The notes under the pieces are model-generated. The model had not been told where the DNA came from, made no database searches, and saw only the letters and a list, made by a program, of their open reading frames with translations. The translations under genes were made by a program, and so were the position numbers. A stretch of 64,000 bases of DNA, taken from assembly GCA_000092065.1 (NCBI GenBank), contig CP000595.1; one strand, written 5' to 3'. This document shows, one piece after another, positions 1-64,000 of the stretch (positions are counted from its first letter, which is position 1; every line of letters begins with the position of its first letter). The stretch is from Ostreococcus lucimarinus. Taxonomy: Eukaryota.

Positions 1-5
1 CGACG

Positions 6-938
6 ATGCGAGGCCTGGCGTTGGGAAGACGCGCGGCGCGCGTCGGCGCGCGAGGCGTCGGGACGACGACGCGCGCGTCGCAGGCGGAATCTCAAACCGC
101 GACGAGCGAACAACAACAGGGAGAACAATCTCAGCAAGGTGGTTTGCAGCGACAGCAAGAGCAGAAGCGAGCGCTGGCGCGGTCGCCGTTGTCTTCTATG
201 ATGGCGTTTCCGAGTCTGATGTCGGGCATGACGCCGTTCGGGTTGTCGAGAAGCATGCAGAGAGAGATGGCGAACATGATGAACTTGATGGATGACATGA
301 TGACGGGCGGGGCTCTGGCGCCGTTTGAGACGCTGGATCCGTTTAAGATCACGATGCACGCCGATCACACGCAAGGGGTGCCTCAACAAATCTTGAACTT
401 TCCGATGGGTACGACGACGACGACGACGACGCGAGCGAGCGAGAGCAAACGAGAGCGGGACGAAACCTTGAATCACGAGCGAGCGAGAGCAAACGAGAGC
501 GAGACGAAGCCTCGAATCACGACGTGAACGACTGACGTTTGACTCATCGTCGACCCTTTCCGCGCACCACCAGACGTGATTCAAAAGAAGGACAAGTACA
601 TCGTCAAGGCTGATTTACCGGGCCTGTCGATGAAGGATGTCAGCGTCGAGGTGGACGAAAAGAATCGCATCTTACACGTCACGGCAAAGCGCGAGCACCG
701 AGCCGAAGAACAAGACGAAACCGTGGACAAGGGCGCGAAGTGGGTCGCGTACGAACGGTTCTACGGCAAGATGGATCGCTCGTTCGGCCTTCCCGAAGAC
801 GCGGTGGCGGAAAAAGACGCCATCAACTGTCGATTGGTGAACGGCGAGCTCACGGTGTCCATCAAGCGCAACCCGCCGCAGGAGGAAGAGGCCGAGAAGC
901 AGGCGCCGCGCACGAAGATTCCGATCATGGATCACTAA
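6..938 (+). CDS. Chloroplast-type small heat shock protein (HSP20/alpha-crystallin domain), two exons: join(6..408,574..938)
   Basis: The ORF 576..938 has an alpha-crystallin domain signature (KYIVKADLPGL...DVSVEVDE...ILHVTAKRE...GELTVSI). The upstream ORF 6..527 carries a presequence plus a Met-rich amphipathic region typical of plastid sHSPs. The two are joined by a GT..AG intron 409..573 (donor G|GTACGA, branch-like ACTGAC, acceptor CACCAG|). Splicing gives an in-frame ...ILNFPM-DVIQKKDKYIVKADLPGL junction that matches sHSP consensus. Confidence 0.6.
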
Positions 939-1136
939 AGCAGTGTGTGTGGTCGTGATCCAGGCCGGACAATCAAGACTTTGCGTTCGCGAATCGCTGG
1001 TTCGCGAGCGTCGATACGGTAGTCTCGAACTCATTTTAGTTTTGTCTTTTCATCACATCACATCACATTAGATCTCCGGATCAGATGGAGAATAACTACG
1101 AGCCATACTCTCATCATCGTTATCATAAACTACGTC

Positions 1137-2780
1137 CTAGCACCACTCGATCGTCGACGGAGGCTTGCTACTCACGTCCAAGACGACGCGATTCACTTCC
1201 TTGACTTGGTTCGTGATGCGCGTGCTGACCTCCTTCAAGAAATCGGTCTCGAACGGGAACCAATCCGCCGTCATGCCGTCGGCCGAAGTCACCGCACGCA
1301 AGCCGATGACGAAGGAGTGCGTCCGTTGATCGCCCTGAACGCCGACGGTGCGAATCGGCAAAAACACGGCGAACGCTTGCCAAATGTCGTCGTAAATCCC
1401 GAATTCACGAATGGTGTTGATGTAAATCTCGTCCGCGCGTCTCAAAATATCTAACGCGTTGTCCGCGGTGACGTCACCGAGGATGCGCACCGCGAGCCCC
1501 GGTCCCGGGAACGGGTGGCGCGCCAAAAACGCGCGCGGCACGTCCATGATGGCGCCCAACTTGCGAACTTCATCCTTGAAAAGCATGCGAAGCGGCTCGA
1601 CGAGCTCGAAACCGAGTTCTTTGGGCAAGCCGCCGACGTTGTGGTGCGACTTGATCGTGTGCGAGTGCTTTTGATCGCTGCCCGGGGGCGGACACGACTC
1701 GATGACATCCGGGTACAGCGTCCCTTGCACCAAAAACGTCGGGCGCACGCCCGTGCGCTTTTCAATCTCACCCTTGAAGTTTTTAAAGCACTCGATGAAC
1801 TCGGCGCCGATGATTTTGCGCTTCTTCTCCGGATCAGTCACGCCCTTGAGACGCGTGAGCATTTGCTCGGAGTGATCGACGCAATCCACGGGGAGGTGCA
1901 AGTTGTCGCGAAACATCTCCATGACGCGCTCTTGCTCCTTGTATCGCAACAACCCGTTGTCGACAAAGACGCAGTGCAAGCGATCGCCGATGGCTTTGTG
2001 CACCAGCGTCGCCGCGACGGCGGAGTCGACGCCACCGGACAAGGCGCAGATGACGTGCGCGTCCGGGCCGACTTTTTCCTTGACGATGGCGATTTGTTCC
2101 TCGAGCACGTTCGCCATCGACCACCCGGCGCTCACGCCCGCGACGTCGAATAAGAACCTTCTCAGGGTGTCCAACCCTTTTTCGCTGTGCGTCACCTCGG
2201 GATGATACTGCAACCCGAACAACTTTCGCTTCGGGTCCTCGATGGCGACCACCGCGCCCGCCTCTGATTTCCCCACGCACGCGAATCCCTCCGGCAGCTT
2301 CGTCGCCTCGTCCCCGTGCGACATCCACACCTGCTCGCGCTCGCCCGCCTTCGACCCTTGGCCGTACAGCACCGAATCCGAGCTCTCATACACCACCGGC
2401 ATGCGTCCGTACTCCCCCTTCCCGCGCGCCGCCTCCACGACGCCGCCGAGTCGCTGCACCAAGAGCTGCATCCCGTAACAGATCCCCAGCACCGGTATCG
2501 ACTCGCGCGCGCAGTACTCGAAGAACCCCTCCGGCACGCTCGGCGCATCGTCCACGTGCACCGAATTCGGTCCTCCCGACAGCACGATCACCCTCGGCGC
2601 GTGGCTCTCGATCCGCTTCAAATCCGCATCCCCCGGCAGCAAGATCGAGTACACGCCGAGCTCGCGCACGCGTCGCGTGATCAATTGCGTGTACTGCGAC
2701 CCGTAGTCGAGGACGACGCACGCATCCACGCCATCGGTCGCGGTCTTTCGCTTCTTCGCGCACGTCGGCGACGGCGCCAT
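1137..2780 (-). CDS. guaA: GMP synthase (glutamine-hydrolysing), GATase plus ATP-pyrophosphatase domains
   Basis: Strong full-length similarity: GATase motifs (GICYGMQL, YHPEV) and the PP-loop SGGVDS; C-terminal GMP synthase dimerisation domain. The ORF extends to 2825, but Met at 2780 (MAPSPT...) is a more likely start. Confidence 0.9.
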   Translation of the reverse strand: MAPSPTCAKKRKTATDGVDACVVLDYGSQYTQLITRRVRELGVYSILLPGDADLKRIESHAPRVIVLSGGPNSVHVDDAPSVPEGFFEYCARESIPVLGICYGMQLLVQRLGGVVEAARGKGEYGRMPVVYESSDSVLYGQGSKAGEREQVWMSHGDEATKLPEGFACVGKSEAGAVVAIEDPKRKLFGLQYHPEVTHSEKGLDTLRRFLFDVAGVSAGWSMANVLEEQIAIVKEKVGPDAHVICALSGGVDSAVAATLVHKAIGDRLHCVFVDNGLLRYKEQERVMEMFRDNLHLPVDCVDHSEQMLTRLKGVTDPEKKRKIIGAEFIECFKNFKGEIEKRTGVRPTFLVQGTLYPDVIESCPPPGSDQKHSHTIKSHHNVGGLPKELGFELVEPLRMLFKDEVRKLGAIMDVPRAFLARHPFPGPGLAVRILGDVTADNALDILRRADEIYINTIREFGIYDDIWQAFAVFLPIRTVGVQGDQRTHSFVIGLRAVTSADGMTADWFPFETDFLKEVSTRITNQVKEVNRVVLDVSSKPPSTIEWC

Positions 2781-3225
2781 CGTCCGTCGGTGTGTGTCGC
2801 CGTCGCCGCCGCCGCCGTCGTTCAAATTTTTGTTTTTTTGAAAAAAATTCGCCAGCGCGGGGCGCGGCGTCGATTATTGGTGGCGCGCGCGTCGCGCGGG
2901 CGCGACCGACGGTTCGCGCGGTCGGCGGTTCGCGCGCGGCGCGGCGATCGGACGGCGCGCGACGCGCGGCGTCGCGCGAACGAACGCGGCAAAAAATCGC
3001 CAAACGGCTTTAGGCGCACGCGAAGAAAAAGCTTCGAAACTGCACGGTCGAACGCGACGCGCGTCGTGGGTCGGCTCGCGCGGCGATGGGCGACAGAGTT
3101 ACGGTTTTTTCGCCGCGAGGGGGACGAAGCGACGAATCGTCGAATCGACGCGAACGACGCGCGCGGCACACCGCGACGCGCGACGCGAGCGACGCGAACG
3201 ACGCGAACGCTTCGCGAACGAAACG

Positions 3226-4548
3226 ATGGCGAGCGCGACGACCAAGGCGACGCGTCGACGGTTGAGCTGGCGCGACGCGCTGGACGAGACGCGGACGTAC
3301 GACGACGACGACGGGGACGGCGCGAAGGACGGATGGGCGCGGCGCGGTGGCGCCGCGGACGAAGAGAACGCGACCGCGCGACGAGCGAAGGGTCAAAAAA
3401 CGAGCGCGTCGCCTCGGAGAGCGCTCGCCGCGGTGGATGCGAACGCGACGATGACGTCGCCGACGACGCGATGCAACACGTTTTTGGCGGGGTCGACGCC
3501 GGGGGCGATGAGCGCCAAGCACGCGTCGCGGGTGCGCGCGCTCGTGGAGGTGGATGAACCGGAGGAGGAAGCGGAGGTGGCGGAGATTTCGTTTGACTTC
3601 GAGGACGAGAGCGCGATGATGTCGCCGGCGTCGGTGGACGACGCCGAACTCGAGTCGGATTCCACGGGCGACGTCACGGTGGTGATGTCGAGCAAGCGAG
3701 GAAGGCTGTCGCGCGTGAACGAGACGTTCAACGTGTTCAAATCGCTCGCACAGCTGGCGATATCGCCGTCAGAGTTGGACGTCTCCAAGCGACGCGCGCC
3801 GACGCCGATGAACACGCCGGCGACGACGTTGACGTTCGACGACGACGTGGATTCGCCCGTCGTGCAAGCGAGAACCGAAGCCGATTTGCGCGACACGGTT
3901 GAGAAAATTGCCAGCTCTTTGGTGGACGTCGAAGACGTGATGTCGTCTTATACGACCAGAGTTCGCGCGCACCGCGTCGCGAAGGCGCTCGGGGCGGCGA
4001 TTTTCATGCTCGCCATTTCCGCTCGATTATACTTTGCCTGGAACGTCGCCATCGCGGCGTTCCGTCCGCGGTACGCGATCGATGGAACCGCGTTCGCGTA
4101 TCGTTGGTTTTGGCGTTCACGAACGAATTGGAACGTCCCGTTCGCGTTCGCGGGGTACGCTTCGTACGGTGAGTTTATGATTCAAAGGGCGCTCGACGTC
4201 GAGTCGCGGCGAGCGATGACGCGCGCGGCGGCGTTTCGAGCCGCCGTGAGCGCCACGAGGCGCGTCGCCGTCGTTTTGGCGTACATCAGCGGCGTTTTCG
4301 GAATTTTTGGGGTAGTCGCGAAGGCGAGCGAGGACCCCCATCCGGGCGAGACGACGAAGCGCGGCGCGACGTCGCCGTTCGTCTTCGTGCCGAAAGTCAT
4401 GATGATGATGACGACGACGACGGACCCAGAGCGGCCTCGGCGGCCCTCTTTTGGTGCGTCCGCTGTTTTGGATACTTCCGATCGCACATCATCGACGCAC
4501 CGGGAAATGGACGGCGAAGCCGACGAGTTCGCCGTCGTGCGCGTGTAA
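3226..4548 (+). CDS. Hypothetical protein with acidic N-terminal region and predicted TM helices
   Basis: A 440-aa ORF with non-random composition and hydrophobic segments (AAIFMLAISARLYFAWNVAIAAF; VAVVLAYISGVFGIFGVVA). No recognisable domain. Could include undetected introns. Confidence 0.35.
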   Translation: MASATTKATRRRLSWRDALDETRTYDDDDGDGAKDGWARRGGAADEENATARRAKGQKTSASPRRALAAVDANATMTSPTTRCNTFLAGSTPGAMSAKHASRVRALVEVDEPEEEAEVAEISFDFEDESAMMSPASVDDAELESDSTGDVTVVMSSKRGRLSRVNETFNVFKSLAQLAISPSELDVSKRRAPTPMNTPATTLTFDDDVDSPVVQARTEADLRDTVEKIASSLVDVEDVMSSYTTRVRAHRVAKALGAAIFMLAISARLYFAWNVAIAAFRPRYAIDGTAFAYRWFWRSRTNWNVPFAFAGYASYGEFMIQRALDVESRRAMTRAAAFRAAVSATRRVAVVLAYISGVFGIFGVVAKASEDPHPGETTKRGATSPFVFVPKVMMMMTTTTDPERPRRPSFGASAVLDTSDRTSSTHREMDGEADEFAVVRV

Positions 4549-4828
4549 AATAATTTCAGATTTCAGACGTGGACTTCTTTTGTAATAAAACACACCACAC
4601 GAAGTGAAGTCAAGTCAACACGTGGATCGCCGATGCACGCATGGACTGACGGGTACGAAATCAGTGAGGTGAATAAATCAAAAACCAAAAAGAAGAATCG
4701 TAAGAATCGTTTAAGTACCAGATATCAACGCACAAAACGTGTACGAGCGTTCGGCGCTCAAACGCAGGCTGGTGGAAATCACAGAAAAGAACCCGAAAAA
4801 GAACAAAAGAACAAAAGAATCAAAAGAA

Positions 4829-5002
4829 TACCGGCGCAGGGGCTCGAACCCTGGACCACAAGCTTTCGCTACGCGAAACCTGAGAATGCGATTGGGAGCG
4901 CGAACTCCCCGCTTCGCTCGGATTTATTTTTTCGGACCCGATATTCATCGGGAAACCTCATATATTAAGAGGCTTGCGCTCTACCAACTGAGCTACGTCG
5001 GC
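4829..5002 (-). tRNA. tRNA-Lys (anticodon CUU) with a roughly 100-nt intron after position 37
   Basis: The minus strand reads GCCGACGTAGCTCAGTTGGTAGAGCGCAAGCCTCTTA, then the intron, then AGCTTGTGGTCCAGGGTTCGAGCCCCTGCGCCGGTA. This gives a canonical D arm, U33, CTT anticodon, perfect 5-bp anticodon stem, TTCGAGC T-loop and discriminator A, with no encoded CCA. There is a T-rich stretch about 35 nt downstream (Pol III terminator-like). One A5:C68 acceptor mismatch. Confidence 0.55.
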
Positions 5003-5198
5003 TAATGATGACAGAAATAAGCTAAAATCGTCCCCACCGATCGTCGCGCTGGCGATCGATGTTTGTTATGGGTTGAAGCGTAGTAGACGTCGGCGTCCAG
5101 AAGAAGCGCGCGGTCATCCCGCGACGTCGCCGGAACGAACGCTCTCTCAATTCGAATCGACACTGGATTACAATCAATCAATCAATCAATCAAAACTA

Positions 5199-6914
5199 CT
5201 ACCCGCAGTGCGCCTCGACGGCTCGAACGATCGCCCTTGTCGTCTCCTCGACGCGCGTCTCTTCGCTCGCCTCGACGTAGACGCGAACGCAATCCTCCGT
5301 ACCGCTCGGACGCACGAACGCGCGACATCGAGCGTCGTTCGACGCTCGCACGATGGCGTCGATGGCGTCCTGGAGACCCTCCGGCTCGGCGACGCGGCGC
5401 TCGGCGTCAAAGGTTTGAATCTTCGTCCTGTCCGCGACGACGACTTTGGTTTGTCTCGAGGGCAAATCTTTGTAAAACGATCCCAAACGAGGCGCCTTGA
5501 CGGTTCGCCGTAATATGGCCTCGACGAGTAAGATGCCGCTCATGGCGTCGCCCACGGAGGGATTGATGACCCGCTGCGCGTTCGTCAACGCCAAGAGCGC
5601 CTTGACGGCGGGCATGTCGCGAGCCACCAGCGCCTCCACCGTCGCGTCCTCGATCGCCTTGCTCGCGCTCGGGGAAAACAAAGCCGTCCCGTGGCCGTTC
5701 GATTCGAAGTACACCCCTATGTCGAATTCCTCCGCTCGATGGTGCAGGTGTTTCACCCCCGTCGGCACGCACGCCGGCGCCGCGCCGAGCTCGCGAGTCA
5801 AAAACTCCGTCGACGCTCCGTTGGCGTACGCCGTTTGCACGACGCCCACGGTGATGTCATTCAAATACGGTGCCGCTTCTTTGACGCGCGCGTTCATCCA
5901 GCACGCGATGAGCACCGCCAATTGATCGCCGTCGACCAAATCGACGCCCCCAGCGGCCGTCGTTTGAAAATAAACCAGTCGGTCCGCGTCGCCGTCGATG
6001 GACACGCACCGCGTGCCCGCGGGCAAGTTTTCAAAACCTCCGCGGGTCGGGATAGTTTTTCCCTTTTGCACGAAATCGCTACCGACGCCGTCGTTCAGCG
6101 ACGACGTCGGCTCGTCGCCTCGGTTTCGCAAATCAAACGCGAGCCCGTACGGCGCCACCGCTTCGCCGAGCGACGACAACTTCACACCGCCCACGCCGTC
6201 CGCGCAATCGATCACCACCGTCGCGCCGTGATCGTCGTCTTCGTCCTCGTCTTCGTCCCTCTCCGTCAGCGCGGCGTATCCCGCGGACAAGCGATCGTAA
6301 TACGCGCGCTCCGAGTCGTCGGCGCCGACGTTCGCGCAATACACGTAATAGTGCAACTGCGGCGTCGTCGCGATCCCGCGATCGACGGCCTCGACGCCCA
6401 TCGCGTGCACGCCCGCCAGCGTCGCGTCCGCGAGCGCGCGTCCGCTCTCTCGCGTGTCTCTCGCCACGAAGACGCGCGCCGACGCGTTCGCCGACGCCGC
6501 GTCCGCCGGCGCCGCCGTCGCCATCGCCTCTCGCAGCGCCCGCACCTGCGTCTCCGCGTCCCCGTCCTCGGCGTTCGCTAACATCTCCGCCACGCCCTCG
6601 AGCGCCATCGGCAGCGTCCCTCCCGACGGTTCCACGAGCTTCACGCCGTTATCCGACGCCGGGTTGTGGCTCGCCGTCACCACCATCCCCGTCGTCTTCC
6701 CCCCGTGCGCCATCGCTCGCGCCGCGGCGAACGCGCCCGCTCGAAAGCACGTCGATCGCAACGCCGTCGCCGTCGTTCGGAATCCCGCCGTGCCGTACGC
6801 GAACCGCGTCGGCGCCGATCGATCTCCATCGTCTTCGCGTCGCGGCTTCGCGTGCTTCACCGTCGCCTCGGCGTACGATCGCGCCCAGGGCTCGCGCGCG
6901 GCGTCCGCGGACAT
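5199..6914 (-). CDS. AGM1: Phosphoacetylglucosamine mutase (AGM1/PGM3, alpha-D-phosphohexomutase superfamily)
   Basis: FAYGTAGFR N-terminal motif, TASHNP active-site serine loop, DGDADR metal-binding loop, and C-terminal RPSGTE sugar-phosphate loop. The ORF runs to 7928 (909 aa), but the upstream 337 codons are an R/A-rich low-complexity read-through. Met at 6914 (MSADAAREPW..VKHAKP) fits AGM1 N-termini. Confidence 0.85.
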   Translation of the reverse strand: MSADAAREPWARSYAEATVKHAKPRREDDGDRSAPTRFAYGTAGFRTTATALRSTCFRAGAFAAARAMAHGGKTTGMVVTASHNPASDNGVKLVEPSGGTLPMALEGVAEMLANAEDGDAETQVRALREAMATAAPADAASANASARVFVARDTRESGRALADATLAGVHAMGVEAVDRGIATTPQLHYYVYCANVGADDSERAYYDRLSAGYAALTERDEDEDEDDDHGATVVIDCADGVGGVKLSSLGEAVAPYGLAFDLRNRGDEPTSSLNDGVGSDFVQKGKTIPTRGGFENLPAGTRCVSIDGDADRLVYFQTTAAGGVDLVDGDQLAVLIACWMNARVKEAAPYLNDITVGVVQTAYANGASTEFLTRELGAAPACVPTGVKHLHHRAEEFDIGVYFESNGHGTALFSPSASKAIEDATVEALVARDMPAVKALLALTNAQRVINPSVGDAMSGILLVEAILRRTVKAPRLGSFYKDLPSRQTKVVVADRTKIQTFDAERRVAEPEGLQDAIDAIVRASNDARCRAFVRPSGTEDCVRVYVEASEETRVEETTRAIVRAVEAHCG

Positions 6915-7797
6915 CGCTCGGCGTCGCGTCGCGTCGCGGCGCGCCGTCGTCGCCGCGCGGCGTCGCGTCGTGCCGAATCCACCCATTCGTCCATCCATCC
7001 ATCCATCCATCCGTCGTCTTCCGCACAGCGCGACGCCGCGCGCGATGGCGACGGCGCGCGCGACGGCGCGCGCCGACGCGCGCGTCTCGCCCTCGCGCGC
7101 GCGCCGCGCGACGCGCGCGACGGCGACGACGCGCGGCGCGCCGGACGATTCCCGCGCGTTGGCGCCGACCGCGACGTTCGCGACGACGACCGCGTCGACG
7201 CGCGACGACGCCGTCTCGCGCGCCGCCGACGCGCTCGCGAGCGTCGACGCCGCGACGTGCGCGACGGCGCTCGCGCTCGCGTTCGTCACCGCGCGGTGGC
7301 GCGCGGCGACGCGAGAGCGGAGACGCTGGCGCGACGAGGCGCGACGACTCGACGAGGCGAACCAAGAGCTCGAGTGGCGACTCCGCGTCGCCACCGCGGA
7401 GAGCGACGGCGCGGACGACCTTCGCCGTCGTCGATCGACGCCGCGAGCGAGGCCCGCGAGCGCGCCCGCGACGTCGCCGCCGACGGACGCGCGCGACGTC
7501 CTCGTCGACGGTTTGCGCGCCGAGACCGAGGCGCTGCGCGCGGCGCTCGCGCAGGCGCGCGCCGCGCAGAAGTAGAGCCGTAGCTTAGTCGAAAATGTAG
7601 ACACCGGACGCGCGTTCGGACGTCGATCGCGACGCGTCCGACCGCGGCGTCGTCTCGCGCGCGTCGAGTGAAATAAAACGCCCGCCTCACTGAAAACGCA
7701 TACGTAACATGTGACCAAATCGGGACGGGTTTTCGTGACCGGCGCGCGCGCCAAAGCCCTAACGCGCGTGCGCGATCGGCCTTTCGCGACGCGCACG

Positions 7798-9288
7798 ATG
7801 CCCGCCGCGCTCCCCGTGGTCTCCGTCCAAGGCGGCAACGGCGCCACGAGCGCCCTGCCCGAAGTCTTCCTCTCCCCGATTCGTCCGGACATCGTCAACG
7901 CCGTGCACACGGGGCTGAACAAGAACAACCGTCAGGTGCGGCGGAGCGCGACGCGACCGCGCGATGCGAACGAGGGCGACGCGTGGACGCGCGCGCGACG
8001 CGAACGAGGGCGCGGGAACGAGAGAGCGACGACTGACGAATGTGCGCGCGTCGTTTTTGCGATCGCGATAGGCGTATGCGGTGTACAACCGAGCTGGGTG
8101 CGTCGACGACGCGAACGCGCGATCCATCGCGACCTCGGCGGGCGTCTGAACCCTCACCAGAGAGGGTTTCGGAGGCGCGCGACGACGACGACGGCGCGGC
8201 GCGGTGCGAGCGAACTCGAACGAGAGACTGACGAAAGATCGATTTAAACGAACAGGCACCAAACTGCGGCTGAATCCTGGGGTACCGGTCGCGCCGTGTC
8301 TCGTATTCCGCGCGTTCCGGGCGGCGGTACGCACCGCGCCGGTCAAGGGGCGTTCGGGAACATGTGCCGCGGCGGTCGCATGTTCGCGCCGACCAAGGTG
8401 TGGCGCCGCTGGCACCGACGCGTGAACTTGAAGGAGAAGCGATATGCGGTGTGCTCTGCGCTCGCGGCGTCCGCCGTGCCGGCGCTTTTGCTCGCGCGCG
8501 GTCACCGCGTCGAGGGCGTTCCGGAGGTGCCGCTCGTCGTCGACGACAGCGCGAGCTCCATCAAGAAGACGGCCAAGGCGGTTGAATTGTTGAAGCAACT
8601 CGGTGCGTACGCGGACGTCGAAAAGGTCAAGGCGAGCCGTAACATTCGTTCCGGTAAGGGTAAGATGCGTAACCGTCGTTACGTCCAACGCCGAGGCCCG
8701 CTCGTGGTGTACTCTGAGGACAACGGCGTCACGCGCGCGTTCCGCAACATTCCGGGTGTGGAATTGTGCTCCGTCGACCGCCTCGGTTTGCTCACGCTCG
8801 CCCCGGGTGGACACGTCGGCCGATTCATCATCTGGACCAAGAGTGCCTTCGACAAGCTCGACTCCATCTTTGGCACTGCGTCCAAGAAGAGCGCGTCCAA
8901 GAAGGGCTGGAAGCCGCCGACGAACATCATGGCGCAAACCGACTTGGCGCGTCTCATCAACTCTGATGAAGTTCAAAGCGCCGTCAACGCGCCGAAGGTT
9001 GGTGCTACGCGCGCGCACGCGCCGCTCAAGCGCAACCCGCTCAAGAACAAGTCCGCCATGGAACGCCTCAACCCGTACGCCAAGGTCGCTCGCGAGATGC
9101 AAGCTCGCGCGCAGGAGGAGCGCTCCAAGGCTAAGGCGAAGAAGAGCGCCACTGCGCGCTCGGCGGTTGGCCAAAAGTTCTACGAATCCATGAAGGTGGA
9201 CTCCAACTACGAAGGCGAACTTTTCGAAGATTTCGACGACTGGCTCACCCGCGGCGCGCCCGTGGTGCAAGGCGGCGACGACGAATAA
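7798..9288 (+). CDS. RPL4: 60S ribosomal protein L4 (uL4), three exons: join(7798..7935,8072..8097,8256..9288)
   Basis: Near-identical to conserved uL4 blocks ([20 protein letters not shown] / [57 protein letters not shown]...). Exon 1 ends NNRQ|GTGCGG. A 26-nt microexon (8072..8097, AYAVYNRAG) restores the conserved PYAVSxxAG segment. The second intron runs GTGCGT..AACAG, with ACTGAC branch motifs in both introns. Confidence 0.85.
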
Positions 9289-9497
9289 GCGTCTTAGCAA
9301 CGGACCATTTAGCTCGTTTGTCATTACGAACACACACCCTAATGACCCTAATGAAATTAAGAAACAGTCGCCAGCAGGCTGTGCGACCGCGCTACTTTGA
9401 CTAACTCTCTAGATTATGCTACAAAAACCGTGCTACTACTAATCGCGGCGAGAAGACGGCTCAACTTCTCATCGCTCTATAACAAACGACGCGTTTG

Positions 9498-12400
9498 TCA
9501 TCGGCGTTCGCGCCCCGGTAGCGCGCGAACGCTCGATCCGAGTGCGCGTGAGAGTGCCCTGAGCGCCGACGCCACGGAGGCGCTGGATGAGGATGTTTTC
9601 ATCGCCTCGGGATCGAGCAGGAACGTCACCGCGGCTTCGATGTGTTCGACGCGCCGCGATACTTCGTCGCGCGCGCGATCATCGGTGGATGAAGCGCACT
9701 GCGCGAGGAATTTCGTCGCCGCGACGAGAAGTGCCCGCCCGCGTTCGCTCGCGCTTTCTTCCACGTAGAACGCGTTCGGCGCGAGCGCCGGCGTCGACGA
9801 TGGGTCACCCCAACGCACGTCGCCGAGATCACACGACTCGCGAACGACGGCGGTTTCCGGAAGCGGCGCGAGCGCGTCGCTCAATGCGCGTTCCGCCTCT
9901 TTGCGCTCGAGAGCGACGGATTTGTCGTTCAGCTTTTGCGCCGTGGCGAGCACTGCCTTCAATCGCTCAATCTCAAGCGCGCGAGGCGAGCGATCTTTCG
10001 ATTTTGAGAACAAATTGACCGACACTTGATTCTGCTCTCGACTCGCCGGCGACGCCAGAGCGGCGCGAACGAGAAACGATACCGATGCCGCGGCGTACGC
10101 TCGCGTCACGCGCCACACGGCGTTTGAATTCAACGCCGCGTCGAGCAAAATCGTTCTGTCCTGAACGTTCGGCGCGGTTCCGGTCACGGCGACAGAGATT
10201 GATGTGGGTACGTTCGTCACCGGTCTCCGCGGCTCCTGCGGCAAATCTTGCGCGCGCGCTCCGGGAAACGGAAAGCGCGCGCGAGTCGACGACGGTTTTT
10301 GCAGCGGTCGAGGATGAGGTTGCAATCGCTCCTGACGTTTTCGCTGCTTTGACACCGTCGTCGTCGTCGTCGTCGTCGAAGACGAGGTCGCGGATTTGTT
10401 CTCGACCTCGCGCGCCGCTCGTCGACCCCCAAATAGCGGGACCAAAATATCCGTCAACACTGCGGCGACGCTCGCCGTGGCGTGATGGTCGCCCGATCTC
10501 GTCGAGTCCGTGGCCTCGTGCACCATGACGATGAGCGGAAAGGCCATCGAACTCAACAACATAGAAGGCGCGATGGCGTGGCTTTCGTCTTCGTCGTTCG
10601 TCATCAAGTCGCACATGAATTCGACCGACGTGATGACTCGTCTCGCCGCGCACTTTTGCGGCGCTCTGAGCGCAGAGAGGACAAAGTGTGGAAGATACCG
10701 CCTCATCGCAACATCGCCGACGACGCCGAATGGTTTGTTACCGATTCCCTGTAACGCTTTCGCGAGGGATTCGACGAGCGAGCGCTCGCGCGCGCGTGAA
10801 TTTGGAGTCCCAGTGATGGCTTCGAGGACGCCGAACGTGGCGATGGCGAGCTGTCGCTGTGTCACCGCAAGGACGCGCTCGTTTGAATCTCTCTGCGCCG
10901 TCTTCATCGCGTCATCGATGGCGCACAAATGCGCGCGAAAGACGTCTCGCTCGGACGCTTCCAAGTTCGTCGCCAGGAGCTCACCCAGAGGCGAACGTTC
11001 GTTTCTCGAACCCCAAAACCACGCCGTCGACGGAGGCGAGGGCGAAAGACGAGGAAGCGCGAACGTCGTGTCTTGATCACGAATATTTTCCGCCGACTGC
11101 GTGTCGGCGAGAAGAATTATCGAGGCACAATGTGTGGCCATCTCTCGAACTAAAGCGCCAATGATGCGCGCGTACGGCGCGTTTGACTCGTGTGAGCCGT
11201 CGCGTGCTCGAGTTTGCCGCTTGTACAGCCCGACACAGTGAGCAGGCAATGCGAGGGCGATGCGACGCATGGTAGAGACTACGCGCACGTCACTTTTCAC
11301 ATCCGGCTTGTTGAGCTCTTTCGTCACCAGTGTTGCGACCGCAGCGCGAAAAATACCCTCTTTCGATGTCAAGAGCGCTCCCGGTCGCTCGCCGGCGGCG
11401 ACGACGTGAGATTCGCCGCCAATCTTCGTTTTCCCGCGTAACACCGCCGCAACGGCGGCGCCTCCTTTAGATTGCGACCAACCTACGGTCGGTACTGGAG
11501 AGGCTTGTTGATTCATTGTCAAAAGCTCGCTTCGCGCGCACAACGCAACGGCCAGCGGCGCGGCGCCGCCGGCGACAGAGTCCGCCGCAAACGCCAACCA
11601 CGAGCACAACGTTAAGTCGAAGTCTTTCAAACCGTACTTATCCGAAAATGAACCAGGAGAATATATCGTTGCGAGAGACCTTGACGTGAACACGCGCTCT
11701 CGCCAATCACTTGACAGCGCACGCTTGTCAAGCGCGCCCAGAGTTTCGAGCCCCTCGTTTCTGCATTCGGTGGCGGCGCAGCCGAGTACAGCGAACGCCG
11801 TGGCCCATGCCGCGGACGCTTCGGCGATCACCGCTCCGTCGGCAAACGCGTGAGTGGTCCCTGGTATCGATGGTTCGAGCGCTCCCGTCATTTTTTGACA
11901 GTCGGCCAACGTTGTCATTGCTCGAACTGCTTCCTCTGCTGGTTTCGCTCGGCCCCATTCGCTGCTCGTCGCCCCGCGAGCAAGCCAAATTCCGAGGCAT
12001 GTCGTCACAGCGCGCAGTAAGATGCACCGGGGTGCGGGGTCGTCTCTACAATTGATCTGCGATGCGAGCGAGGTGAAGATTTGCTTCAAGCAAAGCATGG
12101 CTTGATCATCCAGAGAAGATTGCGCGCAAGCGCGAAACAGTTCGATGTGGACGCTTGCGCGATGCTGGAGACGCAGCGCCGCTGGAGACAAAGGGAAGGT
12201 GTGTCCTCCCAATGCCCTGAATTCATTGTCGCTATTCTTGTACGCACACACTTCATCCGTGATTTTGCTCAAGCGAGCGTCGGGAAGCCATTTGCCGAGC
12301 TCGCGGCGTAAAACCTTGTGCTCGCACGCGCACTTTGCGAGATGATCGCCGAGCGCGCGATACAACGCCTCACACGCCGTACCAGTCACGAACCGAGCGT

Positions 12401-14324
12401 TTGCAGCTTTGAAGGACTCATCATACGGTCGCCACACCAAGGGCATGCACGCTTGACAACACGCAGCGGACTTTCGTGCCGTCAAGCGCCAGTCTTGCGC
12501 GGCGCCTGAATTCACACTCGCGCCGTGAACGAGTTTCCACAGCACTCGCACTGGATGTCTATCCGCCGTGCATCGCGGCCACCACGCGACAAGCTCTGCG
12601 ATGCGCTCGCAAATCGCTTGCGTATACTCTTCCTGGCTGAAGTGTGTAGGCGGCACGATCCCGCTCTTGGGCTCTACTGGAAAGCTCGCGACGCGAGATT
12701 CGTCCAACAACCAACCGACGACAGCCCACGCCTGCGTTGCCCAATCCGTGCCCACTGCGTGTTCGAGTTGATAACCTTTGCTGTACCACAGCTTTGCGGC
12801 GATAAAGGTAAGTTCCCACGCCACCTCGAGCGATCTTGCGTGACTGCTGTCGTCGAGAAGCGTGTCTCGCTCGAGCTTGGCAGCCTTTCTAATCGTCTCG
12901 CGTTCGGCCTCCACCAATTTCGGTAAAGTCTCTCGAAGTCCCGTCCAAAGTCCATCAGCACGCTCGAGAAGTGCCATCGCGTGTCCCCAACCGTCTATTT
13001 CGTCCAGCGTCATCTCATTCGAGTCGCCTGGCGTTCGCGCTGATGCGCCGACGCGACCCACGCTCCGGCGACTGACGAAATCCTTCATCGCCTTTTCGAG
13101 CACGCGCAAGCCTTCTACTTTTGCTTCTTCCACCGCCGCAGTCCACTCCAAATCGTCGTCGTTGGAGCGTTCGAATGCAGCCAGCGTGGTGTTGTCAGCC
13201 GTCGTCGTCGGAGCTCGATCGCCGAAGACACGATGATCGAATTTCCACGGCGCCGCCGCCTTCGTGAACACCGTCGTAATTCGAGGTTGCGTCGAGTTGT
13301 CGCGAGCGAGCGCCGACTTGTTTATCTCCCCAAACGTCTGCGTCCGCCGTCCCGTCGAGTTGTCGCGCACCAACAGCACCGTCGGACTCACCGCCTCGCT
13401 CGGCGGAACGGCGCGACGCCGTCTCGCCGGCGACGCCTCAACTTCTCCGACGACGACGACGCCCGGTGACTCGCTTTCACGCACCGGCGAAGACGCGTGA
13501 TCATGTGCCTCGTTCTCATCGTCATCGTCATCGTCATCAAAATCATCTTCATCCCACGAAACCGCCGGTCCTCGGCTCAAAACGTCCTCCACCGATTTTC
13601 CAAACGCCGTTCGTCTCACCATCCCTCGCTTCCCCTTACCGAATCGCTCGTTCACCACGTCCGCCACAGCGAACGATTTCACCCCTCGCGTCCGATCTTG
13701 ACTCGATTCGCTGTGCAACGACACCTCACCGTCTGATATTTCAAATCCTTCCTCGTCCTCGTCGGCGGCGCGTTCGATTTCGTCGTCGCGTTCGCTCGCC
13801 GACCCATCATCCGTTCGTCCTCGCCCATTCGCCCGCGATCGATGCGCATCGATGAGCATGGTCGTGAGCGCGCCTCTCGACGCGTCGTCGTCGTCGTCCG
13901 CGTCCGTGTCGCTCGCCGCGACTTTCCAACGCGCCGCGGCGTCGTCGTCGGCGTCAGCATCGTCCCATTCGTCCCTCACGCGCCGTCGTTTCGCGTCCTC
14001 GCGCCCGCGCGCATCGTCGACCGCGTCGGCGAGGAACGCCTCGACGTCGCGCGCGTCGATTTCGGCGCTCGCGCGCGCGTTCGTCGCGTCGCGAAGCGGT
14101 TTTTCGCCGTCGCGGTGCCGCCGCGACGACGACGACGCGACGGCGCCGCCGACGCGCGCGTCCGCGCGCGCGCGCGAGGACATCGACGACGACGCGCTGG
14201 ACGCGTTCGTCGCGCGTCGCCGCGAGCGACTCGCGAGCGAGGCGCGGTTTGAGGACGGACGGGCGCGGCGGGGACGCGGCGACAGCTCGGCGGCGTTTGA
14301 ATCGCGGCGGCGAACGCGCGACAT
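9498..14324 (-). CDS. Large (about 1600 aa) hypothetical protein with acidic/Ser-rich N-terminal low-complexity region and a long alpha-helical-repeat-like body
   Basis: A 4.8 kb ORF cannot be chance at this GC level. The central 1100 aa have protein-like composition and no repeats. No motif I can assign with confidence. Confidence 0.55.
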   Translation of the reverse strand: MSRVRRRDSNAAELSPRPRRARPSSNRASLASRSRRRATNASSASSSMSSRARADARVGGAVASSSSRRHRDGEKPLRDATNARASAEIDARDVEAFLADAVDDARGREDAKRRRVRDEWDDADADDDAAARWKVAASDTDADDDDDASRGALTTMLIDAHRSRANGRGRTDDGSASERDDEIERAADEDEEGFEISDGEVSLHSESSQDRTRGVKSFAVADVVNERFGKGKRGMVRRTAFGKSVEDVLSRGPAVSWDEDDFDDDDDDDENEAHDHASSPVRESESPGVVVVGEVEASPARRRRAVPPSEAVSPTVLLVRDNSTGRRTQTFGEINKSALARDNSTQPRITTVFTKAAAPWKFDHRVFGDRAPTTTADNTTLAAFERSNDDDLEWTAAVEEAKVEGLRVLEKAMKDFVSRRSVGRVGASARTPGDSNEMTLDEIDGWGHAMALLERADGLWTGLRETLPKLVEAERETIRKAAKLERDTLLDDSSHARSLEVAWELTFIAAKLWYSKGYQLEHAVGTDWATQAWAVVGWLLDESRVASFPVEPKSGIVPPTHFSQEEYTQAICERIAELVAWWPRCTADRHPVRVLWKLVHGASVNSGAAQDWRLTARKSAACCQACMPLVWRPYDESFKAANARFVTGTACEALYRALGDHLAKCACEHKVLRRELGKWLPDARLSKITDEVCAYKNSDNEFRALGGHTFPLSPAALRLQHRASVHIELFRACAQSSLDDQAMLCLKQIFTSLASQINCRDDPAPRCILLRAVTTCLGIWLARGATSSEWGRAKPAEEAVRAMTTLADCQKMTGALEPSIPGTTHAFADGAVIAEASAAWATAFAVLGCAATECRNEGLETLGALDKRALSSDWRERVFTSRSLATIYSPGSFSDKYGLKDFDLTLCSWLAFAADSVAGGAAPLAVALCARSELLTMNQQASPVPTVGWSQSKGGAAVAAVLRGKTKIGGESHVVAAGERPGALLTSKEGIFRAAVATLVTKELNKPDVKSDVRVVSTMRRIALALPAHCVGLYKRQTRARDGSHESNAPYARIIGALVREMATHCASIILLADTQSAENIRDQDTTFALPRLSPSPPSTAWFWGSRNERSPLGELLATNLEASERDVFRAHLCAIDDAMKTAQRDSNERVLAVTQRQLAIATFGVLEAITGTPNSRARERSLVESLAKALQGIGNKPFGVVGDVAMRRYLPHFVLSALRAPQKCAARRVITSVEFMCDLMTNDEDESHAIAPSMLLSSMAFPLIVMVHEATDSTRSGDHHATASVAAVLTDILVPLFGGRRAAREVENKSATSSSTTTTTTTVSKQRKRQERLQPHPRPLQKPSSTRARFPFPGARAQDLPQEPRRPVTNVPTSISVAVTGTAPNVQDRTILLDAALNSNAVWRVTRAYAAASVSFLVRAALASPASREQNQVSVNLFSKSKDRSPRALEIERLKAVLATAQKLNDKSVALERKEAERALSDALAPLPETAVVRESCDLGDVRWGDPSSTPALAPNAFYVEESASERGRALLVAATKFLAQCASSTDDRARDEVSRRVEHIEAAVTFLLDPEAMKTSSSSASVASALRALSRALGSSVRALPGRERR

Positions 14325-14477
14325 CGAGACGCGCGCTGTGCGCGCGAATGGACGCGACCTTGCGCGGGATCGGGTACAGAAACTTTGCGGTGCGTCCTGG
14401 ATGTGCGATGGCGCGCGCGATGGCTGGGTGTTGATGATACATGAGGGACGCGTCGCGCGGCGCGTGGCGCGCGCGAA

Positions 14478-16652
14478 TCAAAAGACGAAACCGCCGAGGA
14501 TGATGAGCACGGGCCCGATCACGGGGAGGCGCTGCTGGATGCGTTCGAGTAAATCGTCGTCATCATCGTCGTCGCGAGATCTCCTCGCGACGGTGCGGGA
14601 AGGCTTCGATTTGGGTTGGGGTTTGGACTTGGCCGGACGCGCCGCGACTTTCGTAGTCGGCTTGGCGTGGCGCGCGGGCTTGGGTTTCGGTGCGCTCTTA
14701 CGCGCTGGCTTGCGGGTGTCGGCTGGGCGACGATTGAGCCTGGGCATTCGCGCAGCGGCGCGGGTGAAACCACCGATTCCAGCGAGCGCGCCGCCTTGTT
14801 TGCGATCGATCGCTGCTGCGCCTTCGAGTCCGCCTTGACGCTTGGTCAGATAGCGGCGCCACACCGAGGCTTCGCGCCACGCGCACTCGGCGTGGGATAA
14901 ACTCAACATGAAGACCAATTGTGTCGCCGCACGGACCTCGCGGAAGTTCATCGTGACTCTGTTCGTCGGTGGAGCCAAGGTGAAGCTTAAAATACTCGCG
15001 ACAATGAGCGCCAACGCGCCGTTCTCCGCGTGCACCTCGCCCGTGGACATGAGCTCTATGGAAGCCAAGATGGCGAGGGCGTTCGTCGCAGGGTGCAATC
15101 GTCGCAGGATGCCGTTCACCCACGGAAATGCGTCGAGGAAGACGTCGTGGTTGATCATTCCATAGTGTTCGTGCGGAGCGCCGACGATGGCACCGCCTGG
15201 AATCGGCCACAAAGCGCCAATGAACGTCGCCAAACTCAGCGGCGGAACGATGGCGGCGGCGGCGTTGGCGATGACGCCTCGCGCACTATCAGTGTCGGTT
15301 CTTCCCATGGAGGCTAGGGTGGCGGGAAGCAGCAATGGTGCGGCACGACGAGCGATGGCTTGGGGAATCGCCACGCGTCGCATAAACTCTTCGCCGAGCT
15401 TCGCAGAGAGCGACAAGACGACACTGTGCGCCGCTTGAATACCGGCGTTGGCACACAGCGCCACAATGGCGAGTTTTGCACCACCACCGTGCGCTTTCTC
15501 GACACGCGCGCTATCTAAAGACTTCATGAACGCCTTTACGTGTCCAACCGCCACGGCTAAGCGATACATCTTCGCCCCGAATCCTCGTTTGGCGTTGAGC
15601 ACTTTGTTGATGCCCTTTTCGTGTTGGCGGCGACGAATGAGCGTGTCCTCACCCGCCGCCCAAGCCGCGGCGCGACGCATCTGCTGCTCTAAATTTTTCC
15701 GCGTGCGTGCGCTCGCGGGCGAATTCGGGGGAATCCTCGTTCCGAGCGGCGTGCGCACGGGCGAAGGAGACCACGGCGCTGGCGATCTCGTCGACGCGCT
15801 CGACGTCGGCGACACGAACGGCTCGCTCTGCTCCGGCGACGCCACGCGCGCGAATCGAACATCTTGCTGCACCTCATCGCGCGCTTCGTCTCTACGATCG
15901 GCGACGGGAAATGACCATGAATCTTCCTTCTTCGCCTTCACCGCGACTTTCTCGCGCGGCGGCGGCGAAGGTTTCTTCGGCGTCGAATACGAAGCCTCTG
16001 AAAAATTTGGCGACGCCGCGGCAAACGACGCCTCGGGTACCGCCACCGGCGCCACCGGCGCCGTCGCCCCGACGCCCACACGCGTCGTTTCAATCCCGAT
16101 CTCTTTCTCGCGCCAATTGAAATCGTACTCCATCGCCTCCTTTCGCCTCGCCTCTCGCGTCCCGACGTCCGCCGGCGCCGCGACGTTCCCGGCCGCCAAG
16201 GTCCCGATCGCCCCGATGCTCGTCACCACGTCCCGCACCGGGCTCCCACTTTCGGGCGCGTCCCAGTGATTCGCGTACCCGTGATTGAACGTCGTCTTCG
16301 GCTCGTACCGCGTCGCATCACCGATCGTACCGCCGCCGCCGCGTCCAGCCGCGTCTCGCCGCAACTGCTCCAAAAACGTAAACTGCGCCCCATCGCTCGT
16401 CGGTGACGACGTTTCGAACCGCGTGTGCGTCGTGGGTTTGTAATCAAACGTTCTCGACGCCGTAGACGCGCTCGGGGAGCTCGACGGGCGCCACGCGCGC
16501 GAATAATCGCTGTCGTTGTTTGTGCCGTTGGAATCCGTCGGAACGCCGCCGACGCGCACGGCGTGAGCGTTCGACGCCGTGTACGGCGACGCGCGATTAC
16601 CCACGTGCGGTTCTCGCACGTTCTCGATAGTCACGTCGTCCGAGGTCGGCAT
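14478..16652 (-). CDS. Hypothetical tail-anchored membrane protein with K/P/A-rich basic region
   Basis: A 724-aa ORF. The C-terminus has a poly-Asp stretch followed by a single hydrophobic anchor (LPVIGPVLIILGGFVF) at the very end; a KPxxKP-rich segment lies upstream. The start is uncertain. Confidence 0.45.
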   Translation of the reverse strand: MPTSDDVTIENVREPHVGNRASPYTASNAHAVRVGGVPTDSNGTNNDSDYSRAWRPSSSPSASTASRTFDYKPTTHTRFETSSPTSDGAQFTFLEQLRRDAAGRGGGGTIGDATRYEPKTTFNHGYANHWDAPESGSPVRDVVTSIGAIGTLAAGNVAAPADVGTREARRKEAMEYDFNWREKEIGIETTRVGVGATAPVAPVAVPEASFAAASPNFSEASYSTPKKPSPPPREKVAVKAKKEDSWSFPVADRRDEARDEVQQDVRFARVASPEQSEPFVSPTSSASTRSPAPWSPSPVRTPLGTRIPPNSPASARTRKNLEQQMRRAAAWAAGEDTLIRRRQHEKGINKVLNAKRGFGAKMYRLAVAVGHVKAFMKSLDSARVEKAHGGGAKLAIVALCANAGIQAAHSVVLSLSAKLGEEFMRRVAIPQAIARRAAPLLLPATLASMGRTDTDSARGVIANAAAAIVPPLSLATFIGALWPIPGGAIVGAPHEHYGMINHDVFLDAFPWVNGILRRLHPATNALAILASIELMSTGEVHAENGALALIVASILSFTLAPPTNRVTMNFREVRAATQLVFMLSLSHAECAWREASVWRRYLTKRQGGLEGAAAIDRKQGGALAGIGGFTRAAARMPRLNRRPADTRKPARKSAPKPKPARHAKPTTKVAARPAKSKPQPKSKPSRTVARRSRDDDDDDDLLERIQQRLPVIGPVLIILGGFVF

Positions 16653-16757
16653 GGCGACGGGCGCGGCGACGAATGACGCGGGGGGACTGAATCAATCCAA
16701 GAATGCAAAATTTGGCGCCGCGAATGAACGCAAAAGGTTTGATTCGACGCGAATGTT

Positions 16758-18530
16758 CTACGCCAAGGCTACGAAATCGCTAGAGCGGCGGGAAAACAAA
16801 CGCATGAAATTTGATTTCGCGCGATTGAGCGCGTTTCGAAGCTCGCAGGCGAGGACTTCGAATAAAAGGACGCGACCTTCGCGCTCGCGGAGGGCGTCGA
16901 GCGCCACGCGGAATCGAGGCGTGGAGGCGAGCAGGGAGACGTCTTGGAGCATGGCGAAGAGCATGTGGATGGAGAGCGAGCGCGTGCGCTCGTCTGTGGC
17001 GAGCTGGCGGATGACTTTACGAATCACGGGCGAACCTTCGGGGTTGGCGAGTAATTTCTTCATCGAGTACGGATAGACCTCGGCCAAGATGTTGAAGTTC
17101 GCGTCGGCGGATTTTGCCATGCCTTCGAGCGTGCCCAACGCGCGTGCGTTGTTCAAAAAGTACGGCGGTAGGACGAACTTGAAGCGCGGAACCAAGGCGA
17201 CGAGAGCGCCGAGGAGTTGGTCGAAACGCACGTTCGGGACGCCGCCGCCCTCGGGAAATTTCAGCGTGGCGTTTGCCGCGTCCTCGAGCGCCGACTCGAG
17301 CGCGCGCATCTCGCTCTCGTCCTCGAGTACTTCGGGCGGAATGAGCATGAGTTCGCCGAATAGTCGACCTACCGCAGCGTAATTGCGGCTGAAGATCAAC
17401 AGCGCCACGGCGGCGACTAAACCATCGCGCACTTGTTGCGGCACCGTGGACACGAGACCGAAATCCAAGTACGCCAAACCGCCGTTGGGCAATTTTAAAA
17501 TGTTCCCGCCGTGCGGATCGGCGTGCATCACCCCAGTCTCTATCAGCTGGCTCAGCGTGCACGAAATACCGAGCTTGACGTAGTGCAAGTCGTCCGCGTT
17601 CACCGCGCCCGTTCGCCCGGCGGTTAACTTTTCGCCTTCAATCCATTCCATGACGATGACGCGCTCGCCCACGCCGTACTTGTCAATCAATCGCGGCACC
17701 ACGATCCCGGGCTTGGGCAACGATTTCGCCGCGCTGCCGTTCTCACCGTAAAGCGCGTTGAACTGCATCAAATTCGCCGCTTCGCGTCTGAAATCCATCT
17801 CTTCGTATAATCGCGAGCAAAATTCATTCACGGCGTCCAGCGCGCGCGCCTTCACCTTCCCCGTGCGCTCCACCGCGCTCGCTCCGAGCCGTAACAACGC
17901 CGCATCCGCGTCCACCATCTCCCTAATTTCAGGTCGCTGCACCTTTATCGCCACCGTTTCCCCGTCTAACGTCGCCTTGTACACCTGCGCCAACGAAGCC
18001 GCCGCGCGCGGCGCGCCCGCCGCGCGCACCGCCTCCGCGACCGCCTCTCCCTCCGCTCCCAGATCCTCCCGCACGATCTCCACCGCTCTTTCATCGCTGA
18101 ACGCCGGCATGTCATCGCACAGTCCGCGCAGCGCTCGCGCCAGGTCTTCGCCCACGATGTCGCCGCGCGACGACAGCGCTTGCCCGAATTTCGCGTACGT
18201 CGGCCCGAGCGCGCCCACGGCCTCGACCAAACCTTCGCTCCTCGACGAATCGCTCGCGACGAACGCGACGCGCGCGCCCGCGCGTAAGATGTCGCCGACG
18301 CGCGCCAGCATCGCCGTCGGCATCGCCGTCGCTTCGCGCGTCCGATGTTTCGACGCTCGCGTGGACGCGTCCCGCCGATTACGTCGACTTCTTCGTCCGT
18401 TTTCGCGCGAGCGCGACCGCGCGCGCGTCGCGACGCGCCGTGACGACGCGACGCGACGCGCGCTGCGTCCCGCGGACGCGCTCGTGGACGCCGCGAGCGC
18501 CGCGCGCGCGCGCGCGGGCGCGAAAGCCAT
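16758..18530 (-). CDS. ABC1/ADCK (aarF domain) atypical kinase, organelle-targeted
   Basis: ABC1 family motifs: [33 protein letters not shown]. The ORF extends to 19403, but the upstream part is R-rich read-through. Met at 18530 starts a presequence-like [15 protein letters not shown]. Confidence 0.8.
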
Positions 18531-18713
18531 GACGACGCGACGCGAAGTGACGCGCCGTTCGGCACTCTCGCGCGCGTTCGCGCGTCGCGCACGGTTCGTC
18601 GCCGCCCTCGCGCGCGCGCTCGAGGTGGACGCGTAACGCGCGCGCGTCGTCGATCGACGCGCGGCGCGGACGGCGCGGCGCGGACGGCGCGGTGCGCGGA
18701 TAAAGCGACGACG

Positions 18714-20183
18714 ATGTTGTCCCGGGGCGTCGGCGGCGGCGCCGTCGCGCGCGCGGCGGCGCGCGGGCGAGCGAACGGCGCGCGAGGACGCGATACGAGA
18801 CCGTGCGCGCGAGGGTTCGCCGCGGACGAGCGCGCGCGCGAACGCGCGGTGGTGGTGGCGGCGAACGCGGACGCGACGCGGCGCGGGACGAAGGTTATCG
18901 CGCGCGCGGCGAACGCGGCGACGAGTGGAAAGATAAAGAAGGCGGAAGAGGCCAAGGTGAAGACGAAGACGAAAAGTTTGATGAAGAAGGCGCTGCGCGT
19001 GGAGGCGGTGAGCGCGGTGGTGGAGGCGGAGGTGGAGCGAGAGACGGCGTCGACTCGAGGGTCGGCGGCGAGCGCGGGGATGGAACCGAAGCCCATGATC
19101 GCGCCTAGGGTGAGTAAACAGGCGAAAGCGAAGGATGGAGTGAATGGGAAGAACGGTGAAGGGGCGACGAGCGGTGAGGGGACGACGCGGCTGACGAGAC
19201 CGAAGTTTGCGGACGAGGCTTCGTTTACGCGCCGGCGTAAATTTCCAGTGTTGTTTTACAGTAAAGAGATGGAGCCTTTGGCGCGAAAGGTGGCGGAGGA
19301 GAGCGATCACATGGTCGAACTCGGACAGATTGATTGGCGCACATTCCCCGATGGGTTTCCAGACTTGTTCATCAACGACGCGTACGATGTGCGGGATCGG
19401 CACGTGGCGTTTTTAGGCTCGTTTCACACGCCCGAGGTCATCTTTGAGCAGTTGAGCATCATATACTCGCTGCCCAAGATGTTTGTCGCATCGTTCACGC
19501 TCGTGCTGCCGTTTTTTCCAACTGGCACCGCCGAGCGAGTGGTACGCGAGGGCGAGGTCGCCACCGCGGTGACGTTGGCGCGGATTTTGAGCAACATTCC
19601 GCCCTCGCGCGGGGGCCCGACGAGCACCATTATTTTCGATATTCACGCTCTTCAGGAGCGATTTTATTTCGGCGACAGCATCTTGCCATGCTTCGAAAGC
19701 GGCATACCGCTCTTGCTCGACCGTCTGAACGAGCTCGAAGACTCGAACAACGTCGTCATCGCGTACCCAGATGAGGGAGCGTACAAGCGATTCAACTCCT
19801 TCTTCGCCGCCGCGGGTTACGAGTGCATCGTCTGCACCAAAGTCCGCGAAGGCACCAAGCGCATCGTCAAGCTCAAGGAAGGCGAACCGATCGGGCGCCA
19901 CGTCGTTATCGTGGACGATCTCGTACAATCCGGTTCCACCCTGATCGAGTGTCAAAAGCTCTTGCACCGACTCGGCGCCGCCAAGGTGTCCGCCTACGCC
20001 ACTCACGGCGTTTTCCCCAATGCCTCCTGGAAACGTTTCACCTCCACCGGCGCCGGCGGCCAGGGTTTCTCAAACTTTTGGATCACCGATTCGTGTCCAC
20101 AAACCGTCGAGGCCGTTCGAGACGCCGAGCCGTTCGAGGTATTATCCCTCGCCCGCGCCATCGCCGACGCCCTCGAGGTGTGA
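18714..20183 (+). CDS. PRS: Ribose-phosphate pyrophosphokinase (PRPP synthase), class II plant-type (PRS3/PRS4-like), with N-terminal extension
   Basis: Long collinear match to class II PRS blocks ([55 protein letters not shown]). The roughly 160-aa N-terminal extension is R/A/K-rich (transit peptide or spacer). Confidence 0.8.
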
Positions 20184-20431
20184 GATCCGACGCCTCGTTT
20201 CCTTAGCAATCACCCCCTCATCGTTCCCGTTCGCGCGTCGCGCGCTCGCGCTCGTTACATATTCTTATTCGTGTCATTCGTGTCAATTTCACGCATTTAT
20301 TAGCATCACGCGTTCGTTTCGCCGCGGCTCGTCCGTCGCGTCGCTTCGTCGGTTGGTTGGTGCTTTTGCTGACGAGGATTCCCGATCGCGCGTCGCGCGC
20401 GTCACACCCGCGCGTCGCGCTCTGACGCATC

Positions 20432-21409
20432 ATGCGCGCGACCGCCGCGCGAATCGAACCGTCGCGCACCTCGTCGCGCGTCGCGAACCGCGCGCGCGCG
20501 CCGCGCAGGCGTCGCGCGCGCGCCGCCGCCGCGTCAACGATCGGGGACGCGAACGAAAGCACCGACGCCGCCACGGCGTACGACGTCCTGGGCGTCCGGG
20601 AAAACGCGACGAAAGATGAGATACGACGAGCGTTCCTGCGAATGAGCAAGACGCATCACCCGGACGTGCGACAGACGAGCGGTGATGACGACGGGATGAT
20701 GGCCAAGGTGAATTCGAGCTACGCGGCGTTGTTCGACGACGACGCGCGAAGGAAATACGATGCGAAACTGCGGGAATCGAGGAAAGGAGATGCGAAAATG
20801 AAACGCGCGAGCGATGGGGTGACGGCGACTTACGAAGGGTTGGTTGGACCGATCGTGAACGATGAGATGGCGTCGCTCGACGTGTGTAAAATTGAAGAGT
20901 GCGCGGTGGACGCGGCGGCGGAGATGATCGATTCTATACGACAGTGGGCGAGGACGTTGGCGTTTACGAGCGAATTACCGTTGCCGTTGCCGGTGAGTGT
21001 GGACGATTTGCCCACGGGCGCGCGGCTGGCGTTCATGCGGTACGATTCGAGCCAAGGATTGCGAGAGGCGGGAGCGTTGAGACTCGAGGTGCTCGAAACG
21101 AGCGAGGGCACCAAGGTTTCGGTGTCTCGATCATTCGCGAAGGCGTCTCGCGCGGCGAAATTCGAAATTCCCGGCGAAGGGCGTGTGATGTCAGCATTTA
21201 TGCAGGAGTTTAAGTTTCTCCTCGGCGAAGACGAGAAGAGAACGAGGAAAGTCGACGAGGCTTCAGACGACGACTTTGTGAGCGCTTTTAAAAGCGCATT
21301 TGCGGCGTTCATCTTACCAGGTTTGCCCATGTTTGGTGCCACTAAGAGCGCGCCGGGTGGCGCGTATAACGCGTACAATTTAAAGCACGACGCCAAGCAC
21401 ATCGATTAA
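20432..21409 (+). CDS. DnaJ (J-domain) protein, organelle-targeted
   Basis: J-domain with HPD motif (YDVLGV...THHPD...) after an R/A-rich presequence. The C-terminal 200 aa have no recognised domain. Confidence 0.7.
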   Translation: MRATAARIEPSRTSSRVANRARAPRRRRARAAAASTIGDANESTDAATAYDVLGVRENATKDEIRRAFLRMSKTHHPDVRQTSGDDDGMMAKVNSSYAALFDDDARRKYDAKLRESRKGDAKMKRASDGVTATYEGLVGPIVNDEMASLDVCKIEECAVDAAAEMIDSIRQWARTLAFTSELPLPLPVSVDDLPTGARLAFMRYDSSQGLREAGALRLEVLETSEGTKVSVSRSFAKASRAAKFEIPGEGRVMSAFMQEFKFLLGEDEKRTRKVDEASDDDFVSAFKSAFAAFILPGLPMFGATKSAPGGAYNAYNLKHDAKHID

Positions 21410-21485
21410 GCCAGCCAGTACAGTAGTTACAACAGTGTAGAGCGTTTTTTCAATCACAGCGCGCGCAAATCTTTACCTAAAAATG

Positions 21486-22202
21486 TCACCCACGCGTCGT
21501 CATTTGCACCACATCCGCCACGACGTCTTTGTACTCCCCGTATTTATCCAGCGCTGTCGATGCCGCCTCTTTGAGCCTTTTCCTCGTCGGAACTGGCCCC
21601 CAAAAGTAGCCACCAAAGCCAAGGAACGCGCAACGGTCGCCAACGTAGACGACGCGCGCCAGCATCCAATCCTCGCTCGTCACCGCGCTCGTCCCTCCAG
21701 CACCTCCAATCGCCGACGTCAACTTTCCCCACACGCTTTTCGCAGCTTTACTCGTCCCAGCGGCGACGAGGTCCTCGCCGATTGTCGCCCGCGCGAAGGC
21801 GCGATACCACGCGCCGACTCTCCCGACCGTCCCGCGCTCGTCCGTTTCCCGTTTCCGCAGTCTCTCCAAGTGTCGCTCGAAAAATCTCGAGAAATGCTTT
21901 TCGCTCGTGTACGGCTTCGTCGCCGCTGCGAACGCGACAGCGCCCGCGGCGATGGCGAGAAGTCGCGTCTGCGCGCTTCTCCTGATTATTCCGAGTTCGT
22001 TCACAAACTCCCTCGTTATGGCGCGCGAGCGAAGTAACATCGCCGAAGAGACGACGTCGAGCTCGGTTTTCACCTTGGTCGTCGCCAACGCGAGCGCCAA
22101 GGCGAAGGCGATGCGATGGTACGGCGCAAGATCGTCTGGCATTGGGTCGCCTCGGAGTGACGCTACGCGGCGACGCGCAGAGCTAGATGTTGATGAATAC
22201 AT
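21486..22202 (-). CDS. Hypothetical protein
   Basis: A 238-aa ORF with protein-like composition, chosen over the overlapping R-rich + strand ORF. The first ATG lies only 18 bp from the stop of the upstream gene, so the true start may be an internal Met. Confidence 0.4.
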   Translation of the reverse strand: MYSSTSSSARRRVASLRGDPMPDDLAPYHRIAFALALALATTKVKTELDVVSSAMLLRSRAITREFVNELGIIRRSAQTRLLAIAAGAVAFAAATKPYTSEKHFSRFFERHLERLRKRETDERGTVGRVGAWYRAFARATIGEDLVAAGTSKAAKSVWGKLTSAIGGAGGTSAVTSEDWMLARVVYVGDRCAFLGFGGYFWGPVPTRKRLKEAASTALDKYGEYKDVVADVVQMTTRG

Positions 22203-22220
22203 AATGCGACCGGCTAAGGA

Positions 22221-23285
22221 TTACAAGCGCTTGACTGAGGAGAATTCGACGCCGCGATCGGTCCACTGACTGCGGAGCGACGCGAGCGTGCGCTCGAGGA
22301 TATCATCGTCTGGCGCCGCCGACGGGCGGAAGACGCGCTCGCCGTGCGCCACGGCGACGGCGGCGCTGAGATCTCGAGTCGCGCTCGCATCGATCGTGCC
22401 CTCTGGACAGATAACTTTTTGCACGAACGTCGCTTCGTCGACGAAGTCAAAGTGGCCGGCGCCGCACGAGATACCCCAGGGTGGGTGGTCGCGCGCGACG
22501 GCGCCGCTCGGCGATGCGGCAAAGAATTCGGCAAAGTTTGACTCCGCGGGCGCGCATTCGCCACCGTTCGCGCCACCCACGATCGCCACGGGCGGTACGG
22601 CGGATGGATTCACTTTCATAGCCGCCAACGCGCTGGGGTAGCCCACGCCGAGCGGCGCGTACACGGTATTATCGACGGGATCGAGCAAGCAAATCGCCTT
22701 AATGCGTTTGTCTCGCGTCGCTTGGAGCATGGAAATCTTCCCTCCTCTGCTGTGCCCGATCAAGTAAACCGCCTCGGCGTCGGCGTAAGGCGATATCAGT
22801 ACGTCTGACCCCACCCAAGATATCAAATCGTCCAAAATCGCCGTGCTCAGTTCGTCGTCCAGCGACCCTCCCGCGACGGATTCCGTCTTCGTGTACGTCA
22901 CCACGACGTAACCCCACGAACACAATCTCCGCGCGATCGACGCGTACGCGTCGCCATCGATCAAGAACCCAGGGGTGATTATCGCCACCGGATACGGCGC
23001 CTCCATCGCGTCGTCCTCAGCCCGCGATCGCGTCGCTCCGCGCTCGACTTCGCCCAGCGGAAACAGCGCGTCCGGCGACACCTCCACCCTCGGCACGTAC
23101 ACCTTGATCCTACTCAGGCAGCTCAGCCCCGTGCACGATGGAAAGCACTTCGCGCACGTGTGTTCGAGCTGCGGCAGCACGCGCACGCGGTACGGTCCAG
23201 GCAGCGCGTAGTCGACCGCCGCGCTCGTCGCGCTCGCGTCCTCGTTCGCGTTCGTTCCCATCGGCACCAGCGCGCTCGCCCCCAT
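22221..23285 (-). CDS. Chlorophyllase-like alpha/beta hydrolase
   Basis: GHSRGG nucleophile-elbow motif in a chlorophyllase-family context (ITPGFL...YVVV...GHSRGGK...LDPVD). The ORF runs to 23690 via R/S-rich read-through. Candidate starts are at 23285 (MGASALVPMG) or 23537. Confidence 0.6.
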   Translation of the reverse strand: MGASALVPMGTNANEDASATSAAVDYALPGPYRVRVLPQLEHTCAKCFPSCTGLSCLSRIKVYVPRVEVSPDALFPLGEVERGATRSRAEDDAMEAPYPVAIITPGFLIDGDAYASIARRLCSWGYVVVTYTKTESVAGGSLDDELSTAILDDLISWVGSDVLISPYADAEAVYLIGHSRGGKISMLQATRDKRIKAICLLDPVDNTVYAPLGVGYPSALAAMKVNPSAVPPVAIVGGANGGECAPAESNFAEFFAASPSGAVARDHPPWGISCGAGHFDFVDEATFVQKVICPEGTIDASATRDLSAAVAVAHGERVFRPSAAPDDDILERTLASLRSQWTDRGVEFSSVKRL

Positions 23286-23728
23286 CGCGAGCGCCACCGC
23301 GCGTCGTCCCAGACGCGCATCATCCGCGCCCGCGCGCGACGACGTGGACGCGCGCGCGCCGCTCGTCGTTCGACGCGCTCGACCTCGGTCGTCCCGTTCG
23401 CGAGATTCGTCTTCAAACTCCTCGCGCGACGCGCGCGCGCGTCGCGACGCCGACGCGCGACGTCCGCGACGCGGCGAGCATCGCGCGCGAACCGTCGACG
23501 CGGTCGGGCGCGCGCGCGACGCGACGACGCGCGACATCGAGCGCGTTTCGAAGCCGCCGCCGATGAGTGACGACTCGTTCGTCACTCTTCGCCGCGATTG
23601 CGTCGATATCGAGCGAACGCGATCGCGCGCGTCGAAGCGAGGCGATAGGTATCGATCGTCGACGTCGATTGGCGTCAGAGCGAACCGCAAAGGCGCGCGC
23701 GTCGCGAGAGAATCGCGGTTGAAGCGCG

Positions 23729-24583
23729 ATGCTGTACCTCATCGGCCTCGGCTTGGGAAATGAACGCGACGTCACGCTGCGAGGGCTGGACGCGATCAAG
23801 CGCTGCTCGAAGGTGTACTTGGAGGCGTATACATCCGTCTTGGGCGTGGACGTGCGAGCGATGGAGGCGCTGTACGAGAAACCGGTGCGAACGTGCGATA
23901 GGGCGTTCGTCGAGCAGGGCGTCGACGCGGTGCTGGACGAAGCGTTGAGCGAAGACGTCGCGTTCTGCGTCGTCGGTGATGCGTTCGCGGCGACGACGCA
24001 CTCTGATTTAGTGCTGCGAGCGATCGAACGCGGAGTGGCGGTCAGACCGGTGTATAACGCGAGCATCATGAACGCGGTGGCGGGCACCGGGTTGTCGCTG
24101 TATAATTTCGGCAAGGCGGTTTCAATTTGTTTCTTCACGCAGACGTGGAGGCCAGACAGTTTTTACGATTTGATTCGAGACAATCGGAAGAGTGGGGCGC
24201 ATACACTGTGCTTGTTGGACATTCGAGTGAAGGAACCGACGGTGCGAGCGCTGTGTAAGGGGATCGAGGAGTACGAGCCGGCGAGATTCATGACGGCGGC
24301 GACGGCGGCAAAGCAAATGTTAGAGGTGGAGGAAAGTCGGGGAGAGGGCGTGTACGGTGAGGACACCATGTGTGTCGCCGTTGCGCGCATCGGTCAGGAT
24401 GATGAAAAGATTCGTGCGTGCACGCTCGGGGAGATGCGTCGCGTGGACATGGGCGCGCCGTTGCACTCGCTCGTGCTCGTCGGCGACGTCATGGAGATCG
24501 AGTCCGCCATGTTAGCCACGCACGCCGTCAAGCCCGAAGACTTTTACGACGGAGATGCACCGTGTCAAATGCTCGACGGGTAG
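23729..24583 (+). CDS. DPH5: Diphthine synthase (DPH5, diphthamide biosynthesis methyltransferase)
   Basis: MLYLIGLGLGNERD...YLEAYTS N-terminus and full-length tetrapyrrole-methylase-fold similarity typical of DPH5. Confidence 0.9.
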   Translation: MLYLIGLGLGNERDVTLRGLDAIKRCSKVYLEAYTSVLGVDVRAMEALYEKPVRTCDRAFVEQGVDAVLDEALSEDVAFCVVGDAFAATTHSDLVLRAIERGVAVRPVYNASIMNAVAGTGLSLYNFGKAVSICFFTQTWRPDSFYDLIRDNRKSGAHTLCLLDIRVKEPTVRALCKGIEEYEPARFMTAATAAKQMLEVEESRGEGVYGEDTMCVAVARIGQDDEKIRACTLGEMRRVDMGAPLHSLVLVGDVMEIESAMLATHAVKPEDFYDGDAPCQMLDG

Positions 24584-24801
24584 CGCACACTGACCGATTG
24601 TAGATTAGCCATTCTTTTGATATTCAACAATTCTCTCAACGACTCGCGACTAATCACATCTTATTCGCTGTCTCGCGTTTAACTAAACTCACGCCCACTG
24701 CTGCCCTCCTCGCGCGCGTCGTACACTCTCTCGCCTCATTACACTATAATTCACATCGTTCGTTCCCTTCCCTTACGTCTCTGCTCGTCCGTTCGACCCA
24801 A

Positions 24802-25176
24802 TCACGGCGTGGACGTCCTTCCCCGCGCGCATTCGCTCGCGCATCGTCTCAAACACTTCTCATTCCATCCTGGCACCCCGTGTCCCGCCGTGCACGCCAC
24901 CCGCGCGCACGCGTCGACGCATGCGTCCGTCGCACTCATCCCGCACGTCGTCACGCACGTGTGCATGAGTTCCGCCTTGCCCAAACCACCGAGCTTGGCC
25001 ATCAAACGATCGGACGCGCAGACGCGCTCGCACGCGAACGACACCTCGTTCTCGTCCACGACGCCTCGGCGAAGCTCTTTTTGCGAGTTTTGACGCGTGT
25101 TCAAGAAGGTTTTAGTCGCCACGGCGACGGCGGTGGCGGCACCGATGGGAGCGGCGATGAGGGCGAGCTGGACCAT
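24802..25176 (-). CDS. Small hypothetical Cys-rich membrane protein
   Basis: The ORF 24802..25251 has a TM segment (MVQLALIAAPIGAATAVAVA) followed by a Cys-rich domain. Weak evidence only. Confidence 0.3.
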   Translation of the reverse strand: MVQLALIAAPIGAATAVAVATKTFLNTRQNSQKELRRGVVDENEVSFACERVCASDRLMAKLGGLGKAELMHTCVTTCGMSATDACVDACARVACTAGHGVPGWNEKCLRRCASECARGRTSTP

Positions 25177-25350
25177 CGCGGCGCGGCGCAGAGTGCGGCG
25201 AAAGTGAAGGAAGAATTGAGGACTCGGGCGCGCTGATTCGGGCGTCTGCAAAGAGGCGAGTTAGATAAAATTACATGTCGACCGCGTGCGCGGTTCAACG
25301 GGATTTTGCGAACGTGGGGGGATGGAATCGTTCGTACGCTGAGCGACGGT

Positions 25351-28080
25351 TTAAAGGATGCCGTTCAGAATGCGTTGGTAAAAGTCGTACTGACGCGTGC
25401 TCCAGGCGTCGATGGAGTCTGAAATCATGCCCAGTACCGTTTCCACACACTGTTCTTCGCTTAAAGCGAGGTTGAAGCGTCTTCGGAGTTGCTTGATGAC
25501 CTTCGGTCCGGCGTTGAAGCACGGACAACCGCTGGCGCCCATCATTTCGACGAGCAATACGATGCGCTCGGCGTGTTCGCGAACGGCGAGGTAGCCCTGG
25601 ATGCACAGAGCCTTGTACGCGTCGAACGCGTCCGAACGGCTGCCTTCAACATCGCTGTCCATGACTTCCAAGTATTCTTTCGTGAGCTTGAACGGGCTCG
25701 ATTCAAAGTTTATGCCGCCGGGAGACGTGGAGAGCATGAAATTGAAGTCGATGTGTATCAAGTGTCCATCGTCGTGCAGCAAAATATTGCCGTTGTGACG
25801 ATCCTTTACTTGCAACAAGTAGGTAAGGATGGAATATCCCGCCAGTGATTCGACGAAGTTATTCTGCGCCTTGCGGAATTCTGGCGTACCAACACCAAAC
25901 TTTCGCTCAAAGTGTTCGCGCAGCGTCGTGCCGCGTTGCGATCGCGACTTCAACGCGTGCACGCTCGGCGCATCCGTCACCGCTTCAATCAACGCACTGT
26001 GCGTGTTCGTGGTCAAGATGTCAAAGTCTCGAATCCAGCATCGAACACCGGCGGTGCGATAGATTTCTGCAAACGTACGAACGAGTTGCAGCGCCAGTAA
26101 TTCTTGCCTGCAATTATCGCCGGCCTTTATGATGATGGGCTTTAGCCCCCATCCAGGCAGATTTCCATACGGTGATGAGTGTCGAATACGCTCGCGCTTG
26201 TCAGCCCACAATTCGCCCAATCCACCCGCGCTGCGCTTGTGCGGGGAAGATGTGAGCGCTGCGCCCACTCCAGTCGCCGTGGGAAGCGAAGTGACGTCAA
26301 AGGCGTCCTTCTCCGGAGCCCACGATGTGCGGTTCACCTGAGCTGCCATCTCAATCAAACCAATTTCTGATGGTTTACGTTGGTGCGGTGATTGCGTAAT
26401 GTCCATGTGACCTTGCGTGGCGACGACGTGCATGACGACGCTTTCGCTGTGCTCATCCGCCGTGAGGACGACATTGACGAGCTCGTCCGCGAGAGAGTCC
26501 TCTGTGCTAAATGAATCAGTCCCCGCACCGTCTATCGTCGGTAAGTCCCCGTAAGCTTTGTCTAGCGATCTACGAATACGTTCGCGCGAGTTGATCGTGA
26601 AATCATCTCCCACAGGATAGAAATCTTCAACGGTTGGAAGGCCCGAAGACTCGGCAGACGATGTAGCGTTGTGCATCTCTTCTTGCGTCGGATTGGAGCT
26701 CACGACTTCTAAACAGACGAGGTACGGCGCCTTCTCGCGACTATTCAACAGCACAGCCTCTTCCCACGGTACGCGAATCACTCGCTCCATCTCGCCGTGG
26801 CCCATCGGAAACAAGATTCCGGTACCCTTGTCGGTGTGGCGAAAGCGCTTGTTCATCTGCGCCAACTCTCGACGCAAGATACTTTGACGATTTTCGAGCG
26901 GAAACACCTTCGACAGCTTCAACGAAAGCTCGCACAAGTCATCCGTGAGCTTCATCGTCGCGTCGAACGTTTTCCTTCGAAGATTCAACGCCTTGGCTCC
27001 ATCCTCAGCCGGTAACCCCTTCGTTCCGCACACGCCAAAGAGCGACGACAATCCACCCGAGGGTGATCGTAATCCCGCATCTTTCGTCTTGCCCGGTGAC
27101 TTCTCTTTGTCTTTGTGATGATCTCTATTCTTCTTGCCCGAGTCTTTTCGCGAACCGGAGGGAGAAGACCGAAAGGAGAGCGCTCGCGAGACGCCGGCGA
27201 GGAAACCTCCCGCGGCGGGCGGCGACTCCACCCTCTTCCCATCGAAGCCATCGCTCGATCTTCGCCCCGGCGACTTCGCCATGCCGAATATTCGTCTCGG
27301 TGGCGTCACGGGTTCCGGAGTTGACTCCGCGGGCGCTCCCGTCCGCCCGTTCCTCGGCGGACTTCCTCCTCGCTCCGTCGTCGCCGTCGCCGCCTCCGTC
27401 CCCGCGCTCTCCCCTCCCATCGGCACCCGCTCCTCAAACGGCGCCGGCCACGTCCCATTCTTCACCGCTTCCCTCGCGCACTCGTCCCTAAAATCCAACA
27501 CCGCCTTGGACTCCGCGCTGTCCCCCGCCGCCGCCGCCAGCAACCAGCATATCTTTGTCGCCAGCCGCAGCGATCGTCGACTCGTCATCACCATCATCCT
27601 CTCAAAGCTCGCCAGGTGTCCCGCGTCGCTCCCGCGCTCGTTCGTCTTATTTTCCACCGCGTGCACCCACATCGTGACCATCTGGCTCAGGTACCGCTCC
27701 AGCGCCTCGTCCGACGTCTCTCGATACAGTCTCGCGCACAGGTAGTCGCTCACCCCCGCGTGTTCGCGTCGCTCCCACAGGTTCGACACCGCGATCCACG
27801 CGTCGAATCGCTCGAGGTGTTGAAAGTAATCCAGCAGCACGCGCGCCCGCTCGCGCTCGCGCGCGATCGCGCTCGCGTCGTCGCGCGAGGTCGTCGAGAC
27901 GCGCGCGCCCGAGTCCCCATCGCGCGCGACGCCGACGCGCGCGTCGTCGTCGTCGCGCGCGCGCGCGAGGGCGTCCGCGCGCGCCGCGCCGCGCGTCTCG
28001 CTGTCGACGAAGCGTTCGAGGGAGTCGGCGAGCCAGGCACCGCCGCTCTCGTGCCGGGCGTGCCGCGACGCGCGATCCAT
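25351..28080 (-). CDS. Phosphatidylinositol 4-kinase, type III beta-like (PIK1/PI4KB)
   Basis: PI3/PI4-kinase catalytic domain (GDNCRQELLALQL, KDRHNGNIL catalytic loop, HIDFNF activation loop) with an N-terminal lipid-kinase-unique helical region. Start at Met 28080 or 28164. Confidence 0.85.
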   Translation of the reverse strand: MDRASRHARHESGGAWLADSLERFVDSETRGAARADALARARDDDDARVGVARDGDSGARVSTTSRDDASAIARERERARVLLDYFQHLERFDAWIAVSNLWERREHAGVSDYLCARLYRETSDEALERYLSQMVTMWVHAVENKTNERGSDAGHLASFERMMVMTSRRSLRLATKICWLLAAAAGDSAESKAVLDFRDECAREAVKNGTWPAPFEERVPMGGESAGTEAATATTERGGSPPRNGRTGAPAESTPEPVTPPRRIFGMAKSPGRRSSDGFDGKRVESPPAAGGFLAGVSRALSFRSSPSGSRKDSGKKNRDHHKDKEKSPGKTKDAGLRSPSGGLSSLFGVCGTKGLPAEDGAKALNLRRKTFDATMKLTDDLCELSLKLSKVFPLENRQSILRRELAQMNKRFRHTDKGTGILFPMGHGEMERVIRVPWEEAVLLNSREKAPYLVCLEVVSSNPTQEEMHNATSSAESSGLPTVEDFYPVGDDFTINSRERIRRSLDKAYGDLPTIDGAGTDSFSTEDSLADELVNVVLTADEHSESVVMHVVATQGHMDITQSPHQRKPSEIGLIEMAAQVNRTSWAPEKDAFDVTSLPTATGVGAALTSSPHKRSAGGLGELWADKRERIRHSSPYGNLPGWGLKPIIIKAGDNCRQELLALQLVRTFAEIYRTAGVRCWIRDFDILTTNTHSALIEAVTDAPSVHALKSRSQRGTTLREHFERKFGVGTPEFRKAQNNFVESLAGYSILTYLLQVKDRHNGNILLHDDGHLIHIDFNFMLSTSPGGINFESSPFKLTKEYLEVMDSDVEGSRSDAFDAYKALCIQGYLAVREHAERIVLLVEMMGASGCPCFNAGPKVIKQLRRRFNLALSEEQCVETVLGMISDSIDAWSTRQYDFYQRILNGIL

Positions 28081-28335
28081 GGCGACGCCGGCGAGTGCGG
28101 AGACGCGAACGCGATCGAACCTCGATCGCGCGCGCGTCGATCGCGTTTGAAATTCAATCGTCACGACGTCGATCGACGATGGACGCGATCGAGGTTCGAT
28201 CGAGATCGAGAGGTCGAGACGCGAGAGCGACGCGACGGAGACGCGAGAGGCGCGCGAGGCGCGCGCGGGAAGGGCGGGATTTCACTGGTGTTACAGGGAT
28301 GATGGGTTCGGTGATGATCGTCGCCGGCGAATCGA

Positions 28336-29075
28336 TCAACCGGGATAGGTCTCGGTGAGCGCGGATAACGTCTTCGGTAAGCCGACGAATTTCAACTCGC
28401 CCCACTGTCGCCACGCGAAGGCGCACGTTAAACAGTTGAGCACGATGGTCGCCGCGGCGAAAATCAGGGAAACCAAACTGTAATCTGCGTTTTTGCACAC
28501 GTAATAATCCGAACTCAATACCACGGACGCGCACTCGGTGATGGACATGACGACGAACGTCGCCATGGCCGCGGTGAACAGCGCGTAGGACGCGAACTCC
28601 GTCCCGGGCGGCGGCGCCTTGCGAATCACGTACATCGCGATCAAGATCACCGTGTACGCCCAGAATCCCGCGTACACACCGACGACGCCCTTAAATTGAT
28701 AAAACTTCGTGAATCCACACCCCGCTTCACCGCAGTCGTTCAGCGTGCTCAGCTCCGGCCCCGCCAGTCCCTCGGTTTGTTTCGCCATGAACGAAAACGT
28801 CGTCAACGCCATCAACTGTTCGTTCGTCGTCGTCGTCGCGTCCTAGGTCAGTCTCCGCGCGTGCGAGTTCACCGTCGCGTCGCGTCGCGTCGCGTCGCGT
28901 CGCGTCGCGTCCCACGCACGCTCTCCACGAGCAACGCTCGAAACTTTGGATTCTTCATCAGCCTGTGATTCATCAGCGACGTCCCCTCCACGCTCGCTCC
29001 CACGCGTTTCAGCAGCGGTTCCCGCGCTTCGTCCGACGCCCCGGGCGCGTCGTCCATCGTCTCATCGCTCGCCAT
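28336..29075 (-). CDS. Four-TM membrane protein (CASP-like/MARVEL-like topology), two exons: join(28336..28815,28920..29075)
   Basis: Exon 2 is the 159-aa 4-TM ORF. Exon 1 (MASDET...ALLVES) ends at GAG AGC|GTGCGT. The 104-nt intron carries a (GTCGC)n microsatellite, an ACTGAC branch motif 32 nt before the acceptor GAACAG|TTG, and is phase-0 in frame. Confidence 0.5.
28874..28911. repeat. (GTCGC)7.6 pentanucleotide microsatellite inside the intron of the 4-TM gene
   Basis: Read directly from the sequence. Confidence 0.9.
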
Positions 29076-29909
29076 CCCGCGATATCCCTCGTCGTCGTCG
29101 TGTCGTCGTCTGAAGCGACGGCTCAACACCTTCGAGGTGTTGAGCCGTCGATCCATCGATCGATCGATGCGCGATGCGATCGACGCTTTGAGTTTCGTTT
29201 CATATCGTCGATCGACTCCGCGAGGTTCGACGCGACGCGATTTCATCGTTCGACCGCTCGAACGTTTGCGGCGACGGCGCGGCGCGCGCCGCACACCTCC
29301 GCGCGCGGAGGCGTCACCGCGCGCGCGCGTCGTCGATCGCGCGCGAATCCGCGAACGCGTCGCGCGCGCTTCCCGACGCCGCCGATCGCGCGCGCGGCGC
29401 GGCGTCGCGTCGAATGCCCCCGTCGACGACGCTGCTCCGCGCGCGCGATCTCGAGCGCGCGCTCGCCGAGCCGTGGCCGAACGCGCGATGCGCCACGGCG
29501 CTCGACGACGCGATGATCGACGCGCTGAAAAATCGGTTCGCGATCATGACGCCGTTCGCGAGGCGCGGGGCGGTGTGCGCGGCGATGTTGGCGTCGAAAC
29601 GCGCGACGAGCGCGCGCGCGATCGCGACGTGGCGGGACGTCGCGGCGGGAGACGCGGATGAGTGGGTGCGAGCGATGGCGCGGGCGATGGATGAAAGCGG
29701 GGAAAGATTCGATTGCGACCGATTCGCGACGGATGTGCCGGTGGTGCGTGTGCGAGCGATGCGCGAGCGAGGGGAATGCGACGAGAATTCATTCGGGAAG
29801 GCACCGTGGTGTGAATGAACCCTAACGCGAAGGACGCGGGAAACGACGCGGGAAACGACGCGGGAAACGATTACTGACGAATGAACGCCGCGGTGTTTGG
29901 TAAACTTAG

Positions 29910-30587
29910 GTGAATACCGCCGTGCGGGCGATAAAGGAGACGATTGCGAACGCGGGGGAGGATGGGATGACGCGAAGACCGCGCGCCGACGCCTACCTGA
30001 CGATGAAAGAGCCGACGGCGCATGGACACTTCACGCTGAGAGAACGGCGCGAGCCGAAGAAGCGGCCGATGAGTGCGGGAAGTCGAGGTGCAACGATCGC
30101 GGGCGATGGTTCGTCGCAAGTGAATCGCGCGCAGGCGAACATCTTTGCGCCGTCGCGCAAGCCGACGGCCAGCGGAGGCGCTTCGTTTTTGCGCGACACG
30201 GGTCGATCTGGCAGTGTCGGTGCCGCGCGTTCGCGAGTCGGTGGCGGCATTCCTCGTCCAGGGGCGAAGACTATGGTCATCGACGTCGCCGAAGCCGCGC
30301 AACTCGGCGCTACTTCGCAAATCGACGATCCTCTCCGAGCGCAAGCGCAGGAGGAACGCGATCGCAAACGTCAACGAGAAAAGGAGGCCAAGGAGCAACG
30401 CATGCAGAGATTGATGCAAGAAATCGAGGCAAAGAAACAAAGGGAATTGACGAGAAAACGCGAACGCGACGAAGAAATTTTGGAGAAGAAGAAGGCTTAC
30501 CGGGCGGAGATTGAAGCAAAGCGCGCGAACAAGCGCGTCGCTTCCATCGCCACGCCGTCGCCCACGGACGAACCGGCGACGTGGTGA
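29910..30587 (+). CDS. Hypothetical K/E/R-rich coiled-coil protein
   Basis: Three frames are open here. The charged heptad-like frame (QEERDRKRQREKEAKEQRMQRLMQEIEAKKQREL) is the most protein-like. An ACTGAC plus CTTAG acceptor-like signal immediately upstream suggests it may be a downstream exon. Confidence 0.3.
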   Translation: MNTAVRAIKETIANAGEDGMTRRPRADAYLTMKEPTAHGHFTLRERREPKKRPMSAGSRGATIAGDGSSQVNRAQANIFAPSRKPTASGGASFLRDTGRSGSVGAARSRVGGGIPRPGAKTMVIDVAEAAQLGATSQIDDPLRAQAQEERDRKRQREKEAKEQRMQRLMQEIEAKKQRELTRKRERDEEILEKKKAYRAEIEAKRANKRVASIATPSPTDEPATW

Positions 30588-30961
30588 ATAGTGACGGAAT
30601 AGTAACAAAAAAGACACAGAGTATCCGCTTGCGCGCATTCGTGCGCGCAGCGCGCTCACATGACTGCGCATTCGTGCGTGGTTTGTACAAAAAAAGCCGA
30701 CTCCCGCGTCGGAGCAAAAAAAATTGATAAGCGCTCGAGCGAGCGCGACGAAGAAGCGAGCCAACTTCGTCGTTCGAGCGTGGAGTACACTACGATAGCT
30801 ACCCCCTAGCGAACGATCGTCTCGATCGTTCGATGAAATTCAGAACCAACCAGGAAACCGGAGAAAAATCAAATCGTCCCGCGTCTCGCCCGCTCGAGGC
30901 CCCCACGTCGTCGCCCGCGCGCTCCGGTGACGTCACTTCAACGCGTCATCTTTCGTTCGCC

Positions 30962-31774
30962 ATGTTTCGCGCCGCCCTGCGACGCGCGTCGACGCACGCG
31001 AGCTTGAACGCGCGCGTCCGCGGCGCGTTTCGCGCGCTCGCGACGTCGGCGACGCAGAAAACCGGCGGTATTTACGAAGTGCGCACGTACGACATCGAAC
31101 CGTCGCGACTGGATGAATACCTCGCCATGTGCGCCGACAGCGCGAACGAACGCAAAAAAGTGACGAACGAAGGTTTCGTCGGATTCTTCGTCACGGAGCT
31201 CGGCGGTGACGCGCACGAGGTGACGCACGTGTACCGATACGACGATTACGACGCGCGAGACGACGCGCGAAACGCGATGAAGCGGAGCGAAACGTGGACC
31301 GCGTTCCTGAAAGCGTCGAAACCGATGGTGAGACGACAAAAGAGCGAGATATTCTTAGAGGCGACGAAAGCGACGGCGAGCGCGGGAATGGAGGCGAACG
31401 ATGTGCTGCGACGGGCGCGCGAAGGGAACGGAGGACGCGCGGACGGCGTCTTCGAGTGGCGGCGGTATCAGCTCGAGTTGGGATACAACCCGATCCCGAA
31501 GCTCGTCGACGCGTTAGCCAAGGGACTGCCGTCGAAATTAGCGAGCGATCGAGACGGGCGCGGGGAGTTGGTGTGGATGGGATACAGCGACGTGGGGAAA
31601 TTGAACCAATTCGTCGAGCTGTGGCGATACGACTGCTATCAGGATCACATAAAGGCGCGCGAAGCCGCGCGGTCCGCCGATGCGTGGCGCGCGGCGATCA
31701 ACGAGATCGCGCCTATGGTTCAAATGTTTGATACGCAGCTCATGCGACCAGCGGCGGCGTCGCCGATCAAGTAA
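30962..31774 (+). CDS. NIPSNAP family protein (mitochondrial)
   Basis: Tandem NIPSNAP/dimeric alpha-beta barrel signature (IYEVRTYDIEP...EVTHVYRYDDY... and second half ...GELVWMGYSDVGKLNQFVELWRYD). Met 30962 starts a classical mitochondrial presequence (MFRAALRRAS...). Confidence 0.65.
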   Translation: MFRAALRRASTHASLNARVRGAFRALATSATQKTGGIYEVRTYDIEPSRLDEYLAMCADSANERKKVTNEGFVGFFVTELGGDAHEVTHVYRYDDYDARDDARNAMKRSETWTAFLKASKPMVRRQKSEIFLEATKATASAGMEANDVLRRAREGNGGRADGVFEWRRYQLELGYNPIPKLVDALAKGLPSKLASDRDGRGELVWMGYSDVGKLNQFVELWRYDCYQDHIKAREAARSADAWRAAINEIAPMVQMFDTQLMRPAAASPIK

Positions 31775-31806
31775 ACCGTCGTCGTTGTAATTTTTAATTC
31801 GTTCGT

Positions 31807-32763
31807 TTGTCGTCGCCTCGACGCCGCCGTCGCGAGCCGTCGGCCGTCGCCGCGCGTCACAGCGCGGCGCTCCATCGCATGCGCGCGACGACGCACGCGA
31901 CGACGTCGATCGCGATGCAAGGAACTAACGGCGCGCGCGACGCGACGGCGACGGCGCACAACGGCGGCGCACAACGACGCGCGGCGACCGCGCCGGCGCA
32001 CGCACAAGATGGCGAAACCGCGACGACGATGCGGACGACCGAAGGCGCGCGGCACCGCGTCATCTTCTTCGACTGCGACGATTGCCTGTACAAGAACGAT
32101 TGGCGCACGGCCAACGTGCTGACGGCGAAGATTGAGTCGTACACGACGCAGAGGTTGGGTCTGCGAGACGGCGACGCGTACGCGCTGTACAAAAAATACG
32201 GCACGTGCCTAAAGGGATTGATGGAGGAGAAGTACCTGGACACGCAGGAACACTTGGATGAATTTTTACACTACGCGCACGATATACCGTTGGATATTGA
32301 GCGAGACGAGAAGCTTCGAGCGATGCTGCTGAAGATTAAGACGCCAAAGTGGGTATTTACGGCGTCCGTCGCGGCGCACGCGCGGCGGTGTTTAGAGAAG
32401 TTAGGAATCGATGATTTATTCGAAGGAATCATAGACGTTCGCGCGGTGGGGTGGGAAACGAAACATTCGCCTCGAGCGTACGAAGCGGCGATGCGAATCG
32501 CGGGCGTGGACGACCCGTCCGATTGTCTGTTTTTGGACGATAGCGTGAGCAATATGCGCACCGCGCGCGAGGTCGGATGGACGAACGTGCTGGTCGGTAC
32601 GCACGCTCGAGATGGAGGAGAGCTCATCACGTGCGATCATGCCGATCACATCATCGCCACCGTGCACGAGTTCGAGGCGCTCATGCCAGAACACTTTGAC
32701 GAAATCGAAGACGCGGCTCCGGGCAAGCGCGAAGAGGACGCCGTGCCTGGAGCGCCCAACTGA
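31807..32763 (+). CDS. HAD-superfamily hydrolase, SDT1/pyrimidine 5-prime-nucleotidase-like
   Basis: HAD motif I FFDCDDCLY, motif III/IV region FLDDSVSNMRTAREVGW. The start is uncertain within the first roughly 70 codons. Confidence 0.7.
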   Translation: MSSPRRRRREPSAVAARHSAALHRMRATTHATTSIAMQGTNGARDATATAHNGGAQRRAATAPAHAQDGETATTMRTTEGARHRVIFFDCDDCLYKNDWRTANVLTAKIESYTTQRLGLRDGDAYALYKKYGTCLKGLMEEKYLDTQEHLDEFLHYAHDIPLDIERDEKLRAMLLKIKTPKWVFTASVAAHARRCLEKLGIDDLFEGIIDVRAVGWETKHSPRAYEAAMRIAGVDDPSDCLFLDDSVSNMRTAREVGWTNVLVGTHARDGGELITCDHADHIIATVHEFEALMPEHFDEIEDAAPGKREEDAVPGAPN

Positions 32764-32936
32764 CGTCGCAGACGAACGAGCGACTGAATGAGTGAGCGAC
32801 TTAACTTACTAAATATATTTGAATTGATAACAAGAAGCCATGGCGGTGCGCATGCCTTTCGCACCTCACTCAAGCGCGCGCCTTCCCAAAAGTCCGCGAG
32901 CGCGACGCCGCCGCACTTCACCTCGCGCCCTCGAAC

Positions 32937-33578
32937 GTGCCCCACGCGCGCGCCTCGACGATGGATTGTTGCGCACGCGTCGACGCGCGCGTATCCGCGC
33001 GCGAGGCACCCTCGCACGCGCGAACGCGACGCCTTCGTCCTCGCCACCATTTTTCGGCAAGCTCGACTTTGACGCGTCGCACGCGCGCGCGCGTGGCGTT
33101 CGCGCGCGCATCGAGCGACGACGGCGTCGCGAGTGACGTCGTTGGAGTCGTCGTCGTCGATCACGGCTCGCGCCGCGCGGCGTCGAACGAGCAGCTCGAA
33201 CGGTTTGCGGCGCTGTACGCGACGGCGACGGGACGCGCCGTCGTCGAGCCGGCGCACATGGAGCTCGCACCACCGACGATCGCAGATGCGTTCGAGCGGT
33301 GCGTCGAACGAGGAGCGAACGTGGTCGTCGTGGCGCCTTTTTTTCTGTCGCCGGGACGACACTGGCAGGAGGACATACCGAGACTGGTGGACGAGGCGGC
33401 GGCGGCGCACCCTGGGGTGAAGTATTTAATCTCTGCACCGATAGGGTTGCATCCGCTTATGGCGGAGGTGATCGATTCGCGTTTGAGGCATTGTTTAGCG
33501 CACGTGAATGAAGGTGGACCAGAGTGTGATGTTTGTGCGGGGTCAAAGTTTGGGTGCGAGCTTCGGCGAACGAGTTAG
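32937..33578 (+). CDS. SIRB: Sirohydrochlorin ferrochelatase (SirB, CbiX-type) with C-terminal Cys cluster, plastid-targeted
   Basis: CbiX-small fold motifs (VVVDHGSRR, VEPAHMEL, FFLSPGRHW) and a C-terminal CxxC...C cluster (CDVCAGSKFGC) as in plant SirB, preceded by an R-rich transit peptide. Confidence 0.75.
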   Translation: MPHARASTMDCCARVDARVSAREAPSHARTRRLRPRHHFSASSTLTRRTRARVAFARASSDDGVASDVVGVVVVDHGSRRAASNEQLERFAALYATATGRAVVEPAHMELAPPTIADAFERCVERGANVVVVAPFFLSPGRHWQEDIPRLVDEAAAAHPGVKYLISAPIGLHPLMAEVIDSRLRHCLAHVNEGGPECDVCAGSKFGCELRRTS

Positions 33579-33680
33579 CGAGAGCAGAAATAGCCGACGG
33601 CGTTTGTCGTTACATGTTCTTTCCTAGTAAGCGTAAGCGTAGCGCAGATGTACAAAAAAGATGCGAATTTATTTTTTTTT

Positions 33681-36600
33681 CTATTTTCTTGCCGCGTGGT
33701 ACAGCTCAATGTAATCCAACGCGGGTCTGTTCCATGAGAAATCGCACGACATGCAGTTTGCTTGCAAGGCGTGGAATTTTTCTATGTCGTTGTAGAACAG
33801 ATCAATGGCACGGTTCAACGCGTAGTCAATATCGTGCGCTTCTGTACCGTCGAACTGAAATCCATTCGGTGTCATTCCTTCCCATTCAGCCTTGGCGTGA
33901 TCGTGATCGTAATCAAATACAGTGTCCGCGAGACCGCCCGTACGACGAACGACGGGAACGGTGCCATATCGCATCGCAATGAGCTGAGATAAACCACACG
34001 GTTCGAACATCGACGGCACGAGAATCATATCGGAACCAGCGTAGATCAGGTGCGATAACGGTTCGTCAAAGTACAAGTGCAAGGCGGCATCGTTGAAATG
34101 GTTCTGTTTCAAAGCATTCGCCATGTCTTCAAACTCGCGCTGCACGTTCGGATCCGGGGCGCTTCCGAGCAGCACGACCTGACAACCTCGCTCGAGCGCT
34201 TTGAAAATGGCGTGCTTGATCAGATGAATTCCTTTTTGATGCGTAAGACGCGTTACGACGCCGATGAGCGGTACGTCGCTCTTGTTTGAAATGTTACTCC
34301 TCGAGCACAAAGCTGCGCGACAAGCCGCCTTGCCTTCAGCAACTGTGTCTATCTCATATGATACCGGTAAGCACTTGTCATTCGCTGGATCCCAGATATC
34401 GGGATCGATCCCGTTCACCACGCCGTGGAATTTTTGGAGTTGATGAGAGATGGAGTCGTGACCTGAAATCTCTTGCGCGTACGATCTCGACACCGTTGTC
34501 CCAATTTGACTGTAATCCATCGCCTCGCGGATCAAGCTTTGACCAAAGTCGAGGTTGTGAATGGTGAACACCACTCGAGGGTTACCTAAGCCATAGTTGT
34601 GATAGTCTTCCCAGTACACCTTGGCCACGGGTGCGGTTTGCCAATCGTGACAGTGAATGATGTCGGGCTGTCGACCGCTTTGCAACATCCATTCCAAAGC
34701 TGCTCGACTAAAGTATCCAAATCTCTCGGCATCCGTCAAAGGAATCTCCAAGTAGTCGGTACCGTAAATCATGCCAACCTTGAACATACCATTGTCTGGA
34801 TCGATGAAGTAAGTCTTCACTCCCTCTACGGTACCGCTGAAAACGTGGTTGTAACAGCCACCCCACTGAAAGCCTTCCTCCTCCTTCAAGTCTTCGATGA
34901 GATCGTACTTGAGGACGTCGTATTTCGGAAGAACGACTTCAACTTTGTGCCCTTCCGCTTGAACAGCCAATCCGAGTGATGTGACAACATCACCAAGGCC
35001 ACCAACCTTGGCGATTGGAGCCATTTCGACGCTCACGCTCACGACGTGAAGCGGCTTCTCCACCACGGCGACACCTTTTTCATCCTTGCCTCCGATCACG
35101 GGAATGTGATAGTCCATGTTGTTACGGTTATCGTAGTGAGCTCCTTCGTGGTTTCCGTTGGAGAACACGAAATCCATCATGTACGCGTCGGTAGGGATGT
35201 TCAACTCAACTTCCATGCGCTTTTCGCCCTTGACAAGAACCTCAGTCATGGGGAGTTTGAAAGTCTTTTCGTGCGACCATCTGTTCCAACTCCCCACGAT
35301 AAACACGCGCTCAGACCCTTTGAGCGACGTGTTATTGGGATTATAGAACAGCTTCATGATTTTGCCTGCCTCCAACTGACCCGGCTCTGTGAAAAGTACA
35401 TGCTCTTGCTGCTTGAGCGTCACCGCTTGCGCCTTCGCCTTTGCCTCCGCTTTCGCCTTATCTCGCTTGTCCTTCTTGATCTTATCAGCCTTCTCTTTTG
35501 CGTGTCGAGCAGTCGTAATTTCTTGAAATCGTTGCAAAACTGAACTCATTCGCGCAATCTCGAGTTTTTGCGAAGCGTTGCGAACCGGAGCGTGGAAATC
35601 TGCGCGGTCGGCGTTGTCGTAAATGGCACCGCCGTCGCTAAAGACAAAATCCATCACAGCGGCAGTTGCAGGCACATCGACCGTCGCGATGAATGTATCA
35701 TCAGCGCCAGTAGACTTTTCCATTCGCACTTGCTCGGCACCGGTCCAGTCATTCGAGCCGTAGTGCATAACAATGGTATTTTGGCCGTGAAGAACTCTGT
35801 TGGTGGGGCAATAGCGCACCGTGACGGGCATACCGACGACTGGTACCGCAGGTTCAAGACTCCAGAGGTTGGCATCGCTCGGTGTCGAGCCGTCCAAGTG
35901 TCGCGAAATCCCAGAAAACTTGGCTGATACTTCATTCGTGGCGATTTCCCAGTCCTTCGCGGCCATCGGGATCGCCGCCGCAAGTTCCTTCGCCTCGTCA
36001 TACGCGACTTGCAGCTCAGCGGATAATTCCTGTTCCATACGGAGCTCTTCATCGAGTTCGATAGTGGAGACCGTGTTCTTTTGACTTTTGGCCAGTTCTT
36101 CGGCCGCGAGGGCTTGAAGCTTGGCTTCGGCAAGAGCAGCAGCCTTGACCTTGGCTTCGGCCTCTGCCACGGCCTTTGCCTTAGCCTCCATCTCAGCAGC
36201 GGCGGCAGCTTCAGCTTCGGCTTGAGCGGCGGCAGCTTCAGCTTGAGCTTCGGCTTGAGCGGCAGCAGCTTCGGCTTTGGCTTGAGCGGCGGCAGCTTCA
36301 GCTTGAGCTTCGGCTTGAGCGGCAGCAGCTTGAGCTTCGGCTTCGGCTTGAGCGGTTGCGGCTTGAGCTTCGGCTTCGGCTTGAGCGGCGGCAGCTTGAG
36401 CTTCGGCTTCGGCTTGAGCGGCAGCAGCTTGAGCTTCGGCTTCGGCTTGAGCGGCGGCAGCTTGAGCTTCGGCTTCGGCTTGAGCGGCGGCAGCTTGAGC
36501 TTCGGCTTCGGCTTGAGCGGCGGCAGCTTGAGCTTCGGCTTCGGCTTGAGCGGTTGCGGCTTGAGCGGCGGCTTCTGTGTTGACGGCGACGTCGATGATA

Positions 36601-37922
36601 TCTTCATCAGTTTCTTCAACTTGCACGGTTCCCATTTCGCTAGTCTTTGTCGTAGACTTGCTCAATAAGAAGGCTTTCTCAGCTTTCTCTGCCGCTCGAA
36701 GTCTAGCTTCCAATACTTCGCGTTCTTGTCGCAACTTTTTCTCTTGCATGAGAAGCTCTTTGAGAGCGGCGCTCGCTTCATCTTTTCCGCTCGTCGCGCG
36801 CTCTTCAACTTCAGTAAACTCAACGGGAGCGGGTGGCGTCTCCACAACTTCGGAGACGACGGGCTCGCATGCTGGCTTCTGCGGATCTCGTGCCTTCGCT
36901 CTCGCCTCTGCATCTGCTCTTATCTTTGCCATCTTGGCATCCACCTGCGCTCTCACTCTGGCTCGCGTGTCTGCTTTCAACTTCTCCAACGCCGCGGCTT
37001 TCTCCTCTGGTGTTTTGGCGACAAATTTCGGCGCAGTTTTCTTTGCTTTTGCGTCTTCTTTTGCCTTGGCTTCCGCGAGACGCCGCTCCTCTTCGGCGGC
37101 CTCAGCCTTGGCGGCTCTTTTAGCTTCCATCGCCGCGCGAGCTTCGCTTTCAGCCTCGGCGGCGGCGCGCGCCTCGAGCTCTCGTTGCTCAATCGCCTTT
37201 CGAGCCGCAGCCTTCTCTCGCTTCTCCCTCAACTGTCTGTTCTCCTCCTCGAGCGCTCGAAACGCCATCAAAGACTGCCGCTCCGCCTCCAGTCGCCGCA
37301 ATTCCCGCTCCATCTCAGCCTCCTCGTCGCCCTCCGCCGCGCTCGCGCTCGGCGCCATGACCACCTCCATCTTCTTCGGCACCACCCCCTGCACCCCCCC
37401 GAACGCCTCTCGCGCCCGTATCTCGCTCTTCAGCGCCGTTATCTCCCCCCGCAGCGCGCGCACGTCCGCCGCTCTCGGCGCCCCCCCGTCCTCGCTCGGC
37501 GCCAGCATCGCTCGCAGCGTCGTCTCCAGCCCCTCCAACCGCGTTCGCAGTTCCTCCGTCGCGCTCCCTCGCGCGTCGTCCGTCACCGCGCGCGTCATCG
37601 CCCGCTCCCGTCGCCCGTCGTCGCGTCGTCGCGTCCCCGTCGTCGCGCCTTTTCGCATCCATCGCGTTTCCGTCGCGTTCGCGCGCGTTCGCCCCCTCGC
37701 GCGCGCCGTCGCGACGGCGTCCGCGCGCGTCGCGATCGCCGCGCCGAGCGCCATCGCGTCGAGCGTCGCGCGTCGCGCCTTCGCGCGTCGTGCGTCGCGC
37801 GCGTCGGCGTCGCGCGCGTCTCGTCTCGCCCGGGTGTGTGGTGTGGATAACGCGGCGTCGCGCGATCGCGCGGCGTCACTATACATGGGCGTTCGTACGG
37901 CGAATCGGGCGTATAGTAACAT
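33681..37922 (-). CDS. SS3: Starch synthase III-like (GT5 catalytic domain plus three CBM53-type starch-binding modules plus coiled-coil/low-complexity N-region)
   Basis: KVGGLGDVV (KXGGL) motif and GT5/GT1 catalytic region at the C-terminus. Three repeated starch-binding modules sit upstream. The N-half holds coiled-coil plus an (AQAEAEAQAAAA)n repeat array. The annotated first ATG lies inside a tandem repeat, so the true start is uncertain. Confidence 0.85.
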   Translation of the reverse strand: MLLYARFAVRTPMYSDAARSRDAALSTPHTRARRDARDADARDARRAKARRATLDAMALGAAIATRADAVATARARGRTRANATETRWMRKGATTGTRRRDDGRRERAMTRAVTDDARGSATEELRTRLEGLETTLRAMLAPSEDGGAPRAADVRALRGEITALKSEIRAREAFGGVQGVVPKKMEVVMAPSASAAEGDEEAEMERELRRLEAERQSLMAFRALEEENRQLREKREKAAARKAIEQRELEARAAAEAESEARAAMEAKRAAKAEAAEEERRLAEAKAKEDAKAKKTAPKFVAKTPEEKAAALEKLKADTRARVRAQVDAKMAKIRADAEARAKARDPQKPACEPVVSEVVETPPAPVEFTEVEERATSGKDEASAALKELLMQEKKLRQEREVLEARLRAAEKAEKAFLLSKSTTKTSEMGTVQVEETDEDIIDVAVNTEAAAQAATAQAEAEAQAAAAQAEAEAQAAAAQAEAEAQAAAAQAEAEAQAAAAQAEAEAQAAAAQAEAEAQAATAQAEAEAQAAAAQAEAQAEAAAAQAKAEAAAAQAEAQAEAAAAQAEAEAAAAAEMEAKAKAVAEAEAKVKAAALAEAKLQALAAEELAKSQKNTVSTIELDEELRMEQELSAELQVAYDEAKELAAAIPMAAKDWEIATNEVSAKFSGISRHLDGSTPSDANLWSLEPAVPVVGMPVTVRYCPTNRVLHGQNTIVMHYGSNDWTGAEQVRMEKSTGADDTFIATVDVPATAAVMDFVFSDGGAIYDNADRADFHAPVRNASQKLEIARMSSVLQRFQEITTARHAKEKADKIKKDKRDKAKAEAKAKAQAVTLKQQEHVLFTEPGQLEAGKIMKLFYNPNNTSLKGSERVFIVGSWNRWSHEKTFKLPMTEVLVKGEKRMEVELNIPTDAYMMDFVFSNGNHEGAHYDNRNNMDYHIPVIGGKDEKGVAVVEKPLHVVSVSVEMAPIAKVGGLGDVVTSLGLAVQAEGHKVEVVLPKYDVLKYDLIEDLKEEEGFQWGGCYNHVFSGTVEGVKTYFIDPDNGMFKVGMIYGTDYLEIPLTDAERFGYFSRAALEWMLQSGRQPDIIHCHDWQTAPVAKVYWEDYHNYGLGNPRVVFTIHNLDFGQSLIREAMDYSQIGTTVSRSYAQEISGHDSISHQLQKFHGVVNGIDPDIWDPANDKCLPVSYEIDTVAEGKAACRAALCSRSNISNKSDVPLIGVVTRLTHQKGIHLIKHAIFKALERGCQVVLLGSAPDPNVQREFEDMANALKQNHFNDAALHLYFDEPLSHLIYAGSDMILVPSMFEPCGLSQLIAMRYGTVPVVRRTGGLADTVFDYDHDHAKAEWEGMTPNGFQFDGTEAHDIDYALNRAIDLFYNDIEKFHALQANCMSCDFSWNRPALDYIELYHAARK
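36190..36580. repeat. In-frame 36-nt tandem repeat array inside SS3 coding sequence (roughly 9-10 units, each encoding AQAEAEAQAAAA)
   Basis: A visible period-36 repetition (gcttgagcggcggcagcttgagcttcggcttcggcttgagcggc...) on the + strand. It translates on the minus strand to (AQAEAEAQAAAA)n. Confidence 0.85.
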
Positions 37923-38018
37923 AGCGCCGCGTCGCGCGTCGTGTCGTCAGTATACATGGGCGTTCGTACGGCGAATCGGGCGTATAGTAACATAGCGCCG
38001 CGTCGCGCGTCACATCGC
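37877..38018. repeat. Two tandem copies of a roughly 71-bp unit (about 93% identical) in the divergent promoter between SS3 and the SET-domain gene
   Basis: The first copy is 37877..37947 and the second 37948..38018; both begin with ca(c/g)tatacatgggcgttcgtacggcgaatcgggcgtatagtaacatagcgccgcgtcgcgcgtc. The unit is AT-richer than its surroundings and carries TATA-like motifs. Confidence 0.85.
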
Positions 38019-38021
38019 GCG

Positions 38022-39452
38022 ATGGCGCGCGCGTCGCGCGCGGAGCTCGCGCGGCGCGCGGTCGCGATCGCCGTCGCGGTCGCGGGCGTCGCGCTCGCGG
38101 CGACGCGCGCGAGCGACGACGCGCGCGCGACGGCGACGGCGACGGCGATCGCGACGCCGACGGCGCTCGACGCGCGATTTCTGCGATGGATGGACGCGCG
38201 CGCGCTCGCGGCGACGGACGACGCGCGAGCGCGCGGGATGGTCGTCGCGCGCGTCGAGGATTGGGAAGACGAACGCGCGGTGGGCGCGAGGCGAACGCGC
38301 GGGGCGTTTGGCGCGCGGGGAGGGAAAGGGGAGGTGGAGACGAGGATCGCGCGGGACGCGGCGCTCGAGCGCGGGGCGACGACGGCGGGCGCGGGGAAGG
38401 ATGAGTGGGCGCTGGCGATCGAATTGATGCGAGAGCGAGCGAAGGGAGGGGTGAGCGCGTACGCGCCGTTCGTGGAGTCGCTGTACGAACACACGCCGGC
38501 GAGGGCGGTGGAGACGTCGAGAGCGGCGCGCGCGCGGTTGGAGGGACACGCGGCGGCGGAGACGATGAGAGAGTACGAACGAGACGCGGAGGATGGATGG
38601 CGAGCGGCGCGAAGGACGTTTGAGACGTTTCCATCGATTTTTTCCGTTCATGAATTCACGCGCGCGGCGTTCGAGGAGGCGTTGGCGATCGTTCGCGCGA
38701 ACTCTTTCGAGGCGAGGAGCGAAGACGGGACGCGCGCGCGCGCGCTCGTGCCGATGGCGCATTTGCTTTTGCACGACACCGGGAGCGAGGTTCCGTGCGT
38801 GAAGATCGTAGACGGTGTGTTCGTCATAAACGTTGACGAGCACGAAGAGGGAGACGAGTTGTCGTGCAGTCACGGTGATTATTCCGACGCCGAGACGTTT
38901 GCACGATTCGGCGTGAGCGCGTTTTATTCAGCCGAGAAGAACGCGAGAAATAAGATAAAGTTTGCGTTTCCGAGCGAAATTTATTCCATGAAAAGCTTAG
39001 ATCGATGTGGATCCGTCGAAAATATCGCATTCACGGACGCGGGTGCGACGGAAGAGTTTATGTGCGCCTTGAGACTCGCCTCGGCGAATGAAACCGAATG
39101 GGCCGCAATCTCAAAGTCTAAAGCCAGCGTTCGAGCGCTTCGTAAGAAACCGCTGAGTGAGGAGAGCGAGATAGCGGTTTACGAAGCATTATTTGCCACG
39201 CTCACCGAGTTACTGAACTCCTACCCATCGAGCGATAACGAAGACGAGCGATTATTACAAAGTCGGACGCTGCAGTCGGCGCCCGACGAGGAGCGCGCGG
39301 TGACGATTCGTCTTCGAGAGAAACGTCTCGCGCTGAGTAGTTTGAATGCTGTCCAATACGCCGGTCGTCAACAACTCGGCGGTTTGTTGTTCGACAAGCA
39401 TTTTGCCGACGTGTTACCGTCTCCTGTCAACGTGCGGCAGACAAACGGATGA
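38022..39452 (+). CDS. SET-domain lysine methyltransferase-like protein (Rubisco LSMT/SETD3-like architecture)
   Basis: SET-like core (ALVPMAHLLLHDTG...) followed by a substrate-binding-like helical C-domain. N-terminal signal/transit-like hydrophobic stretch from Met 38022. The ORF formally opens at 37941 with GTG inside the repeat. Confidence 0.5.
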   Translation: MARASRAELARRAVAIAVAVAGVALAATRASDDARATATATAIATPTALDARFLRWMDARALAATDDARARGMVVARVEDWEDERAVGARRTRGAFGARGGKGEVETRIARDAALERGATTAGAGKDEWALAIELMRERAKGGVSAYAPFVESLYEHTPARAVETSRAARARLEGHAAAETMREYERDAEDGWRAARRTFETFPSIFSVHEFTRAAFEEALAIVRANSFEARSEDGTRARALVPMAHLLLHDTGSEVPCVKIVDGVFVINVDEHEEGDELSCSHGDYSDAETFARFGVSAFYSAEKNARNKIKFAFPSEIYSMKSLDRCGSVENIAFTDAGATEEFMCALRLASANETEWAAISKSKASVRALRKKPLSEESEIAVYEALFATLTELLNSYPSSDNEDERLLQSRTLQSAPDEERAVTIRLREKRLALSSLNAVQYAGRQQLGGLLFDKHFADVLPSPVNVRQTNG

Positions 39453-39515
39453 CGCGTGATCGAGTTGTGTTTGTAGCATAAAGATTGTATTGAAAGAATA
39501 TTTTTACTGTACAGC

Positions 39516-41180
39516 TTAATCGACATACTCAGGTACTGAGTTTAGGACTTCATCGAGCTCGGTTCTAAACTCTTCCTTGGCTCTGTTCGTTTTACCGCCG
39601 ACGACGATGGCGGTTTCCTCCTGAATGGCCCATATTTGCGAATGCGAGAGCAAGCTGAGGAACGACGTCACCATCAGCCCGGCGAACCCAGCGTATACGA
39701 GTGGAACCCCTGGATCAGTTTTCAACTCCAAGCCCGTACTTCCCTTCACGTCACCGAGCATGAGCTTGATTCCATCGACGACGATCGGTTTCTTGCTTTC
39801 AGGACGGCGGACGCCCGCAAACGCGCCCTTGCTGTCGTAAATCGCCACGCTTTGGAAATCCCGAGCGACGAGAGAAATGCCTCGCCGCTGGTCATCGTCG
39901 AAACTTAATGGTAAAAACGTGCCCCATATTCGGCCCTGAAACCCTCCTTTGCCTTCTAAAGACGCCATAGGAAGGACGTATGTGTTTTCAGTTTCTGTCT
40001 CGCCATCTGCGCCGGGCTTTGCGACAGTGACTTGCATGGATGAAAGCGCCCAATCCGTTTGATACATCGTCACCCCGCCCGCTCTCAATGGAACATTCAC
40101 TGATATCGTCTTTCTAGACATTTCTTTACCGTTGGGATCGACCACGCTCAGATCGGAATAAAATTGCGACACCTGCCCGTTCGGAAGGTAGTCAATCGTG
40201 AAATCGTTCACCTGAACGCTCGATTTCGCGATGCCAGGCATGGATGACAGCAGCGAACCGCGTGTCAAACCGGAGGCGATTTCAAATGAAGATCCATCTG
40301 GGACCATCACCGATCCACTCAGTCCTCCAAGACCGCTGTACGCCGCTCCGCCGAGGGTGAACAACAACGCCGCGTGCACGCCGATGGGCGCTAGTCGCCC
40401 TATCAATCCCTTGAACGCATACATTTTCTTCCCTTTGATGAAGACTTGATACCCGCGATCGGCTAATAAATCGCTGAAATCGCTCAGTCTGGCTCGAGGA
40501 ACAGATTCTGCCTCTTCCATGGCGAGCAAAGTCGCGCGTCTATCCAAAAATTTCCATTTGGCTGAAACTTTCCAAACGGGCCACTGCCTCGTCACCGTGC
40601 ACGCCGTCAACGACGCCCCTAAGAGGCCTAATAATCCTAAAAAGTACCACGTCGTGTAAATGTGATCCAATCCAAGGTCGAGAATCAAAGGAAAGTCTAT
40701 GAAACCAAGGCTCTTATTCTCCGTGGGATAGTTTTCGACGTACCACGCAAACGACTTGTTCTGTTCAATCACCGTCCCGAGCGCAGAGAATCCCGCGATG
40801 ACGAGCAATTCTCCTATCGCGAGTGGCAACGACGAGAGTGATTTCAGCGTCTTTTTCCCCATCGACGGCAGCTCGCGCTCGAACAGCCATTTCGAGAACG
40901 CCGCGTCGTCGCCGTCGCCGTCGCCGTCGCCGCGTCCCGGTCCGGGCGACGGCGCTCCCTTCGCCGCTCGCTCCGTCGTTTCCGGCCTTCGCGCGTTCGC
41001 GAGCGTTCGCGCACCGCGTCTCCGATCGACCGCTCGTCCGCGGACCGCGGCGCGGCGCGCGGGCGCGCGGTGCGCGGCGTTGAGCGGCGGCGACGCGAGT
41101 GCGCGACGACGCGCGCGCGCGGCGACGGCGACGACGACGGACGACGACGACGCGGGCGACGCGTACGCGCGCATGTTCAC
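39516..41180 (-). CDS. CCS1: Cytochrome c biogenesis protein CCS1 (ResB family), plastid system II
   Basis: ResB/Ccs1 conserved blocks (TMs near the N-terminus, ISVNVPLRAGGVTMYQTDW, C-terminal TM) after an R/A-rich transit peptide. Confidence 0.85.
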   Translation of the reverse strand: MNMRAYASPASSSSVVVAVAARARRRALASPPLNAAHRAPARRAAVRGRAVDRRRGARTLANARRPETTERAAKGAPSPGPGRGDGDGDGDDAAFSKWLFERELPSMGKKTLKSLSSLPLAIGELLVIAGFSALGTVIEQNKSFAWYVENYPTENKSLGFIDFPLILDLGLDHIYTTWYFLGLLGLLGASLTACTVTRQWPVWKVSAKWKFLDRRATLLAMEEAESVPRARLSDFSDLLADRGYQVFIKGKKMYAFKGLIGRLAPIGVHAALLFTLGGAAYSGLGGLSGSVMVPDGSSFEIASGLTRGSLLSSMPGIAKSSVQVNDFTIDYLPNGQVSQFYSDLSVVDPNGKEMSRKTISVNVPLRAGGVTMYQTDWALSSMQVTVAKPGADGETETENTYVLPMASLEGKGGFQGRIWGTFLPLSFDDDQRRGISLVARDFQSVAIYDSKGAFAGVRRPESKKPIVVDGIKLMLGDVKGSTGLELKTDPGVPLVYAGFAGLMVTSFLSLLSHSQIWAIQEETAIVVGGKTNRAKEEFRTELDEVLNSVPEYVD

Positions 41181-41375
41181 GACGTCGACGCCGAGGACGC
41201 TCGAGCTCGCTCGCGGCGTCGCGCGTCGTCGTGTGCGCGTCGTCGCGCGTCGGTGTCCACAACCCTGGCGCGCGCGCCGAGGCGAAACGCGGGCGCCGGA
41301 ACGCGAATGAAAGAATGAGAAATGAATTCGATGAGGAGCGCGCTAGGAAACTATGCATCTTAATCTATCTAAAAT

Positions 41376-43196
41376 CTATCGCCGCGCTCGCTCGACGTGG
41401 GAGCGAGTGTGTGGGGTGTGGTACATGCGCGCCCAAGCGGCGAGGGCCTCGCGTCGGAACGGCGGTCGGTCCACCGCCGTGTCGCCGCCGAGCAAGAACG
41501 TGGCCAAACAACGCGATCCTTCGTCATCGTGACGGCCGCCCCACACTGCATCAATGCCGGTGAGTGCGAAAAAGGCTTCTCCTGGAGGCGGGGCGCCGTT
41601 TGGGGGCCAGTCTTCTCCCGACCAATACGAAGAATCGCGACCGGCGTCTGGAAAAAATTCAAAGCCGCAATGTGCCCCACAGCGCGGGCACAAGATCGGT
41701 AGCCATGCGTATCCTTCGAACCAAGAAAACTCAGGATGTGGCTCATCGGTATCCAGGACGACATCGGTGGTTCGATCGAGGAGCTCGTACGGACTCGTCG
41801 ACCAAAGCTCGCGCAAGCTTTCATTTTCGACAGTGCTCAAATCGACGGCGTTGCGCGCAAAGACCGCGTATCTATCGTACCAACCTCCGGGATTGAAAAA
41901 GATTTTACTCCTGACCGCAGTCGGAACAGTGTCTCGCAACTCAACAGAATCGGTGCGGAATCCGTCGATGTTTGAAAATTGCCGCATCATTCGAGTCGTC
42001 GTCAATACGAAGCCGCATCGATGCGTCACCGGAACGTGATTTGGCGGCATGACGGCTTCGAGCTGCAACCTGCTTAAAATCAAAGACAGACGAGAGTACG
42101 CGTCATCAATCGAGAGGACGAGCCAGCGAAACTGAGTGTCCAAAGCGATCGAAGGTATGGCATGAAGACACCAAAATGAAAATTCCGAGGGATGTCTGGC
42201 GCCGACGGGAAGCGACTCCTCGACGACTTGACGCAATGCCTCTTCCTTCCACGCGACTGCGTCCGTGAACTCGCGTTTGCTTTCGCTCAGGTAATCTAAA
42301 ATTTTTCCCATCAATTTTCTGCTATCGTGCACTCGATTATCGCGCTTGTGCACCCCCAGAGTATAAACGTTGATGCCGCTCGGCGCGAAGACGTCGTCGA
42401 GCGCGACGGGTGGGAACAACGACATGTCGTGCATGCTGTTGAAAGCGTTCTCTCGCGCCTTTGTCGTGTCGAAATCATCGGGAAACTCGCACCAAACGAT
42501 GTTTAACGCGCGGAACTCCACGAAGCAGGGCGTCCGATGAATCCATTGACACAGCGTCCCGACGCATCCAAACGTCGCCCCTCTCGCCGGCTCGTGCCCC
42601 TCTTCGGTCACACCGGTCGCATTCGACGCATCGAGCGCGAACACCACCAATCCCGTCGAGCGTCGCCGGACGGCACCGTCATCCCCATCATCGAGCGAGC
42701 CGTCTCGAAACGCGTCCTCGGGCGTCGTCGTCTCGCGCGTCCCCTCCAACCCCCAACCTTGCTCGACGCCATCGCGCGCGTACGCCACCAACTCTCGCGT
42801 TCGTCTCGCCGCGCTTCGCCGTCGCCACAACCACGTCGCGCTCTCCGTCGGCGCCTCGATCCTTTCTCCCGGCACTAATCCCGCGAGCGCCGACGTCGCC
42901 TCGACGAACGCGCACGGCGGCGCCGCGTCCATCTTCGACCCACCGCCTCGGCGTCCGCGGTCGTACCTCCACGCGCGCGCGCGCGCGCTTTCGACCGCTC
43001 TCCCGTACGTCTCGAACGCCCGCTTCGCGTCGATCCATCGTCGCGCGGCGTCGCCGTTCGTCTCGAACGCGTCCACCGCGTCGTCGTTCGCGGCGACGCC
43101 TCGACCGAGCGCGGCGACGTCGGCGCGATCGCGCGCGCCGTCGCCGCGTCCCGTGCGCACGGTGACGCGCGGGTACGCGTCGTCGAAGAGGTCCAT
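41376..43196 (-). CDS. CULT-domain (cereblon/Lon-N-like) protein
   Basis: C-terminal CULT signature SWFEGYAWLPILCPRCGAHCGFEFF resembles the cereblon thalidomide-binding-domain core (WFPGYAW..CxxC..GWKF). The N-terminal 250 aa are low-complexity and may be over-extended. Confidence 0.5.
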   Translation of the reverse strand: MDLFDDAYPRVTVRTGRGDGARDRADVAALGRGVAANDDAVDAFETNGDAARRWIDAKRAFETYGRAVESARARAWRYDRGRRGGGSKMDAAPPCAFVEATSALAGLVPGERIEAPTESATWLWRRRSAARRTRELVAYARDGVEQGWGLEGTRETTTPEDAFRDGSLDDGDDGAVRRRSTGLVVFALDASNATGVTEEGHEPARGATFGCVGTLCQWIHRTPCFVEFRALNIVWCEFPDDFDTTKARENAFNSMHDMSLFPPVALDDVFAPSGINVYTLGVHKRDNRVHDSRKLMGKILDYLSESKREFTDAVAWKEEALRQVVEESLPVGARHPSEFSFWCLHAIPSIALDTQFRWLVLSIDDAYSRLSLILSRLQLEAVMPPNHVPVTHRCGFVLTTTRMMRQFSNIDGFRTDSVELRDTVPTAVRSKIFFNPGGWYDRYAVFARNAVDLSTVENESLRELWSTSPYELLDRTTDVVLDTDEPHPEFSWFEGYAWLPILCPRCGAHCGFEFFPDAGRDSSYWSGEDWPPNGAPPPGEAFFALTGIDAVWGGRHDDEGSRCLATFLLGGDTAVDRPPFRREALAAWARMYHTPHTRSHVERARR

Positions 43197-43309
43197 GCGC
43201 GGCGCCGCGCGACGACGACGACGACGACGGCGACGCGCGGCGACGTGCCGGTAACACTATTCGTTTTCATCACTCCGCGACGCACGACGACGGGTGTTGC
43301 GCGCGCGCG

Positions 43310-44683
43310 ATGGGCGCGCGCGCGCGATGGGCGCGCGCGATGGCGGCGGTGACGATGGTGACGCTCGCGACGTCGATCGCGGCGGCCGAACGCGTCGAAC
43401 GGGAGGACGCGGTGCGAATGTATTACGTCAACGCGCGCGGTGCGACGACGAAGCGATTGGAGATGGAGCGCGCGGTGGTGGCGCTGGACGCGCGCGCGCG
43501 AAGGATCGAGCGCGTGGACGCGAAGAGACGATCGACGCTGCTGATGACGTACGAAACGGCGACGTGTGGACGCGGAAGATTCGCGCCGAGCGCGCACGCG
43601 GAGCGACGAGAACGATTCGGCGAGGAGTACTTGAACGCGCTGGGGACGTCGCTGTCGCACCTGGAGGCGGTGTACGCGGCGTACGACGACGGGGCGAGCG
43701 TTGCGTTGATCATGGAGGACGATGCGCGATGGGACTTGCTGCCGACGTGGTCGAGCGATTTGGAGAAATTCGTGGAGCGGTTGCCGGAAGACTGGACCGT
43801 GACGCAGTTGTCGGCGCTCGGCGATTACGCCGAGACGACGAAATTGTTTTACGATTGGCAGCGCGAGCGAAAGAATGCGCCGGGACAGAGTTTGACGACA
43901 TTACCCAAAGGTTCGCGGCGTTTGAGCGGTACGCAGGCGTATCTGATCAGTCGTAAGGGGATGAGTAGATTAGTGAAGGCGTATCGATCGCCTGCTGGAA
44001 AAACGGATGTGTGTTCAATGACGTGCGTGGAGCTCGAGGAGTGCGTCTTGGCCGACGGTGTGCACTTGGATGAGAAGTATAGAGTCGCCACGCCGCCACT
44101 ATTTGTCGAACGCTCCCCAAGCAGCGACTTTCTCGATTCGTCGCGAAATATGATTCTCAGCTGGGCCGTCTCGCTGTCGCTGACTCAAGGCAAGGCGGCA
44201 AATTTGCGCATGGACGGAGATATGATTCGCGATGTTTTGGCGGAAGGCTTGAAAGTTCCCGAACACTTGAAGCCCAACACGTTCATGGAGCATTTCAATT
44301 ACCATTGCAAGCTCAATCACGGCGGTGGTTCAAAGTGTTCGATCAAAAAGGCGTACTTGGTCAACCAAAAGCCGCCACGGATGGAAGAGCCAGCTCTGGC
44401 CGAAGAAGCGCCCGTAGACGCCGAAGAAAATTTCCGAGGTCACAATGCATCCGCATTAGGTCGCGTGGTGATGTCTCGTCGAGATCTCGCTCCGAAAGAA
44501 ACGAGTATCTGGTCCGAGTATTCCAAATCGACGCCCTTCATTTCGATGTTCGTCTTCGGCGCGTTGACGACGTTTGTGCTCGCGGCGAGCTTCGTGTTCG
44601 CCAAAACACGCCCCGAGTCGTCCAGGGACGAGTTACAGACCATTCTCCCTATAGATCCGCAAACTGAGGAGTATTATTCCTAA
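43310..44683 (+). CDS. Glycosyltransferase family 25-like membrane protein
   Basis: N-terminal signal anchor, GT25-like MYYVNARGATTKRLEMER...ERVDA and SLSHLEAV...IMEDDA blocks, and a C-terminal TM helix. Confidence 0.5.
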   Translation: MGARARWARAMAAVTMVTLATSIAAAERVEREDAVRMYYVNARGATTKRLEMERAVVALDARARRIERVDAKRRSTLLMTYETATCGRGRFAPSAHAERRERFGEEYLNALGTSLSHLEAVYAAYDDGASVALIMEDDARWDLLPTWSSDLEKFVERLPEDWTVTQLSALGDYAETTKLFYDWQRERKNAPGQSLTTLPKGSRRLSGTQAYLISRKGMSRLVKAYRSPAGKTDVCSMTCVELEECVLADGVHLDEKYRVATPPLFVERSPSSDFLDSSRNMILSWAVSLSLTQGKAANLRMDGDMIRDVLAEGLKVPEHLKPNTFMEHFNYHCKLNHGGGSKCSIKKAYLVNQKPPRMEEPALAEEAPVDAEENFRGHNASALGRVVMSRRDLAPKETSIWSEYSKSTPFISMFVFGALTTFVLAASFVFAKTRPESSRDELQTILPIDPQTEEYYS

Positions 44684-44723
44684 TAATAAATCTTTGTTGT
44701 ATTAAAGACACCTAGCTATAGCT

Positions 44724-45269
44724 CTATTCGTCCGACTCTGGCGGTTGCATTCGTTTCGCGTTTATAATCTTGTCCTTCAGCTCGGTGTAGTCCCCGGTGA
44801 AATCGAAAATCAACCCGAGATTGTCCACAATCTGATGCCACACCTCGCACTCACCACACTGCACCCACATCGTCCCCCGTTCGAGGACCTCAGGGTTGAT
44901 CATCCGCATCGTTCGCCCCTCGCACTTGTTACACGTAAACGTCATCTGCACGCGCCGTCGCGTTCGCGGCAGCTGCACGCTCGCTCGCCCCTCTTCTTCG
45001 CCCTCGTCATCGCTTGACGATGTACCACCGTCACCCAAGACGTTGACGCGCGCCACCGATCGCGCGCGCGCGAGCGGGACGTCGTCGCGACGTCGCGCGA
45101 AGAGTCGCGTCGAGAGCGACGGCGCGCGCGCGAGGACGACCGAGGCGGCCCGAGAGCGACGCGCGACGCGCGAGGACGAGGGCGTGCATGCGGATGTTGT
45201 GCTGCGCTCGCGCGCACGCGCGAACGGCGACACGCGCCCCGGTCGGGCGAGGGTGAGGGCGAAGGACAT
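44724..45269 (-). CDS. DNL-type zinc-finger protein (Tim15/Zim17/HEP-like Hsp70 escort), organelle-targeted
   Basis: FTCNKCEGRTMRMINPEVLERGTMWVQCGECEVWHQIVDNLG matches the zf-DNL C4 ribbon after a presequence. Confidence 0.8.
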   Translation of the reverse strand: MSFALTLARPGRVSPFARARERSTTSACTPSSSRVARRSRAASVVLARAPSLSTRLFARRRDDVPLARARSVARVNVLGDGGTSSSDDEGEEEGRASVQLPRTRRRVQMTFTCNKCEGRTMRMINPEVLERGTMWVQCGECEVWHQIVDNLGLIFDFTGDYTELKDKIINAKRMQPPESDE

Positions 45270-45454
45270 GACGCGCCGCGCGCGCTGCGTTGTGACGACG
45301 AGCTCACTCAGATGTGATTGATCGTTCTGGTCGCATATGAATTACATAACTCGCTATACATTCGGAACATCAATCACTGCTAGCAATCGTAATGACTAAA
45401 TCCGTCGTCGTTCTCCAAGCGCGTCATCGTCGCGCGCGTCGTCGCTTGCGCGAG

Positions 45455-46789
45455 CTTACGCGAGGGAGGCGAGGAGGGCGCTGGCGGTCTCTTGGACATC
45501 AGCAAGAAGCGCGGTGGCGGCTTCTTGGTCCTTTTGGCGGATGGAGAAGTCGAGGTTTTCGAGCTTCTTGTAGAAGGCCTTGGCTTGCGCGGCGTCCGCA
45601 CCCTTGATTTCGACGAGGTTGTTGATGTCGAAGCGGAGGGTACCGACTTGGCGGCGAAGCTCGTTGGACGCTTGGGTCCAGTACTTCTTGCCGACGTACT
45701 CACCAACATCCTTGTTGATGCGAGTCTATAAATCGTAAGTGGCACATTGCATCGTCAGTCTCTCATTCGTCGTCCTCGTCACGTTCGTCGTCGTCATTCG
45801 CCGCGTTTCGCGTCGAGCGCCGCACGCACCACAGACTCCGTCGCGCGCGCCGCGGTTTCCTTTTGCGAAAGCTTTTGGAAAGAGAAGCGGGACGGGCCAT
45901 CGGATCGCGGCTTTTGGTCCAATTCCAAGTCACGAGCCTTCGCGCGCACGAAATTTGTCAACAGTCAGTCTCGAGCTCTCGCGCGCGTTCGCTCGCCTCA
46001 ACCACCCTCCACTCGCCCGATCGATCGATCCGGGCGGATTCGAGCGAATCTCGCGAGATTCGAGGGCGCGACGCGATTTTACGCGTAAATAGCGCTTCGA
46101 GAGCGTTGAATACGGTATTCGACCCCCCGAATGGGTTTTCCACGCTCGCATCGATCGACGCGACCGGCCCGGGTTCGACCGGTCGTCCAGGTTCGACGCA
46201 CCTCGTAGATGAGCTGCAACCCGGTTTGGTTCTCCACGCGCTTGTCCGTGAGCTCGATGCCCGTCGCCGCGAACGCGGCCGGGGTCGCGCTCAAGACGAC
46301 CGCCGTGACGGCGGCGAGGGACACAGCCTGTGCGCGCGCGATAAAATCCAGCACACGCGCGATCGCGAGTTCGCACGCGACGCGCGCTCGAGCGTCGGAC
46401 GACGCGCGCGCGCGCGGGATGACGATCGATCGCGAATGCGATAGCGATCCACGCCCCGCGCGAATGTGCGCGCGCGTCGACGTCGAGCGCGCGTCGGTGG
46501 ACGCGATCGCGCGTTTACGGAGCGGGGCGATTCGGTCAGTCGAAATTCATTCGATCGTTCGCGCGCGTCCCGGGCGTCGAAAGCGCGTCGGACGCGTCGA
46601 CGCGTGCGCGATAGAATCGCATCATCACCATCGTTCGCGCTCGTATCAACCATCGATCGCTCGATCGCGGGTCCGTACCTTGTTCGCCGAGGCCTTGACG
46701 ACCGTGTTCGCCTTGACGGACTTCGAGGTGGTGATCTTTTGGGCGATGGCCTTACCGGTGAAGGCGGACGTGGACGCGGCGACAGACAT
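45455..46789 (-). CDS. psbQ: Photosystem II oxygen-evolving enhancer protein 3 (PsbQ), four exons: complement(join(45455..45724,45829..45936,46202..46327,46679..46789))
   Basis: Not in the ORF track. Exon 1 is an S/T/K-rich stromal transit peptide (MSVAASTSAFTGKAIAQK...) ending AAG|GTACGG. Exon 2 is a hydrophobic lumenal signal with AFA|A cleavage site (AVSLAAVTAVVLSATPAAFA-ATGIELTDKRVENQTGLQLIYE). Exons 3 and 4 (ARDLELDQKPRSDGPSRFSFQKLSQKETAARATESV / TRINKDVGEYVGKKYWTQASNELRRQVGTLRFDINNL...FYKKLENLDFSIRQKDQEAATALL...) align with the PsbQ mature region (..[50 protein letters not shown]..). All introns are GT..AG and phase 0, two with ACTGAC branch motifs. Mature length is about 147 aa. Confidence 0.7.
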
Positions 46790-46961
46790 GGTCGAACGTT
46801 CGTGTGCGATGCGAAGTGCGGGTCGCGCCGGGCGCGCGCGGGATCGGATCGAGGTCGCGGCGGACTCGAGGTCGCTCGGGGGGGGGGGGTCGGCGCGAGT
46901 CAGGATTCGACGTGTAGGGTTTTCGACACGAATGTCACAACATTAGGCGCGACGCGCACGA

Positions 46962-49844
46962 TTATACGGGCGTACCGCCCCGATCTCGATCTCGATCTCG
47001 ATCTCGATCTCGATCTCGATCCGCGGACTCGCGCGTGAAGCCGTCTCGACCGTTCTCGTTTGGGCAATACTTTGCCACGCCGTCGTCCGAGATGGGCACG
47101 ACAGATTGTTCGCCGGCGTCGTAACTGATCGACGGCGACCACACGAGCTGGATGGTTTCGCCGACGTTCTCGAAGGAGTGAATCCAACCGCACGGCATGA
47201 ATAAAATGTCGCCCGCCTCGACGACGGCGCCGAAGCCGCGCGAACGCGCGATTTTGGGTTGTTTGTCCAAGTCGACGTTGAAGGCGTTCCCCAGATAGAC
47301 GGGATTGTACAACTCTTCACCGCCGACGCGCGCGGAGAGCGGGTAGAGGTTTTCCTCATCGGCGCGATCCCAGACGACGGCGCGTTTCGAGCCTTGAACC
47401 ACTAAAACCATCACGTGAGCCGGTTTGGCGTGATGATGCGCGTGATACGCTCGAACGCCATCGCCACTGGCGAAGAGCATAAACTTTTTGAACTCCGTAG
47501 GTCGCTCGCGAAAGAGTATCTTGGAGATATACGACCAGTCTCCGCGCAATTTCGTTTCGACAGCTGCTTTGACGCGTTCGGCGAGTGCCGGACATTGTTC
47601 AATAATGTGCCACGAGTGTACGCTCGGTGGCCATAAATTATCCGCTGGGTGTAAAAAGTCCACGCCGCGTTTTCTGGCTATTTTGGATTCCCCCATCAAC
47701 TCACTATCGAAAAAATCTCTCAGTGTTTTAATCTTTCCTTTGCCTTCGAGAAAATCCAACGTTTCATTCAGCGTCAAACCTCGTGTCGTTTCGAGACGTT
47801 CGGAAAGATCTCGCAAAAGTTTTTGATGCGTCGTTTTCGTCATAGACTGGAACAATGGCACTATTTTCGACCCCAAGTCGGCGAATGCATCGCCGCATAA
47901 ATCTAAAATGAGCTCTCGCGTCACGACGCTTCGTAGCACAGTTGCAAGGTTAGCGTTTTCGATCACCACTGGTTGCCCTTCCTTGACGTATTTCCGCTCG
48001 AACGCGTCAATTGATAGTGTAGATGCGTCAACGCGCTCGATGTTGTTCCACTGAAAACTCGGATCGCTCGACGACAGCAGCAGCGGTATATCATCATGTT
48101 GCGGCGCCTCGACCGTCGGCGCGCGTTTGTTTCGTTGATGATCCTCAACTCTTTCGCCACGACCGAGGTTGGCTTGATCATCTTGAATTCGAACTAAAGA
48201 CTCTAGGAAAGACGTAACACTTTGGGCATCGTTCGGTCCGATGAAACTCTGTGCGATCGCATTCAACTCCTTATGATTTCGCACATACGGCCCAAAGTGT
48301 GACGTTTTCATCTCGCGTCTGGCTTTTAGTGACTCTTCCACGGGCCACGGACAATTTAATGGATCGCAACACGGCGCATTAATGTCATACTGACTTTCTG
48401 CTTGAAGCAAAGTAGTCTTAAGCGCACCCTCAAAGCCGTAACGATTCAATAAAGTCGCGCGATCTTTCAGAAAGGCGACATCTTCTTCGGCGATGCTGTA
48501 CTTTTCCATCAACTCCTCTATTGTTGCGTCAGTGACTTCCGCCAAAAACGCGCTAAACGTGGAAGGAAACGTGCGGTGAATGGCACCCCCCTCCACCCAA
48601 CATCTGTAATCTAAGATAGCTCCGATAGTCGGTGACCAGTTTCCGTTTTCAAGCTCCACGATGCACGCCGGTTTAGTTTCGTTGGCAGACTTTGCGTGGC
48701 ACCTTTCCATCCACGGCAAAGTTTTTTCTTTCTCATAGATCACATAACCTGCAACATAGTGCCAGTGATGGCGCGTCCCGGGAATGCTCACTGTGCTGGT
48801 TTCGTCCTCACGTTTCAACATGTCCTCGTTGTCTATCAGCATCAACGACCCTTTGGCTTCGTCGATGAAGATGTTGAATATATTTCTGTCGTGGTTACCA
48901 AGGAGGAAGTCCATCAGAGTCATCCCTATGACGTCCTCTCGCTTAAGTCGCGATACAACGAGAAAAAGTTCTTTCGTCATCATGTTCTGGCCTGGTCTGG
49001 CACCATTGATATCAGTTGGCGCGATTCCCTTTGCCCAGTCTGTGACGAGAACGTGAGTGTTTTGCTTTCCACCAAGAGAACGTGTGTCGCGTGGCGTGAA
49101 AAACTTCAAAGTCTTTGCCTCCGTAGGCGACACAAGTCGCCCGAACCCCATTGTTTCGATCAATCGATGGATGGCTGATATCCTTTCCGGGGATCGATCA
49201 CGCTGACTGTGGAAACCGCCACACGTTTCGTCAACCGGCGTCGCGTTTGCGTGTTGACGAAATTGTCCACGAATACCGCACCAAGCCTTGACGCTCACCT
49301 TTTTCCCTTCGCTCGTAACTCCTCGCAACACCATTGCCTCAGATTTGCCGACATACCTCCCTGGATTTCCCGCGTCGATGCGCTCAACTTTGACGTCGCA
49401 GTCGCAGCGCTCGCACCACCCACGCGAGTCGACGACGTCGTCTTCGCCCAGCTCGGAATGAGGCACGCATGTGGAGCAAGACGAACACGTCTCAAAGCTC
49501 GCGCGTGTACGCTTGTGATTTGTGTCTGCCCCGCGTTCATCGTCACTATCTTTCCGCACGTCGGCGTCGGCGTAATCAGCGTCAGCGACACCATCGGCGA
49601 GTTTCAGCGCTCTAACAGCAATCGTCTCGCGACGCGGCGACGTCCTCGTGAGTGCGACGGTGAGCACGCACACGAACGCGATAGAATAACACGGTGGTTT
49701 CCACCGCGCGGGCCTTCGACGCCTCTTCGTGGCGTGATGCCACATCGGAGGCGCGGAGTGACGTCGGGACGGCGACAAGCGAGAAGGCGTCGTAGAACGC
49801 ATGGGAACTAAAGCGACGCGTGCGTAACGAATGCGCTGCTTCAA
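46962..49844 (-). CDS. JmjC (cupin) domain protein with an N-terminal kinase-like domain and C-terminal (DR)6 tail
   Basis: C-terminal JmjC fold (HAHHHA..., ILFMPCGWIHSFENVG). The N-half contains a catalytic-loop-like LLGNHDRNIFNIF...LIDNE segment of uncertain family. The last codons are translated from a (GATCTC)n microsatellite. Confidence 0.65.
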   Translation of the reverse strand: MKQRIRYARVALVPMRSTTPSRLSPSRRHSAPPMWHHATKRRRRPARWKPPCYSIAFVCVLTVALTRTSPRRETIAVRALKLADGVADADYADADVRKDSDDERGADTNHKRTRASFETCSSCSTCVPHSELGEDDVVDSRGWCERCDCDVKVERIDAGNPGRYVGKSEAMVLRGVTSEGKKVSVKAWCGIRGQFRQHANATPVDETCGGFHSQRDRSPERISAIHRLIETMGFGRLVSPTEAKTLKFFTPRDTRSLGGKQNTHVLVTDWAKGIAPTDINGARPGQNMMTKELFLVVSRLKREDVIGMTLMDFLLGNHDRNIFNIFIDEAKGSLMLIDNEDMLKREDETSTVSIPGTRHHWHYVAGYVIYEKEKTLPWMERCHAKSANETKPACIVELENGNWSPTIGAILDYRCWVEGGAIHRTFPSTFSAFLAEVTDATIEELMEKYSIAEEDVAFLKDRATLLNRYGFEGALKTTLLQAESQYDINAPCCDPLNCPWPVEESLKARREMKTSHFGPYVRNHKELNAIAQSFIGPNDAQSVTSFLESLVRIQDDQANLGRGERVEDHQRNKRAPTVEAPQHDDIPLLLSSSDPSFQWNNIERVDASTLSIDAFERKYVKEGQPVVIENANLATVLRSVVTRELILDLCGDAFADLGSKIVPLFQSMTKTTHQKLLRDLSERLETTRGLTLNETLDFLEGKGKIKTLRDFFDSELMGESKIARKRGVDFLHPADNLWPPSVHSWHIIEQCPALAERVKAAVETKLRGDWSYISKILFRERPTEFKKFMLFASGDGVRAYHAHHHAKPAHVMVLVVQGSKRAVVWDRADEENLYPLSARVGGEELYNPVYLGNAFNVDLDKQPKIARSRGFGAVVEAGDILFMPCGWIHSFENVGETIQLVWSPSISYDAGEQSVVPISDDGVAKYCPNENGRDGFTRESADRDRDRDRDRDRDRGGTPV
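46982..47020. repeat. (GATCTC)6.5 hexanucleotide microsatellite, coding for the (DR)6 C-terminal tail of the JmjC protein
   Basis: Read directly from the sequence. It lies within the final 20 codons of ORF 46962..49844. Confidence 0.9.
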
Positions 49845-49879
49845 TCACGATAAGTCTATCTATTGATTATTGCTTAATA

Positions 49880-52800
49880 CTATTTTGGGGATTCCCGCGA
49901 GTTCGTGGAGTGCGCGGTGAGATGGCGCTCGTCCAAGGCGATTAAACGTTCGCCGCGTCGGTGTGTTCGAGCTTTCCAGCGCTCACGTAAATCTTGCAAC
50001 TGTGAGCTCAAAGCGCCGTGTTGCTGGCGAATAGTAATCGTAGAGTCAGCCTTGATCGTTTCAAGTAAATCGTCGTCGGCGAAAGGAAGACGTTGACCAG
50101 TCATGCTTCGAAGTTGGATGCGTTCGCTTTCCTTTGCCATTTTCTCTTGATGAATGATCTCTTCGTCTCTCTTGGCGTCGAATTCGTCGACAATCGCCTC
50201 TTCAAATTCCAAGTCGCGAATAGCGCGCTTGATGAGGCCTTCTTCGCCCTCTTCGCGGAACTGGCGAACCAACGTTCGGGCAAAATCATACCATGCCCAT
50301 GCGTGCAGGATGAACAACAAGGCCGTGATGAGATCGACAAAAGTCGAGCCTTGTCCACCTTGTTCGCCTGATTGTTTGAAAATCAGTCCGCCGGTGAATG
50401 TTGCCATAGTAGCAAGTAAGCCATGTGTCTCGATCTTTGCGTACTTTTCGCCGGCATACGGTTTTGCGACGATGTGGAATACAAAGAAAAGTTGCAACAT
50501 ACAATTCACCGTGTATCCACCAATGACTGCACTTCGTCTAGATACGATCACTATGAAGATCAGGATGAATTTTCTCGCGAATATGACCCATTCCCACCAC
50601 CACGCGGACTTGACATTGATTCCCTTGAAGAGCAAACCGAGACGATATTGCACCATTGCTGAATCGTGCTCGCCGACAATGTCTTCTCCGCGAGCGAGCT
50701 GCAGCAAACCGTATGGAATACCGACGATATACAGTATAGCCCAAACGATGACCATAAACAAGTAAAGTGAGTAGGCGGTGCCCCGGCATTGGACCGAATA
50801 GTCGGATACAAAGTGTCGATCGCTGTCGCCAGACGTACCAGTGCACTGCGTGAACTCAGCCAAATATTGAACAAGGGTGGGATAGAGAAGCCACAGAGTC
50901 GCGACGAGCCATGATATTACTATGTCGTAAGCTCTGATGTTTCGCACTTCTTCAAGACCGACATCGTGCTTGTTCACTTTATTCGTGTTACCACTATCGA
51001 TGGCGTTTGTTTCTTCATCTTCAGCAGAATCATTTGCCTTTGTCTTCTTCGTGGCTTCCACTCTAGCTTGGGCCGTTGCCTCTCTCAACTCTTCGACGTA
51101 CTTGATAACCGTGAAGATGATGAACAAGAATATCATCAAGCCTAGTGGGAGCAACTCGTGAAACAGTAGATTTCCGTAAAACTTCCAGCCAATGGCGCAC
51201 TTTGCTGACGCCGACCGTATGTCAGGTAACGAAAGCTTCTCGGCGATAAGTAAGAATGCTTTCATCGAATCCGGCCATGCGAGGTCTAAATTTTTCGCCA
51301 ACGCTGTCATTTGTAAATAGGTGACAAACGATTTTATCATGCCGACGACTTGTGAACTTCGGCGTTGATTGACAACCCGAATGAGCCACACCAGCAACAA
51401 TATCCAGAGAAAGTTGACGACGACGATCGGAAAGTTGAGCACTCGATATGCTCCTGCCGAACAATCGTAACATTTTGGTGGATATGCTTCTCGAATGGCG
51501 TGGTACGCATAACCATTCGCACAAGCTGCGCACATAGCACCAGTGTACCCTGCATCAAGACATGTGCTGTTTACGCCGCCTAGGCACGCGTCAGGGTACG
51601 GACACGCGCGAAATTTCAGCGTTTGTCGGTCAAATCTACTGAAACCAGGAAGCGCTTCGACATTTTCGAGCTCATCACCGTAACATTTTGCACCTTTCGG
51701 GCATGCCATACATTTGTAATCATCGAGTGGGAGTTGTCGATAATAGCTCTCGAATGGGACACTCGTTTGAGAGATGCAGTGGCAGGAACTCTTGCTCACG
51801 TGACCAAGGGCGCCTAAAAGTTGCACTCCTGACTGTGCTTGATATGTTTGCCTCAATCTGCCGTCAACTCGCGAAGTATCCATGGAGATTGGGCACGACG
51901 TGCATGCTCCGTCACCGTGCGCCACTTTGTAGAAGCCATTCTTGCACGGCACACACATGCCATACGGGTGAAGAGCATCGAGCCATCGAGATGACCCAGA
52001 TGTAGCTGTCTTATATAGAGTTATATTCGTTTCGACATAAATGGTATCGATATCTTCAGTATATCCCGTGCCTCCACTAATGTCGGCGGTGAAGCCAGGA
52101 ATGCACTCGCACACGCCAGAGCGAAGCACGCTGTTCGGTTTGACTGTTGAGCAATTCATGACCGTCGTTGGAGTTGAAGGTACGATACTCACATTCAACG
52201 TTGAAGCCGAAAAATTCAGCTCATAGGCATTCGCGCGCTCACCGATGATTGTGATTGAATCGAATTTCGCCAAGCCGTTCACCATCGCCGCCTCTGTCCC
52301 TGAAATGCTCGCCACAGCGGGCGATACACTGACCGTAAGCGTCGTATTGATATCGACGCACACGTTTCCTACAGAATCGATCGCCGCGATGACTGGTGCA
52401 GGCGAAAGTGCGAAGTCATTTTCGTTTATGAAGGGAGGTGCCGTGACGACGGCCAACGCTGTCGGCGCGCCAGGGACTACGGTGAACTCCAACATGTCAG
52501 TCTCCAGCACAGGATAGAGCGCACCAGGACATCGACTTGAGCCACATGATGAAGCGAATCGCAAGCGATAGGTCCCAGCTAATGCATTTTGAATATGCAG
52601 ACCGACATTATAGTGTGTGTCGGGCGCAATACCACTATACCCAGCCTCCCTGCAATATGATGGTGCGGGGTTGGTGTACACCACTCTGTACGTGTAAGCA
52701 CCAGTCGTGGGATTACTGGAGACCACAGTCCTCGGGCTAGAGTCAAGTGAATCTTTGCACCATCCCACTCCACCATTTACTGCGAGAAGAGATCCATCCC

Positions 52801-55800
52801 ATTCGGCTTGCAAGGTTGGTAGCACACTTGCCCGTGGTTGATCCTCCGCTGGCACGAAAGAAAATAGCTCAACCGTGATGTTACGCGCTTCGGTGTCCCA
52901 CATCGAGCCCACATGATAACCGCCAGGATCAGTCATTTGCACGACAAAGTCACGAAGATCCAGGGTTTGCGCTGCGATATATTGTGCAGGATCCCGACAC
53001 AAACCTCGGTCGACACGTGTGAACGAGTTACCGGTGCACGTGTCAAGCGCCGCTGGGTACCCAGCGCTGTAAGTCAGTTGTGTGGAGACCGAATCGAGAC
53101 CCGCTGTAGAAAACGTCAATGAGTACGTTCCGGTGCACGGTCGATAGAATACGATATCATCAAACACCGCTGTGCCCGCAACGATAGTCTGAGGTGTGTA
53201 TGATACATTCGTCTCAAAGTTGCAAGCGCTCACGACCACGCGCTCCGCCTTTACAGAAACTTCGTAATTTAGGTTGAGCGCATTCAAGCCTGCATCGACC
53301 ACACGAATCTGAATCATACTCAATTTTACTTTTTTTGCCGTGGAATACGCAGTCTGCAACGCGATTGCTGCACCGCTGGCAGGTGACGTGAAAGTCTGAA
53401 CAATTAATCCACCATTAATATTTTGCATGAAAAAGAAAAAATAAGTAAGCCTTACCGGTGAGATGAAAAGCGCACTTGCAGTGCCAATCGTAATCGTAAA
53501 TGTACGAGTCGCGGGCGCAACGCTGAGCCCTAACGCGGTACAATTGTCGCAGTTGAAAGAAATCACATAATCCCCGATCTGTAATTAATTGTGTGTGAGG
53601 ATGAAAGTTCTAATGAAATCTGTCATCAATGGGAGCGTACCTCTGGGGCATTGATCACTGTGTCACGAAGTAGTGTACTGTCGGTTCCCGCCGCTATGAC
53701 GCCATTTCTCCCGCTCGTCGCAAACGTATGCCTACATTTTGAATAAAATTAATTAATTCCGGTTATGAATTAATTAGAATCGAAACGTACCTTTGACCCA
53801 CGATACTGGCGATAATACTGTACTCGTGAGTGTTAAGCGACCCGAAACGATTACCTGCGTCATCTGCGATCGCAATTTCGAAAGGGCCGAGGGTTGTTGA
53901 TGCCGTCGCCGGGTATGATCCTTGTGGTGAATTTGCCACGACCAGTTTAGCTGGATCTCCTAACGCCACTGTTACCGCATAAGTCGCAACGGCCTTGCCG
54001 TTGAGATAAAATACGATATCGTGCTGCTGCGCAGTCGGCGCGAGCAGCACGAGGTTCTTAAACTCAACGACGCCGGGTGTGCCGCCCTGTGTATTTAAAT
54101 AAGTTAATTAATTGTTCTCCGTGAAATAAATAATTCATCGCGTTCGAGCATAGTTGACTCACCTGAGTTGCACACGTCGTAGTGCTACCACACGATATCG
54201 CAAAAGTTTCCCCTCCTATCAAGGGATTAATTCCCTGTGGATAAGCCGCCAATTCGGCGGTTTGGCAGACAACAAATATTTGTGCCCCGGTCGGCGAAGC
54301 CGAAATAAAATTCCCTCCGCCATCGTAAAGTCGCCCAACTAGAGGACTAGAAGCGTTCGCAATCGATGTTTCTAGCTTAGATTTGAATGTTCCACTACCT
54401 TGTGTTTCGTCGAGGATCAATTGTGCCGCATTTCCCAAAGTCACGGAAAAGTAGTACTGTGCACCCAGCAGACCCGGCGAGTGGATGTCGACGGCGTACG
54501 TACCGATGTACGGCTTGGCGATGTGTAGTCCATCAAAATAGCTTCCACCAGACTCAGTGTTGGCTTCAAAAGTCGCCACTGATGTACATGATACTCCATG
54601 CAGTGTCGACGATGTACTGGCAAGCCCAGCACATTCGCATGCGTTGCCTTCACCAGTTCTTCTGCACAAGGTGACATTTTGCGGCGATAAGTGCACACGT
54701 CTGCTAGGACATGTCTCGCAAGCTTTCGTTTCAAGATCATCGACGGGATTGAAAGCTCCGTCGAGAATAGTCACCACGACTGGGTACATTGCAACGTCCG
54801 ACGCGGCGCGATATTGATGACAAGTGCAGTTGACATTAGTTTGGCACGCTCCGTCGACTGTGGCGCAGTACGGCAGTAAGCCGAGGTGATTGGATCGCCC
54901 TGCCGTGATCTCTAAATCCACGCTTGCAGACCTCAAACTCGAATCGGACGACACGAAAGTCAAATTGTACGTTCCTTTCTGCGGCTTGACGAGATGCAAA
55001 CCTGAGAACGTCGCAGTCCCAGCGCTCGAAGTGGTTTCCACAAGAGAGCCGGTCCTCGGGTACAGTGAAGTATCTGTGTATACAGTAAGTACCGACGTTC
55101 TTGCGATTGTTGTCGCATTTGCACCGAGTATGAACGGATGAATTTCGACGTTTGTGTCATTCATCATCGCCGTCAACGTAACTCCGTTCGGCAAAGTCCC
55201 CGTCGGCGACTCATTTCCCGCCCCATCCACCGGTACGACGACGAAGTCATCCAGAGGCACAGAGTGCCCGGCTGAGTATGCTGTTGCCTCGGATAGTTGG
55301 ATGCTTTCAGTGAATGATGGTGAAAATTCTAAGACTTTGGGGCTGGTGACCTTGAATCCGCTCACGGCTCCAATCAAAACGCTCACCGTGAGAACTGTAC
55401 TTTGTAGCTTTCCCACGCGCAACTCGCCACTCACTTCAGCGCCAGTCTCAATGACATTAAGGGTGTGCGTACCGACTTTCGGTGAATTTGCAATCAAACC
55501 CGTGAAAGAAACTTGACCGTTGCCATTCGTGAACATCGCAGTCGTTCCAGAAAGTTTCAAAGTTTCGCAAGTCACTTGAATGGTACGATTTGGCGCTACT
55601 GCATCCGTGGTTGAGTGACGATCCGCGGTTCCCATTGAATTGCCGAGCATATCTTGAACGTATACCGTGAACGAACCCAATCCTACAGATTGATCAGCTG
55701 TTACCGATGATAATATCGATTGACTCGAAGCTAGTTCATATCCAGCATCTCCAGCTAGCACATTCACCACTTGGAGAACGGGTGTTAAATCGCCAGACGA

Positions 55801-58800
55801 GAATGTCAATCCGAACTCCCCGACGACAGGTCCGACTACTTTGAGATCAGAAAATCGCCATACACCGCTGTCGTCTCGTTTTACTTGCAAAGTACCATCC
55901 AAAGTGATACCAGCCGATGCATGTACGGTCACAGTACGCGGCGTAATTTCCGCCGCACCGACAAAGTTATTCCCCCCGTCGTATGCGCCAATGATAATTT
56001 CACCTACGGATTGCTTGGGTGCCTCGGCGTAAACTGTTCTCTTACTATACGTCCCATTTATACGAAGGTAAGACGGTTCGCCGATCTCCATTTGCATAAT
56101 TGAATGCGCGCGATATCGAACTCCATTCAACGTCGTCGTAAACTGAACAATGTACTTTGAAGCCTCGCCAAAGTCTCCTCGTGTGGCATCGCTATACGTG
56201 ATATCGTCCGTGGATCCTACAGCTCGTGAACCAGAAGGTGGCATAGCGACAAGTCTGAGATCTGAAAATGATACTCGACCATCATTAGTCGTCTTGTTCA
56301 GCGTTCCAGTGAGCTGGGCTCCGATACTTCTCTCTCTGTAGTCTTCGTTGCTGTTGAGTGTACCCGTCACGAGTGACGCTTGTACGGTGACGTCATCAAG
56401 AGATAGCGTCTGAAGCATACTTCCACCGATGTCAACGATGTCGACTGTCAAATGTCCGATCGATACGTTTCGGGCCGCGTCGAGCACGACGACATCTGTT
56501 GGAAATAACGTAGCACTTGATATCATAGAATTCTCCGTCGCCGCGCCGGGTGTCACCTTCAAACCACCGCTCGAACCTGGTGTTACGGATAAATAGGCGT
56601 GTGCAAGTACACCAAGGTCATCACTACATGCACCATCATCATTGGTACAATCGGTTGCGGTAAAAGTGATCACGTATTCCCCAGCGGTTGGTATCGAGGA
56701 TAGCTGTGGAGTGAATGTTGCGATGCCGTCCGAAGTCTGCACTGATGACGTTGCCTCGGTGATAGCGACCTCTGACGGCCCAGAAATACTCGCCGAAATT
56801 GTGTAACCTTTCGTACCTCCTTGACCACGGTCATAGTTGATTTCAGTTCCATCGATATCCACAAGTCCAACCTTGAACGTTCCAAGTGAGAAATCTGTCG
56901 CGGCAACTCGAGCTTGATGCGAATCCGGTCCACTCAAGAGCTTAACTCCAACTGGTGGTCCATGAAGCTTCAAAATCCCTCCACTAACGTAATCAATACC
57001 GTTCAGTGCAACTGCGACCTGCGCATCTTGCGGTTGTCCGTTCGTAAGCCATGGAAGCGGACTCCCAACTGGATTGGCGCACCTTCCATTGACTACATTG
57101 CACACAGGACACTTGATTTCTGACGAACTAACGAACACCGCACTGGTCACACTCGTCGTGTTATCGTTGAACTTACATTTTAAATCGGGCGAATTCAGAA
57201 ACGGACCTCCGAGTATGCGAAGCAGTACTGGCGCGAGATCGGCATCCTCGCCTGTGAGAAGAACCTTGGCGTCATCTGAACCAATCTTTGTACTAATTAT
57301 GACGGCTGGATCGTGATAACGTAGATATATCTGACCAGAGTTCCACAGCGAGTTGGTCCAAATGCTTGTTGGATCGCTCGAATCGGTTGGTAATCCATCG
57401 AACGATATTTGGACTTCGCTATAACCTATAGTGGAGGAGTTTGAATTTGACGCCGACGGTGCCATGCATGAGAGCTCTGTCGCCGAAACATAAGTTGCTG
57501 GCGACCAAGATGTCTTCGAAAACCCATTATTAGCGTCATAAGTGTGTCCAAACCTACATGAAATCGAATGACTCATTCCACTGGCAAGGGTAGGCGAATA
57601 AAAGCCAGATCCATGAATTTTTATCGGCGTTCCAGACGTGAGCGCGCTGATGTGAGTCGGCTCGATCCCCGAAACGATCACCGTGGAGTACTTTGTGTAC
57701 GTCGTACTCGCCGCAGAACTCACCGCGAACACGCTGCGCTCGCCCGGTACGGCGCTGATGCCACCGATGGTGTGGCTTTCTTCAAATGTCCCCACACGCT
57801 TGAAACAACCGCTTATACAAGCACTAGACGTGTCCGTACCCCCTATTTCGATCTTGACGATCCGACTCTTACCGCTTTCACGCGATCCCACGGCCCAGTA
57901 CATGAAATCTTTTTCTCCTGCCGTCGCTCCGGTTTGAACGGTAGCGCTCAGAGCATCACGCTCTCCGAGCGCTGCGTCAAGAGCAATCACGGCGAGTGGA
58001 CTATCGCCTTCAGCAAAATTCAAGTCAAACATGAAGATGCATGCCGCGCGATTTTTACACCCCGGACAGTCGCCGTCTCGACCTGAAGTGCCCACGTATC
58101 CATAGCCGTTGTGCTTTGTGATCGCAGTAAACGTCGAAAAGCGTCCTTGCTTTGAATCGAGCTGCCCTTCGCACGCCTCGAGCACCTTGACGTTTGTTGA
58201 GTCCAAATACATTTCAACCCCATCGCCGTCACGAGTCCCTGAGTTTGTATTCACCTTGAACAAAGTAGGATAAAAGGTTTTGCCATCGGAGTCATCCAAG
58301 AGGGCAGATCCAGCGAAGATGACATAGTTGACACCTGTTTGAGTATGCGCCACACTCGTCTCCAACCTCATGGCGTCCGGGGCAAGCGAACATGTGGGGC
58401 ATTTAGTGCTCAGTAAACCCGGAGCTAAGAAGTTTATTCCTTTATCGTTCAAACTGCCGTCGACGTGACCAATGACGCTTCGCGACAGACCGTCTTCGTG
58501 CGTGGCCTTGTACACTATCATGCCGTTGGCTGGGTCTGTGCCCATGGCATCCAAAATGTACTGCTCTTTTGAGAAAGTCGCACTCGCCTGACCATTTGTC
58601 AATGAACTGAGAACGCAGTTCGCCCACTGCGATGAATCTGATGAGCATGTAGTACCGACATACTTGAAAAGCGAAAATCTAAACTGATTTGCCGTGGTCT
58701 GATGCCACATGTTCACTGGCACGACGACGCCCGTCAGCGCTGTCGACAAATCGGCAGCCATTTTAGCGTACACTCCGTACCAACCGCGCGACTTCTGAGG

Positions 58801-59379
58801 ATCCACATGTCCATATGCTCTCGGATGCTTCGCTGCGCACCCGCTCGAGATCCCAATACCGCAAAAATTTGGCAAAGGTGTTATCGACAATGGCACCGCG
58901 CCCGTTGTCTCTCGTCTCGGTCCGTTCGTTTGTCCCCAACCTCTCGCCGTCACTGCGTTTGAGGTAAAAGTCTCCGGATACCTCGGATCGACTTCGATCA
59001 CTCGCGTTCCATTAGCATCTTGCGCGTAGACGTAAATTACGTTCTTTCGCGTGTCTACCATGACGTCTTCGACGTACTTTTCGTCGTACGCCGTCCCGGC
59101 GGTGTCGTACTCGTACCCCGCCGTCCCATCCAAGCGCGACTCTTTCACCACCGATGGCGTGGGAACATCGCACGCAAGTCCTGCCCATCCTGCCTCGCAC
59201 GCGCACACGCCGTCTAAGCCGCATCGCCCCTGTCCAGCGCTCGCCGAGCACCCGCGCTCGCAACGATTGAACGTCAAGCCTTGACATGAGTGCGCCAACG
59301 ACGCGATGACGACGACGAGCGCGACGGTGACGAGCGCTCTGAACCCTCGGCGCGAGCTTGTACGACCGTTACCACCCAT
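49880..59379 (-). CDS. Giant (about 3080 aa) surface-receptor-like protein: signal peptide, EGF-like module, multiple IPT/TIG and Ig-like beta-sandwich repeats, Cys-rich furin/ephrin-receptor-like modules, polytopic (7-8 TM) domain, cytoplasmic coiled-coil tail. Five exons: complement(join(49880..53395,53456..53578,53641..53731,53791..54086,54163..59379))
   Basis: ORFs 54064..59634, 53763..54050 and 49880..53566 join in frame through four short AT-rich GT..AG introns (54087..54162, 53732..53790, 53579..53640, 53396..53455) with consensus donors (CAG|GTGAGT, AAG|GTACGT, GAG|GTACGC, CCG|GTAAGG). TIG-like repeats (e.g. VIVSGIEPTHISALTSGTPIKIHGSGF...SCRFG), the N-terminal EGF module (CQGLTFNRCERGCSASAGQGRCGLDGVCACEAGWAGLACD) and the C-terminal TM cluster are read directly from translation. 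Start is taken at Met 59379 (signal peptide); the ORF opens at 59634. Confidence 0.65.
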
Positions 59380-59920
59380 CGTCGCGCGGCGAGCGGCGCT
59401 TGAAGTCGCGCGTTCCCGCACGCTCACCCCGCGTCCCGCGCGATGGCCGCGGCTTCCGACTTCACGAGACGATGCGACGCGCGCTCGAGCGCGTCGTCGG
59501 CGCGAGCGGCATGGACGACGAAGCGAATGAGCGCTGAGACGAAGTTTGTGTGTTATACACGCACCGCTCGGCGTCGACGCGGTGGAGTGACGCGGCGACG
59601 CGTTGACGCGAGACTCGACCACCAACGACTCCAAGCGACGAATGGAATCGTCGCGGCCGCCTCGGCGACGCGGTCGTTGGTTCGTTTGTGAGTTTATTTT
59701 CGTTTCAACGAGTTTTTACGCTTTGAAGAGTAATAATGGACTATTATTTTAGATATTGAAAAAGGAAAGTTGCAAACCCCAAGTCATGTCGCGAATCGCC
59801 CGTCTCGGCGCCCAAAGGCGCTTTGAGACGACGAGGTCGAAGACGCTAAACGTGCGATTTTGAGACGACCGCTCGATCGCGTGCGACGAATTTGAGTGAA
59901 ACTTTGAAATAATTTGAAAT

Positions 59921-60835
59921 TCACGCCTCAAGTGACGCTTGAGAGAGGTTTCTATACATTTCCAGAGATTTAACGGGATGGTACAGCGCGTCGCGGCGAA
60001 TCGGCGCAAGTCTGGGTACCGCGTCAAAGTCAAAGGCCGGACGCCAGCGCATGTAAGCTACGTCGGGACCCAAATCACGGAACGAGAATGTGTCGGAATT
60101 CACCGTGAGGAAAGTTGGTAGGAATGCCTCGTGATGTCCGCTGCTTCTGGTAGAAGTGGAGAGGTGCGCCACCGCGGCGGCGGCAAAGTTTCGCGAGATC
60201 CGAAACGCGGGCAACAAGGCACTTTGCTTGCACCAATTCGGAAGGCCTCGACAGTACGTGCAAGATGGCCAGTGATTCCATGCCGTCTTGTTTGAGTACC
60301 GAAATGTTGTGTTGAAAGCGATGAGATCACTCGAATCTGATTCGTATTTCTCAAAAAGCGTTTGCCACGAGCCGGTGAAAACCACGTCGGGCTCGATGAT
60401 CCAGCCGAAGTCGATCCACGCTTGATCTGGCTGCGTGAGCCATCTCAAGGCTCTTGGCTTCACTGAAGCACCGTATATTCCTGAGAACAACTCGAACGAA
60501 TGACTTCCGTAACGCAATCGTTCCACCTCCCGAGAGGCTTGCACGACTGTCGCGTCGTCGGCAGTTGACGTGTTGAACCAAGGGCGAAACTTGCCTTCAT
60601 AAACCAACACTTGGGCAGAGATTCGTGCAGAGCGAGTGTTCGAGAAAACCGTGTCGCGAGCGAGGCGGTGCAGATCGTCTAGTTTCCTGTCGTTACCAAC
60701 CGTCAGAATTACGACTGTGTGTACGCTACTTTTTGTTTCTGGAAGGGGGTAGAGAAAGGCGAAGAGAAACGAACCACACACGAGCACAAGGAGCAGCCAA
60801 CGCTTAGTCAGTTCACGAGCCCGGCGCTTGCGCAT
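59921..60835 (-). CDS. Type II membrane protein, putative Golgi glycosyltransferase-like (family unassigned)
   Basis: N-terminal basic stretch plus signal anchor (KRWLLLVLVCGSFLFAFLY) and a roughly 270-aa lumenal globular domain. Intermediate GC. The family is not recognisable with confidence. Confidence 0.45.
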   Translation of the reverse strand: MRKRRARELTKRWLLLVLVCGSFLFAFLYPLPETKSSVHTVVILTVGNDRKLDDLHRLARDTVFSNTRSARISAQVLVYEGKFRPWFNTSTADDATVVQASREVERLRYGSHSFELFSGIYGASVKPRALRWLTQPDQAWIDFGWIIEPDVVFTGSWQTLFEKYESDSSDLIAFNTTFRYSNKTAWNHWPSCTYCRGLPNWCKQSALLPAFRISRNFAAAAVAHLSTSTRSSGHHEAFLPTFLTVNSDTFSFRDLGPDVAYMRWRPAFDFDAVPRLAPIRRDALYHPVKSLEMYRNLSQASLEA

Positions 60836-61013
60836 CTAAACGCACAGATTCAATAATCGACGCGGAGTTTTTTGTTTACATCAGCGTGCGCGCGCAGAGG
60901 TGCCGTTTTAGAAGTGCCGAGGCTCGAGGGCGCGTCGCGTCGCGTCGCGTCGTATCGCGTCGTGTACCGCGCATTCTACGTTTTCTATTTCACACATTCC
61001 CTTCTAAGTTATC

Positions 61014-63326
61014 TTAATCGAGCGCCAATGGAATATCCCCTTCTTGCAACAATCTTCCAATCTGTGCCATCCGATCCCTGTTTGCCTTCTTCTCCGTGGC
61101 CATATCTAAGAGTAAGCTTCGCATCTCGTGCTCGACGTCGTCGACTCGCTCGTACGCTTCGCGCACGATGGCATCGCTTTCCTCTCTGATGGCGATTGCC
61201 CGCGTCTCATACATACTGGCCTTATCCCTCGCGATCGCCAGTTGTTCACTCAGCTCCTCCAATTGGTGCTGCAATTCTTTACTCTTCGCTTTTTCGATAC
61301 TATCACTCGTCTCCAGAGTCTGCGTCAACCGCTTGATCTGGGATTCCATGTGAACAATTATGCGGTCGCGTTCAGCCACGGCATTATTTGCTTTGCTGAT
61401 CGCGTGCTCATACGATGCGTGATCGACCTCGGAGTCCGCGAGAGCATTTTCTAGCTCTGTGATGTTCATTTCCATCGACTCTACCTGTTGGACCAAAGAT
61501 CGACACTCTTCCGACATCGCATTCATCCTTGCTTCCGCCTCCACCATTCTCGCGTCGTGCGTCCTCAACGATTCCGCTTTTTGTTCGCGTAATCGAACAG
61601 CTTCATCCTTCAGAGACTTAATGAGCTGATTCTGGTGCTGAAGCATATCGTTCTTGATCTTTGTGCTCTCATCTGCTGATTCGAGCTTCAATTGAAGAGC
61701 CTCGACGTCCCGGATGAGTCGCTCGGCGAGCTCTTCTCGCTCGCGAGCCTTCTCTTCTCGCGCCGCGGCGGACCTCTCAGCCTTCAACGCCGCGACTTTG
61801 GCGCTCTTGATCGTCGCATGCGTGCTTTCCCTATCTATCACCGCCCCACGGGCGCGCTCGAGCTCTTCTTCCATGAGAACAACCATCTCACGCGTCTTGG
61901 CGTAACCTTCGAGTTGATCGCGTTGACTTTCCACCACTTGCGCCAATTCCTCGTTGAGTGTCTCAGCCTCGGCGCGTTCGGCACACGCGACTCGAAGTAA
62001 TTCTCGCATCTCACTGAGACCCGCTTCTTGGGCAGCAATTTTCTCGTTACTCGCGATCGCGGCTTCTTCGTGCGCATGCTGTTCGCGTTCCATCGACGAA
62101 ATACGCTCCTTCAAGCGCGCGTTCTCCTCGATGGCTTGCGCGTACACCGTCGATTCCTTACGAGCTTCGTTCACGCGATCGTTTAGCAACGCGTTTTGCT
62201 CGTCCATGTACATGGCTTTCAGATTTGCGAGATTCTCCGCAGATTCCGTCCTGACTTCTTGCAATATCGTCTCCAACTCACTGACTCGCAGTTGTGCTGC
62301 TTCCTCGTTTCTCGACGCGCGCTCGATGGCTTGCGAGGCTTTGGTCAACTCTCGGCGGAGAGTTTCGACTTCTTCACGAAGGCGGCGCTCGCTCGCGTCG
62401 TCGATCGTCACGTTAGACATCGCACTCTTCTGCGTCTCTACGTCTTTCATCAAAGGTGCCTCCGTTTGACTCGACTCTTCCCGAACGCGCCTGACGACTT
62501 GCTGATCAAAATCGATGGCTCGCTTCGCCGCATCCCCGTTGACCTGCACGCCGCGCGATTTGACGCTCTCATCGGCGGCTTGGAAGGCTGTTTGTCGTTT
62601 TTCACCCGAACGGTCCCCGCGTTGAGGCGTTCTCGAAAACTGCTCTGCGTGGGGAGGCGTCATGCTGCTTCGTCCGGGAGCCGTCGTCGCAGACGCGTCG
62701 AGAGTCTTTGTCATCGCCTTTGTGCACGTTTCGACGCTTAAAACCACACCATCTAGGTGCGTGAGCCAAGGAACGAGCGATGCCATCGTAATTCTATATG
62801 ACGGCACATCGCACATCCCGTTCGTTTCTTTCCCGATCACCGATCCTTCTTCCATTTTCAACCGAAGCGATTCCAAGCGCGTCAACTCGCTGAGCGCTCG
62901 CGCGGCTTGGAAACTTTCCAACGCGTTCCCTCGCGCGTCGAGCGCGCGAATGCCCCACTCCGCCCCGTCACTCCTCGCAAACCCACTCAAAGACTTGATT
63001 TTATTATTGGAAATGTTCACTCGCTCCAGCGTCGTCGACGCTCGTTCGAATCCCCTCGTCGACTCGAGCGCGTTGCTCGCCAGATTCAGCGTTCGCAGGC
63101 GAGTCAACTTTTCCAACCCTCTCGCCTCCGCGATGGCGTTCGACGACAGATCGAGTTCTTCCAACCGCGTCAACACCGCGAACGCTTCGCAATCCATGCT
63201 CGTTATCTCGCACGCGTGCGCTCGCAGCGCGCGTAAATTTACGAATCTCTCCAGCGATTCGATCCGCTCCGGCGTCCCGAGCGCCGTCCCGTACGTCGCC
63301 AGCTCTCGCACGTCCTCATCCGCCAT
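61014..63326 (-). CDS. Leucine-rich-repeat plus long coiled-coil protein (LRRCC1/centriolin-like; flagellar/basal-body-type architecture)
   Basis: SDS22-type LRRs (LEELDLSSNAIAEARGLEKLTRLRTLNLASNALES...) followed by about 550 aa of uninterrupted heptad coiled coil. The ORF extends to 63620; Met 63326 (MADEDVRELATYG) is the likelier start. Confidence 0.65.
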   Translation of the reverse strand: MADEDVRELATYGTALGTPERIESLERFVNLRALRAHACEITSMDCEAFAVLTRLEELDLSSNAIAEARGLEKLTRLRTLNLASNALESTRGFERASTTLERVNISNNKIKSLSGFARSDGAEWGIRALDARGNALESFQAARALSELTRLESLRLKMEEGSVIGKETNGMCDVPSYRITMASLVPWLTHLDGVVLSVETCTKAMTKTLDASATTAPGRSSMTPPHAEQFSRTPQRGDRSGEKRQTAFQAADESVKSRGVQVNGDAAKRAIDFDQQVVRRVREESSQTEAPLMKDVETQKSAMSNVTIDDASERRLREEVETLRRELTKASQAIERASRNEEAAQLRVSELETILQEVRTESAENLANLKAMYMDEQNALLNDRVNEARKESTVYAQAIEENARLKERISSMEREQHAHEEAAIASNEKIAAQEAGLSEMRELLRVACAERAEAETLNEELAQVVESQRDQLEGYAKTREMVVLMEEELERARGAVIDRESTHATIKSAKVAALKAERSAAAREEKAREREELAERLIRDVEALQLKLESADESTKIKNDMLQHQNQLIKSLKDEAVRLREQKAESLRTHDARMVEAEARMNAMSEECRSLVQQVESMEMNITELENALADSEVDHASYEHAISKANNAVAERDRIIVHMESQIKRLTQTLETSDSIEKAKSKELQHQLEELSEQLAIARDKASMYETRAIAIREESDAIVREAYERVDDVEHEMRSLLLDMATEKKANRDRMAQIGRLLQEGDIPLALD

Positions 63327-63818
63327 CGTCGTCGACGGTCTCAGATCGATCGTCCCTCGACCTCCCGCACCGCGCGCGCCCGCGTCTTCTACCTCGCGCC
63401 CCGTCGTCCCTTCCCCCTCCCGCGCGCGCGTCCGCGTCCCGTCCCGCCCCTCGCGCGCGCGTCCCGATAACGAGGCGTCGTCGTCGCCATCGCTCGCGTC
63501 GTCGCCATCGCTCCCTCGGTCCTTCGCCCGCGTCCCGACCGCGACCGCGACCGCGCGCGCGGAGTCCTCTCGATCGAGCGTCGCGCCCTCGCTCGCGCGC
63601 GCCTCCCGCGCGCGCTCCATGCGCGCCGGCGCCCGAGCCGTCGCGAAGTCGCGGTCGACGGACAGACATCGCGCGCCGGAGACGCCGGGCGCGTGCCTTG
63701 ATTTTCCGGGTGTGCGGACCCCTCGCGTCGACGGGTCGCGACCCGCGACGGGGGTTCACGGCGCGCGATCGATCGAGATCCGCGAAAAAGGCGACGCTCG
63801 GCGACGCTTGGCATGGCG

Positions 63819-63874
63819 CGTCCGAACGTCCGAACGTCCGAACGTCCGAACGTCCGAACGTCCGAACGTCCGAA
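63819..63874. repeat. (CGTCCGAA)7 octanucleotide microsatellite upstream of the LRR/coiled-coil gene
   Basis: Read directly from the sequence; an additional partial copy lies at about 63893..63908. Confidence 0.9.
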
Positions 63875-64000
63875 CGTCCGAACGTCGACGCGCGCGCGTC
63901 CGAACGTCGACGCGCGCGCGGCGCGATGCGGGCGCGACGGGCGGCGACGGCGGCGACGACGCGATCGAGGGCGAGACGAGACGAGGACGGACGACGCCTC

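Follow-up and report, generated by a model that had tools for sequence, protein, structure and literature searches.

A probably functional tRNA-Lys(CUU) gene with a 101-nt intron at the canonical 37/38 site in an Ostreococcus-like picoalga

The window (the whole stretch of 64,000 nt of DNA that was analysed) very probably carries a functional nuclear gene for tRNA-Lys(CUU), apparently present in single copy, whose halves are separated at the canonical position 37/38 by a 101-nt intron of the protein-spliced type. Judged by its sequence, the window belongs to the nuclear genome of a picoalga (Mamiellophyceae) that is Ostreococcus-like but distinct from O. tauri, the closest named relative, with whose phosphoacetylglucosamine mutase (AGM1) the AGM1 of the window was 67% identical. 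Comparison with relatives indicates that the intron is ancestral to the genus, and that its sequence drifts while its length shifts by indels and internal duplications.

The gene was identified on the minus strand by two programs. The Rfam tRNA model (RF00005) scored 48 bits over 5002..4829 (gathering score 29, E = 3.6e-7). The match covered the full model, 1-71, with a local insert of ~103 nt within the anticodon loop. ARAGORN with the -i option called tRNA-Lys(ctt) at c[4829,5002], with a mature length of 73 nt and a 101-nt intron at 37/38. Without intron search, ARAGORN called no tRNA, because that search is off by default. A preliminary description, made from the sequence alone, had placed a tRNA-Lys(CUU) here with an interruption of about 100 nt after position 37; both points were borne out, and the strand was corrected to minus. 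The two hairpins that it noted in the interruption, CCCGAUgaauAUCGGG and GGGAGuucgcgCUCCC, were located (Table 1), and the acceptor stem contained the A5:C68 mismatch that it reported, together with a G1.U72 wobble and an A73 discriminator that it had missed. No second credible tRNA was found within the 64-kb window by Rfam or ARAGORN. At 32955-33162 ARAGORN -i also predicted a tRNA-Ala(cgc) containing an intron of 110 nt, which was rejected: its stems were weak, it lay in GC-rich sequence, and it had no support from Rfam.

Internal A and B boxes, a T-run at the 3′ side and an intron free of T4 runs give the gene the pattern of a Pol III transcription unit. The element TAGCTCAGTTGG resembles the Pol III A-box consensus and GGTTCGAGCCC was assigned as the B box; we take both to be putative promoter elements. 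The distance between the two boxes, ~135 nt, is set by the intron. Runs of TTTT began 4 nt past the 3′ end of the tRNA, and the T-rich tract to which they belong is probably a Pol III terminator. On the other side of the gene, the upstream block that accompanies the tRNA when the gene is inverted in a sister lineage may hold upstream promoter elements.

Table 1. Features of the tRNA-Lys(CUU) gene, its intron and its flanks, in coordinates of the window
Feature	Position	Strand	Basis or remark
tRNA-Lys(CUU) gene, 174 nt, 73 nt once spliced	4829..5002	minus	Rfam RF00005 and ARAGORN -i
Exon 1 (tRNA positions 1-37): acceptor 5′ strand, D arm, anticodon stem 5′ strand, CUU, A37	4966..5002	minus	
Intron, 101 nt, at canonical 37/38, GC 0.50, sense strand without TTTT run	4865..4965	minus	
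Exon 2 (tRNA positions 38-73): anticodon stem 3′ strand, variable loop, T arm, acceptor 3′ strand, A73	4829..4864	minus	
A-box-like element TAGCTCAGTTGG (tRNA positions 8-19)	4984..4995	minus	position mapped
B-box-like element GGTTCGAGCCC (T arm)	4840..4850	minus	position mapped
Intron nucleotide -3 (G), able to pair with C32 (window 4971)	4867..4867	minus	23/23 introns
Intron hairpin 1, CCCGAU gaau AUCGGG, CCCGAUgaauAUCGGG	4937..4952	minus	structurally conserved 5′ module
Intron hairpin 2, outer stem GCG../..CGC enclosing the GC-rich palindrome GGGAGuucgcgCUCCC (4894-4909)	4888..4912	minus	
T-rich tract TTCTTTTGATTCTTTTGTTCTTTTGTTCTTTTT, directly 3′ of the tRNA, putative Pol III terminator	4790..4828	minus	function inferred
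Hypervariable 3′ flank, starting exactly past the tRNA 3′ end	4700..4828	minus	
Upstream block, ~72 nt, moving with the tRNA upon gene inversion in sister lineage L044/L049	5003..5075	minus	

The gene occupies a 650-nt spacer between two convergent protein genes. GC content was 0.47 in the spacer, 0.50 in the intron and 0.59 over the window; the AT-rich pocket of the preliminary description is this spacer. One neighbour is a 440-aa ORF ending at 4548, without a Pfam match; the protein is encoded identically on many Tara Oceans and JGI marine metagenome contigs. The other neighbour is AGM1, ending at 5199. In other contigs of the same species the 3′ flank was replaced by unrelated segments or deleted, and at least four unrelated versions were seen. 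The locus was also observed to be prone to insertions.

To collect relatives of the gene, a pattern for the end of exon 1 was scanned against 241 million metagenome records, which returned 39 loci. Pooled with the syntenic loci, they brought the set to 23 distinct introns, 87-190 nt long, which represent seven or more Ostreococcus-like lineages. The syntenic block RPL4 - AGM1 - tRNA - unknown gene - GMP synthase was found in O. tauri (GCA_002158475.1) and in several uncultured lineages; relative to the window, GMP synthase was 80-86% identical in these relatives and AGM1 60-94%. Every syntenic tRNA-Lys(CUU) in O. tauri and the other lineages was interrupted at 37/38, and the O. tauri orthologue at this locus, in a genome already sequenced and annotated, had an intron of 112 nt. 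The AGM1-adjacent loci of lineages L053-L062 were searched and no tRNA-Lys(CUU) was found there; the synteny is therefore not universal. Intronless tRNA-Lys(CUU) genes returned by the exon-1 scan were set aside as having unrelated backbones. Two of them belonged to tRNA arrays, one of 8 and one of 12 genes; the remaining ones adjoined a tRNA-Ile(AAU).

The context of the splice sites was kept in these introns. A G at intron position -3 occurred in all 23, across the seven or more lineages, despite differences in the surrounding intron sequence. The anticodon-intron pair, between position 32 and intron position -3, is required by the eukaryotic splicing endonuclease for 3′ cleavage. The central helix, in which positions 32-35 face intron positions -3 to -6, could form three of its four pairs in every lineage, and the mismatched position differed between clades. 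In the window, intron positions +2 to +4 (UAU) lie opposite -7 to -9 (UGC) and gave no inner helix on a hand check. Forcing a fold resembling a bulge-helix-bulge cost 6-8 kcal/mol relative to the minimum constrained to contain the mature domain, so that such a fold is not the predicted ground state. The bulge-helix-bulge check proposed in the preliminary description was thus answered in part: three of four central pairs were possible, but the strict archaeal-type hBHBh' motif was not, with one central-helix mismatch in every lineage and no inner helix in the window intron. In green-algal pre-tRNAs interrupted at 37/38, a relaxed hBH motif is the rule (PMC3978253). The same paper reports that an O. 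lucimarinus tRNA-Ser(UGA) intron, at 27/28, lacks the central helix. The partial fold of the window may correspond to the relaxed motif, and it fits the ruler mechanism of the eukaryotic enzyme. TTTT was present in none of the 23 introns, though A4 runs occur, an absence that is weakly significant when taken alone (shuffle P = 0.086).

Within the intron, structure was conserved in small modules. Hairpin 1 had a counterpart at the same relative place in all eight lineage sequences compared, and three of its stem positions showed compensatory changes (C-G/A-U, C-G/U-A and U-A/C-G). For this comparison each sequence was folded separately and pairs were tallied with the CGA..UCG core as anchor; MAFFT/RNAalifold gave zero pairs for the module because loop lengths differ. 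Where hairpin 2 sits in the window, the sister lineage L044/L049 has just GCGAUuucaAUCGC, which indicates that the palindrome (GGGAG..CUCCC) is a lineage-specific insert into a smaller hairpin. A further module, referred to here as module 2 (C-GCAC-GUAAUA-GUGC-G, flanked by ACC..GAUU), was maintained in six lineages, with double changes at two of its five pairs and no pair broken. It was not recognisable in the window clade. Alignments of the intron modules were small (6-8 sequences) and partly hand-anchored.

Outside the conserved modules the introns could not be aligned between clades, and the window intron was largely unalignable with that of O. tauri. Changes in length arose from repeat-unit variation and from internal duplications (L046, 187 nt), and L023/L042 carried a degenerate copy of the 3′ part of the intron and exon 2. 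What the intron keeps is its splice-site context and one or two small hairpin modules, and it stays clear of T4 runs. The constrained parts are the G at -3, the partial central helix, freedom from T4 runs, and the 5′ hairpin, with the remainder varying freely.

Two hairpin modules maintained across lineages by compensatory changes, in an intron that stays 87-190 nt long although the genome is extremely compact, could point to a function of the intron itself. It might persist as a stable, possibly circular RNA like tric31905, or its hairpins might bind a factor for maturation or modification. A precedent exists in Drosophila CR31905, where a large tRNA intron with covariant pairs gives rise to a stable circle (PMC4536317). 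Such a role would be compatible with the gene being functional and spliced by the endonuclease, but we consider it unlikely. Module 2 is unrecognisable in the window clade and the GC-rich palindrome of the window looks to be a recent insert; the remainder of the intron, as described above, changes by duplication and has diverged beyond alignment, and the module alignments have the small size already noted. The window intron itself had a minimum free energy of -29.4 kcal/mol, no better than chance when compared with shuffled sequences (z = -1.0). The hairpins of one sequence are therefore no evidence alone, and it is the comparative data that count. Rfam searched at E <= 10 over 4700-5120 returned nothing beyond the tRNA and a sub-threshold tRNA-like match on exon 2, and no conserved C/D or H/ACA box pair was found in the intron by inspection. 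An embedded box C/D or other RNA was considered and rejected: hairpin 1 contains GAUGA, but there is no D box (CUGA), terminal stem or Rfam match. On the simplest reading, the conserved hairpins would just hold a long intron in compact form and so allow the mature domain to fold. For the window clade, a role of the intron after excision, like that of tric31905, is possible but unsupported.

When spliced at 37/38, the mature anticodon loop read CUCUUAA consistently in all lineages, and the seven distinct spliced sequences fitted the cloverleaf with 98.6% of cells paired. Compensatory double changes were observed at five pairs (4:69, 7:66, 29:41, 49:65 and 50:64), and the covariation score of the spliced cloverleaf was reached by none of 500 shuffles. 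The only non-standard pair among the seven sequences was A5:C68.

That pair, together with the G1.U72 wobble in the same stem, an intron far longer than usual, and the silence of ARAGORN in its default mode, might suggest a pseudogene in which the long insert and the mismatch are damage, with another gene supplying tRNA-Lys(CUU). The preliminary description had left room for such a decaying copy, which the comparative data make highly improbable. The window clade, its sister lineage L044/L049 and the distant L023/L042 lineage all have A5:C68 as a fixed state; the mismatch is therefore tolerated, rather than a symptom of decay. G1.U72 and A73 were invariant across all relatives. With five stem pairs compensated, none was broken except 5:68. 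The tRNA and its intron were 100% identical in 14 copies (the window and 13 independent contigs), beside a 3′ flank that varies, and all 14 copies of the window type lay at the AGM1 locus. The spliced junction GAGCGCANGCCTCTTAAGCNTGTGGTC, a pattern that would detect intronless copies with this anticodon-stem sequence, had no match in the 241 million metagenome records. In O. tauri, published counts give 45-48 tRNA genes, which we read as about one gene per anticodon. The other alternative in the preliminary description, a functional gene with a lineage-specific long intron, is supported by the orthologues, the compensated pairs and the C32:G(-3) pair. Lineage-specific must here be read as genus-wide, and not as confined to one species.

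It is barely credible that the insert is a mobile element, or an intron of the spliceosomal or the self-splicing group I kind. GT..AG insertions do occur elsewhere in the gene in sister lineages, and the locus takes up insertions readily, but the window intron (AUAUAU...GCGAA) has neither GT..AG ends nor an ACTGAC branch motif, neither the window nor the ~400 kb of related loci contains a second copy of it, and its position and -3 G are typical of endonuclease-spliced introns in every lineage. Its 101 nt are also far fewer than a group I intron needs. A BLAST search against the window and all loci, with the intron, the flanks and the second insertions of relatives as queries, returned orthologous copies only, and on this ground a repeated or mobile sequence was rejected.

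For the functional gene with an endonuclease-spliced intron, the steps of expression would be as follows. We infer transcription by RNA polymerase III, which would rely on the two internal boxes, A and B, with upstream elements perhaps contributing, and would stop in the T-rich tract directly 3′ of the gene. The mature domain of the precursor would then fold as a cloverleaf, and the tRNA splicing endonuclease would cut past A37 and ahead of A38, measuring off its sites from the mature domain and recognising the C32:G(-3) pair that adjoins a 3-nt bulge. A tRNA ligase would join the halves. The spliced tRNA-Lys(CUU) would decode AAG, which is used more often for lysine than AAA in housekeeping genes of this GC-rich genome. 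AAG and AAA were used in a ratio of 67:48 in four ORFs of the window, and 33:12 in the two conserved enzymes.

In two groups of relatives the gene contained a second insertion, which is absent from the window gene. In L044/L049, whose AGM1 is 93.9% identical to that of the window, 85 nt were inserted at the junction of the T stem and the 3′ acceptor strand (65/66), as CCCCUG/GUAAGUCC...ACAGUAACUAACCCAGCCUUGUCGACCCACCAG/CGCCGGUA, where slashes mark the ends of the insertion. In L033/L037, an insertion of 97 or 109 nt was found in the D loop (16/17), as GCUCAGU/GUACGUCUUA...GUCGUACUGACCGGAGUUGUUUCCUAUAUACAG/UGGUAGAGC. L033/L037 share the upstream flank of the L009 clade, and their locus is therefore orthologous. 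Each second insertion was present in two independent assemblies. Both had GT..AG ends, a GTAAGT or GTACGT donor, and ACTAAC or ACTGAC 19-20 nt before the AG. Introns of O. lucimarinus outside chromosome 2 have a strong consensus of GTGCGTG and (G)ACTGAC(G), with ACTGAC in 87% (Irimia and Roy, PMC2483917). Candidate spliceosomal introns in the window had the same signals, and the same spacing in the examples checked.

A bulge-helix-bulge was not formed in the second insertions, where a hand check found 0-1 of four central pairs, and TTTT was absent from both. L033 and L037 had identical exons, and their insertions agreed in the first 10 and the last 54 nt but had diverged in the middle; over so short a divergence, identity of the exons is not significant alone. 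BLAST found no other copies of the second insertions in ~400 kb, and a literature search found no paper describing spliceosomal-type introns in tRNA genes. It may be, as a tentative suggestion from these sequences, that the tRNA-Lys(CUU) locus is a hot spot of intron evolution, with two splicing systems acting on one precursor and an intron RNA that is perhaps stable.

The larger potential value may lie in these GT..AG insertions of relatives than in the window gene itself. If the L033/L037 and L044/L049 genes are functional, their tRNA precursors would need processing by the spliceosome. Spliceosomal removal would then represent a new way in which tRNA genes are disrupted and repaired, and the genes would provide a natural test of whether Pol III transcripts, or tRNA precursors made by Pol II, can be spliced in green algae. 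The window gene has an interest of its own as a well-sampled case, in which 23 natural intron variants of one orthologous gene reveal the parts that are constrained. It also illustrates that Ostreococcus, even with a genome so extremely compacted, retains long introns in tRNA genes that are essential and single-copy.

Known systems offer partial parallels. The U6 snRNA gene of fission yeast is transcribed by Pol III and carries an mRNA-type intron. It may serve as a precedent for spliceosomal processing of a Pol III transcript, although of an snRNA and not a tRNA, and it bears on the sister-lineage insertions only. In archaea, the intron of tRNA-Trp encodes a box C/D guide RNA; like the window intron it is ~100 nt long, internally structured and located at the anticodon loop. 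The window intron differs from it in having no conserved C/D boxes, no Rfam match and no strict hBHBh' motif. Permuted and ectopic-intron tRNA genes of green and red algae (Soma 2014, PMC3978253) illustrate that the same organisms tolerate disrupted tRNA genes. In contrast to those genes, the halves of the window gene are in normal order, with a single canonical intron.

The Drosophila tRNA-Tyr gene CR31905 likewise has an unusually large intron (~113 nt by our count) at the canonical site, with a predicted structure kept through covariant pairs among related species (PMC4536317). The fly intron is ligated to a stable circle by the RtcB pathway, whereas conservation in the window gene is limited to one or two short hairpins.

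The closest parallels are the tRNA genes of O. tauri and O. lucimarinus (PlantRNA; Maruyama et al. 2010; PMC13578239), which are alike in the 37/38 site, long introns and minimal gene sets. Land plants have introns in the tRNA-Tyr and elongator tRNA-Met families only, which agrees with the earlier statement that their tRNA-Lys is intronless, while the two green algae in PlantRNA have introns in nearly all amino-acid tRNA families (PMC3531208). The tRNA introns of O. tauri are described as 'unusually long (~64 nt)' (PMC13578239). The length of the window intron, taken at first as unusual, is so against the usual 12-60 nt of nuclear tRNA introns given in the preliminary description, and less so in Ostreococcus than had been assumed, given the long introns of O. 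tauri (PMC13578239, PMC3531208). At 101 nt it lies above the average quoted for the genus. Long tRNA introns in many isoacceptor families of O. tauri having been published, the window intron belongs to a described phenomenon. To long introns already known to be widespread in O. tauri, the window gene adds one further lineage, at the long end of the range.

Second insertions, separate from the canonical intron at positions 37/38, were found in the tRNA-Lys(CUU) genes of two related lineages. In L044 and L049, loci of the sister lineage of the window clade, the adjoining phosphoacetylglucosamine mutase gene (AGM1) was 94% identical to that of the window, and the tRNA gene was orthologous to the window gene. 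The inserted sequence had the ends GTAAGT...ACTAAC(19 nt)AG. It did not form a bulge-helix-bulge and contained no TTTT, and the window gene had no counterpart of it. A piece of this insertion (CGACCCGAATTACAGT..GCCTTGTC) recurs 3′ of the intact tRNA gene in L001, from the window's own species.

The D-loop insertion in L033 and L037 took the form GTACGT...TACTGAC(20 nt)AG, with a pyrimidine tract, in agreement with the published Ostreococcus splice consensus (PMC2483917). Between these two loci, both ends of the insertion were identical and the middle had diverged. The A box is split by the insertion, whose opening bases almost rebuild it (TAGCTCAGTGT).

Second insertions in tRNA-Lys(CUU) genes of relatives, and candidate spliceosomal introns in the window
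Feature	Sequence	Coordinates	Strand	Description
D-loop insertion at 16/17	L033	4090-4186		97 nt; orthologous gene of L009-like lineage
D-loop insertion at 16/17	L037	784-892		109 nt; orthologous gene of L009-like lineage
Second insertion	L044	399-483		85 nt; between T stem and 3′ acceptor strand
Second insertion	L049	1035-1119		85 nt; between T stem and 3′ acceptor strand
Candidate spliceosomal intron	window	4454-4664	+	GTGCGT...(G)ACTGAC(G)...AG
Candidate spliceosomal intron	window	8098-8255	+	GTGCGT...(G)ACTGAC(G)...AG
Candidate spliceosomal intron	window	28816-28919	-	GTGCGT...(G)ACTGAC(G)...AG
Candidate spliceosomal intron	window	45726-45829	-	GTGCGT...(G)ACTGAC(G)...AG

About ten candidate spliceosomal introns in the window carried the signature typical of the genus, four of which are tabulated. 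The first covers the final 95 nt of the 440-aa ORF adjoining the tRNA, and its splicing, as read from the sequence, would put 2 codons in place of the last 31. The second lies directly upstream of the RPL4 ORF. An ARAGORN intron search also returned a 'tRNA-Ala(cgc)' interrupted by 110 nt of intron (32955-33162, +), which was taken as a false positive because the sequence was GC-rich, the stems were poor and Rfam support was absent.

The surroundings of the tRNA varied among relatives. Compared with the window and L008, the tRNA and ~75 nt upstream of it were inverted relative to AGM1 in L044/L049 and L009-L012, and the AGM1 neighbourhood of L055-L062 was without the tRNA. A (CAAT)n microsatellite immediately past the AGM1 stop codon (5168-5195) was present in relatives too, at varying length. 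The 3′ flank right after the tRNA was hypervariable inside one species (positions 4700-4828 of the window and the corresponding site in L001 and L004-L007), being occupied by unrelated segments of 0-150 nt, each beginning exactly past ...GGTA and most finishing with GGTA or GGTTA, followed by a common CTTAAACGATTCTTACGATTCTT. The flank behaved likewise in the L009 clade. From these sequences, the tRNA 3′ end looks like a recurrent hot spot of insertion or repair.

tRNA-Lys(CUU) genes that had the same 5′ half of the anticodon arm but no intron occurred in L025 and L027, virus-like contigs with arrays of 12 and 8 tRNAs, and in L020 and L040, adjoining tRNA-Ile(AAU). Their backbones were unrelated, and they were rejected as Ostreococcus nuclear paralogues.

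Elsewhere in the window, 48000-59000 was low in GC (0.48-0.52, against 0.59 across the window). On its minus strand lay three very long ORFs, of 960, 1228 and 1856 aa, with almost no Pfam matches. Low-GC outlier regions have been described on Ostreococcus chromosomes, and this region recalls them.

In three relatives the canonical intron was very long: L023 (190 nt), L042 (164 nt) and L046 (187 nt). Within the L023 and L042 introns, the 3′ part of the intron and exon 2 recur as a degenerate copy, and the L046 intron contains an internal duplication. Permuted tRNA genes have been proposed to arise through tandem-duplication intermediates, which all three introns resemble.

Follow-up and report, generated by a model that had tools for sequence, protein, structure and literature searches.

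In its stricter use, the term microexon is limited to exons of at most about 27 nt. A wider definition, with an upper limit of 51 nt, is given for the micro-exons of plants and animals in passages of PMC7714060. As regards intron origin, passages of PMC3879977 describe the introner elements of Micromonas and the near-identical intron pairs located within the same gene in Oikopleura, with reverse splicing proposed as their source, and cite Irimia and Roy (2008) for GACTGACG as the extended branch point of canonical Ostreococcus introns. In Ostreococcus lucimarinus, an excess of introns has been reported for highly expressed genes (Lanier et al., 2008; PMC2367439); that study is statistical, and its matched passages mention neither the gene considered here, nor its microexon, nor turnover of intron positions. 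Searching by title, abstract and matched passages, we found no paper on an Ostreococcus microexon in RPL4.

Here, we analysed the RPL4 gene at positions 7798-9288 (plus strand) of the window, i.e., the whole 64-kb stretch of O. lucimarinus DNA to which all coordinates refer. Like the micro-exons of plants and animals, its second exon (26 nt) is ultrashort, internal and codes for a conserved stretch of a protein domain. Unlike them, it is apparently constitutive rather than tissue-regulated, its skipping cannot give an in-frame isoform, and it lies between short introns in an intron-poor, compact genome, where it appears to be young. Similarly to the cases from Micromonas and Oikopleura, the locus seems to reflect a recent intron gain in a gene of the Mamiellophyceae, with two introns close together; however, these two introns show no detectable mutual similarity, have no other copies in the 64-kb window and are probably of different ages. 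In agreement with the trend reported by Lanier et al. (2008), the highly expressed RPL4 keeps, and may even have gained, introns near its 5' end in a compact genome. Taken jointly, the observations are best explained, with high confidence, by a constitutive RPL4 microexon that is flanked by two canonical introns and for which a history of intron gain and loss is proposed by parsimony from relatives.

The region 7798-9288 is the single-copy gene of the cytosolic ribosomal protein uL4 (RPL4), of the O. lucimarinus CCE9901 type. The coding part of exon 1 (7798..7935) extends from the ATG at 7798 through residues 1-46 and ends in phase 0 with the codons AAC CGT CAG (KNNRQ), followed by GTGCGG. The coding part of exon 3 (8256..9288) follows GAACAG and begins G/CAC CAA ACT GCG, the first base completing G55 as its third base; from there a single continuous open reading frame, beginning HQTAAESWG, encodes H56-E398 and reaches the TAA at 9286-9288. 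Joined through the microexon (7798..7935, 8072..8097, 8256..9288), these parts yield a coding sequence of 1197 nt, in frame, for 398 amino acids. The original prediction, in which exon 1 ended at KNNRQ and the large exon started at HQTAAESWG, was right in all its coordinates and flanking motifs.

In Pfam, the product matches Ribosomal_L4 (PF00573; E 2e-34, 119.3 bits against a cut-off of 25.8) as well as the eukaryotic C-terminal domain of L4 (PF14374; E 5.6e-27, 94 bits against a cut-off of 27), and among solved ribosomes it matches the uL4 chains of 83 distinct PDB sequences. The best of these, plant uL4 (9h3g_BT; E 8.7e-148), aligns over residues 14-115 without gaps, and the microexon residues AYAVYNRAG fall column for column on QPYAVSKKAG of the solved plant uL4 chain. 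With both domains above their cut-offs and a colinear similarity to 60S/80S uL4 across the microexon segment, the product belongs to the uL4 family. The best named match among about 5.8 billion proteins is an NCBI 'predicted protein' of O. lucimarinus CCE9901 (P0005), designated uL4 in UniRef, and it thereby points to the origin of the window.

The microexon itself, GCGTATGCGGTGTACAACCGAGCTGG (8072..8097), is preceded by GCGATAG and followed by GTGCGT, is entered in phase 0 and left in phase 2, and encodes A47-Y-A-V-Y-N-R-A54 together with the first two bases of G55, residues 47-55 constituting the conserved segment. Its use in RNA can be followed in a JGI contig of 1475 nt (L001), which we reached via protein P0002 and which comes from a closely related strain. 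The contig is colinear with the window in three blocks at 99.7-100% identity: its positions 299-349 align to the exon-1 part 7886-7936, positions 347-375 to the microexon region 8070-8098 (100%), and positions 374-1467 to 8255-9351, which comprises exon 3 and the 3' untranslated region. Base by base, it reads AACCGTCAG/GCGTATGCGGTGTACAACCGAGCTGG/GCACCAAACTG, i.e., CGTCAG/GCGTATGCGGTGTACAACCGAGCTGG/GCACC, and thereby reproduces both predicted junctions exactly. The end of the contig reads GACCCTAAAAAAAAAA (the tail is also given as CCCTAATGACCCTAAAAAAAAAA), where the genome reads GACCCTAATGAAATT; this is a poly(A) tail, and the contig, being both spliced and polyadenylated, represents a processed mRNA with exactly the predicted junctions. 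The transcript support for the junctions comes from this one assembled contig, itself a hairpin chimera; a related transcript (L002) also contains the microexon segment. Moreover, an ENA metagenome contig (L094) matches window positions 7160-12288 at 99.9% over 5129 nt, with 5 substitutions and no gaps, and carries both introns. Given that this is independent DNA, the three-exon structure did not arise from faulty assembly. What was read directly thus comprises the junctions, the frame, the homology and the occurrence in a second, independent assembly.

It had been proposed from the sequence that the conserved segment is supplied by a 26-nt exon at 8072..8097, flanked by ATAG on one side and GTGCGT on the other, and that a cDNA with a different splice path would speak against this structure; the reading of the sequence, the uL4 alignment and the L001 junctions all bear out the exon, and the cDNA supports the path through it. 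At 26 nt between two verified junctions, the exon lies below both the 51-nt limit and the strict limit of 27 nt. Without the exon the reading frame is lost, the product running NRQAPNCG to a stop after 5 codons. A regulated microexon would have both inclusion and skipping isoforms and would usually keep the frame when skipped. Here, the length is not a multiple of 3, and only inclusion was observed in L001. Hence, the 26-nt exon is most probably a constitutive coding exon, its inclusion being read in one assembled transcript contig.

Both flanking introns are short and conform to the GT-AG rule. Intron 1 (7936..8071; 136 nt, 71% G+C) runs from GTGCGG to GATAG, with TAG as acceptor; it contains a T-run (GTTTTTG) and the branch motif GACTGACG at 8031-8038, with the branch A at 8036, 35 nt from the intron end. 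Intron 2 (8098..8255; 158 nt, 65% G+C) runs from GTGCGT to AACAG, with CAG as acceptor, and carries GACTGACG at 8226-8233, with the branch A at 8231, 24 nt from the intron end. The GT and AG ends, the extended branch motif and the precise removal in L001 mark both as canonical U2-type Ostreococcus introns. With these they share the GT...AG ends and an exact GACTGACG located 24-35 nt from the 3' end; nothing about them differs notably, and both are ordinary members of this group. An Rfam search gave no match in either intron and only mir-8521, at E 0.75, inside exon 3, and the folding of the introns is not unusual (z -1.43 for intron 1 and -0.65 for intron 2).

Since each intron holds a full set of signals within about 150 nt, the splice sites may be paired across introns, a mode of recognition (intron definition) to which the intron size points. 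If recognition proceeds across the introns and not across the exon, an exon size of 26 nt would be no obstacle. The order of splicing can be glimpsed from the chimeric nature of L001, whose 5' part is an inverted copy of 7795-8098 with intron 1 retained. This inverted part runs GCTGG/GCACC, i.e., intron 2 has already been removed, and it differs from the window at two sites, one of which (8030) also differs in L094. Neither the forward nor the inverted part of the contig contains intron 2, and the spliced part also lacks intron 1. This one incompletely spliced RNA, seen in a chimeric assembly, suggests that the downstream intron can go first, in which case the microexon would be fused to exon 3 before intron 1 is spliced.

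The public model of the gene, P0005 (387 amino acids), is identical to our 398-residue model over residues 1-358, microexon included. Hence, the microexon is not new and is already annotated in the reference gene model. The original prediction had warned that exons of this size are easily missed by gene predictors, and this holds only in part: the public model contains the exon, and only ORF-type callers, applied to metagenome contigs, yield truncated RPL4 products (P0011 starts at M97, and a spurious 170-aa ORF was called on L094). Because such callers fail at any intron, their truncated products are not specific to the microexon.

At its 3' end, the public model is wrong. After TARSA, P0005 switches to LASRAQRNGQRRGAAGDRVRRKRQPRAQR, which is encoded at window positions 11526-11612; as reconstructed from the protein, which is how we obtained the public exon coordinates, the model leaves the reading frame between 9165 and 9166, where a GT begins, and implies an intron of about 2.36 kb. 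The terminal exon 11526-11612 lies antisense within a 1608-aa ORF on the minus strand (9498-14324). L001 continues uninterrupted to a poly(A) site at about 9351, and the continuous C-terminus is common to all homologues. Given this, the model 7798-9288 of the original prediction, with a continuous reading frame to 9288, describes the 3' end better than the public model does. The 3' untranslated region (9289..9351) contains two CCCTAA copies (9337-9342 and 9346-9351), with poly(A) addition directly after GACCCTAA. For annotation, this means that the three-exon structure with a 26-nt exon is confirmed and that the reference needs the continuous ORF to 9288 in place of its terminal exon. The present analysis thus adds direct transcript confirmation, a corrected 3' exon for the public model and evidence for a young age of the microexon.

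The last point comes from a comparison of intron positions among relatives, which were mapped by tblastn or blastn followed by reading of the boundaries and are numbered according to the window RPL4 protein. In the window lineage (window, L094 and L001), introns are found at Q46 (phase 0) and G55 (phase 2). The nearest relatives, syntenic metagenome contigs with about 9% exon divergence (L015/L017 and L039), have introns at Q46 (153 and 146 nt) and K102 (150 nt); L039 aligns across intron 1, the intron of L015/L017 is at the same position, and in all of them the microexon-equivalent segment is contiguous, with no intron 2. All five differences between the microexon codons and those of L015 are synonymous, a pattern to be expected if the coding segment is under constraint, and the same nine residues are encoded there without interruption. 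In another Ostreococcus (L003, with transcript L014) the only intron is at K102, as it is in the Micromonas-like L005/L006. Further Micromonas-like loci have an intron at L25 (phase 2; L004) or A41 (phase 0; L009/L010), with L037 and L041 carrying an intron in the same region as the latter, and Bathycoccus (L007/L008, named via cluster member P0181) has one at P30 (phase 2). Among the outgroups, Coccomyxa (L011) has no intron before residue 120 and Marchantia (L012) none before residue 365, while Gonium (L013) has an intron between K106 and V107 (phase 0), the equivalent of K102. This old intron site of the relatives and Gonium, between K102 and V103 (phase 0), corresponds to 8400..8401 and is uninterrupted in the window.

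A neighbour-joining tree of exon 3 groups L015 and L039 as sister to the window, L094 and L001; L002 and L003 join next, then the Micromonas-like sequences, with Bathycoccus outside. An intron at G55 is absent from L015/L017, L039, L003, L004, L005/L006, L007/L008, L009/L010 and L011-L013, and among the relatives examined the intron at Q46 was found only in the sister clade (L015/L017 and L039). Taken together with the tree, this distribution suggests that the K102 intron is old and that the Q46 intron (intron 1) dates from the ancestor that the window lineage shares with its sister clade. The window lineage alone would then have acquired intron 2, at a distance of 26 nt downstream of intron 1, thereby creating the microexon, and this branch would also have seen the loss of the K102 intron. 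Since no other relative, the three outgroups included, has the G55 intron, intron 2 is most simply seen as a recent gain; by parsimony, the microexon would be young and would owe its existence to this lineage-specific event. The polarity of gain and loss rests on metagenome contigs and a one-gene distance tree. Relative to public knowledge, the apparent creation of the microexon by a recently gained second intron is the only new point.

Several other readings of the locus were weighed. That the mature mRNA is formed by another splice path, either through just one intron that uses a different donor or acceptor or through regulated skipping of the microexon, is extremely improbable. Exons 1 and 3 do share a genomic frame, and 17 single-intron in-frame paths (GT/GC...AG) are possible; however, GC donors are required in 15 of them, the remaining two start from GT donors (GTGGAC and GTTTCG) that do not look like the GTGCG at both real donors, and every one of these paths either deletes the nine conserved residues or replaces them with non-homologous sequence, none being seen in RNA. 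Moreover, the segment is contained in both transcript contigs, L001 and L002, and a precise skip throws the message out of frame, with the early stop described above. It is also very unlikely that the microexon is ancient, with both flanking introns ancestral and lost independently in all other lineages. Such a history would be in keeping with the frequent loss of introns in compact genomes and with the patchy retention of the K102 intron across the same taxa, but neither of two other Ostreococcus lineages, nor several Micromonas-like ones, nor Bathycoccus, Coccomyxa, Marchantia or Gonium has a G55 intron, and the Q46 intron is confined to the sister clade, so that many independent losses would be needed in place of one or two gains. 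The idea that a mobile introner-like element, of the kind seen in Micromonas, inserted twice and gave rise to both introns draws on the lineage-specific gain of an intron in a Mamiellophyceae genome and on shared sequence, both introns starting with GTGCG and carrying GACTGACGAA. A MAFFT alignment of the pair even reaches 75% column identity, yet their local alignment score of 33 is at the level of dinucleotide shuffles (mean 32.3; a score at least as high in 227 of 500 shuffles, z about 0.1). Other matches within the 64-kb window are GC-rich low-complexity stretches of 12-29 nt, i.e., the many near-identical copies in different genes that characterize introner elements are not found there, and the two introns appear to have arisen on different branches, intron 1 being common to L015/L039 and intron 2 not. 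Hence, we rejected an introner or duplicate origin, which we consider highly improbable.

A one-step relocation, in which the ancient K102 intron was shifted 144 nt upstream and became intron 2, is unlikely, albeit less so than the foregoing possibilities. An excised intron would have reverse-spliced into a partly processed RPL4 RNA, and reverse transcription followed by gene conversion would have erased the K102 intron and created the G55 intron together. The loss at K102 and the gain at G55 fall on the same short branch of the same gene, 144 nt apart; RNAs with intron 1 kept and a downstream intron removed, as such an event requires, do exist; and for Micromonas, a related genus, reverse splicing has been put forward as the way in which introns spread (passages of PMC3879977). 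Intron 2 and the K102 introns of L015/L039 also have ACGAGAGACTGAC in common, as well as GAT.CGATT close to it and, with the order preserved, AGGGTT upstream, but the shared block mostly overlaps the general branch-site consensus. In Smith-Waterman comparisons, intron 2 scores z 1.4 (not significant) against the K102 intron of L015, the z values against the K102 introns of relatives being 1.4 and -0.3 in sequence that is GC-rich and of low complexity, where orthologous controls also score at chance; an nhmmer profile of the K102 introns matches intron 2 only at E 0.98 (rank 4). These tests are without power here, as the orthologous pair of window intron 1 and L015 intron A gives z -0.6 and the intron-A profile misses intron 1. 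A more general version, in which RPL4 of the Mamiellophyceae would be selected to keep one 5' intron and the microexon of O. lucimarinus would be a snapshot of a K102-to-G55 move, seems doubtful to us; it would envisage a kept intron with a telo-box-like element in nearly every lineage, its position shifting among L25, P30, A41, Q46, G55 and K102. As a separate matter, both Q46 introns show a weak excess of similarity to part of the K102 intron of L003 (z 3.3 in either case); we discarded this candidate similarity because it consists of repeats of the GACGCGATG type, aligned with gaps, and because the Q46 introns are unlike each other.

Under the preferred reading, i.e., a separate gain of intron 2 next to an existing intron, RPL4 would illustrate, in a small and clean case, how introns have recently turned over in a eukaryotic genome that is among the most compact. 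Over the initial 310 coding bases of this essential gene, three close Ostreococcus lineages each possess a different intron set, and the youngest intron appears to have landed only 26 nt from an existing one. Possibly, the gene could serve as a test case for intron gain and for the tolerance of very short exons under intron definition. No new class of phenomenon is involved; the gene structure was called correctly and is ordinary, and its evolution adds a modest sidelight.

Hexamers of the CCCTAA/TTAGGG type resemble the plant telo-box of translation-related genes. In the window, a CCCTAA lies at 7757..7762 (plus strand; context CAAAGCCCTAACG), 41 nt upstream of the ATG, and may be a telo-box-like promoter element. 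By title, abstract and matched passages, we found no paper describing such hexamers in Mamiellophyceae. Across the loci compared, almost every Ostreococcus or Micromonas-like RPL4 has CCCTAA/TTAGGG in its promoter or in its 5' intron, regardless of where the intron is placed.

Comparison of the RPL4 5' regions of L003-L010, L015, L037, L039 and L041 revealed that, within the first ~310 coding bases of the Mamiellophyceae gene, introns occupy six positions (L25, P30, A41, Q46, G55 and K102, in the numbering of the window protein), and that mostly a single 5' intron is found per lineage. Such turnover of intron positions is unusually high for one gene. The intron that separates K102 from V103 (phase 0) is common to Ostreococcus relatives (L003, 4304-4639; L015, 2960-3109; L039), a Micromonas-like lineage (L005) and Gonium (L013), and it is old. 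At the corresponding site of the window, between 8400 and 8401, there is no intron, which, given its presence in the relatives, indicates that the K102 intron was lost in this genome.

We also compared the 3' end of the gene with P0005, the publicly available uL4 model for O. lucimarinus, which leaves the ORF between 9165 and 9166 and resumes in a terminal exon at 11526-11612, implying a 2.36-kb intron. This exon lies antisense within a 1608-aa minus-strand ORF (9498-14324). Since the polyadenylated transcript contig L001 and the homologues show that the uL4 ORF continues uninterrupted to 9288, the 3' exon of the public model is very likely wrong.

L001 itself is a hairpin chimera, in which positions 1-308 correspond to window 7795-8098 in inverted orientation, plus GCACC. 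The inverted arm, a partially spliced RNA, retains intron 1 and is devoid of intron 2, and hints at the order of splicing. Near the C-terminus, L001 is one GAC codon short of window 9274-9285 (GGDE vs. GGDDE); hence, the two derive from different strains. At window 8030, a C-to-T difference adjoins the 5' side of the intron-1 branch motif GACTGACG; it is common to L001 and the near-identical metagenome contig L094, and is a strain polymorphism beside a splicing signal.

In nearly all Ostreococcus and Micromonas-like loci, CCCTAA/TTAGGG hexamers cluster in the promoter of RPL4, in its 5' intron or in its 3' UTR, and may constitute a telo-box-like regulatory element; no such clustering at RPL4 was found in the Bathycoccus locus. 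The introns of L003, L004, L005, L009, L015, L039 and L041 carry such telomere-repeat-like hexamers, and the window gene has plus-strand copies at 7757-7762, 9337-9342 and 9346-9351. Three of the eight strict CCCTAA copies in the whole window flank RPL4, and all eight lie on the plus strand. Additionally, a short inverted repeat within intron 2 (8149-8171, AACCCTC...GAGGGTT) resembles a degenerate pair of telomere repeats; the fold of the whole intron is not unusual (z -0.65).

Upstream of RPL4, a phosphoacetylglucosamine mutase-type gene (5199-7928, minus strand; PGM_PMM_I, AMG1_III and PGM_PMM_IV domains) is transcribed divergently from it, an arrangement also kept in L003, L005, L009 and L015. 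Elsewhere, G+C drops to 0.49-0.53 at ~48000-60000, markedly below the ~0.60 of the remaining window. This block harbors two very long minus-strand ORFs without any Pfam domain (49880-53566, 1228 aa; 54064-59634, 1856 aa), adjoined by a 960-aa ORF (46962-49844) with a Cupin_8 domain.

What the first reader, a model, noticed from the sequence alone, without database searches (positions are those of the whole stretch)
45455..46789. Hidden four-exon PsbQ (OEE3) gene absent from the ORF track
No listed ORF corresponds to it; the track shows only out-of-frame fragments (45380..45745 on the minus strand, 46079..46354 on the minus strand). The four exons reconstruct a complete bipartite thylakoid-lumen precursor (stromal S/T/K-rich peptide, hydrophobic signal with AxA site, roughly 147-aa mature protein) whose C-terminal 125 aa align block-by-block with PsbQ. 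All junctions are phase 0 with GTACGG/GTGCGT donors and AG acceptors.
Basis: partly seen in the sequence, partly recalled or inferred. Interest (0 to 1): 0.6.

Follow-up and report, generated by a model that had tools for sequence, protein, structure and literature searches.

The report
Annotated four-exon psbQ gene of Ostreococcus

Summary
The observation and the interpretation both hold. On the minus strand, four exons (46789..46679, 46327..46202, 45937..45830, 45725..45456) are separated by three phase-0 GT-AG introns of 351, 264 and 104 bases. Spliced, they give a 204-aa protein that is 100% identical over its full length to the annotated PsbQ/OEE3 of Ostreococcus lucimarinus (XP_001421745.1, UniProt A4S8C8). 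It matches Pfam PsbQ end to end (61.9 bits, cut-off 26.9) and Chlamydomonas PsbQ from a solved PSII structure (E = 1e-28). Its model is a four-helix bundle whose best structural matches are PsbQ. Two intron-less transcript contigs from public runs carry all three exon-exon junctions exactly as predicted. A related Ostreococcus-type locus has the same three intron positions. The gene is ordinary and already known. One side observation may deserve a look. The lumen-targeting signal has no twin-arginine motif, and neither do eight closer homologues, whereas core chlorophyte PsbQ has RR at that spot. The route across the thylakoid membrane (Tat or Sec) is therefore open.

The parts
46790..47009 (-). 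5' untranslated region, minimum extent. It overlaps the last codons of the upstream 960-aa ORF and a (GATCGA)n microsatellite.
   Evidence: Transcript contig L001 nt 1-219 aligns colinearly to window 47009..46790. The contig could also merge overlapping transcripts of the two same-strand genes.
46679..46789 (-). Exon 1 coding part, codons 1-37: Ser/Thr/Lys/Ala-rich presumed stromal transit peptide, ending ...VVKASANK.
   Evidence: In-frame 47-aa ORF 46646..46789. Present in L001 and L002.
46328..46678 (-). Intron 1, 351 nt, phase 0, GTACGG...CAG, GC 0.667.
   Evidence: Absent from transcripts L001 and L002. Same position in L003 and L006. Not alignable with L003.
46202..46327 (-). Exon 2, codons 38-79: hydrophobic lumen signal AVSLAAVTAVVLSATPAAFA (46327..46268), predicted A-F-A cleavage site, and start of the mature protein (ATGIELTDKR...LIYE).
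   Evidence: the mature N-terminus of 9hei_Q aligns to A58. Alignment A1.
45938..46201 (-). Intron 2, 264 nt, phase 0, GTGCGT...AAG, GC 0.614. It splits the invariant motif LIYE|ARDL.
   Evidence: Same position in L003 and L006.
45830..45937 (-). Exon 3, codons 80-115: extended N-terminal region of the mature protein and start of helix 1.
   Evidence: In-frame 55-aa ORF 45794..45961. Model.
45726..45829 (-). Intron 3, 104 nt, phase 0, GTGCGT...TAG, GC 0.567. Present in the Ostreococcus-type relative L003 and absent (exons 3 and 4 fused) in the more distant relative L006.
45456..45725 (-). Exon 4 coding part, codons 116-204 plus the TAA stop (45458..45456): most of the four-helix bundle.
   Evidence: There is no in-frame start codon and a TAG lies directly upstream, so no ORF is listed.
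45357..45455 (-). 3' untranslated region, minimum extent.
   Evidence: L001 aligns down to window 45357 and L002 down to 45374.

Best explanation
This is the nuclear psbQ gene (OEE3, the 16-17 kDa extrinsic subunit of photosystem II) of Ostreococcus lucimarinus, or of a strain with identical sequence here. It is transcribed from the minus strand and three spliceosomal GT-AG introns are removed, giving a 615-nt coding sequence for a 204-aa precursor.

Shown here: the exon-intron structure, the spliced transcripts, identity to the annotated protein, PsbQ family membership by sequence, and a predicted four-helix-bundle fold.

Inferred from established knowledge of PsbQ in green algae and plants:
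- The N-terminal roughly 37 residues act as a chloroplast transit peptide.
- The following hydrophobic stretch (residues 38-57) takes the intermediate across the thylakoid membrane.
- The thylakoidal processing peptidase cuts after Ala-Phe-Ala57.
- The 147-aa mature protein binds the lumenal face of PSII next to PsbP and PsbO, where it helps retain Ca2+ and Cl- at the Mn4CaO5 cluster.

Open: which translocase carries it. The signal has no twin arginine, so a canonical Tat route is not supported by the sequence. A Sec route or an atypical Tat signal are both possible.
For: - Splicing gives an open 204-aa frame with phase-0 GT-AG junctions.
- Pfam PsbQ PF05757: E = 1.1e-16, 61.9 bits against a cut-off of 26.9, profile positions 1-203 of 204.
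- PDB PsbQ chains: 6kac_Q (Chlamydomonas PSII-LHCII) 9.9e-29, 9hd7_Q 2.4e-28, 9hei_Q 5.7e-25, 8bd3_U 2.7e-22. The alignments run ungapped across the exon 2/3 junction (LIYE|ARDL) and the exon 3/4 junction.
- 100% identity and coverage to P0001 = ABP00039.1 / XP_001421745.1 / A4S8C8, named 'psbQ, PSII-Q, OEE3' of O. lucimarinus, on a 468,366-bp contig.
- Transcript contigs L001 (one C>T difference, A16V) and L002 (identical coding sequence) align to the window in four blocks. They contain all three junction 30-mers, which the genome lacks.
- Relative L003 has the same three intron positions. L006 shares introns 1 and 2.
- Between the window and L003, the exons, intron 3 and the 3' UTR align at 73-75% DNA identity. 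Introns 1 and 2 do not align.
- The AlphaFold model has helices 104-127, 131-156, 161-178 and 182-203 at pLDDT about 88-97.
- The top 25 Foldseek PDB matches are PsbQ, PsbQ', CyanoQ or PsbQ-like NDH subunits. The best is 6kac_Q at 2.6e-06.
Against: Nothing argues against the identity of the gene. Against the textbook Tat step, the n-region reads ...KASANK|AVSL... with no arginine, whereas core chlorophyte homologues have S-R-R-A-V-L-G-G at the same alignment columns. The N-terminal 100 residues of the model have low confidence (pLDDT about 40-55), so nothing structural can be said about them. The sample types of the runs behind L001 and L002 were not available. That they are RNA-derived is inferred from the absence of the introns.
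Confidence: 0.97

Rival explanations
1. The gene encodes a PsbQ-like (PQL/PnsL-type) paralogue that serves a complex other than PSII, such as the chloroplast NDH complex, and is not the genuine PSII subunit.
For: PnsL-type subunits of NDH-PSI supercomplexes appear among the structural matches (9grx_6, 7wff_g, 7f9o_b) and share the four-helix fold.
Against: Those matches are much weaker (Foldseek E = 0.02-0.2, 13-16% identity) than genuine PSII PsbQ of green algae (E = 2.6e-06, 40% identity). The sequence search gives 1e-28 to PsbQ chains taken from PSII-LHCII supercomplexes. From my own knowledge, not tested here, Mamiellophyceae are reported to lack the plastid NDH complex.
Confidence: 0.02
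2. The locus is a genuine PSII psbQ gene, but the protein reaches the lumen by the Sec pathway, or by an arginine-independent Tat signal, and not by the canonical twin-arginine route used by plant and Chlamydomonas PsbQ.
For: There is no arginine in the n-region of the lumen signal of the window's protein or of eight closer full-length homologues (NK, SK, AK or KK before the hydrophobic core). Five core chlorophyte homologues have RR at the same columns. The exon 1/2 junction at that spot is confirmed by transcripts, so this is not a gene-model artefact. No basic residue lies in the c-region. The mean Kyte-Doolittle hydrophobicity of the h-region is slightly higher in most of this group (1.35-2.03) than in the RR-bearing group (1.43-1.55). 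From established knowledge, replacing RR with KK blocks thylakoid Tat transport in plant systems.
Against: The hydrophobicity difference is small and the best 13-residue windows overlap between the groups. No import experiment exists here. The control of whether PsbP of the same lineage keeps RR could not be completed, because no retrieved PsbP could be assigned to Mamiellophyceae. Nothing on the point was found in the searchable literature, so it may be either undescribed or simply not indexed.
Confidence: 0.45
3. The exons are a chance assembly or a dead pseudogene.
For: None, beyond the absence of a single long ORF.
Against: The product is identical to an annotated protein. Spliced transcripts exist. 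The coding exons are conserved in relatives while introns 1 and 2 have diverged beyond alignment.
Confidence: 0.005

Closest known systems
Ostreococcus lucimarinus CCE9901 psbQ / OEE3 (XP_001421745.1, ABP00039.1, UniProt A4S8C8)
   Same: The 204-aa product is identical residue for residue.
   Different: Nothing in the protein. The window is presumably the same genome.
Chlamydomonas reinhardtii PsbQ (OEE3) as seen in the C2S2 PSII-LHCII supercomplex, PDB 6kac chain Q
   Same: Same family and same length class. E = 9.9e-29 over residues 14-201, with conserved motifs LIYEARDL and YWT..ELRRQVGTLRFD.N. Same four-helix bundle (Foldseek 2.6e-06, 40% identity). The AxA cleavage site lies at the aligned position.
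   Different: The Chlamydomonas lumen signal carries a twin arginine (ESRRAVLGG) and the window's protein has ASANK|AVSL. There is a 6-residue gap in the helix 2/3 loop region and a 3-4 residue insertion after RSDG.
Higher-plant PsbQ (spinach 1vyk/1nze, pea 5xnl_Q, Arabidopsis 9i4t_Q)
   Same: Four-helix bundle core: rmsd 1.8-3.1 A over about 110 residues, 23-26% identity. Sequence E = 1e-05 to 7e-08.
   Different: Much lower sequence identity, with matches limited to the C-terminal roughly 110-120 residues. From my own knowledge, plant PsbQ is a classic Tat substrate with RR.
Cyanobacterial CyanoQ and red-lineage PsbQ' (3ls0, 3zsu, 4yuu, 8xr6)
   Same: Same bundle fold.
   Different: Only 14-28% identity. 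From my own knowledge, CyanoQ is a Sec-exported lipoprotein without RR. This makes an RR-less eukaryotic PsbQ signal plausible as an ancestral or reverted state, but that was not tested.

Membership tests
PsbQ / OEE3 family (Pfam PF05757) | Sequence match to the family profile above the curated gathering score | tested here: met
   61.9 bits against a cut-off of 26.9, E = 1.1e-16, profile positions 1-203 of 204. E = 1e-28 to solved PsbQ chains.
PsbQ / OEE3 family (Pfam PF05757) | C-terminal up-down four-helix bundle | tested here: met
   The predicted model has four helices at 104-203 with pLDDT about 88-97. Foldseek's best matches are PsbQ chains, with rmsd 1.8-2.0 A over 110-113 residues to 5xnl_Q and 1vyk. 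This is a prediction, not a solved structure.
PsbQ / OEE3 family (Pfam PF05757) | Nuclear-encoded precursor with an N-terminal bipartite presequence ending in an AxA processing site | tested here: met
   A Ser/Thr/Lys-rich N-terminus is followed by a 20-residue hydrophobic stretch ending A-F-A57. The first residue of the mature Chlamydomonas chain 9hei_Q aligns with A58. Actual cleavage was not tested.
PsbQ / OEE3 family (Pfam PF05757) | Physical association with the lumenal side of PSII and support of oxygen evolution | not testable with these tools
   Needs biochemistry or a structure of Ostreococcus PSII.
Thylakoid Tat (delta-pH pathway) substrates | Twin-arginine motif immediately before the hydrophobic core of the lumen signal | tested here: not met
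   The n-region is KASANK with no arginine. Eight closer homologues also lack it, while five core chlorophyte PsbQ have RR at the same columns. The junction at this spot is confirmed by transcripts.
Spliceosomal GT-AG introns of a nuclear gene | GT donor and AG acceptor, removed from the mature transcript | tested here: met
   Donors GTACGG, GTGCGT and GTGCGT; acceptors CAG, AAG and TAG. All three introns are absent from contigs L001 and L002.
Spliceosomal GT-AG introns of a nuclear gene | Intron positions conserved in orthologues while intron sequence diverges | tested here: met
   L003 has all three positions and L006 has introns 1 and 2. Introns 1 and 2 are not alignable between the window and L003, whereas the exons are 73-75% identical. 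Intron 3 was bridged by the alignment.
Introner-like repeated introns (as described in Micromonas) | Intron sequence repeated at many other loci | tested here: not met
   Within the 64-kb window the introns give only short matches (24-86 bases) of a CG-rich stretch of intron 1, one 38-base match for intron 3, and none for intron 2. This was tested only within the window.

The most novel reading that the evidence does not exclude
PsbQ of Ostreococcus and its closer relatives has lost, or never had, the twin-arginine motif that defines PsbQ as a Tat substrate in plants and core chlorophytes. It therefore crosses the thylakoid membrane by Sec or by an arginine-independent signal. That would make the translocation route of an extrinsic PSII subunit variable within green algae.
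Probability: 0.4. Interest if true: 0.35.

Novelty: already known. Interest (0 to 1): 0.08.

Why it matters
For the scan, the result is mainly methodological. The window is eukaryotic nuclear DNA, from a green picoalga or a strain identical to O. lucimarinus at this locus. A prokaryote-style ORF track will therefore miss or fragment every intron-containing gene in it. Biologically the gene is a standard photosynthesis gene that has been annotated and in public databases for years. Its three introns fit the published observation that introns in this very compact genome are concentrated in highly expressed genes (PMC2367439; expression of psbQ itself was not measured here). The only point of possible specialist interest is the arginine-free lumen signal shared with its closer homologues. 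It bears on how Tat dependence of PsbQ evolved and is cheap to test experimentally.

Tried and rejected
1. **PsbP control for the missing RR motif.** Every PsbP I read keeps RR. None of the listed hits was named as Ostreococcus or Micromonas, and P0131's nearest named relative is Tetraselmis.

2. **Literature on an RR-less PsbQ or Tat signals in Ostreococcus and Micromonas**. Nothing relevant was found. The one paper holding all the terms discusses LPA2, not PsbQ.

3. **Functional RNAs in the long introns.** Rfam at E up to 1 over 45200..47100 gave only two sub-threshold matches in the CG-rich part of intron 1: asX3 at 24.9 bits against a gathering score of 40, and an L-myc IRES at 20.8 against 60. 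I regard both as chance.

4. **Introner-like repeats.** Within the window, intron 1 gives only short CG-rich matches, intron 3 gives one 38-base match and intron 2 gives none.

5. **Hydrophobicity of the signal as a Sec/Tat discriminator.** The differences are small and not decisive.

6. **The 5' 875 nt of contig L002.** They do not match the window and encode a Rieske/PaO-type protein. I take L002 to be a chimeric assembly. Its psbQ part is still valid junction evidence.

7. **An alternative splice choice that would create an RR.** Reading through the exon 1 donor, or upstream of the exon 2 acceptor, gives no RR, and the transcripts fix the junction.

Full report
**What is there.** I read the minus strand of window 45200..47100 and spliced it by script. 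It holds four coding exons: 46789..46679 (111 nt), 46327..46202 (126 nt), 45937..45830 (108 nt) and 45725..45456 (270 nt including the TAA stop). The three introns are 351, 264 and 104 nt long. All are phase 0, with donors GTACGG, GTGCGT and GTGCGT and acceptors CAG, AAG and TAG. The spliced coding sequence is 615 nt and the product is 204 aa.
- The stop codon ends at 45456, not 45455.
- The last base of intron 2 is 45938, not 45937.
- Intron 3 is 45829..45726, not 45828/45725.
- ORF 46079..46354(-) is not out of frame. It contains all of exon 2 in frame and runs on into intron 2.

**Why the ORF track misses it.** The reasons are purely mechanical. Exon 4 is the longest coding piece at 89 codons. 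It has a TAG directly upstream, which is the intron's acceptor, and no in-frame ATG, GTG or TTG, so a start-to-stop ORF lister cannot report it. Exons 1 and 3 lie in in-frame ORFs of 47 and 55 aa, below the tool's default 60-aa cut-off.

**What it is.**
- The product matches Pfam PsbQ (PF05757) over profile positions 1-203 of 204, with E = 1.1e-16 and 61.9 bits against a curated cut-off of 26.9.
- Against solved structures, the best matches are PsbQ chains of green-algal PSII-LHCII supercomplexes: 6kac_Q at 9.9e-29, 9hd7_Q at 2.4e-28, 9hei_Q at 5.7e-25 and 8bd3_U at 2.7e-22.
- Those alignments run without gaps across the exon 2/3 junction (LIYE|ARDL, an invariant motif) and the exon 3/4 junction.
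- The homology search returned a protein 100% identical over 100% of the length. The exact look-up names it ABP00039.1 / XP_001421745.1 / UniProt A4S8C8, [quoted passage not shown], from Ostreococcus lucimarinus, on a 468,366-bp contig.

An AlphaFold model built on a 14-sequence alignment gives four confident helices (104-127, 131-156, 161-178, 182-203; pLDDT about 88-97) after a low-confidence N-terminal half. Foldseek against the PDB puts PsbQ of Chlamydomonas, Chlorella, Arabidopsis, pea and spinach at the top. PsbQ' of red algae, diatoms and cryptophytes, cyanobacterial CyanoQ and the PsbQ-like NDH subunits follow.

**Transcript evidence.** Two contigs assembled from public sequencing runs carry the coding sequence without introns.
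- L001 (933 nt, SRR22270300) has one C>T difference, giving A16V.
- L002 (1587 nt, SRR17264770) has an identical coding sequence.
- Both align to the window in four colinear blocks that break at the predicted exon ends.
- 30-mers spanning each of the three junctions are present in both contigs and absent from both strands of the window.
- L001 extends the transcript to at least 47009 at the 5' end and 45357 at the 3' end.
- The first 875 nt of L002 do not match the window and encode a Rieske/PaO-type protein. I take this to be an assembly chimera.

**Comparative evidence.**
- *L003-L005.* These metagenome loci carry an Ostreococcus-type orthologue (exon 4 product 88% identical). It has breaks at the same three codon positions with GT..AG ends.
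- *L006.* This more distant relative keeps introns 1 and 2 but has exons 3 and 4 fused.
- *DNA conservation.* Between the window and L003 the exons are 73-75% identical. Introns 1 and 2 do not align at all. The alignment bridges intron 3 and continues into the 3' UTR.
- *Intron content.* Nothing in the introns approaches an Rfam gathering score, and they are not repeated elsewhere in the window apart from short CG-rich matches.
- *Published context.* An EST study of O. lucimarinus reports that only about 16-20% of its genes or transcripts contain introns, and that intron number and length rise with expression (PMC2367439). A three-intron photosystem gene fits that pattern. The expression level of psbQ itself was not measured here.

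**How it works.** The gene structure, splicing, family membership and predicted fold are shown. The following steps are inferred from what is established for PsbQ in plants and green algae.
- The Ser/Thr/Lys/Ala-rich first 37 residues, which are exactly exon 1, act as the envelope transit peptide.
- Residues 38-57 (AVSLAAVTAVVLSATPAAFA) form the hydrophobic lumen signal.
- Cleavage after A-F-A57 leaves a 147-aa mature protein. This is supported by the first residue of the mature Chlamydomonas chain 9hei_Q aligning with A58.
- The mature protein docks on the lumenal face of PSII with PsbP and PsbO and stabilises the Ca2+ and Cl- environment of the Mn4CaO5 cluster.

**An open point: the translocation route.** In plants and Chlamydomonas, PsbQ is a textbook twin-arginine (Tat) substrate. 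In alignment A1, five core chlorophyte homologues have S-R-R-A-V-L-G-G just before the hydrophobic core. The window's protein and eight closer full-length homologues have NK, SK, AK or KK at those columns and no arginine. I take these eight to be Mamiellophyceae from their similarity, but they were not labelled by taxon. The position coincides with the exon 1/2 junction. That junction is fixed by transcripts and is conserved in L003 and L006, so the missing RR is not a gene-model artefact. Signal hydrophobicity differs only slightly between the two groups. My attempted control, whether PsbP of the same lineage keeps RR, failed because no retrieved PsbP could be assigned to the lineage. The literature searches found nothing on the point. 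I therefore leave Tat versus Sec open, at roughly even odds.

**Surroundings.** The neighbours are unrelated nuclear genes, tightly packed:
- a weak GT25-like ORF at 43310..44683(+);
- a zf-DNL protein at 44724..45269(-);
- a 960-aa Cupin_8 ORF at 46962..49844(-), whose last codons form a (DR)n repeat from a GATCGA microsatellite that overlaps the apparent psbQ 5' UTR.

Compared with L003, the GT25 and zf-DNL pair and the large protein at 49907..52543(-) are conserved flanks. psbQ lies in the opposite orientation, and the 960-aa gene has no counterpart in the 6.3 kb available.

**Verdict.** The gene is real, expressed and correctly reconstructed, and it is already annotated in public databases. 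Interest is low. The arginine-free lumen signal is the only feature worth a follow-up.

Noticed in passing
window 46268..46327 (-) and the exon 1/2 junction at 46679|46327: The lumen-targeting signal of this PsbQ has no twin-arginine motif (KASANK|AVSLAAV...). Eight closer homologues also lack it, while core chlorophyte PsbQ have SRRAVLGG at the same alignment columns. The translocation route (Tat or Sec) is therefore uncertain.
   Followed up: partly
window 43310..52543 compared with L003 1..6345 (also L004, L005): There is a micro-rearrangement between Ostreococcus-type genomes. The flanking GT25-like and zf-DNL genes and the large protein at 49907..52543(-) are conserved. psbQ is inverted relative to them, and the 960-aa Cupin_8 gene (46962..49844) has no counterpart in L003.
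   Followed up: partly
window 46962..47040 (-): A (GATCGA)n microsatellite encodes a (Asp-Arg)n tail at the C-terminus of the 960-aa Cupin_8 ORF. It lies inside the apparent 5' UTR of psbQ (L001 starts at 47009), so the two same-strand genes may overlap at transcript level, or the contig may merge two transcripts.
   Followed up: no
L002 1..875: The 5' part of this transcript contig does not match the window. It encodes a Rieske [2Fe-2S] domain (E = 9e-19) with a weak PaO domain, joined 15 nt upstream of the psbQ ATG. This is most likely a chimeric assembly.
   Followed up: partly
L006 2956..3348 and L008 2436..2786: A more distant green-algal relative has exons 3 and 4 of psbQ fused (no intron 3) but keeps introns 1 and 2. 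Intron 3 was therefore gained in the Ostreococcus line or lost in the other.
   Followed up: partly
window 46355..46514 (-), inside intron 1: A CG-rich, partly self-complementary stretch of intron 1 (nt 165-324 of the intron match their own reverse complement at 76%) has short look-alikes at several other places in the window (e.g. 38092..38395, 27899..27967, 63876..63928). It looks like low-complexity CGCG/TCGACG sequence and not a mobile element.
   Followed up: no

What the first reader, a model, noticed from the sequence alone, without database searches (positions are those of the whole stretch)
49850..60850. Low-GC island of about 11 kb carrying a giant receptor-like gene
The window is otherwise uniformly GC-rich (about 65-67%). 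Between about 49.85 and 60.85 kb composition drops to roughly 50-54% GC. The drop coincides exactly with two genes: a roughly 3080-aa EGF/TIG-repeat polytopic surface protein and a type II membrane glycosyltransferase-like protein. Intron style changes as well (see the separate finding on the mini-intron cluster). In Mamiellophyceae, low-GC outlier regions are known, but as chromosome-scale domains enriched in surface-glycan and rapidly evolving genes. A kilobase-scale island with the same hallmarks inside normal-GC sequence is unusual. It could be a transferred or relocated fragment of an outlier region, a recent acquisition, or a locally hypermutable surface-antigen locus.
Basis: partly seen in the sequence, partly recalled or inferred. 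Interest (0 to 1): 0.8.

Follow-up and report, generated by a model that had tools for sequence, protein, structure and literature searches.

The report
Ancient low-GC pocket around giant gene
A 15-kb stretch of unusually AT-rich DNA on an ordinary chromosome of the tiny marine alga Ostreococcus lucimarinus is real. It is an old, conserved property of a giant surface-receptor gene and its neighbours, not a recent import or a fast-mutating locus.

Summary
The window is Ostreococcus lucimarinus CCE9901, on a 468-kb chromosome. That size fits neither outlier chromosome.

The GC drop is real: 0.511 over 49,850-60,850. The background, however, is 0.61 and patchy, not a uniform 65-67%. Segmentation places the low-GC block at about 47.4-62.9 kb, so it covers four genes, not two.

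The giant gene model (3080 aa, five exons) holds. Its four 59-76-nt introns have 24-37% GC and look like big-outlier-chromosome (BOC1) introns, unlike the canonical-type intron candidates in the flanks.

The same gene order and the same GC dip occur in O. tauri, two other Ostreococcus lineages and Micromonas pusilla. That excludes recent acquisition of the giant and GT-like genes. Six O. lucimarinus metagenome contigs are 99.6-100% identical across the block, which argues against hypervariability.

About half of the GC3 contrast is a generic decline along genes, seen in all genes of the window. The other half is specific to this locus.

Best reading: a long-lived pocket where the GC-raising force, probably recombination-linked biased gene conversion, is weak. 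The mechanism is inferred, not shown.

One neighbour, a kinase-like/JmjC gene, is a lineage-specific insertion.

The parts
47400..62920 (.). Low-GC segment as defined by likelihood segmentation. GC is 0.512-0.517, against 0.613 to its left and 0.69 to its right.
   Evidence: L001 shows GC back at 0.6-0.75 beyond the right end of the window.
49880..59379 (-). Giant gene of 3080 aa with five exons: 59379-54163, 54086-53791, 53731-53641, 53578-53456 and 53395-49880. The product has a signal peptide, a weak EGF-like match, a roughly 2500-aa Ig-like/TIG ectodomain, an Ephrin_rec_like/DUF7630 Cys-rich region, 5 or more predicted TM helices and a coiled-coil tail. GC 0.511, GC3 0.52.
   Evidence: The frame-consistent splice model is. 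Intronless homologues L013 and L015 align straight across all four junctions. Domains are, TM segments, and the family.
54087..54162 (-). Mini-intron 1: 76 nt, GC 0.32, GTGAGT...CAG, carries TTAATTAA.
   Evidence: Its position is conserved in L007 and L011.
53732..53790 (-). Mini-intron 2: 59 nt, GC 0.24, GTACGT...TAG, carries two TTAATTA motifs.
53579..53640 (-). Mini-intron 3: 62 nt, GC 0.37, GTACGC...CAG, carries TTAATTA.
53396..53455 (-). Mini-intron 4: 60 nt, GC 0.27, GTAAGG...CAG, carries ATTAATT. It is in frame, so it reads through in the raw ORF.
59000..59600 (-). GC-rich 5' end of the giant gene (GC 0.61-0.69), inside the island.
   Evidence: GC3 of the first 100 codons is 0.73, falling to 0.42-0.48 by codons 600-1200.
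59921..60835 (-). 304-aa protein with an N-terminal membrane anchor (XP_001421748.1). GC3 0.60.
   Evidence: Exact match. No Pfam or PDB sequence hit. The AF2 model is unusable except for helix 2-28. Orthologues are at 43-52% identity in syntenic position.
46962..49745 (-). Kinase-like plus Cupin_8/JmjC protein with an N-terminal anchor. GC 0.53, GC3 0.58. It is a lineage-specific insertion between the giant gene and PsbQ.
   Evidence: Pfam. It has no counterpart in L007, L009 or L011. It is present only in O. lucimarinus-like contigs L016-L026.
61014..63620 (-). LRR/coiled-coil gene. Its 3' two-thirds lie in the low-GC segment, and its GC3 falls from 0.84 to 0.58-0.66 from 5' to 3'.

Best explanation
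**What it is.** The island is an old, conserved, gene-centred pocket of low GC on an ordinary chromosome. Its core is the 9.5-kb giant receptor gene and the small membrane-protein gene upstream of it. These have sat together in this syntenic position since before the Ostreococcus species diverged. The giant gene has sat next to PsbQ since before the split from Micromonas.

**How it most likely arises (inferred).**
- In these algae mutation is biased towards AT, with an equilibrium GC of about 0.36. Genomic GC of about 0.60 is thought to be held up by recombination-linked GC-biased gene conversion (PMC8557840).
- In this window the GC-raising effect is strongest in the first 200 or so codons of every gene and fades along the gene body.
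- A 9.5-kb gene body therefore lies mostly beyond its reach.
- On top of that, this locus has a persistently weaker GC-raising force than other long genes.
- As a result codons, amino-acid composition, introns and spacers all sit closer to the AT-rich mutational equilibrium.
- The short AT-rich introns go with the same state.

**What is shown and what is inferred.** Composition, gene model, conservation, synteny, lack of variability and the generic within-gene gradient are shown. The recombination/gene-conversion mechanism is inferred.
For: - **Identity and chromosome.** The 304-aa protein is an exact match to O. lucimarinus XP_001421748.1 on a 468,366-bp contig. The SOC is 149 kb (PMC3491373).
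- **Composition.**
- **Conservation of the dip.** Giant-gene GC3 is 0.46-0.56 against 0.55-0.77 in flanks in L007, L009 and L011 (L011 = O. tauri, 528-kb chromosome), with the same gene order. In M. pusilla CCMP1545 the orthologue region is 0.48-0.56 GC against 0.62-0.75 in flanks, on an 880-kb scaffold and again beside PsbQ.
- **Generic gradient.** Flank-gene GC3 falls from 0.78-0.79 in the first 200 codons to 0.62-0.69 beyond 300 codons.
- **Locus-specific remainder.** Blocks at least 600 codons from the start average 0.661 in flank genes (n=27) and 0.500 in the giant gene (n=24), Mann-Whitney p = 8e-9.
- **All site classes shifted.** Mini-introns are 0.30 GC against 0.595 for canonical-type intron candidates. 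Spacers are 0.52-0.57. GARP residues are 26.7% against 35.6%.
- **No sign of transfer.** There are no tRNAs and no phage or IMG/VR relatives of the two smaller island genes. The giant protein belongs to a widespread eukaryotic family: Thecamonas, Mantamonas, Mesostigma.
Against: - No recombination, expression or methylation data were available, so the mechanism is untested.
- The 304-aa gene is short yet has low GC3 from its first codon (0.58-0.63). Distance from a promoter cannot explain that.
- The 3' end of the giant gene abuts the next gene's start but stays at GC3 of about 0.55.
- A 3156-aa homologue in a 68%-GC organism (L015) shows no dip: GC3 0.84 against 0.86-0.89. A Bathycoccus-like contig (L027) shows none either. 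The state is therefore not universal to the gene family.
- The contigs used for the variability test were selected by exact identity of the 304-aa protein, which biases them towards sameness.
Confidence: 0.55

Rival explanations
1. **Ancient escapee from the outlier region.** The giant gene, with or without its neighbour, once lay in the low-GC, intron-rich BOC1 (candidate mating-type) region. It was translocated to a standard chromosome before the Ostreococcus-Micromonas split. It has kept BOC1-type composition and introns because the state is encoded locally, for example by chromatin or methylation.
For: - The four introns are 59-76 nt with 24-37% GC. The published BOC1 definition is under 75 nt and under 43% GC (PMC3879977).
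- Their 5' sites are GTRNG-type, as on chromosome 2, not the GTGCGTG of other chromosomes. None has the ACTGAC branch motif found in 87% of confirmed non-chromosome-2 introns (PMC2483917).
- The GC3 deficit of about 0.2 equals that reported for mating-type genes (PMC8557840).
- Translocations between the mating-type region and autosomes are documented (PMC8557840).
Against: - No lineage examined has the gene in an outlier region. It lies on a 468-kb chromosome in O. lucimarinus, a 528-kb chromosome in O. tauri and an 880-kb scaffold in M. pusilla.
- Composition would be expected to drift to the local norm over that time unless something maintains it. That need collapses this rival into the main explanation.
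- The M. pusilla orthologue has different, partly canonical introns, one with TAACTGACG.
- Introns cluster in only 770 bp of a 9.5-kb gene.
Confidence: 0.17
2. **Relaxed codon selection.** The island genes are transcribed rarely, or only in a special stage such as sexual or stress stages. Selection for G/C-ending codons, or transcription-linked GC enrichment, is therefore weak, and they drift towards AT.
For: - Low GC3 is gene-specific and conserved across species. This holds for the giant and GT-like genes and also for another weakly conserved gene outside the window (L001 2543-3754; GC3 0.52-0.63 in the orthologues).
- Relatives of the giant protein carry GEX2-type Ig domains known from gamete-attachment proteins (P0120). 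This is a lead only.
Against: - Introns and spacers are also AT-rich (0.30 and 0.52-0.57). Codon selection does not explain that.
- In O. tauri, CDS GC correlates negatively with expression, rho = -0.37 (bioRxiv 10.1101/2025.04.21.649811). That is the opposite direction.
- No expression data for these genes were available.
Confidence: 0.18
3. **Recent horizontal or viral acquisition.** The whole island is a recent horizontal or viral acquisition, or a hypermutable surface-antigen cassette.
For: - Low GC, secretory or surface-type products, and no Pfam family for the 304-aa protein.
- The kinase-like/JmjC gene next door really is lineage-specific.
Against: - Orthologues in syntenic position in four Ostreococcus lineages and in Micromonas.
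- The giant protein belongs to a eukaryote-wide family.
- No viral or phage relatives of the two smaller genes.
- 99.6-100% identity among six population contigs.
- Divergence to a sister lineage is no higher in the island (5.7%) than in the flank (7.6%). The two figures come from separate contigs.
Confidence: 0.04

Closest known systems
BOC1, the low-GC region of the big outlier chromosome (candidate mating-type locus) of Mamiellales
   Same: - GC is about 10 points below the genome and GC3 about 0.2 lower.
- Introns are short, AT-rich and GT-AG, without the canonical GTGCGTG/ACTGAC signals.
- The state is conserved across genera.
- The published explanation for BOC1, loss of recombination-linked GC enrichment, also fits here.
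   Different: - It is 15 kb, not hundreds of kb.
- It lies on a standard 468-kb chromosome.
- Gene order is conserved between species, whereas BOC1 is shuffled.
- It has only four introns, all within 770 bp.
- Its products are surface or secretory proteins, not housekeeping ones.
- Expression and methylation are unknown.
SOC, the small outlier chromosome ('viral immunity chromosome') of Mamiellales
   Same: - Similar GC: 51% here against 53% for O. lucimarinus chromosome 18.
- Predicted membrane, secretory and possibly glycan-modifying products.
- One lineage-specific gene beside the island.
   Different: - No hypervariability, no loss of synteny and no repeats or transposons seen.
- The core genes have orthologues in every Ostreococcus lineage examined. 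SOC genes are mostly species-specific.
5'-to-3' GC3 gradients within genes (grasses and other taxa), commonly attributed to promoter-proximal recombination and biased gene conversion
   Same: All genes in the window show high GC3 in the first 200 or so codons and lower GC3 downstream. The giant gene is the long-gene extreme of this pattern.
   Different: The gradient explains only about half of the contrast. The giant gene levels off at 0.50, not at the 0.66 of other long genes. The short neighbouring gene is low from its first codon.
Giant eukaryotic IPT/TIG + Ephrin_rec_like polytopic 'cell surface receptor' proteins (e.g. Thecamonas trahens P0246; Mantamonas and Mesostigma homologues)
   Same: - A long Ig-like/TIG ectodomain.
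- A Cys-rich Ephrin_rec_like region.
- A multi-pass membrane domain.
- Profile hits span the Cys-rich and TM regions.
   Different: - Only 22% identity.
- In the O. lucimarinus protein itself, TIG is not detected by Pfam and EGF is sub-threshold.
- No member has a known function or a solved structure.

Membership tests
Mamiellales low-GC outlier region (BOC1/SOC) | GC roughly 9-17% below the rest of the genome (PMC8557840) | tested here: met
   GC is 0.512-0.517 against 0.613. GC3 is 0.52 against a mean of 0.734.
Mamiellales low-GC outlier region (BOC1/SOC) | Located on the big or small outlier chromosome, as one contiguous domain of 150 kb or more | tested here: not met
   The segment is about 15 kb on a 468,366-bp contig, with normal-GC flanks on both sides. 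The SOC is 149 kb (PMC3491373).
Mamiellales low-GC outlier region (BOC1/SOC) | BOC1: genes split by many short (under 75 nt), AT-rich (under 43% GC) introns lacking canonical signals | tested here: inconclusive
   There are four such introns (59-76 nt, 24-37% GC, no ACTGAC, GTRNG 5' sites). They occur in only one gene, are clustered in 770 bp, and carry a conserved TTAATTA motif not described for BOC1 introns.
Mamiellales low-GC outlier region (BOC1/SOC) | Loss of colinearity between species (BOC1, SOC) and strain-level hypervariability (SOC) | tested here: not met
   Gene order is conserved across four Ostreococcus lineages. Six population contigs are 99.6-100% identical.
Mamiellales low-GC outlier region (BOC1/SOC) | Elevated expression, hypomethylation and TAD-like insulation | not testable with these tools
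   No transcriptome, methylome or Hi-C data were accessible. The criteria are from bioRxiv 10.1101/2025.04.21.649811.
Horizontally acquired genomic island | Absent from close relatives at the same site | tested here: not met
   The giant and GT-like genes are present in syntenic position in L007, L009 and L011 (O. tauri). The giant gene is also present in M. pusilla. The feature is met only for the kinase-like/JmjC gene.
Horizontally acquired genomic island | Donor-like relatives (virus or bacteria) or mobility marks (tRNA, integrase, repeats) | tested here: not met
   No tRNA. No phage or IMG/VR relatives of the two smaller genes. Only short simple repeats. The full-architecture relatives of the giant protein are eukaryotic.
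IPT/TIG + Ephrin_rec_like polytopic receptor family (giant gene product) | Ig-like/TIG repeats, an Ephrin_rec_like Cys-rich module and a multi-pass TM domain | tested here: met
   The profile search gave 6473 hits, with repeats at profile positions 291-400 and a Cys-rich plus TM block at 470-1050. Ephrin_rec_like scores 22.8 bits against a cut-off of 23.1, and DUF7630 is weak. TIG is recorded on orthologues. Five or more hydrophobic helices were found.
Glycosyltransferase (304-aa protein) | A recognisable GT fold or family match, and a DxD-type motif | tested here: inconclusive
   No Pfam match at E up to 10, except DUF3405 (E = 0.0024) for one orthologue. No PDB sequence match. The AF2 single-sequence model has pLDDT 35.6. 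An invariant E-P-D at residues 148-150 and an N-terminal anchor are compatible with a GT but not diagnostic.

The most novel reading that the evidence does not exclude
Outlier-type genome state (low GC plus short AT-rich non-canonical introns) is not confined to the two outlier chromosomes of Mamiellales. It can exist as a stable, kilobase-scale, gene-centred 'micro-outlier' on a standard chromosome. This one has been kept since before the Ostreococcus-Micromonas split. If so, the state would be set locally, by a recombination cold spot or a chromatin mark tied to this giant receptor gene, rather than by chromosome identity. The locus would then be a compact natural test bed for what creates outlier regions.
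Probability: 0.3. Interest if true: 0.65.

Novelty: new variant of a known kind. Interest (0 to 1): 0.45.

Why it matters
Why Mamiellales keep low-GC outlier regions is an open question. Proposed answers include suppressed recombination at a mating-type locus, viral-immunity hypervariability and chromatin insulation. [quoted passage not shown]

Here is a 15-kb pocket on an ordinary chromosome with the same composition and intron style. It has conserved synteny and no hypervariability. That separates 'low GC plus odd introns' from 'rearranged, hypervariable, mating-type-linked'.

It also runs against statements in the papers read here that BOC1-type introns are restricted to the BOC1 region.

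Practically, it warns that low GC in these genomes is not evidence of gene transfer. It also points to annotation trouble around such genes. In the M. pusilla reference the orthologue contains two assembly gaps, and only a 548-aa C-terminal fragment appears among the gene calls held for that locus.

Tried and rejected
- **Viral or phage origin.** tblastn of the kinase-like/JmjC protein against the phage collection found nothing. That collection probably lacks prasinoviruses. IMG/VR scans with the 304-aa and kinase-like/JmjC proteins found no relatives. These scans find close relatives only.
- **Fold of the 304-aa protein.** The single-sequence AF2 model was unusable, with pLDDT 35.6, so no fold search was run. 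Pfam and PDB profile searches were negative.
- **PDB search for the giant gene.** A profile search with the C-terminal profile found no hit.
- **Reaching more distant orthologues.** The third word-index protein search, using a mixed alignment, did not return the Micromonas or Bathycoccus-like orthologues. They were reached instead through the exhaustive profile search and direct contig look-ups. The longest Micromonas metagenome contig had no DNA available.
- **Pure gene-length explanation.** Rejected as sufficient. Other long-gene interiors in the window level off at GC3 0.66, not 0.50, and the short 304-aa gene is low throughout.
- **Whole scaffold being outlier sequence.** Rejected, on the normal-GC flanks on both sides and the contig size.
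- **Direct comparison with O. lucimarinus chromosome 2 and 18 sequence.** Not possible, because those sequences could not be fetched. Literature values were used instead.
- **Polarised substitution or SFS test for biased gene conversion.** Not attempted. There are too few variants (10-15 per contig) and no suitable outgroup at nucleotide level.
Full report
**1. Source and setting**

The 304-aa ORF at 59,921-60,835 (minus strand) is an exact match to Ostreococcus lucimarinus CCE9901 XP_001421748.1 / ABP00042.1. The longest contig carrying it is 468,366 bp. The small outlier chromosome of this species is 149 kb at 53% GC (PMC3491373, Table 2). The window also has normal-GC sequence on both sides of the feature. 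A Tara metagenome contig (L001) extends 6.9 kb past the right end of the window and returns to 0.6-0.75 GC. The window is therefore on a standard chromosome.

**2. The observation**

| Region | GC | Source |
|---|---|---|
| Whole window | 0.591 | |
| 1-47,300 | 0.614 | |
| 49,850-60,850 | 0.511 | |
| 1-kb bins outside the feature | 0.49-0.74 | |

- The background is not a uniform 65-67%. There are shorter dips at 34-36, 39-41 and 44-45 kb.
- A likelihood segmentation puts the single strongest low-GC segment at 47,400-61,700. Recursive splitting gives 47,470-62,920. GC is 0.512-0.517.
- The block is therefore about 15 kb and covers four co-directional minus-strand genes, not two.
  - The kinase-like/Cupin_8 (JmjC) gene, 46,962-49,844: GC 0.53, GC3 0.58.
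  - The giant gene.
  - The 304-aa gene: GC3 0.60.
  - The 3' two-thirds of an LRR/coiled-coil gene, 61,014-63,620.
- The 5' end of the giant gene (59.0-59.6 kb) is a GC-rich spike of 0.61-0.69 inside the block.
- Against 19 flanking ORFs (GC3 mean 0.734, SD 0.053), the giant gene at 0.52 lies 4.1 SD low.
- The drop is real and far beyond chance.

**3. Gene model and introns**

- Two long ORFs and two short exons join in frame through four GT-AG introns.
- Intronless homologues from other organisms (L013, 2956 aa; L015, 3156 aa) align straight across all four junctions.
- The introns are 76, 59, 62 and 60 nt, with 32, 24, 37 and 27% GC (pooled 0.30). Their 5' sites are GTGAGT, GTACGT, GTACGC and GTAAGG. 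None has an ACTGAC motif.
- Six pattern-defined canonical-type intron candidates in the flanks are 104-211 nt at 0.51-0.70 GC, with GTGCGT...ACTGAC. These are not transcript-verified.
- Published work on this very species found that 87% of confirmed non-chromosome-2 introns contain ACTGAC and use GTGCGTG. Chromosome-2 introns prefer GTRNGT and lack a branch consensus (PMC2483917).
- BOC1 introns are defined as under 75 nt and under 43% GC, and are described as restricted to BOC1 (PMC3879977, PMC3491373).
- By every criterion except location, and 1 nt of length for intron 1, these are BOC1-type introns.

**4. The proteins**

*Giant protein*
- It has a signal peptide and a sub-threshold EGF-like match (E = 0.004-0.06).
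- Its long Ig-like ectodomain gives no Pfam hit here, but TIG is recorded on orthologues.
- It has an Ephrin_rec_like/DUF7630 Cys-rich region, both just under their cut-offs.
- A simple hydropathy scan found at least five strongly hydrophobic helices after residue 2566. A coiled-coil tail follows.
- An exhaustive profile search found 6473 relatives. They include proteins of 2800-6000 aa from Thecamonas ('cell surface receptor IPT/TIG domain-containing protein'), Mantamonas and Mesostigma.
- It is a member of a eukaryote-wide family of giant receptors of unknown function. There is no PDB relative by sequence.

*304-aa protein*
- It has a confident N-terminal helix (residues 2-28) and an invariant E-P-D.
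- It has no Pfam or PDB match, and the single-sequence structure model failed.
- 'Glycosyltransferase-like' is therefore unverified.

**5. Age of the island**

- Orthologous loci were recovered from metagenomes and genomes. L011 is O. tauri: its TIM15 protein is an exact match to XP_003083615.1, on a 528-kb chromosome. L007 and L009 are two further unnamed Ostreococcus lineages.
- All three share the gene order GlcN-isomerase, x, L21e, Zn-ribbon, TPR, LRR/coiled-coil, 304-aa gene, giant gene, PsbQ (not called in L009), zf-DNL, GT25.
- Identity to O. lucimarinus is 56-60% for the giant protein and 43-52% for the 304-aa protein. Neighbours range from 29% to 94%, so the island genes are not outliers in divergence.
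- The GC dip is present in all three lineages. GC3 of the giant gene is 0.46-0.56 and of the 304-aa gene 0.49-0.56, against 0.55-0.77 for flanks.
- The four mini-introns are at the same positions in the two orthologous loci read, L007 and L011.
- In Micromonas pusilla CCMP1545 the orthologue lies on an 880-kb scaffold, again next to PsbQ. Its GC is 0.48-0.56 where the flanks are 0.62-0.75.
- The low-GC state therefore predates the Ostreococcus radiation and very probably the split from Micromonas. Recent acquisition is excluded for the core.
- The state is not universal. A homologue in a 68%-GC organism (L015) has GC3 0.84 against 0.86-0.89. A Bathycoccus-like contig (L027, GC 0.48) shows no visible dip.

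**6. Variability**

- Six O. lucimarinus contigs from independent metagenomes are 99.6-100% identical to the window over about 14 kb. The caveat is that they were retrieved by exact identity of the 304-aa protein.
- A sister lineage is 94.3% identical over 11 kb of the island (L022). A separate contig covering the normal-GC flank is 92.4% identical (L024).
- There is no sign of hypermutation or presence/absence variation in the core.

**7. What explains the low GC**

- The literature treats low GC in these algae as the signature of missing recombination-linked GC-biased gene conversion. Mutation is AT-biased with equilibrium GC 0.36, against 0.60 observed (PMC8557840).
- Two patterns in the window bear on this.
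- *Pattern 1: a gradient in every gene.* GC3 in flank genes is 0.78-0.79 in the first 200 codons and 0.62-0.69 beyond 300 codons. The giant gene starts at 0.73 and falls to 0.37-0.48 around codons 600-1300. Part of the island is thus the long-gene extreme of a general rule.
- *Pattern 2: a locus-specific remainder.* Blocks at least 600 codons from the start average 0.661 in flank genes and 0.500 in the giant gene (p = 8e-9). The short 304-aa gene is low from its first codon. Roughly half of the contrast is therefore specific to this locus.
- All site classes are shifted: introns (0.30), spacers (0.52-0.57) and amino-acid usage (GARP 26.7% against 35.6%). This points to a regional mutational or conversion bias rather than codon selection alone.
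- I therefore favour a persistent local weakness of the GC-raising force. I could not measure recombination, expression or chromatin, so this step is inference.

**8. The neighbour that is new**

- The kinase-like/JmjC gene has no counterpart between the giant gene and PsbQ in O. tauri, L007 or L009.
- It is found only in O. lucimarinus-like contigs. Most are at 99-100% amino-acid identity, and a few more divergent ones at 76-90%.
- One gain in the O. lucimarinus lineage is the most parsimonious reading. Its source is unknown: there was no IMG/VR or phage hit.

**9. Comparison with known systems and novelty**

- The island shares composition and intron style with BOC1, and GC level and product types with the SOC.
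- It fails the defining features of both: chromosome, scale, loss of synteny and hypervariability.
- The papers searched describe outlier regions only at chromosome scale. They mention lower-GC stretches on other chromosomes only in passing (PMC3879977, Fig. 2B). I found no description of this locus or of conserved kilobase-scale pockets.
- I rate it a new variant of a known kind, of moderate interest. It is real, old and informative about what sets outlier-type composition. It is not the recent transfer or antigenic hot spot that would have made it striking.

Noticed in passing
window 53,396-54,162 (the four mini-introns); L007 15,388-16,096; L009 15,252-15,976; L011 15,209-15,734: The palindromic motif TTAATTA(A) occurs in the 64-kb window only inside the four mini-introns (6 hits). 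In three other Ostreococcus lineages it is likewise almost confined to the same region between the two long ORFs of the giant gene. It lies 3-20 nt upstream of the 3' splice site. It is absent from the Micromonas and L015 loci. BOC1 introns are described as having no conserved motif, so this may be a branch-site substitute or a regulatory site.
   Followed up: partly
window 46,962-49,745 (-): A membrane-anchored protein combines a sub-threshold PI3_PI4_kinase-like segment (HDRN motif) with a Cupin_8/JmjC domain. It ends in a (DR)n tail encoded by a CGATCT x6.8 repeat (46,981-47,021). It is inserted between the giant gene and PsbQ only in O. lucimarinus-like lineages.
   Followed up: partly
L014 (M. 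pusilla CCMP1545 GG663748.1, 578,514-600,160): In the reference assembly the orthologue of the giant gene contains two runs of N, about 5 kb and about 90 nt. Only a 548-aa C-terminal fragment (XP_003063477.1) appears among the gene calls held for this locus. The roughly 10 kb upstream, which encodes the rest, has no call listed.
   Followed up: partly
whole window, all long ORFs: There is a general 5'-to-3' fall of GC3 within genes, from 0.78-0.79 in the first 200 codons to 0.62-0.69 beyond 300 codons. Some long genes rise again at the 3' end (9,501-14,477 and 25,354-28,281).
   Followed up: yes
L001 2,543-3,754 (about 67-68 kb on the window's scale, beyond its right end): A second, smaller conserved low-GC gene of 403 aa with no Pfam family. 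GC is 0.52-0.55 in O. lucimarinus. GC3 is 0.52-0.63 in the orthologues, which are only 36-50% identical between lineages. Low GC3 thus seems to be a conserved property of particular genes.
   Followed up: partly
L013 10,001-18,871: A 2956-aa intronless homologue of the giant gene from an unidentified organism of about 59% GC. Its neighbours are different (MOSC, MOZART1, PGM). It also has low GC3, 0.57 against 0.65-0.78 in flanks. Whether it is a paralogue or an orthologue is undetermined.
   Followed up: no
window 63,819-63,908: An 8-nt tandem repeat, CGTCCGAA x11.5, lies just upstream of the LRR/coiled-coil gene in a 70-75% GC stretch.
   Followed up: no
window 43,310-44,683 (+) and 59,921-60,835 (-): Several neighbouring products look like secretory-pathway enzymes or surface proteins. 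They are the 457-aa ORF whose O. tauri orthologue has a weak Glyco_transf_25 hit, the anchored 304-aa protein, the anchored kinase-like/JmjC protein and the giant receptor. This may be a loose functional neighbourhood.
   Followed up: no
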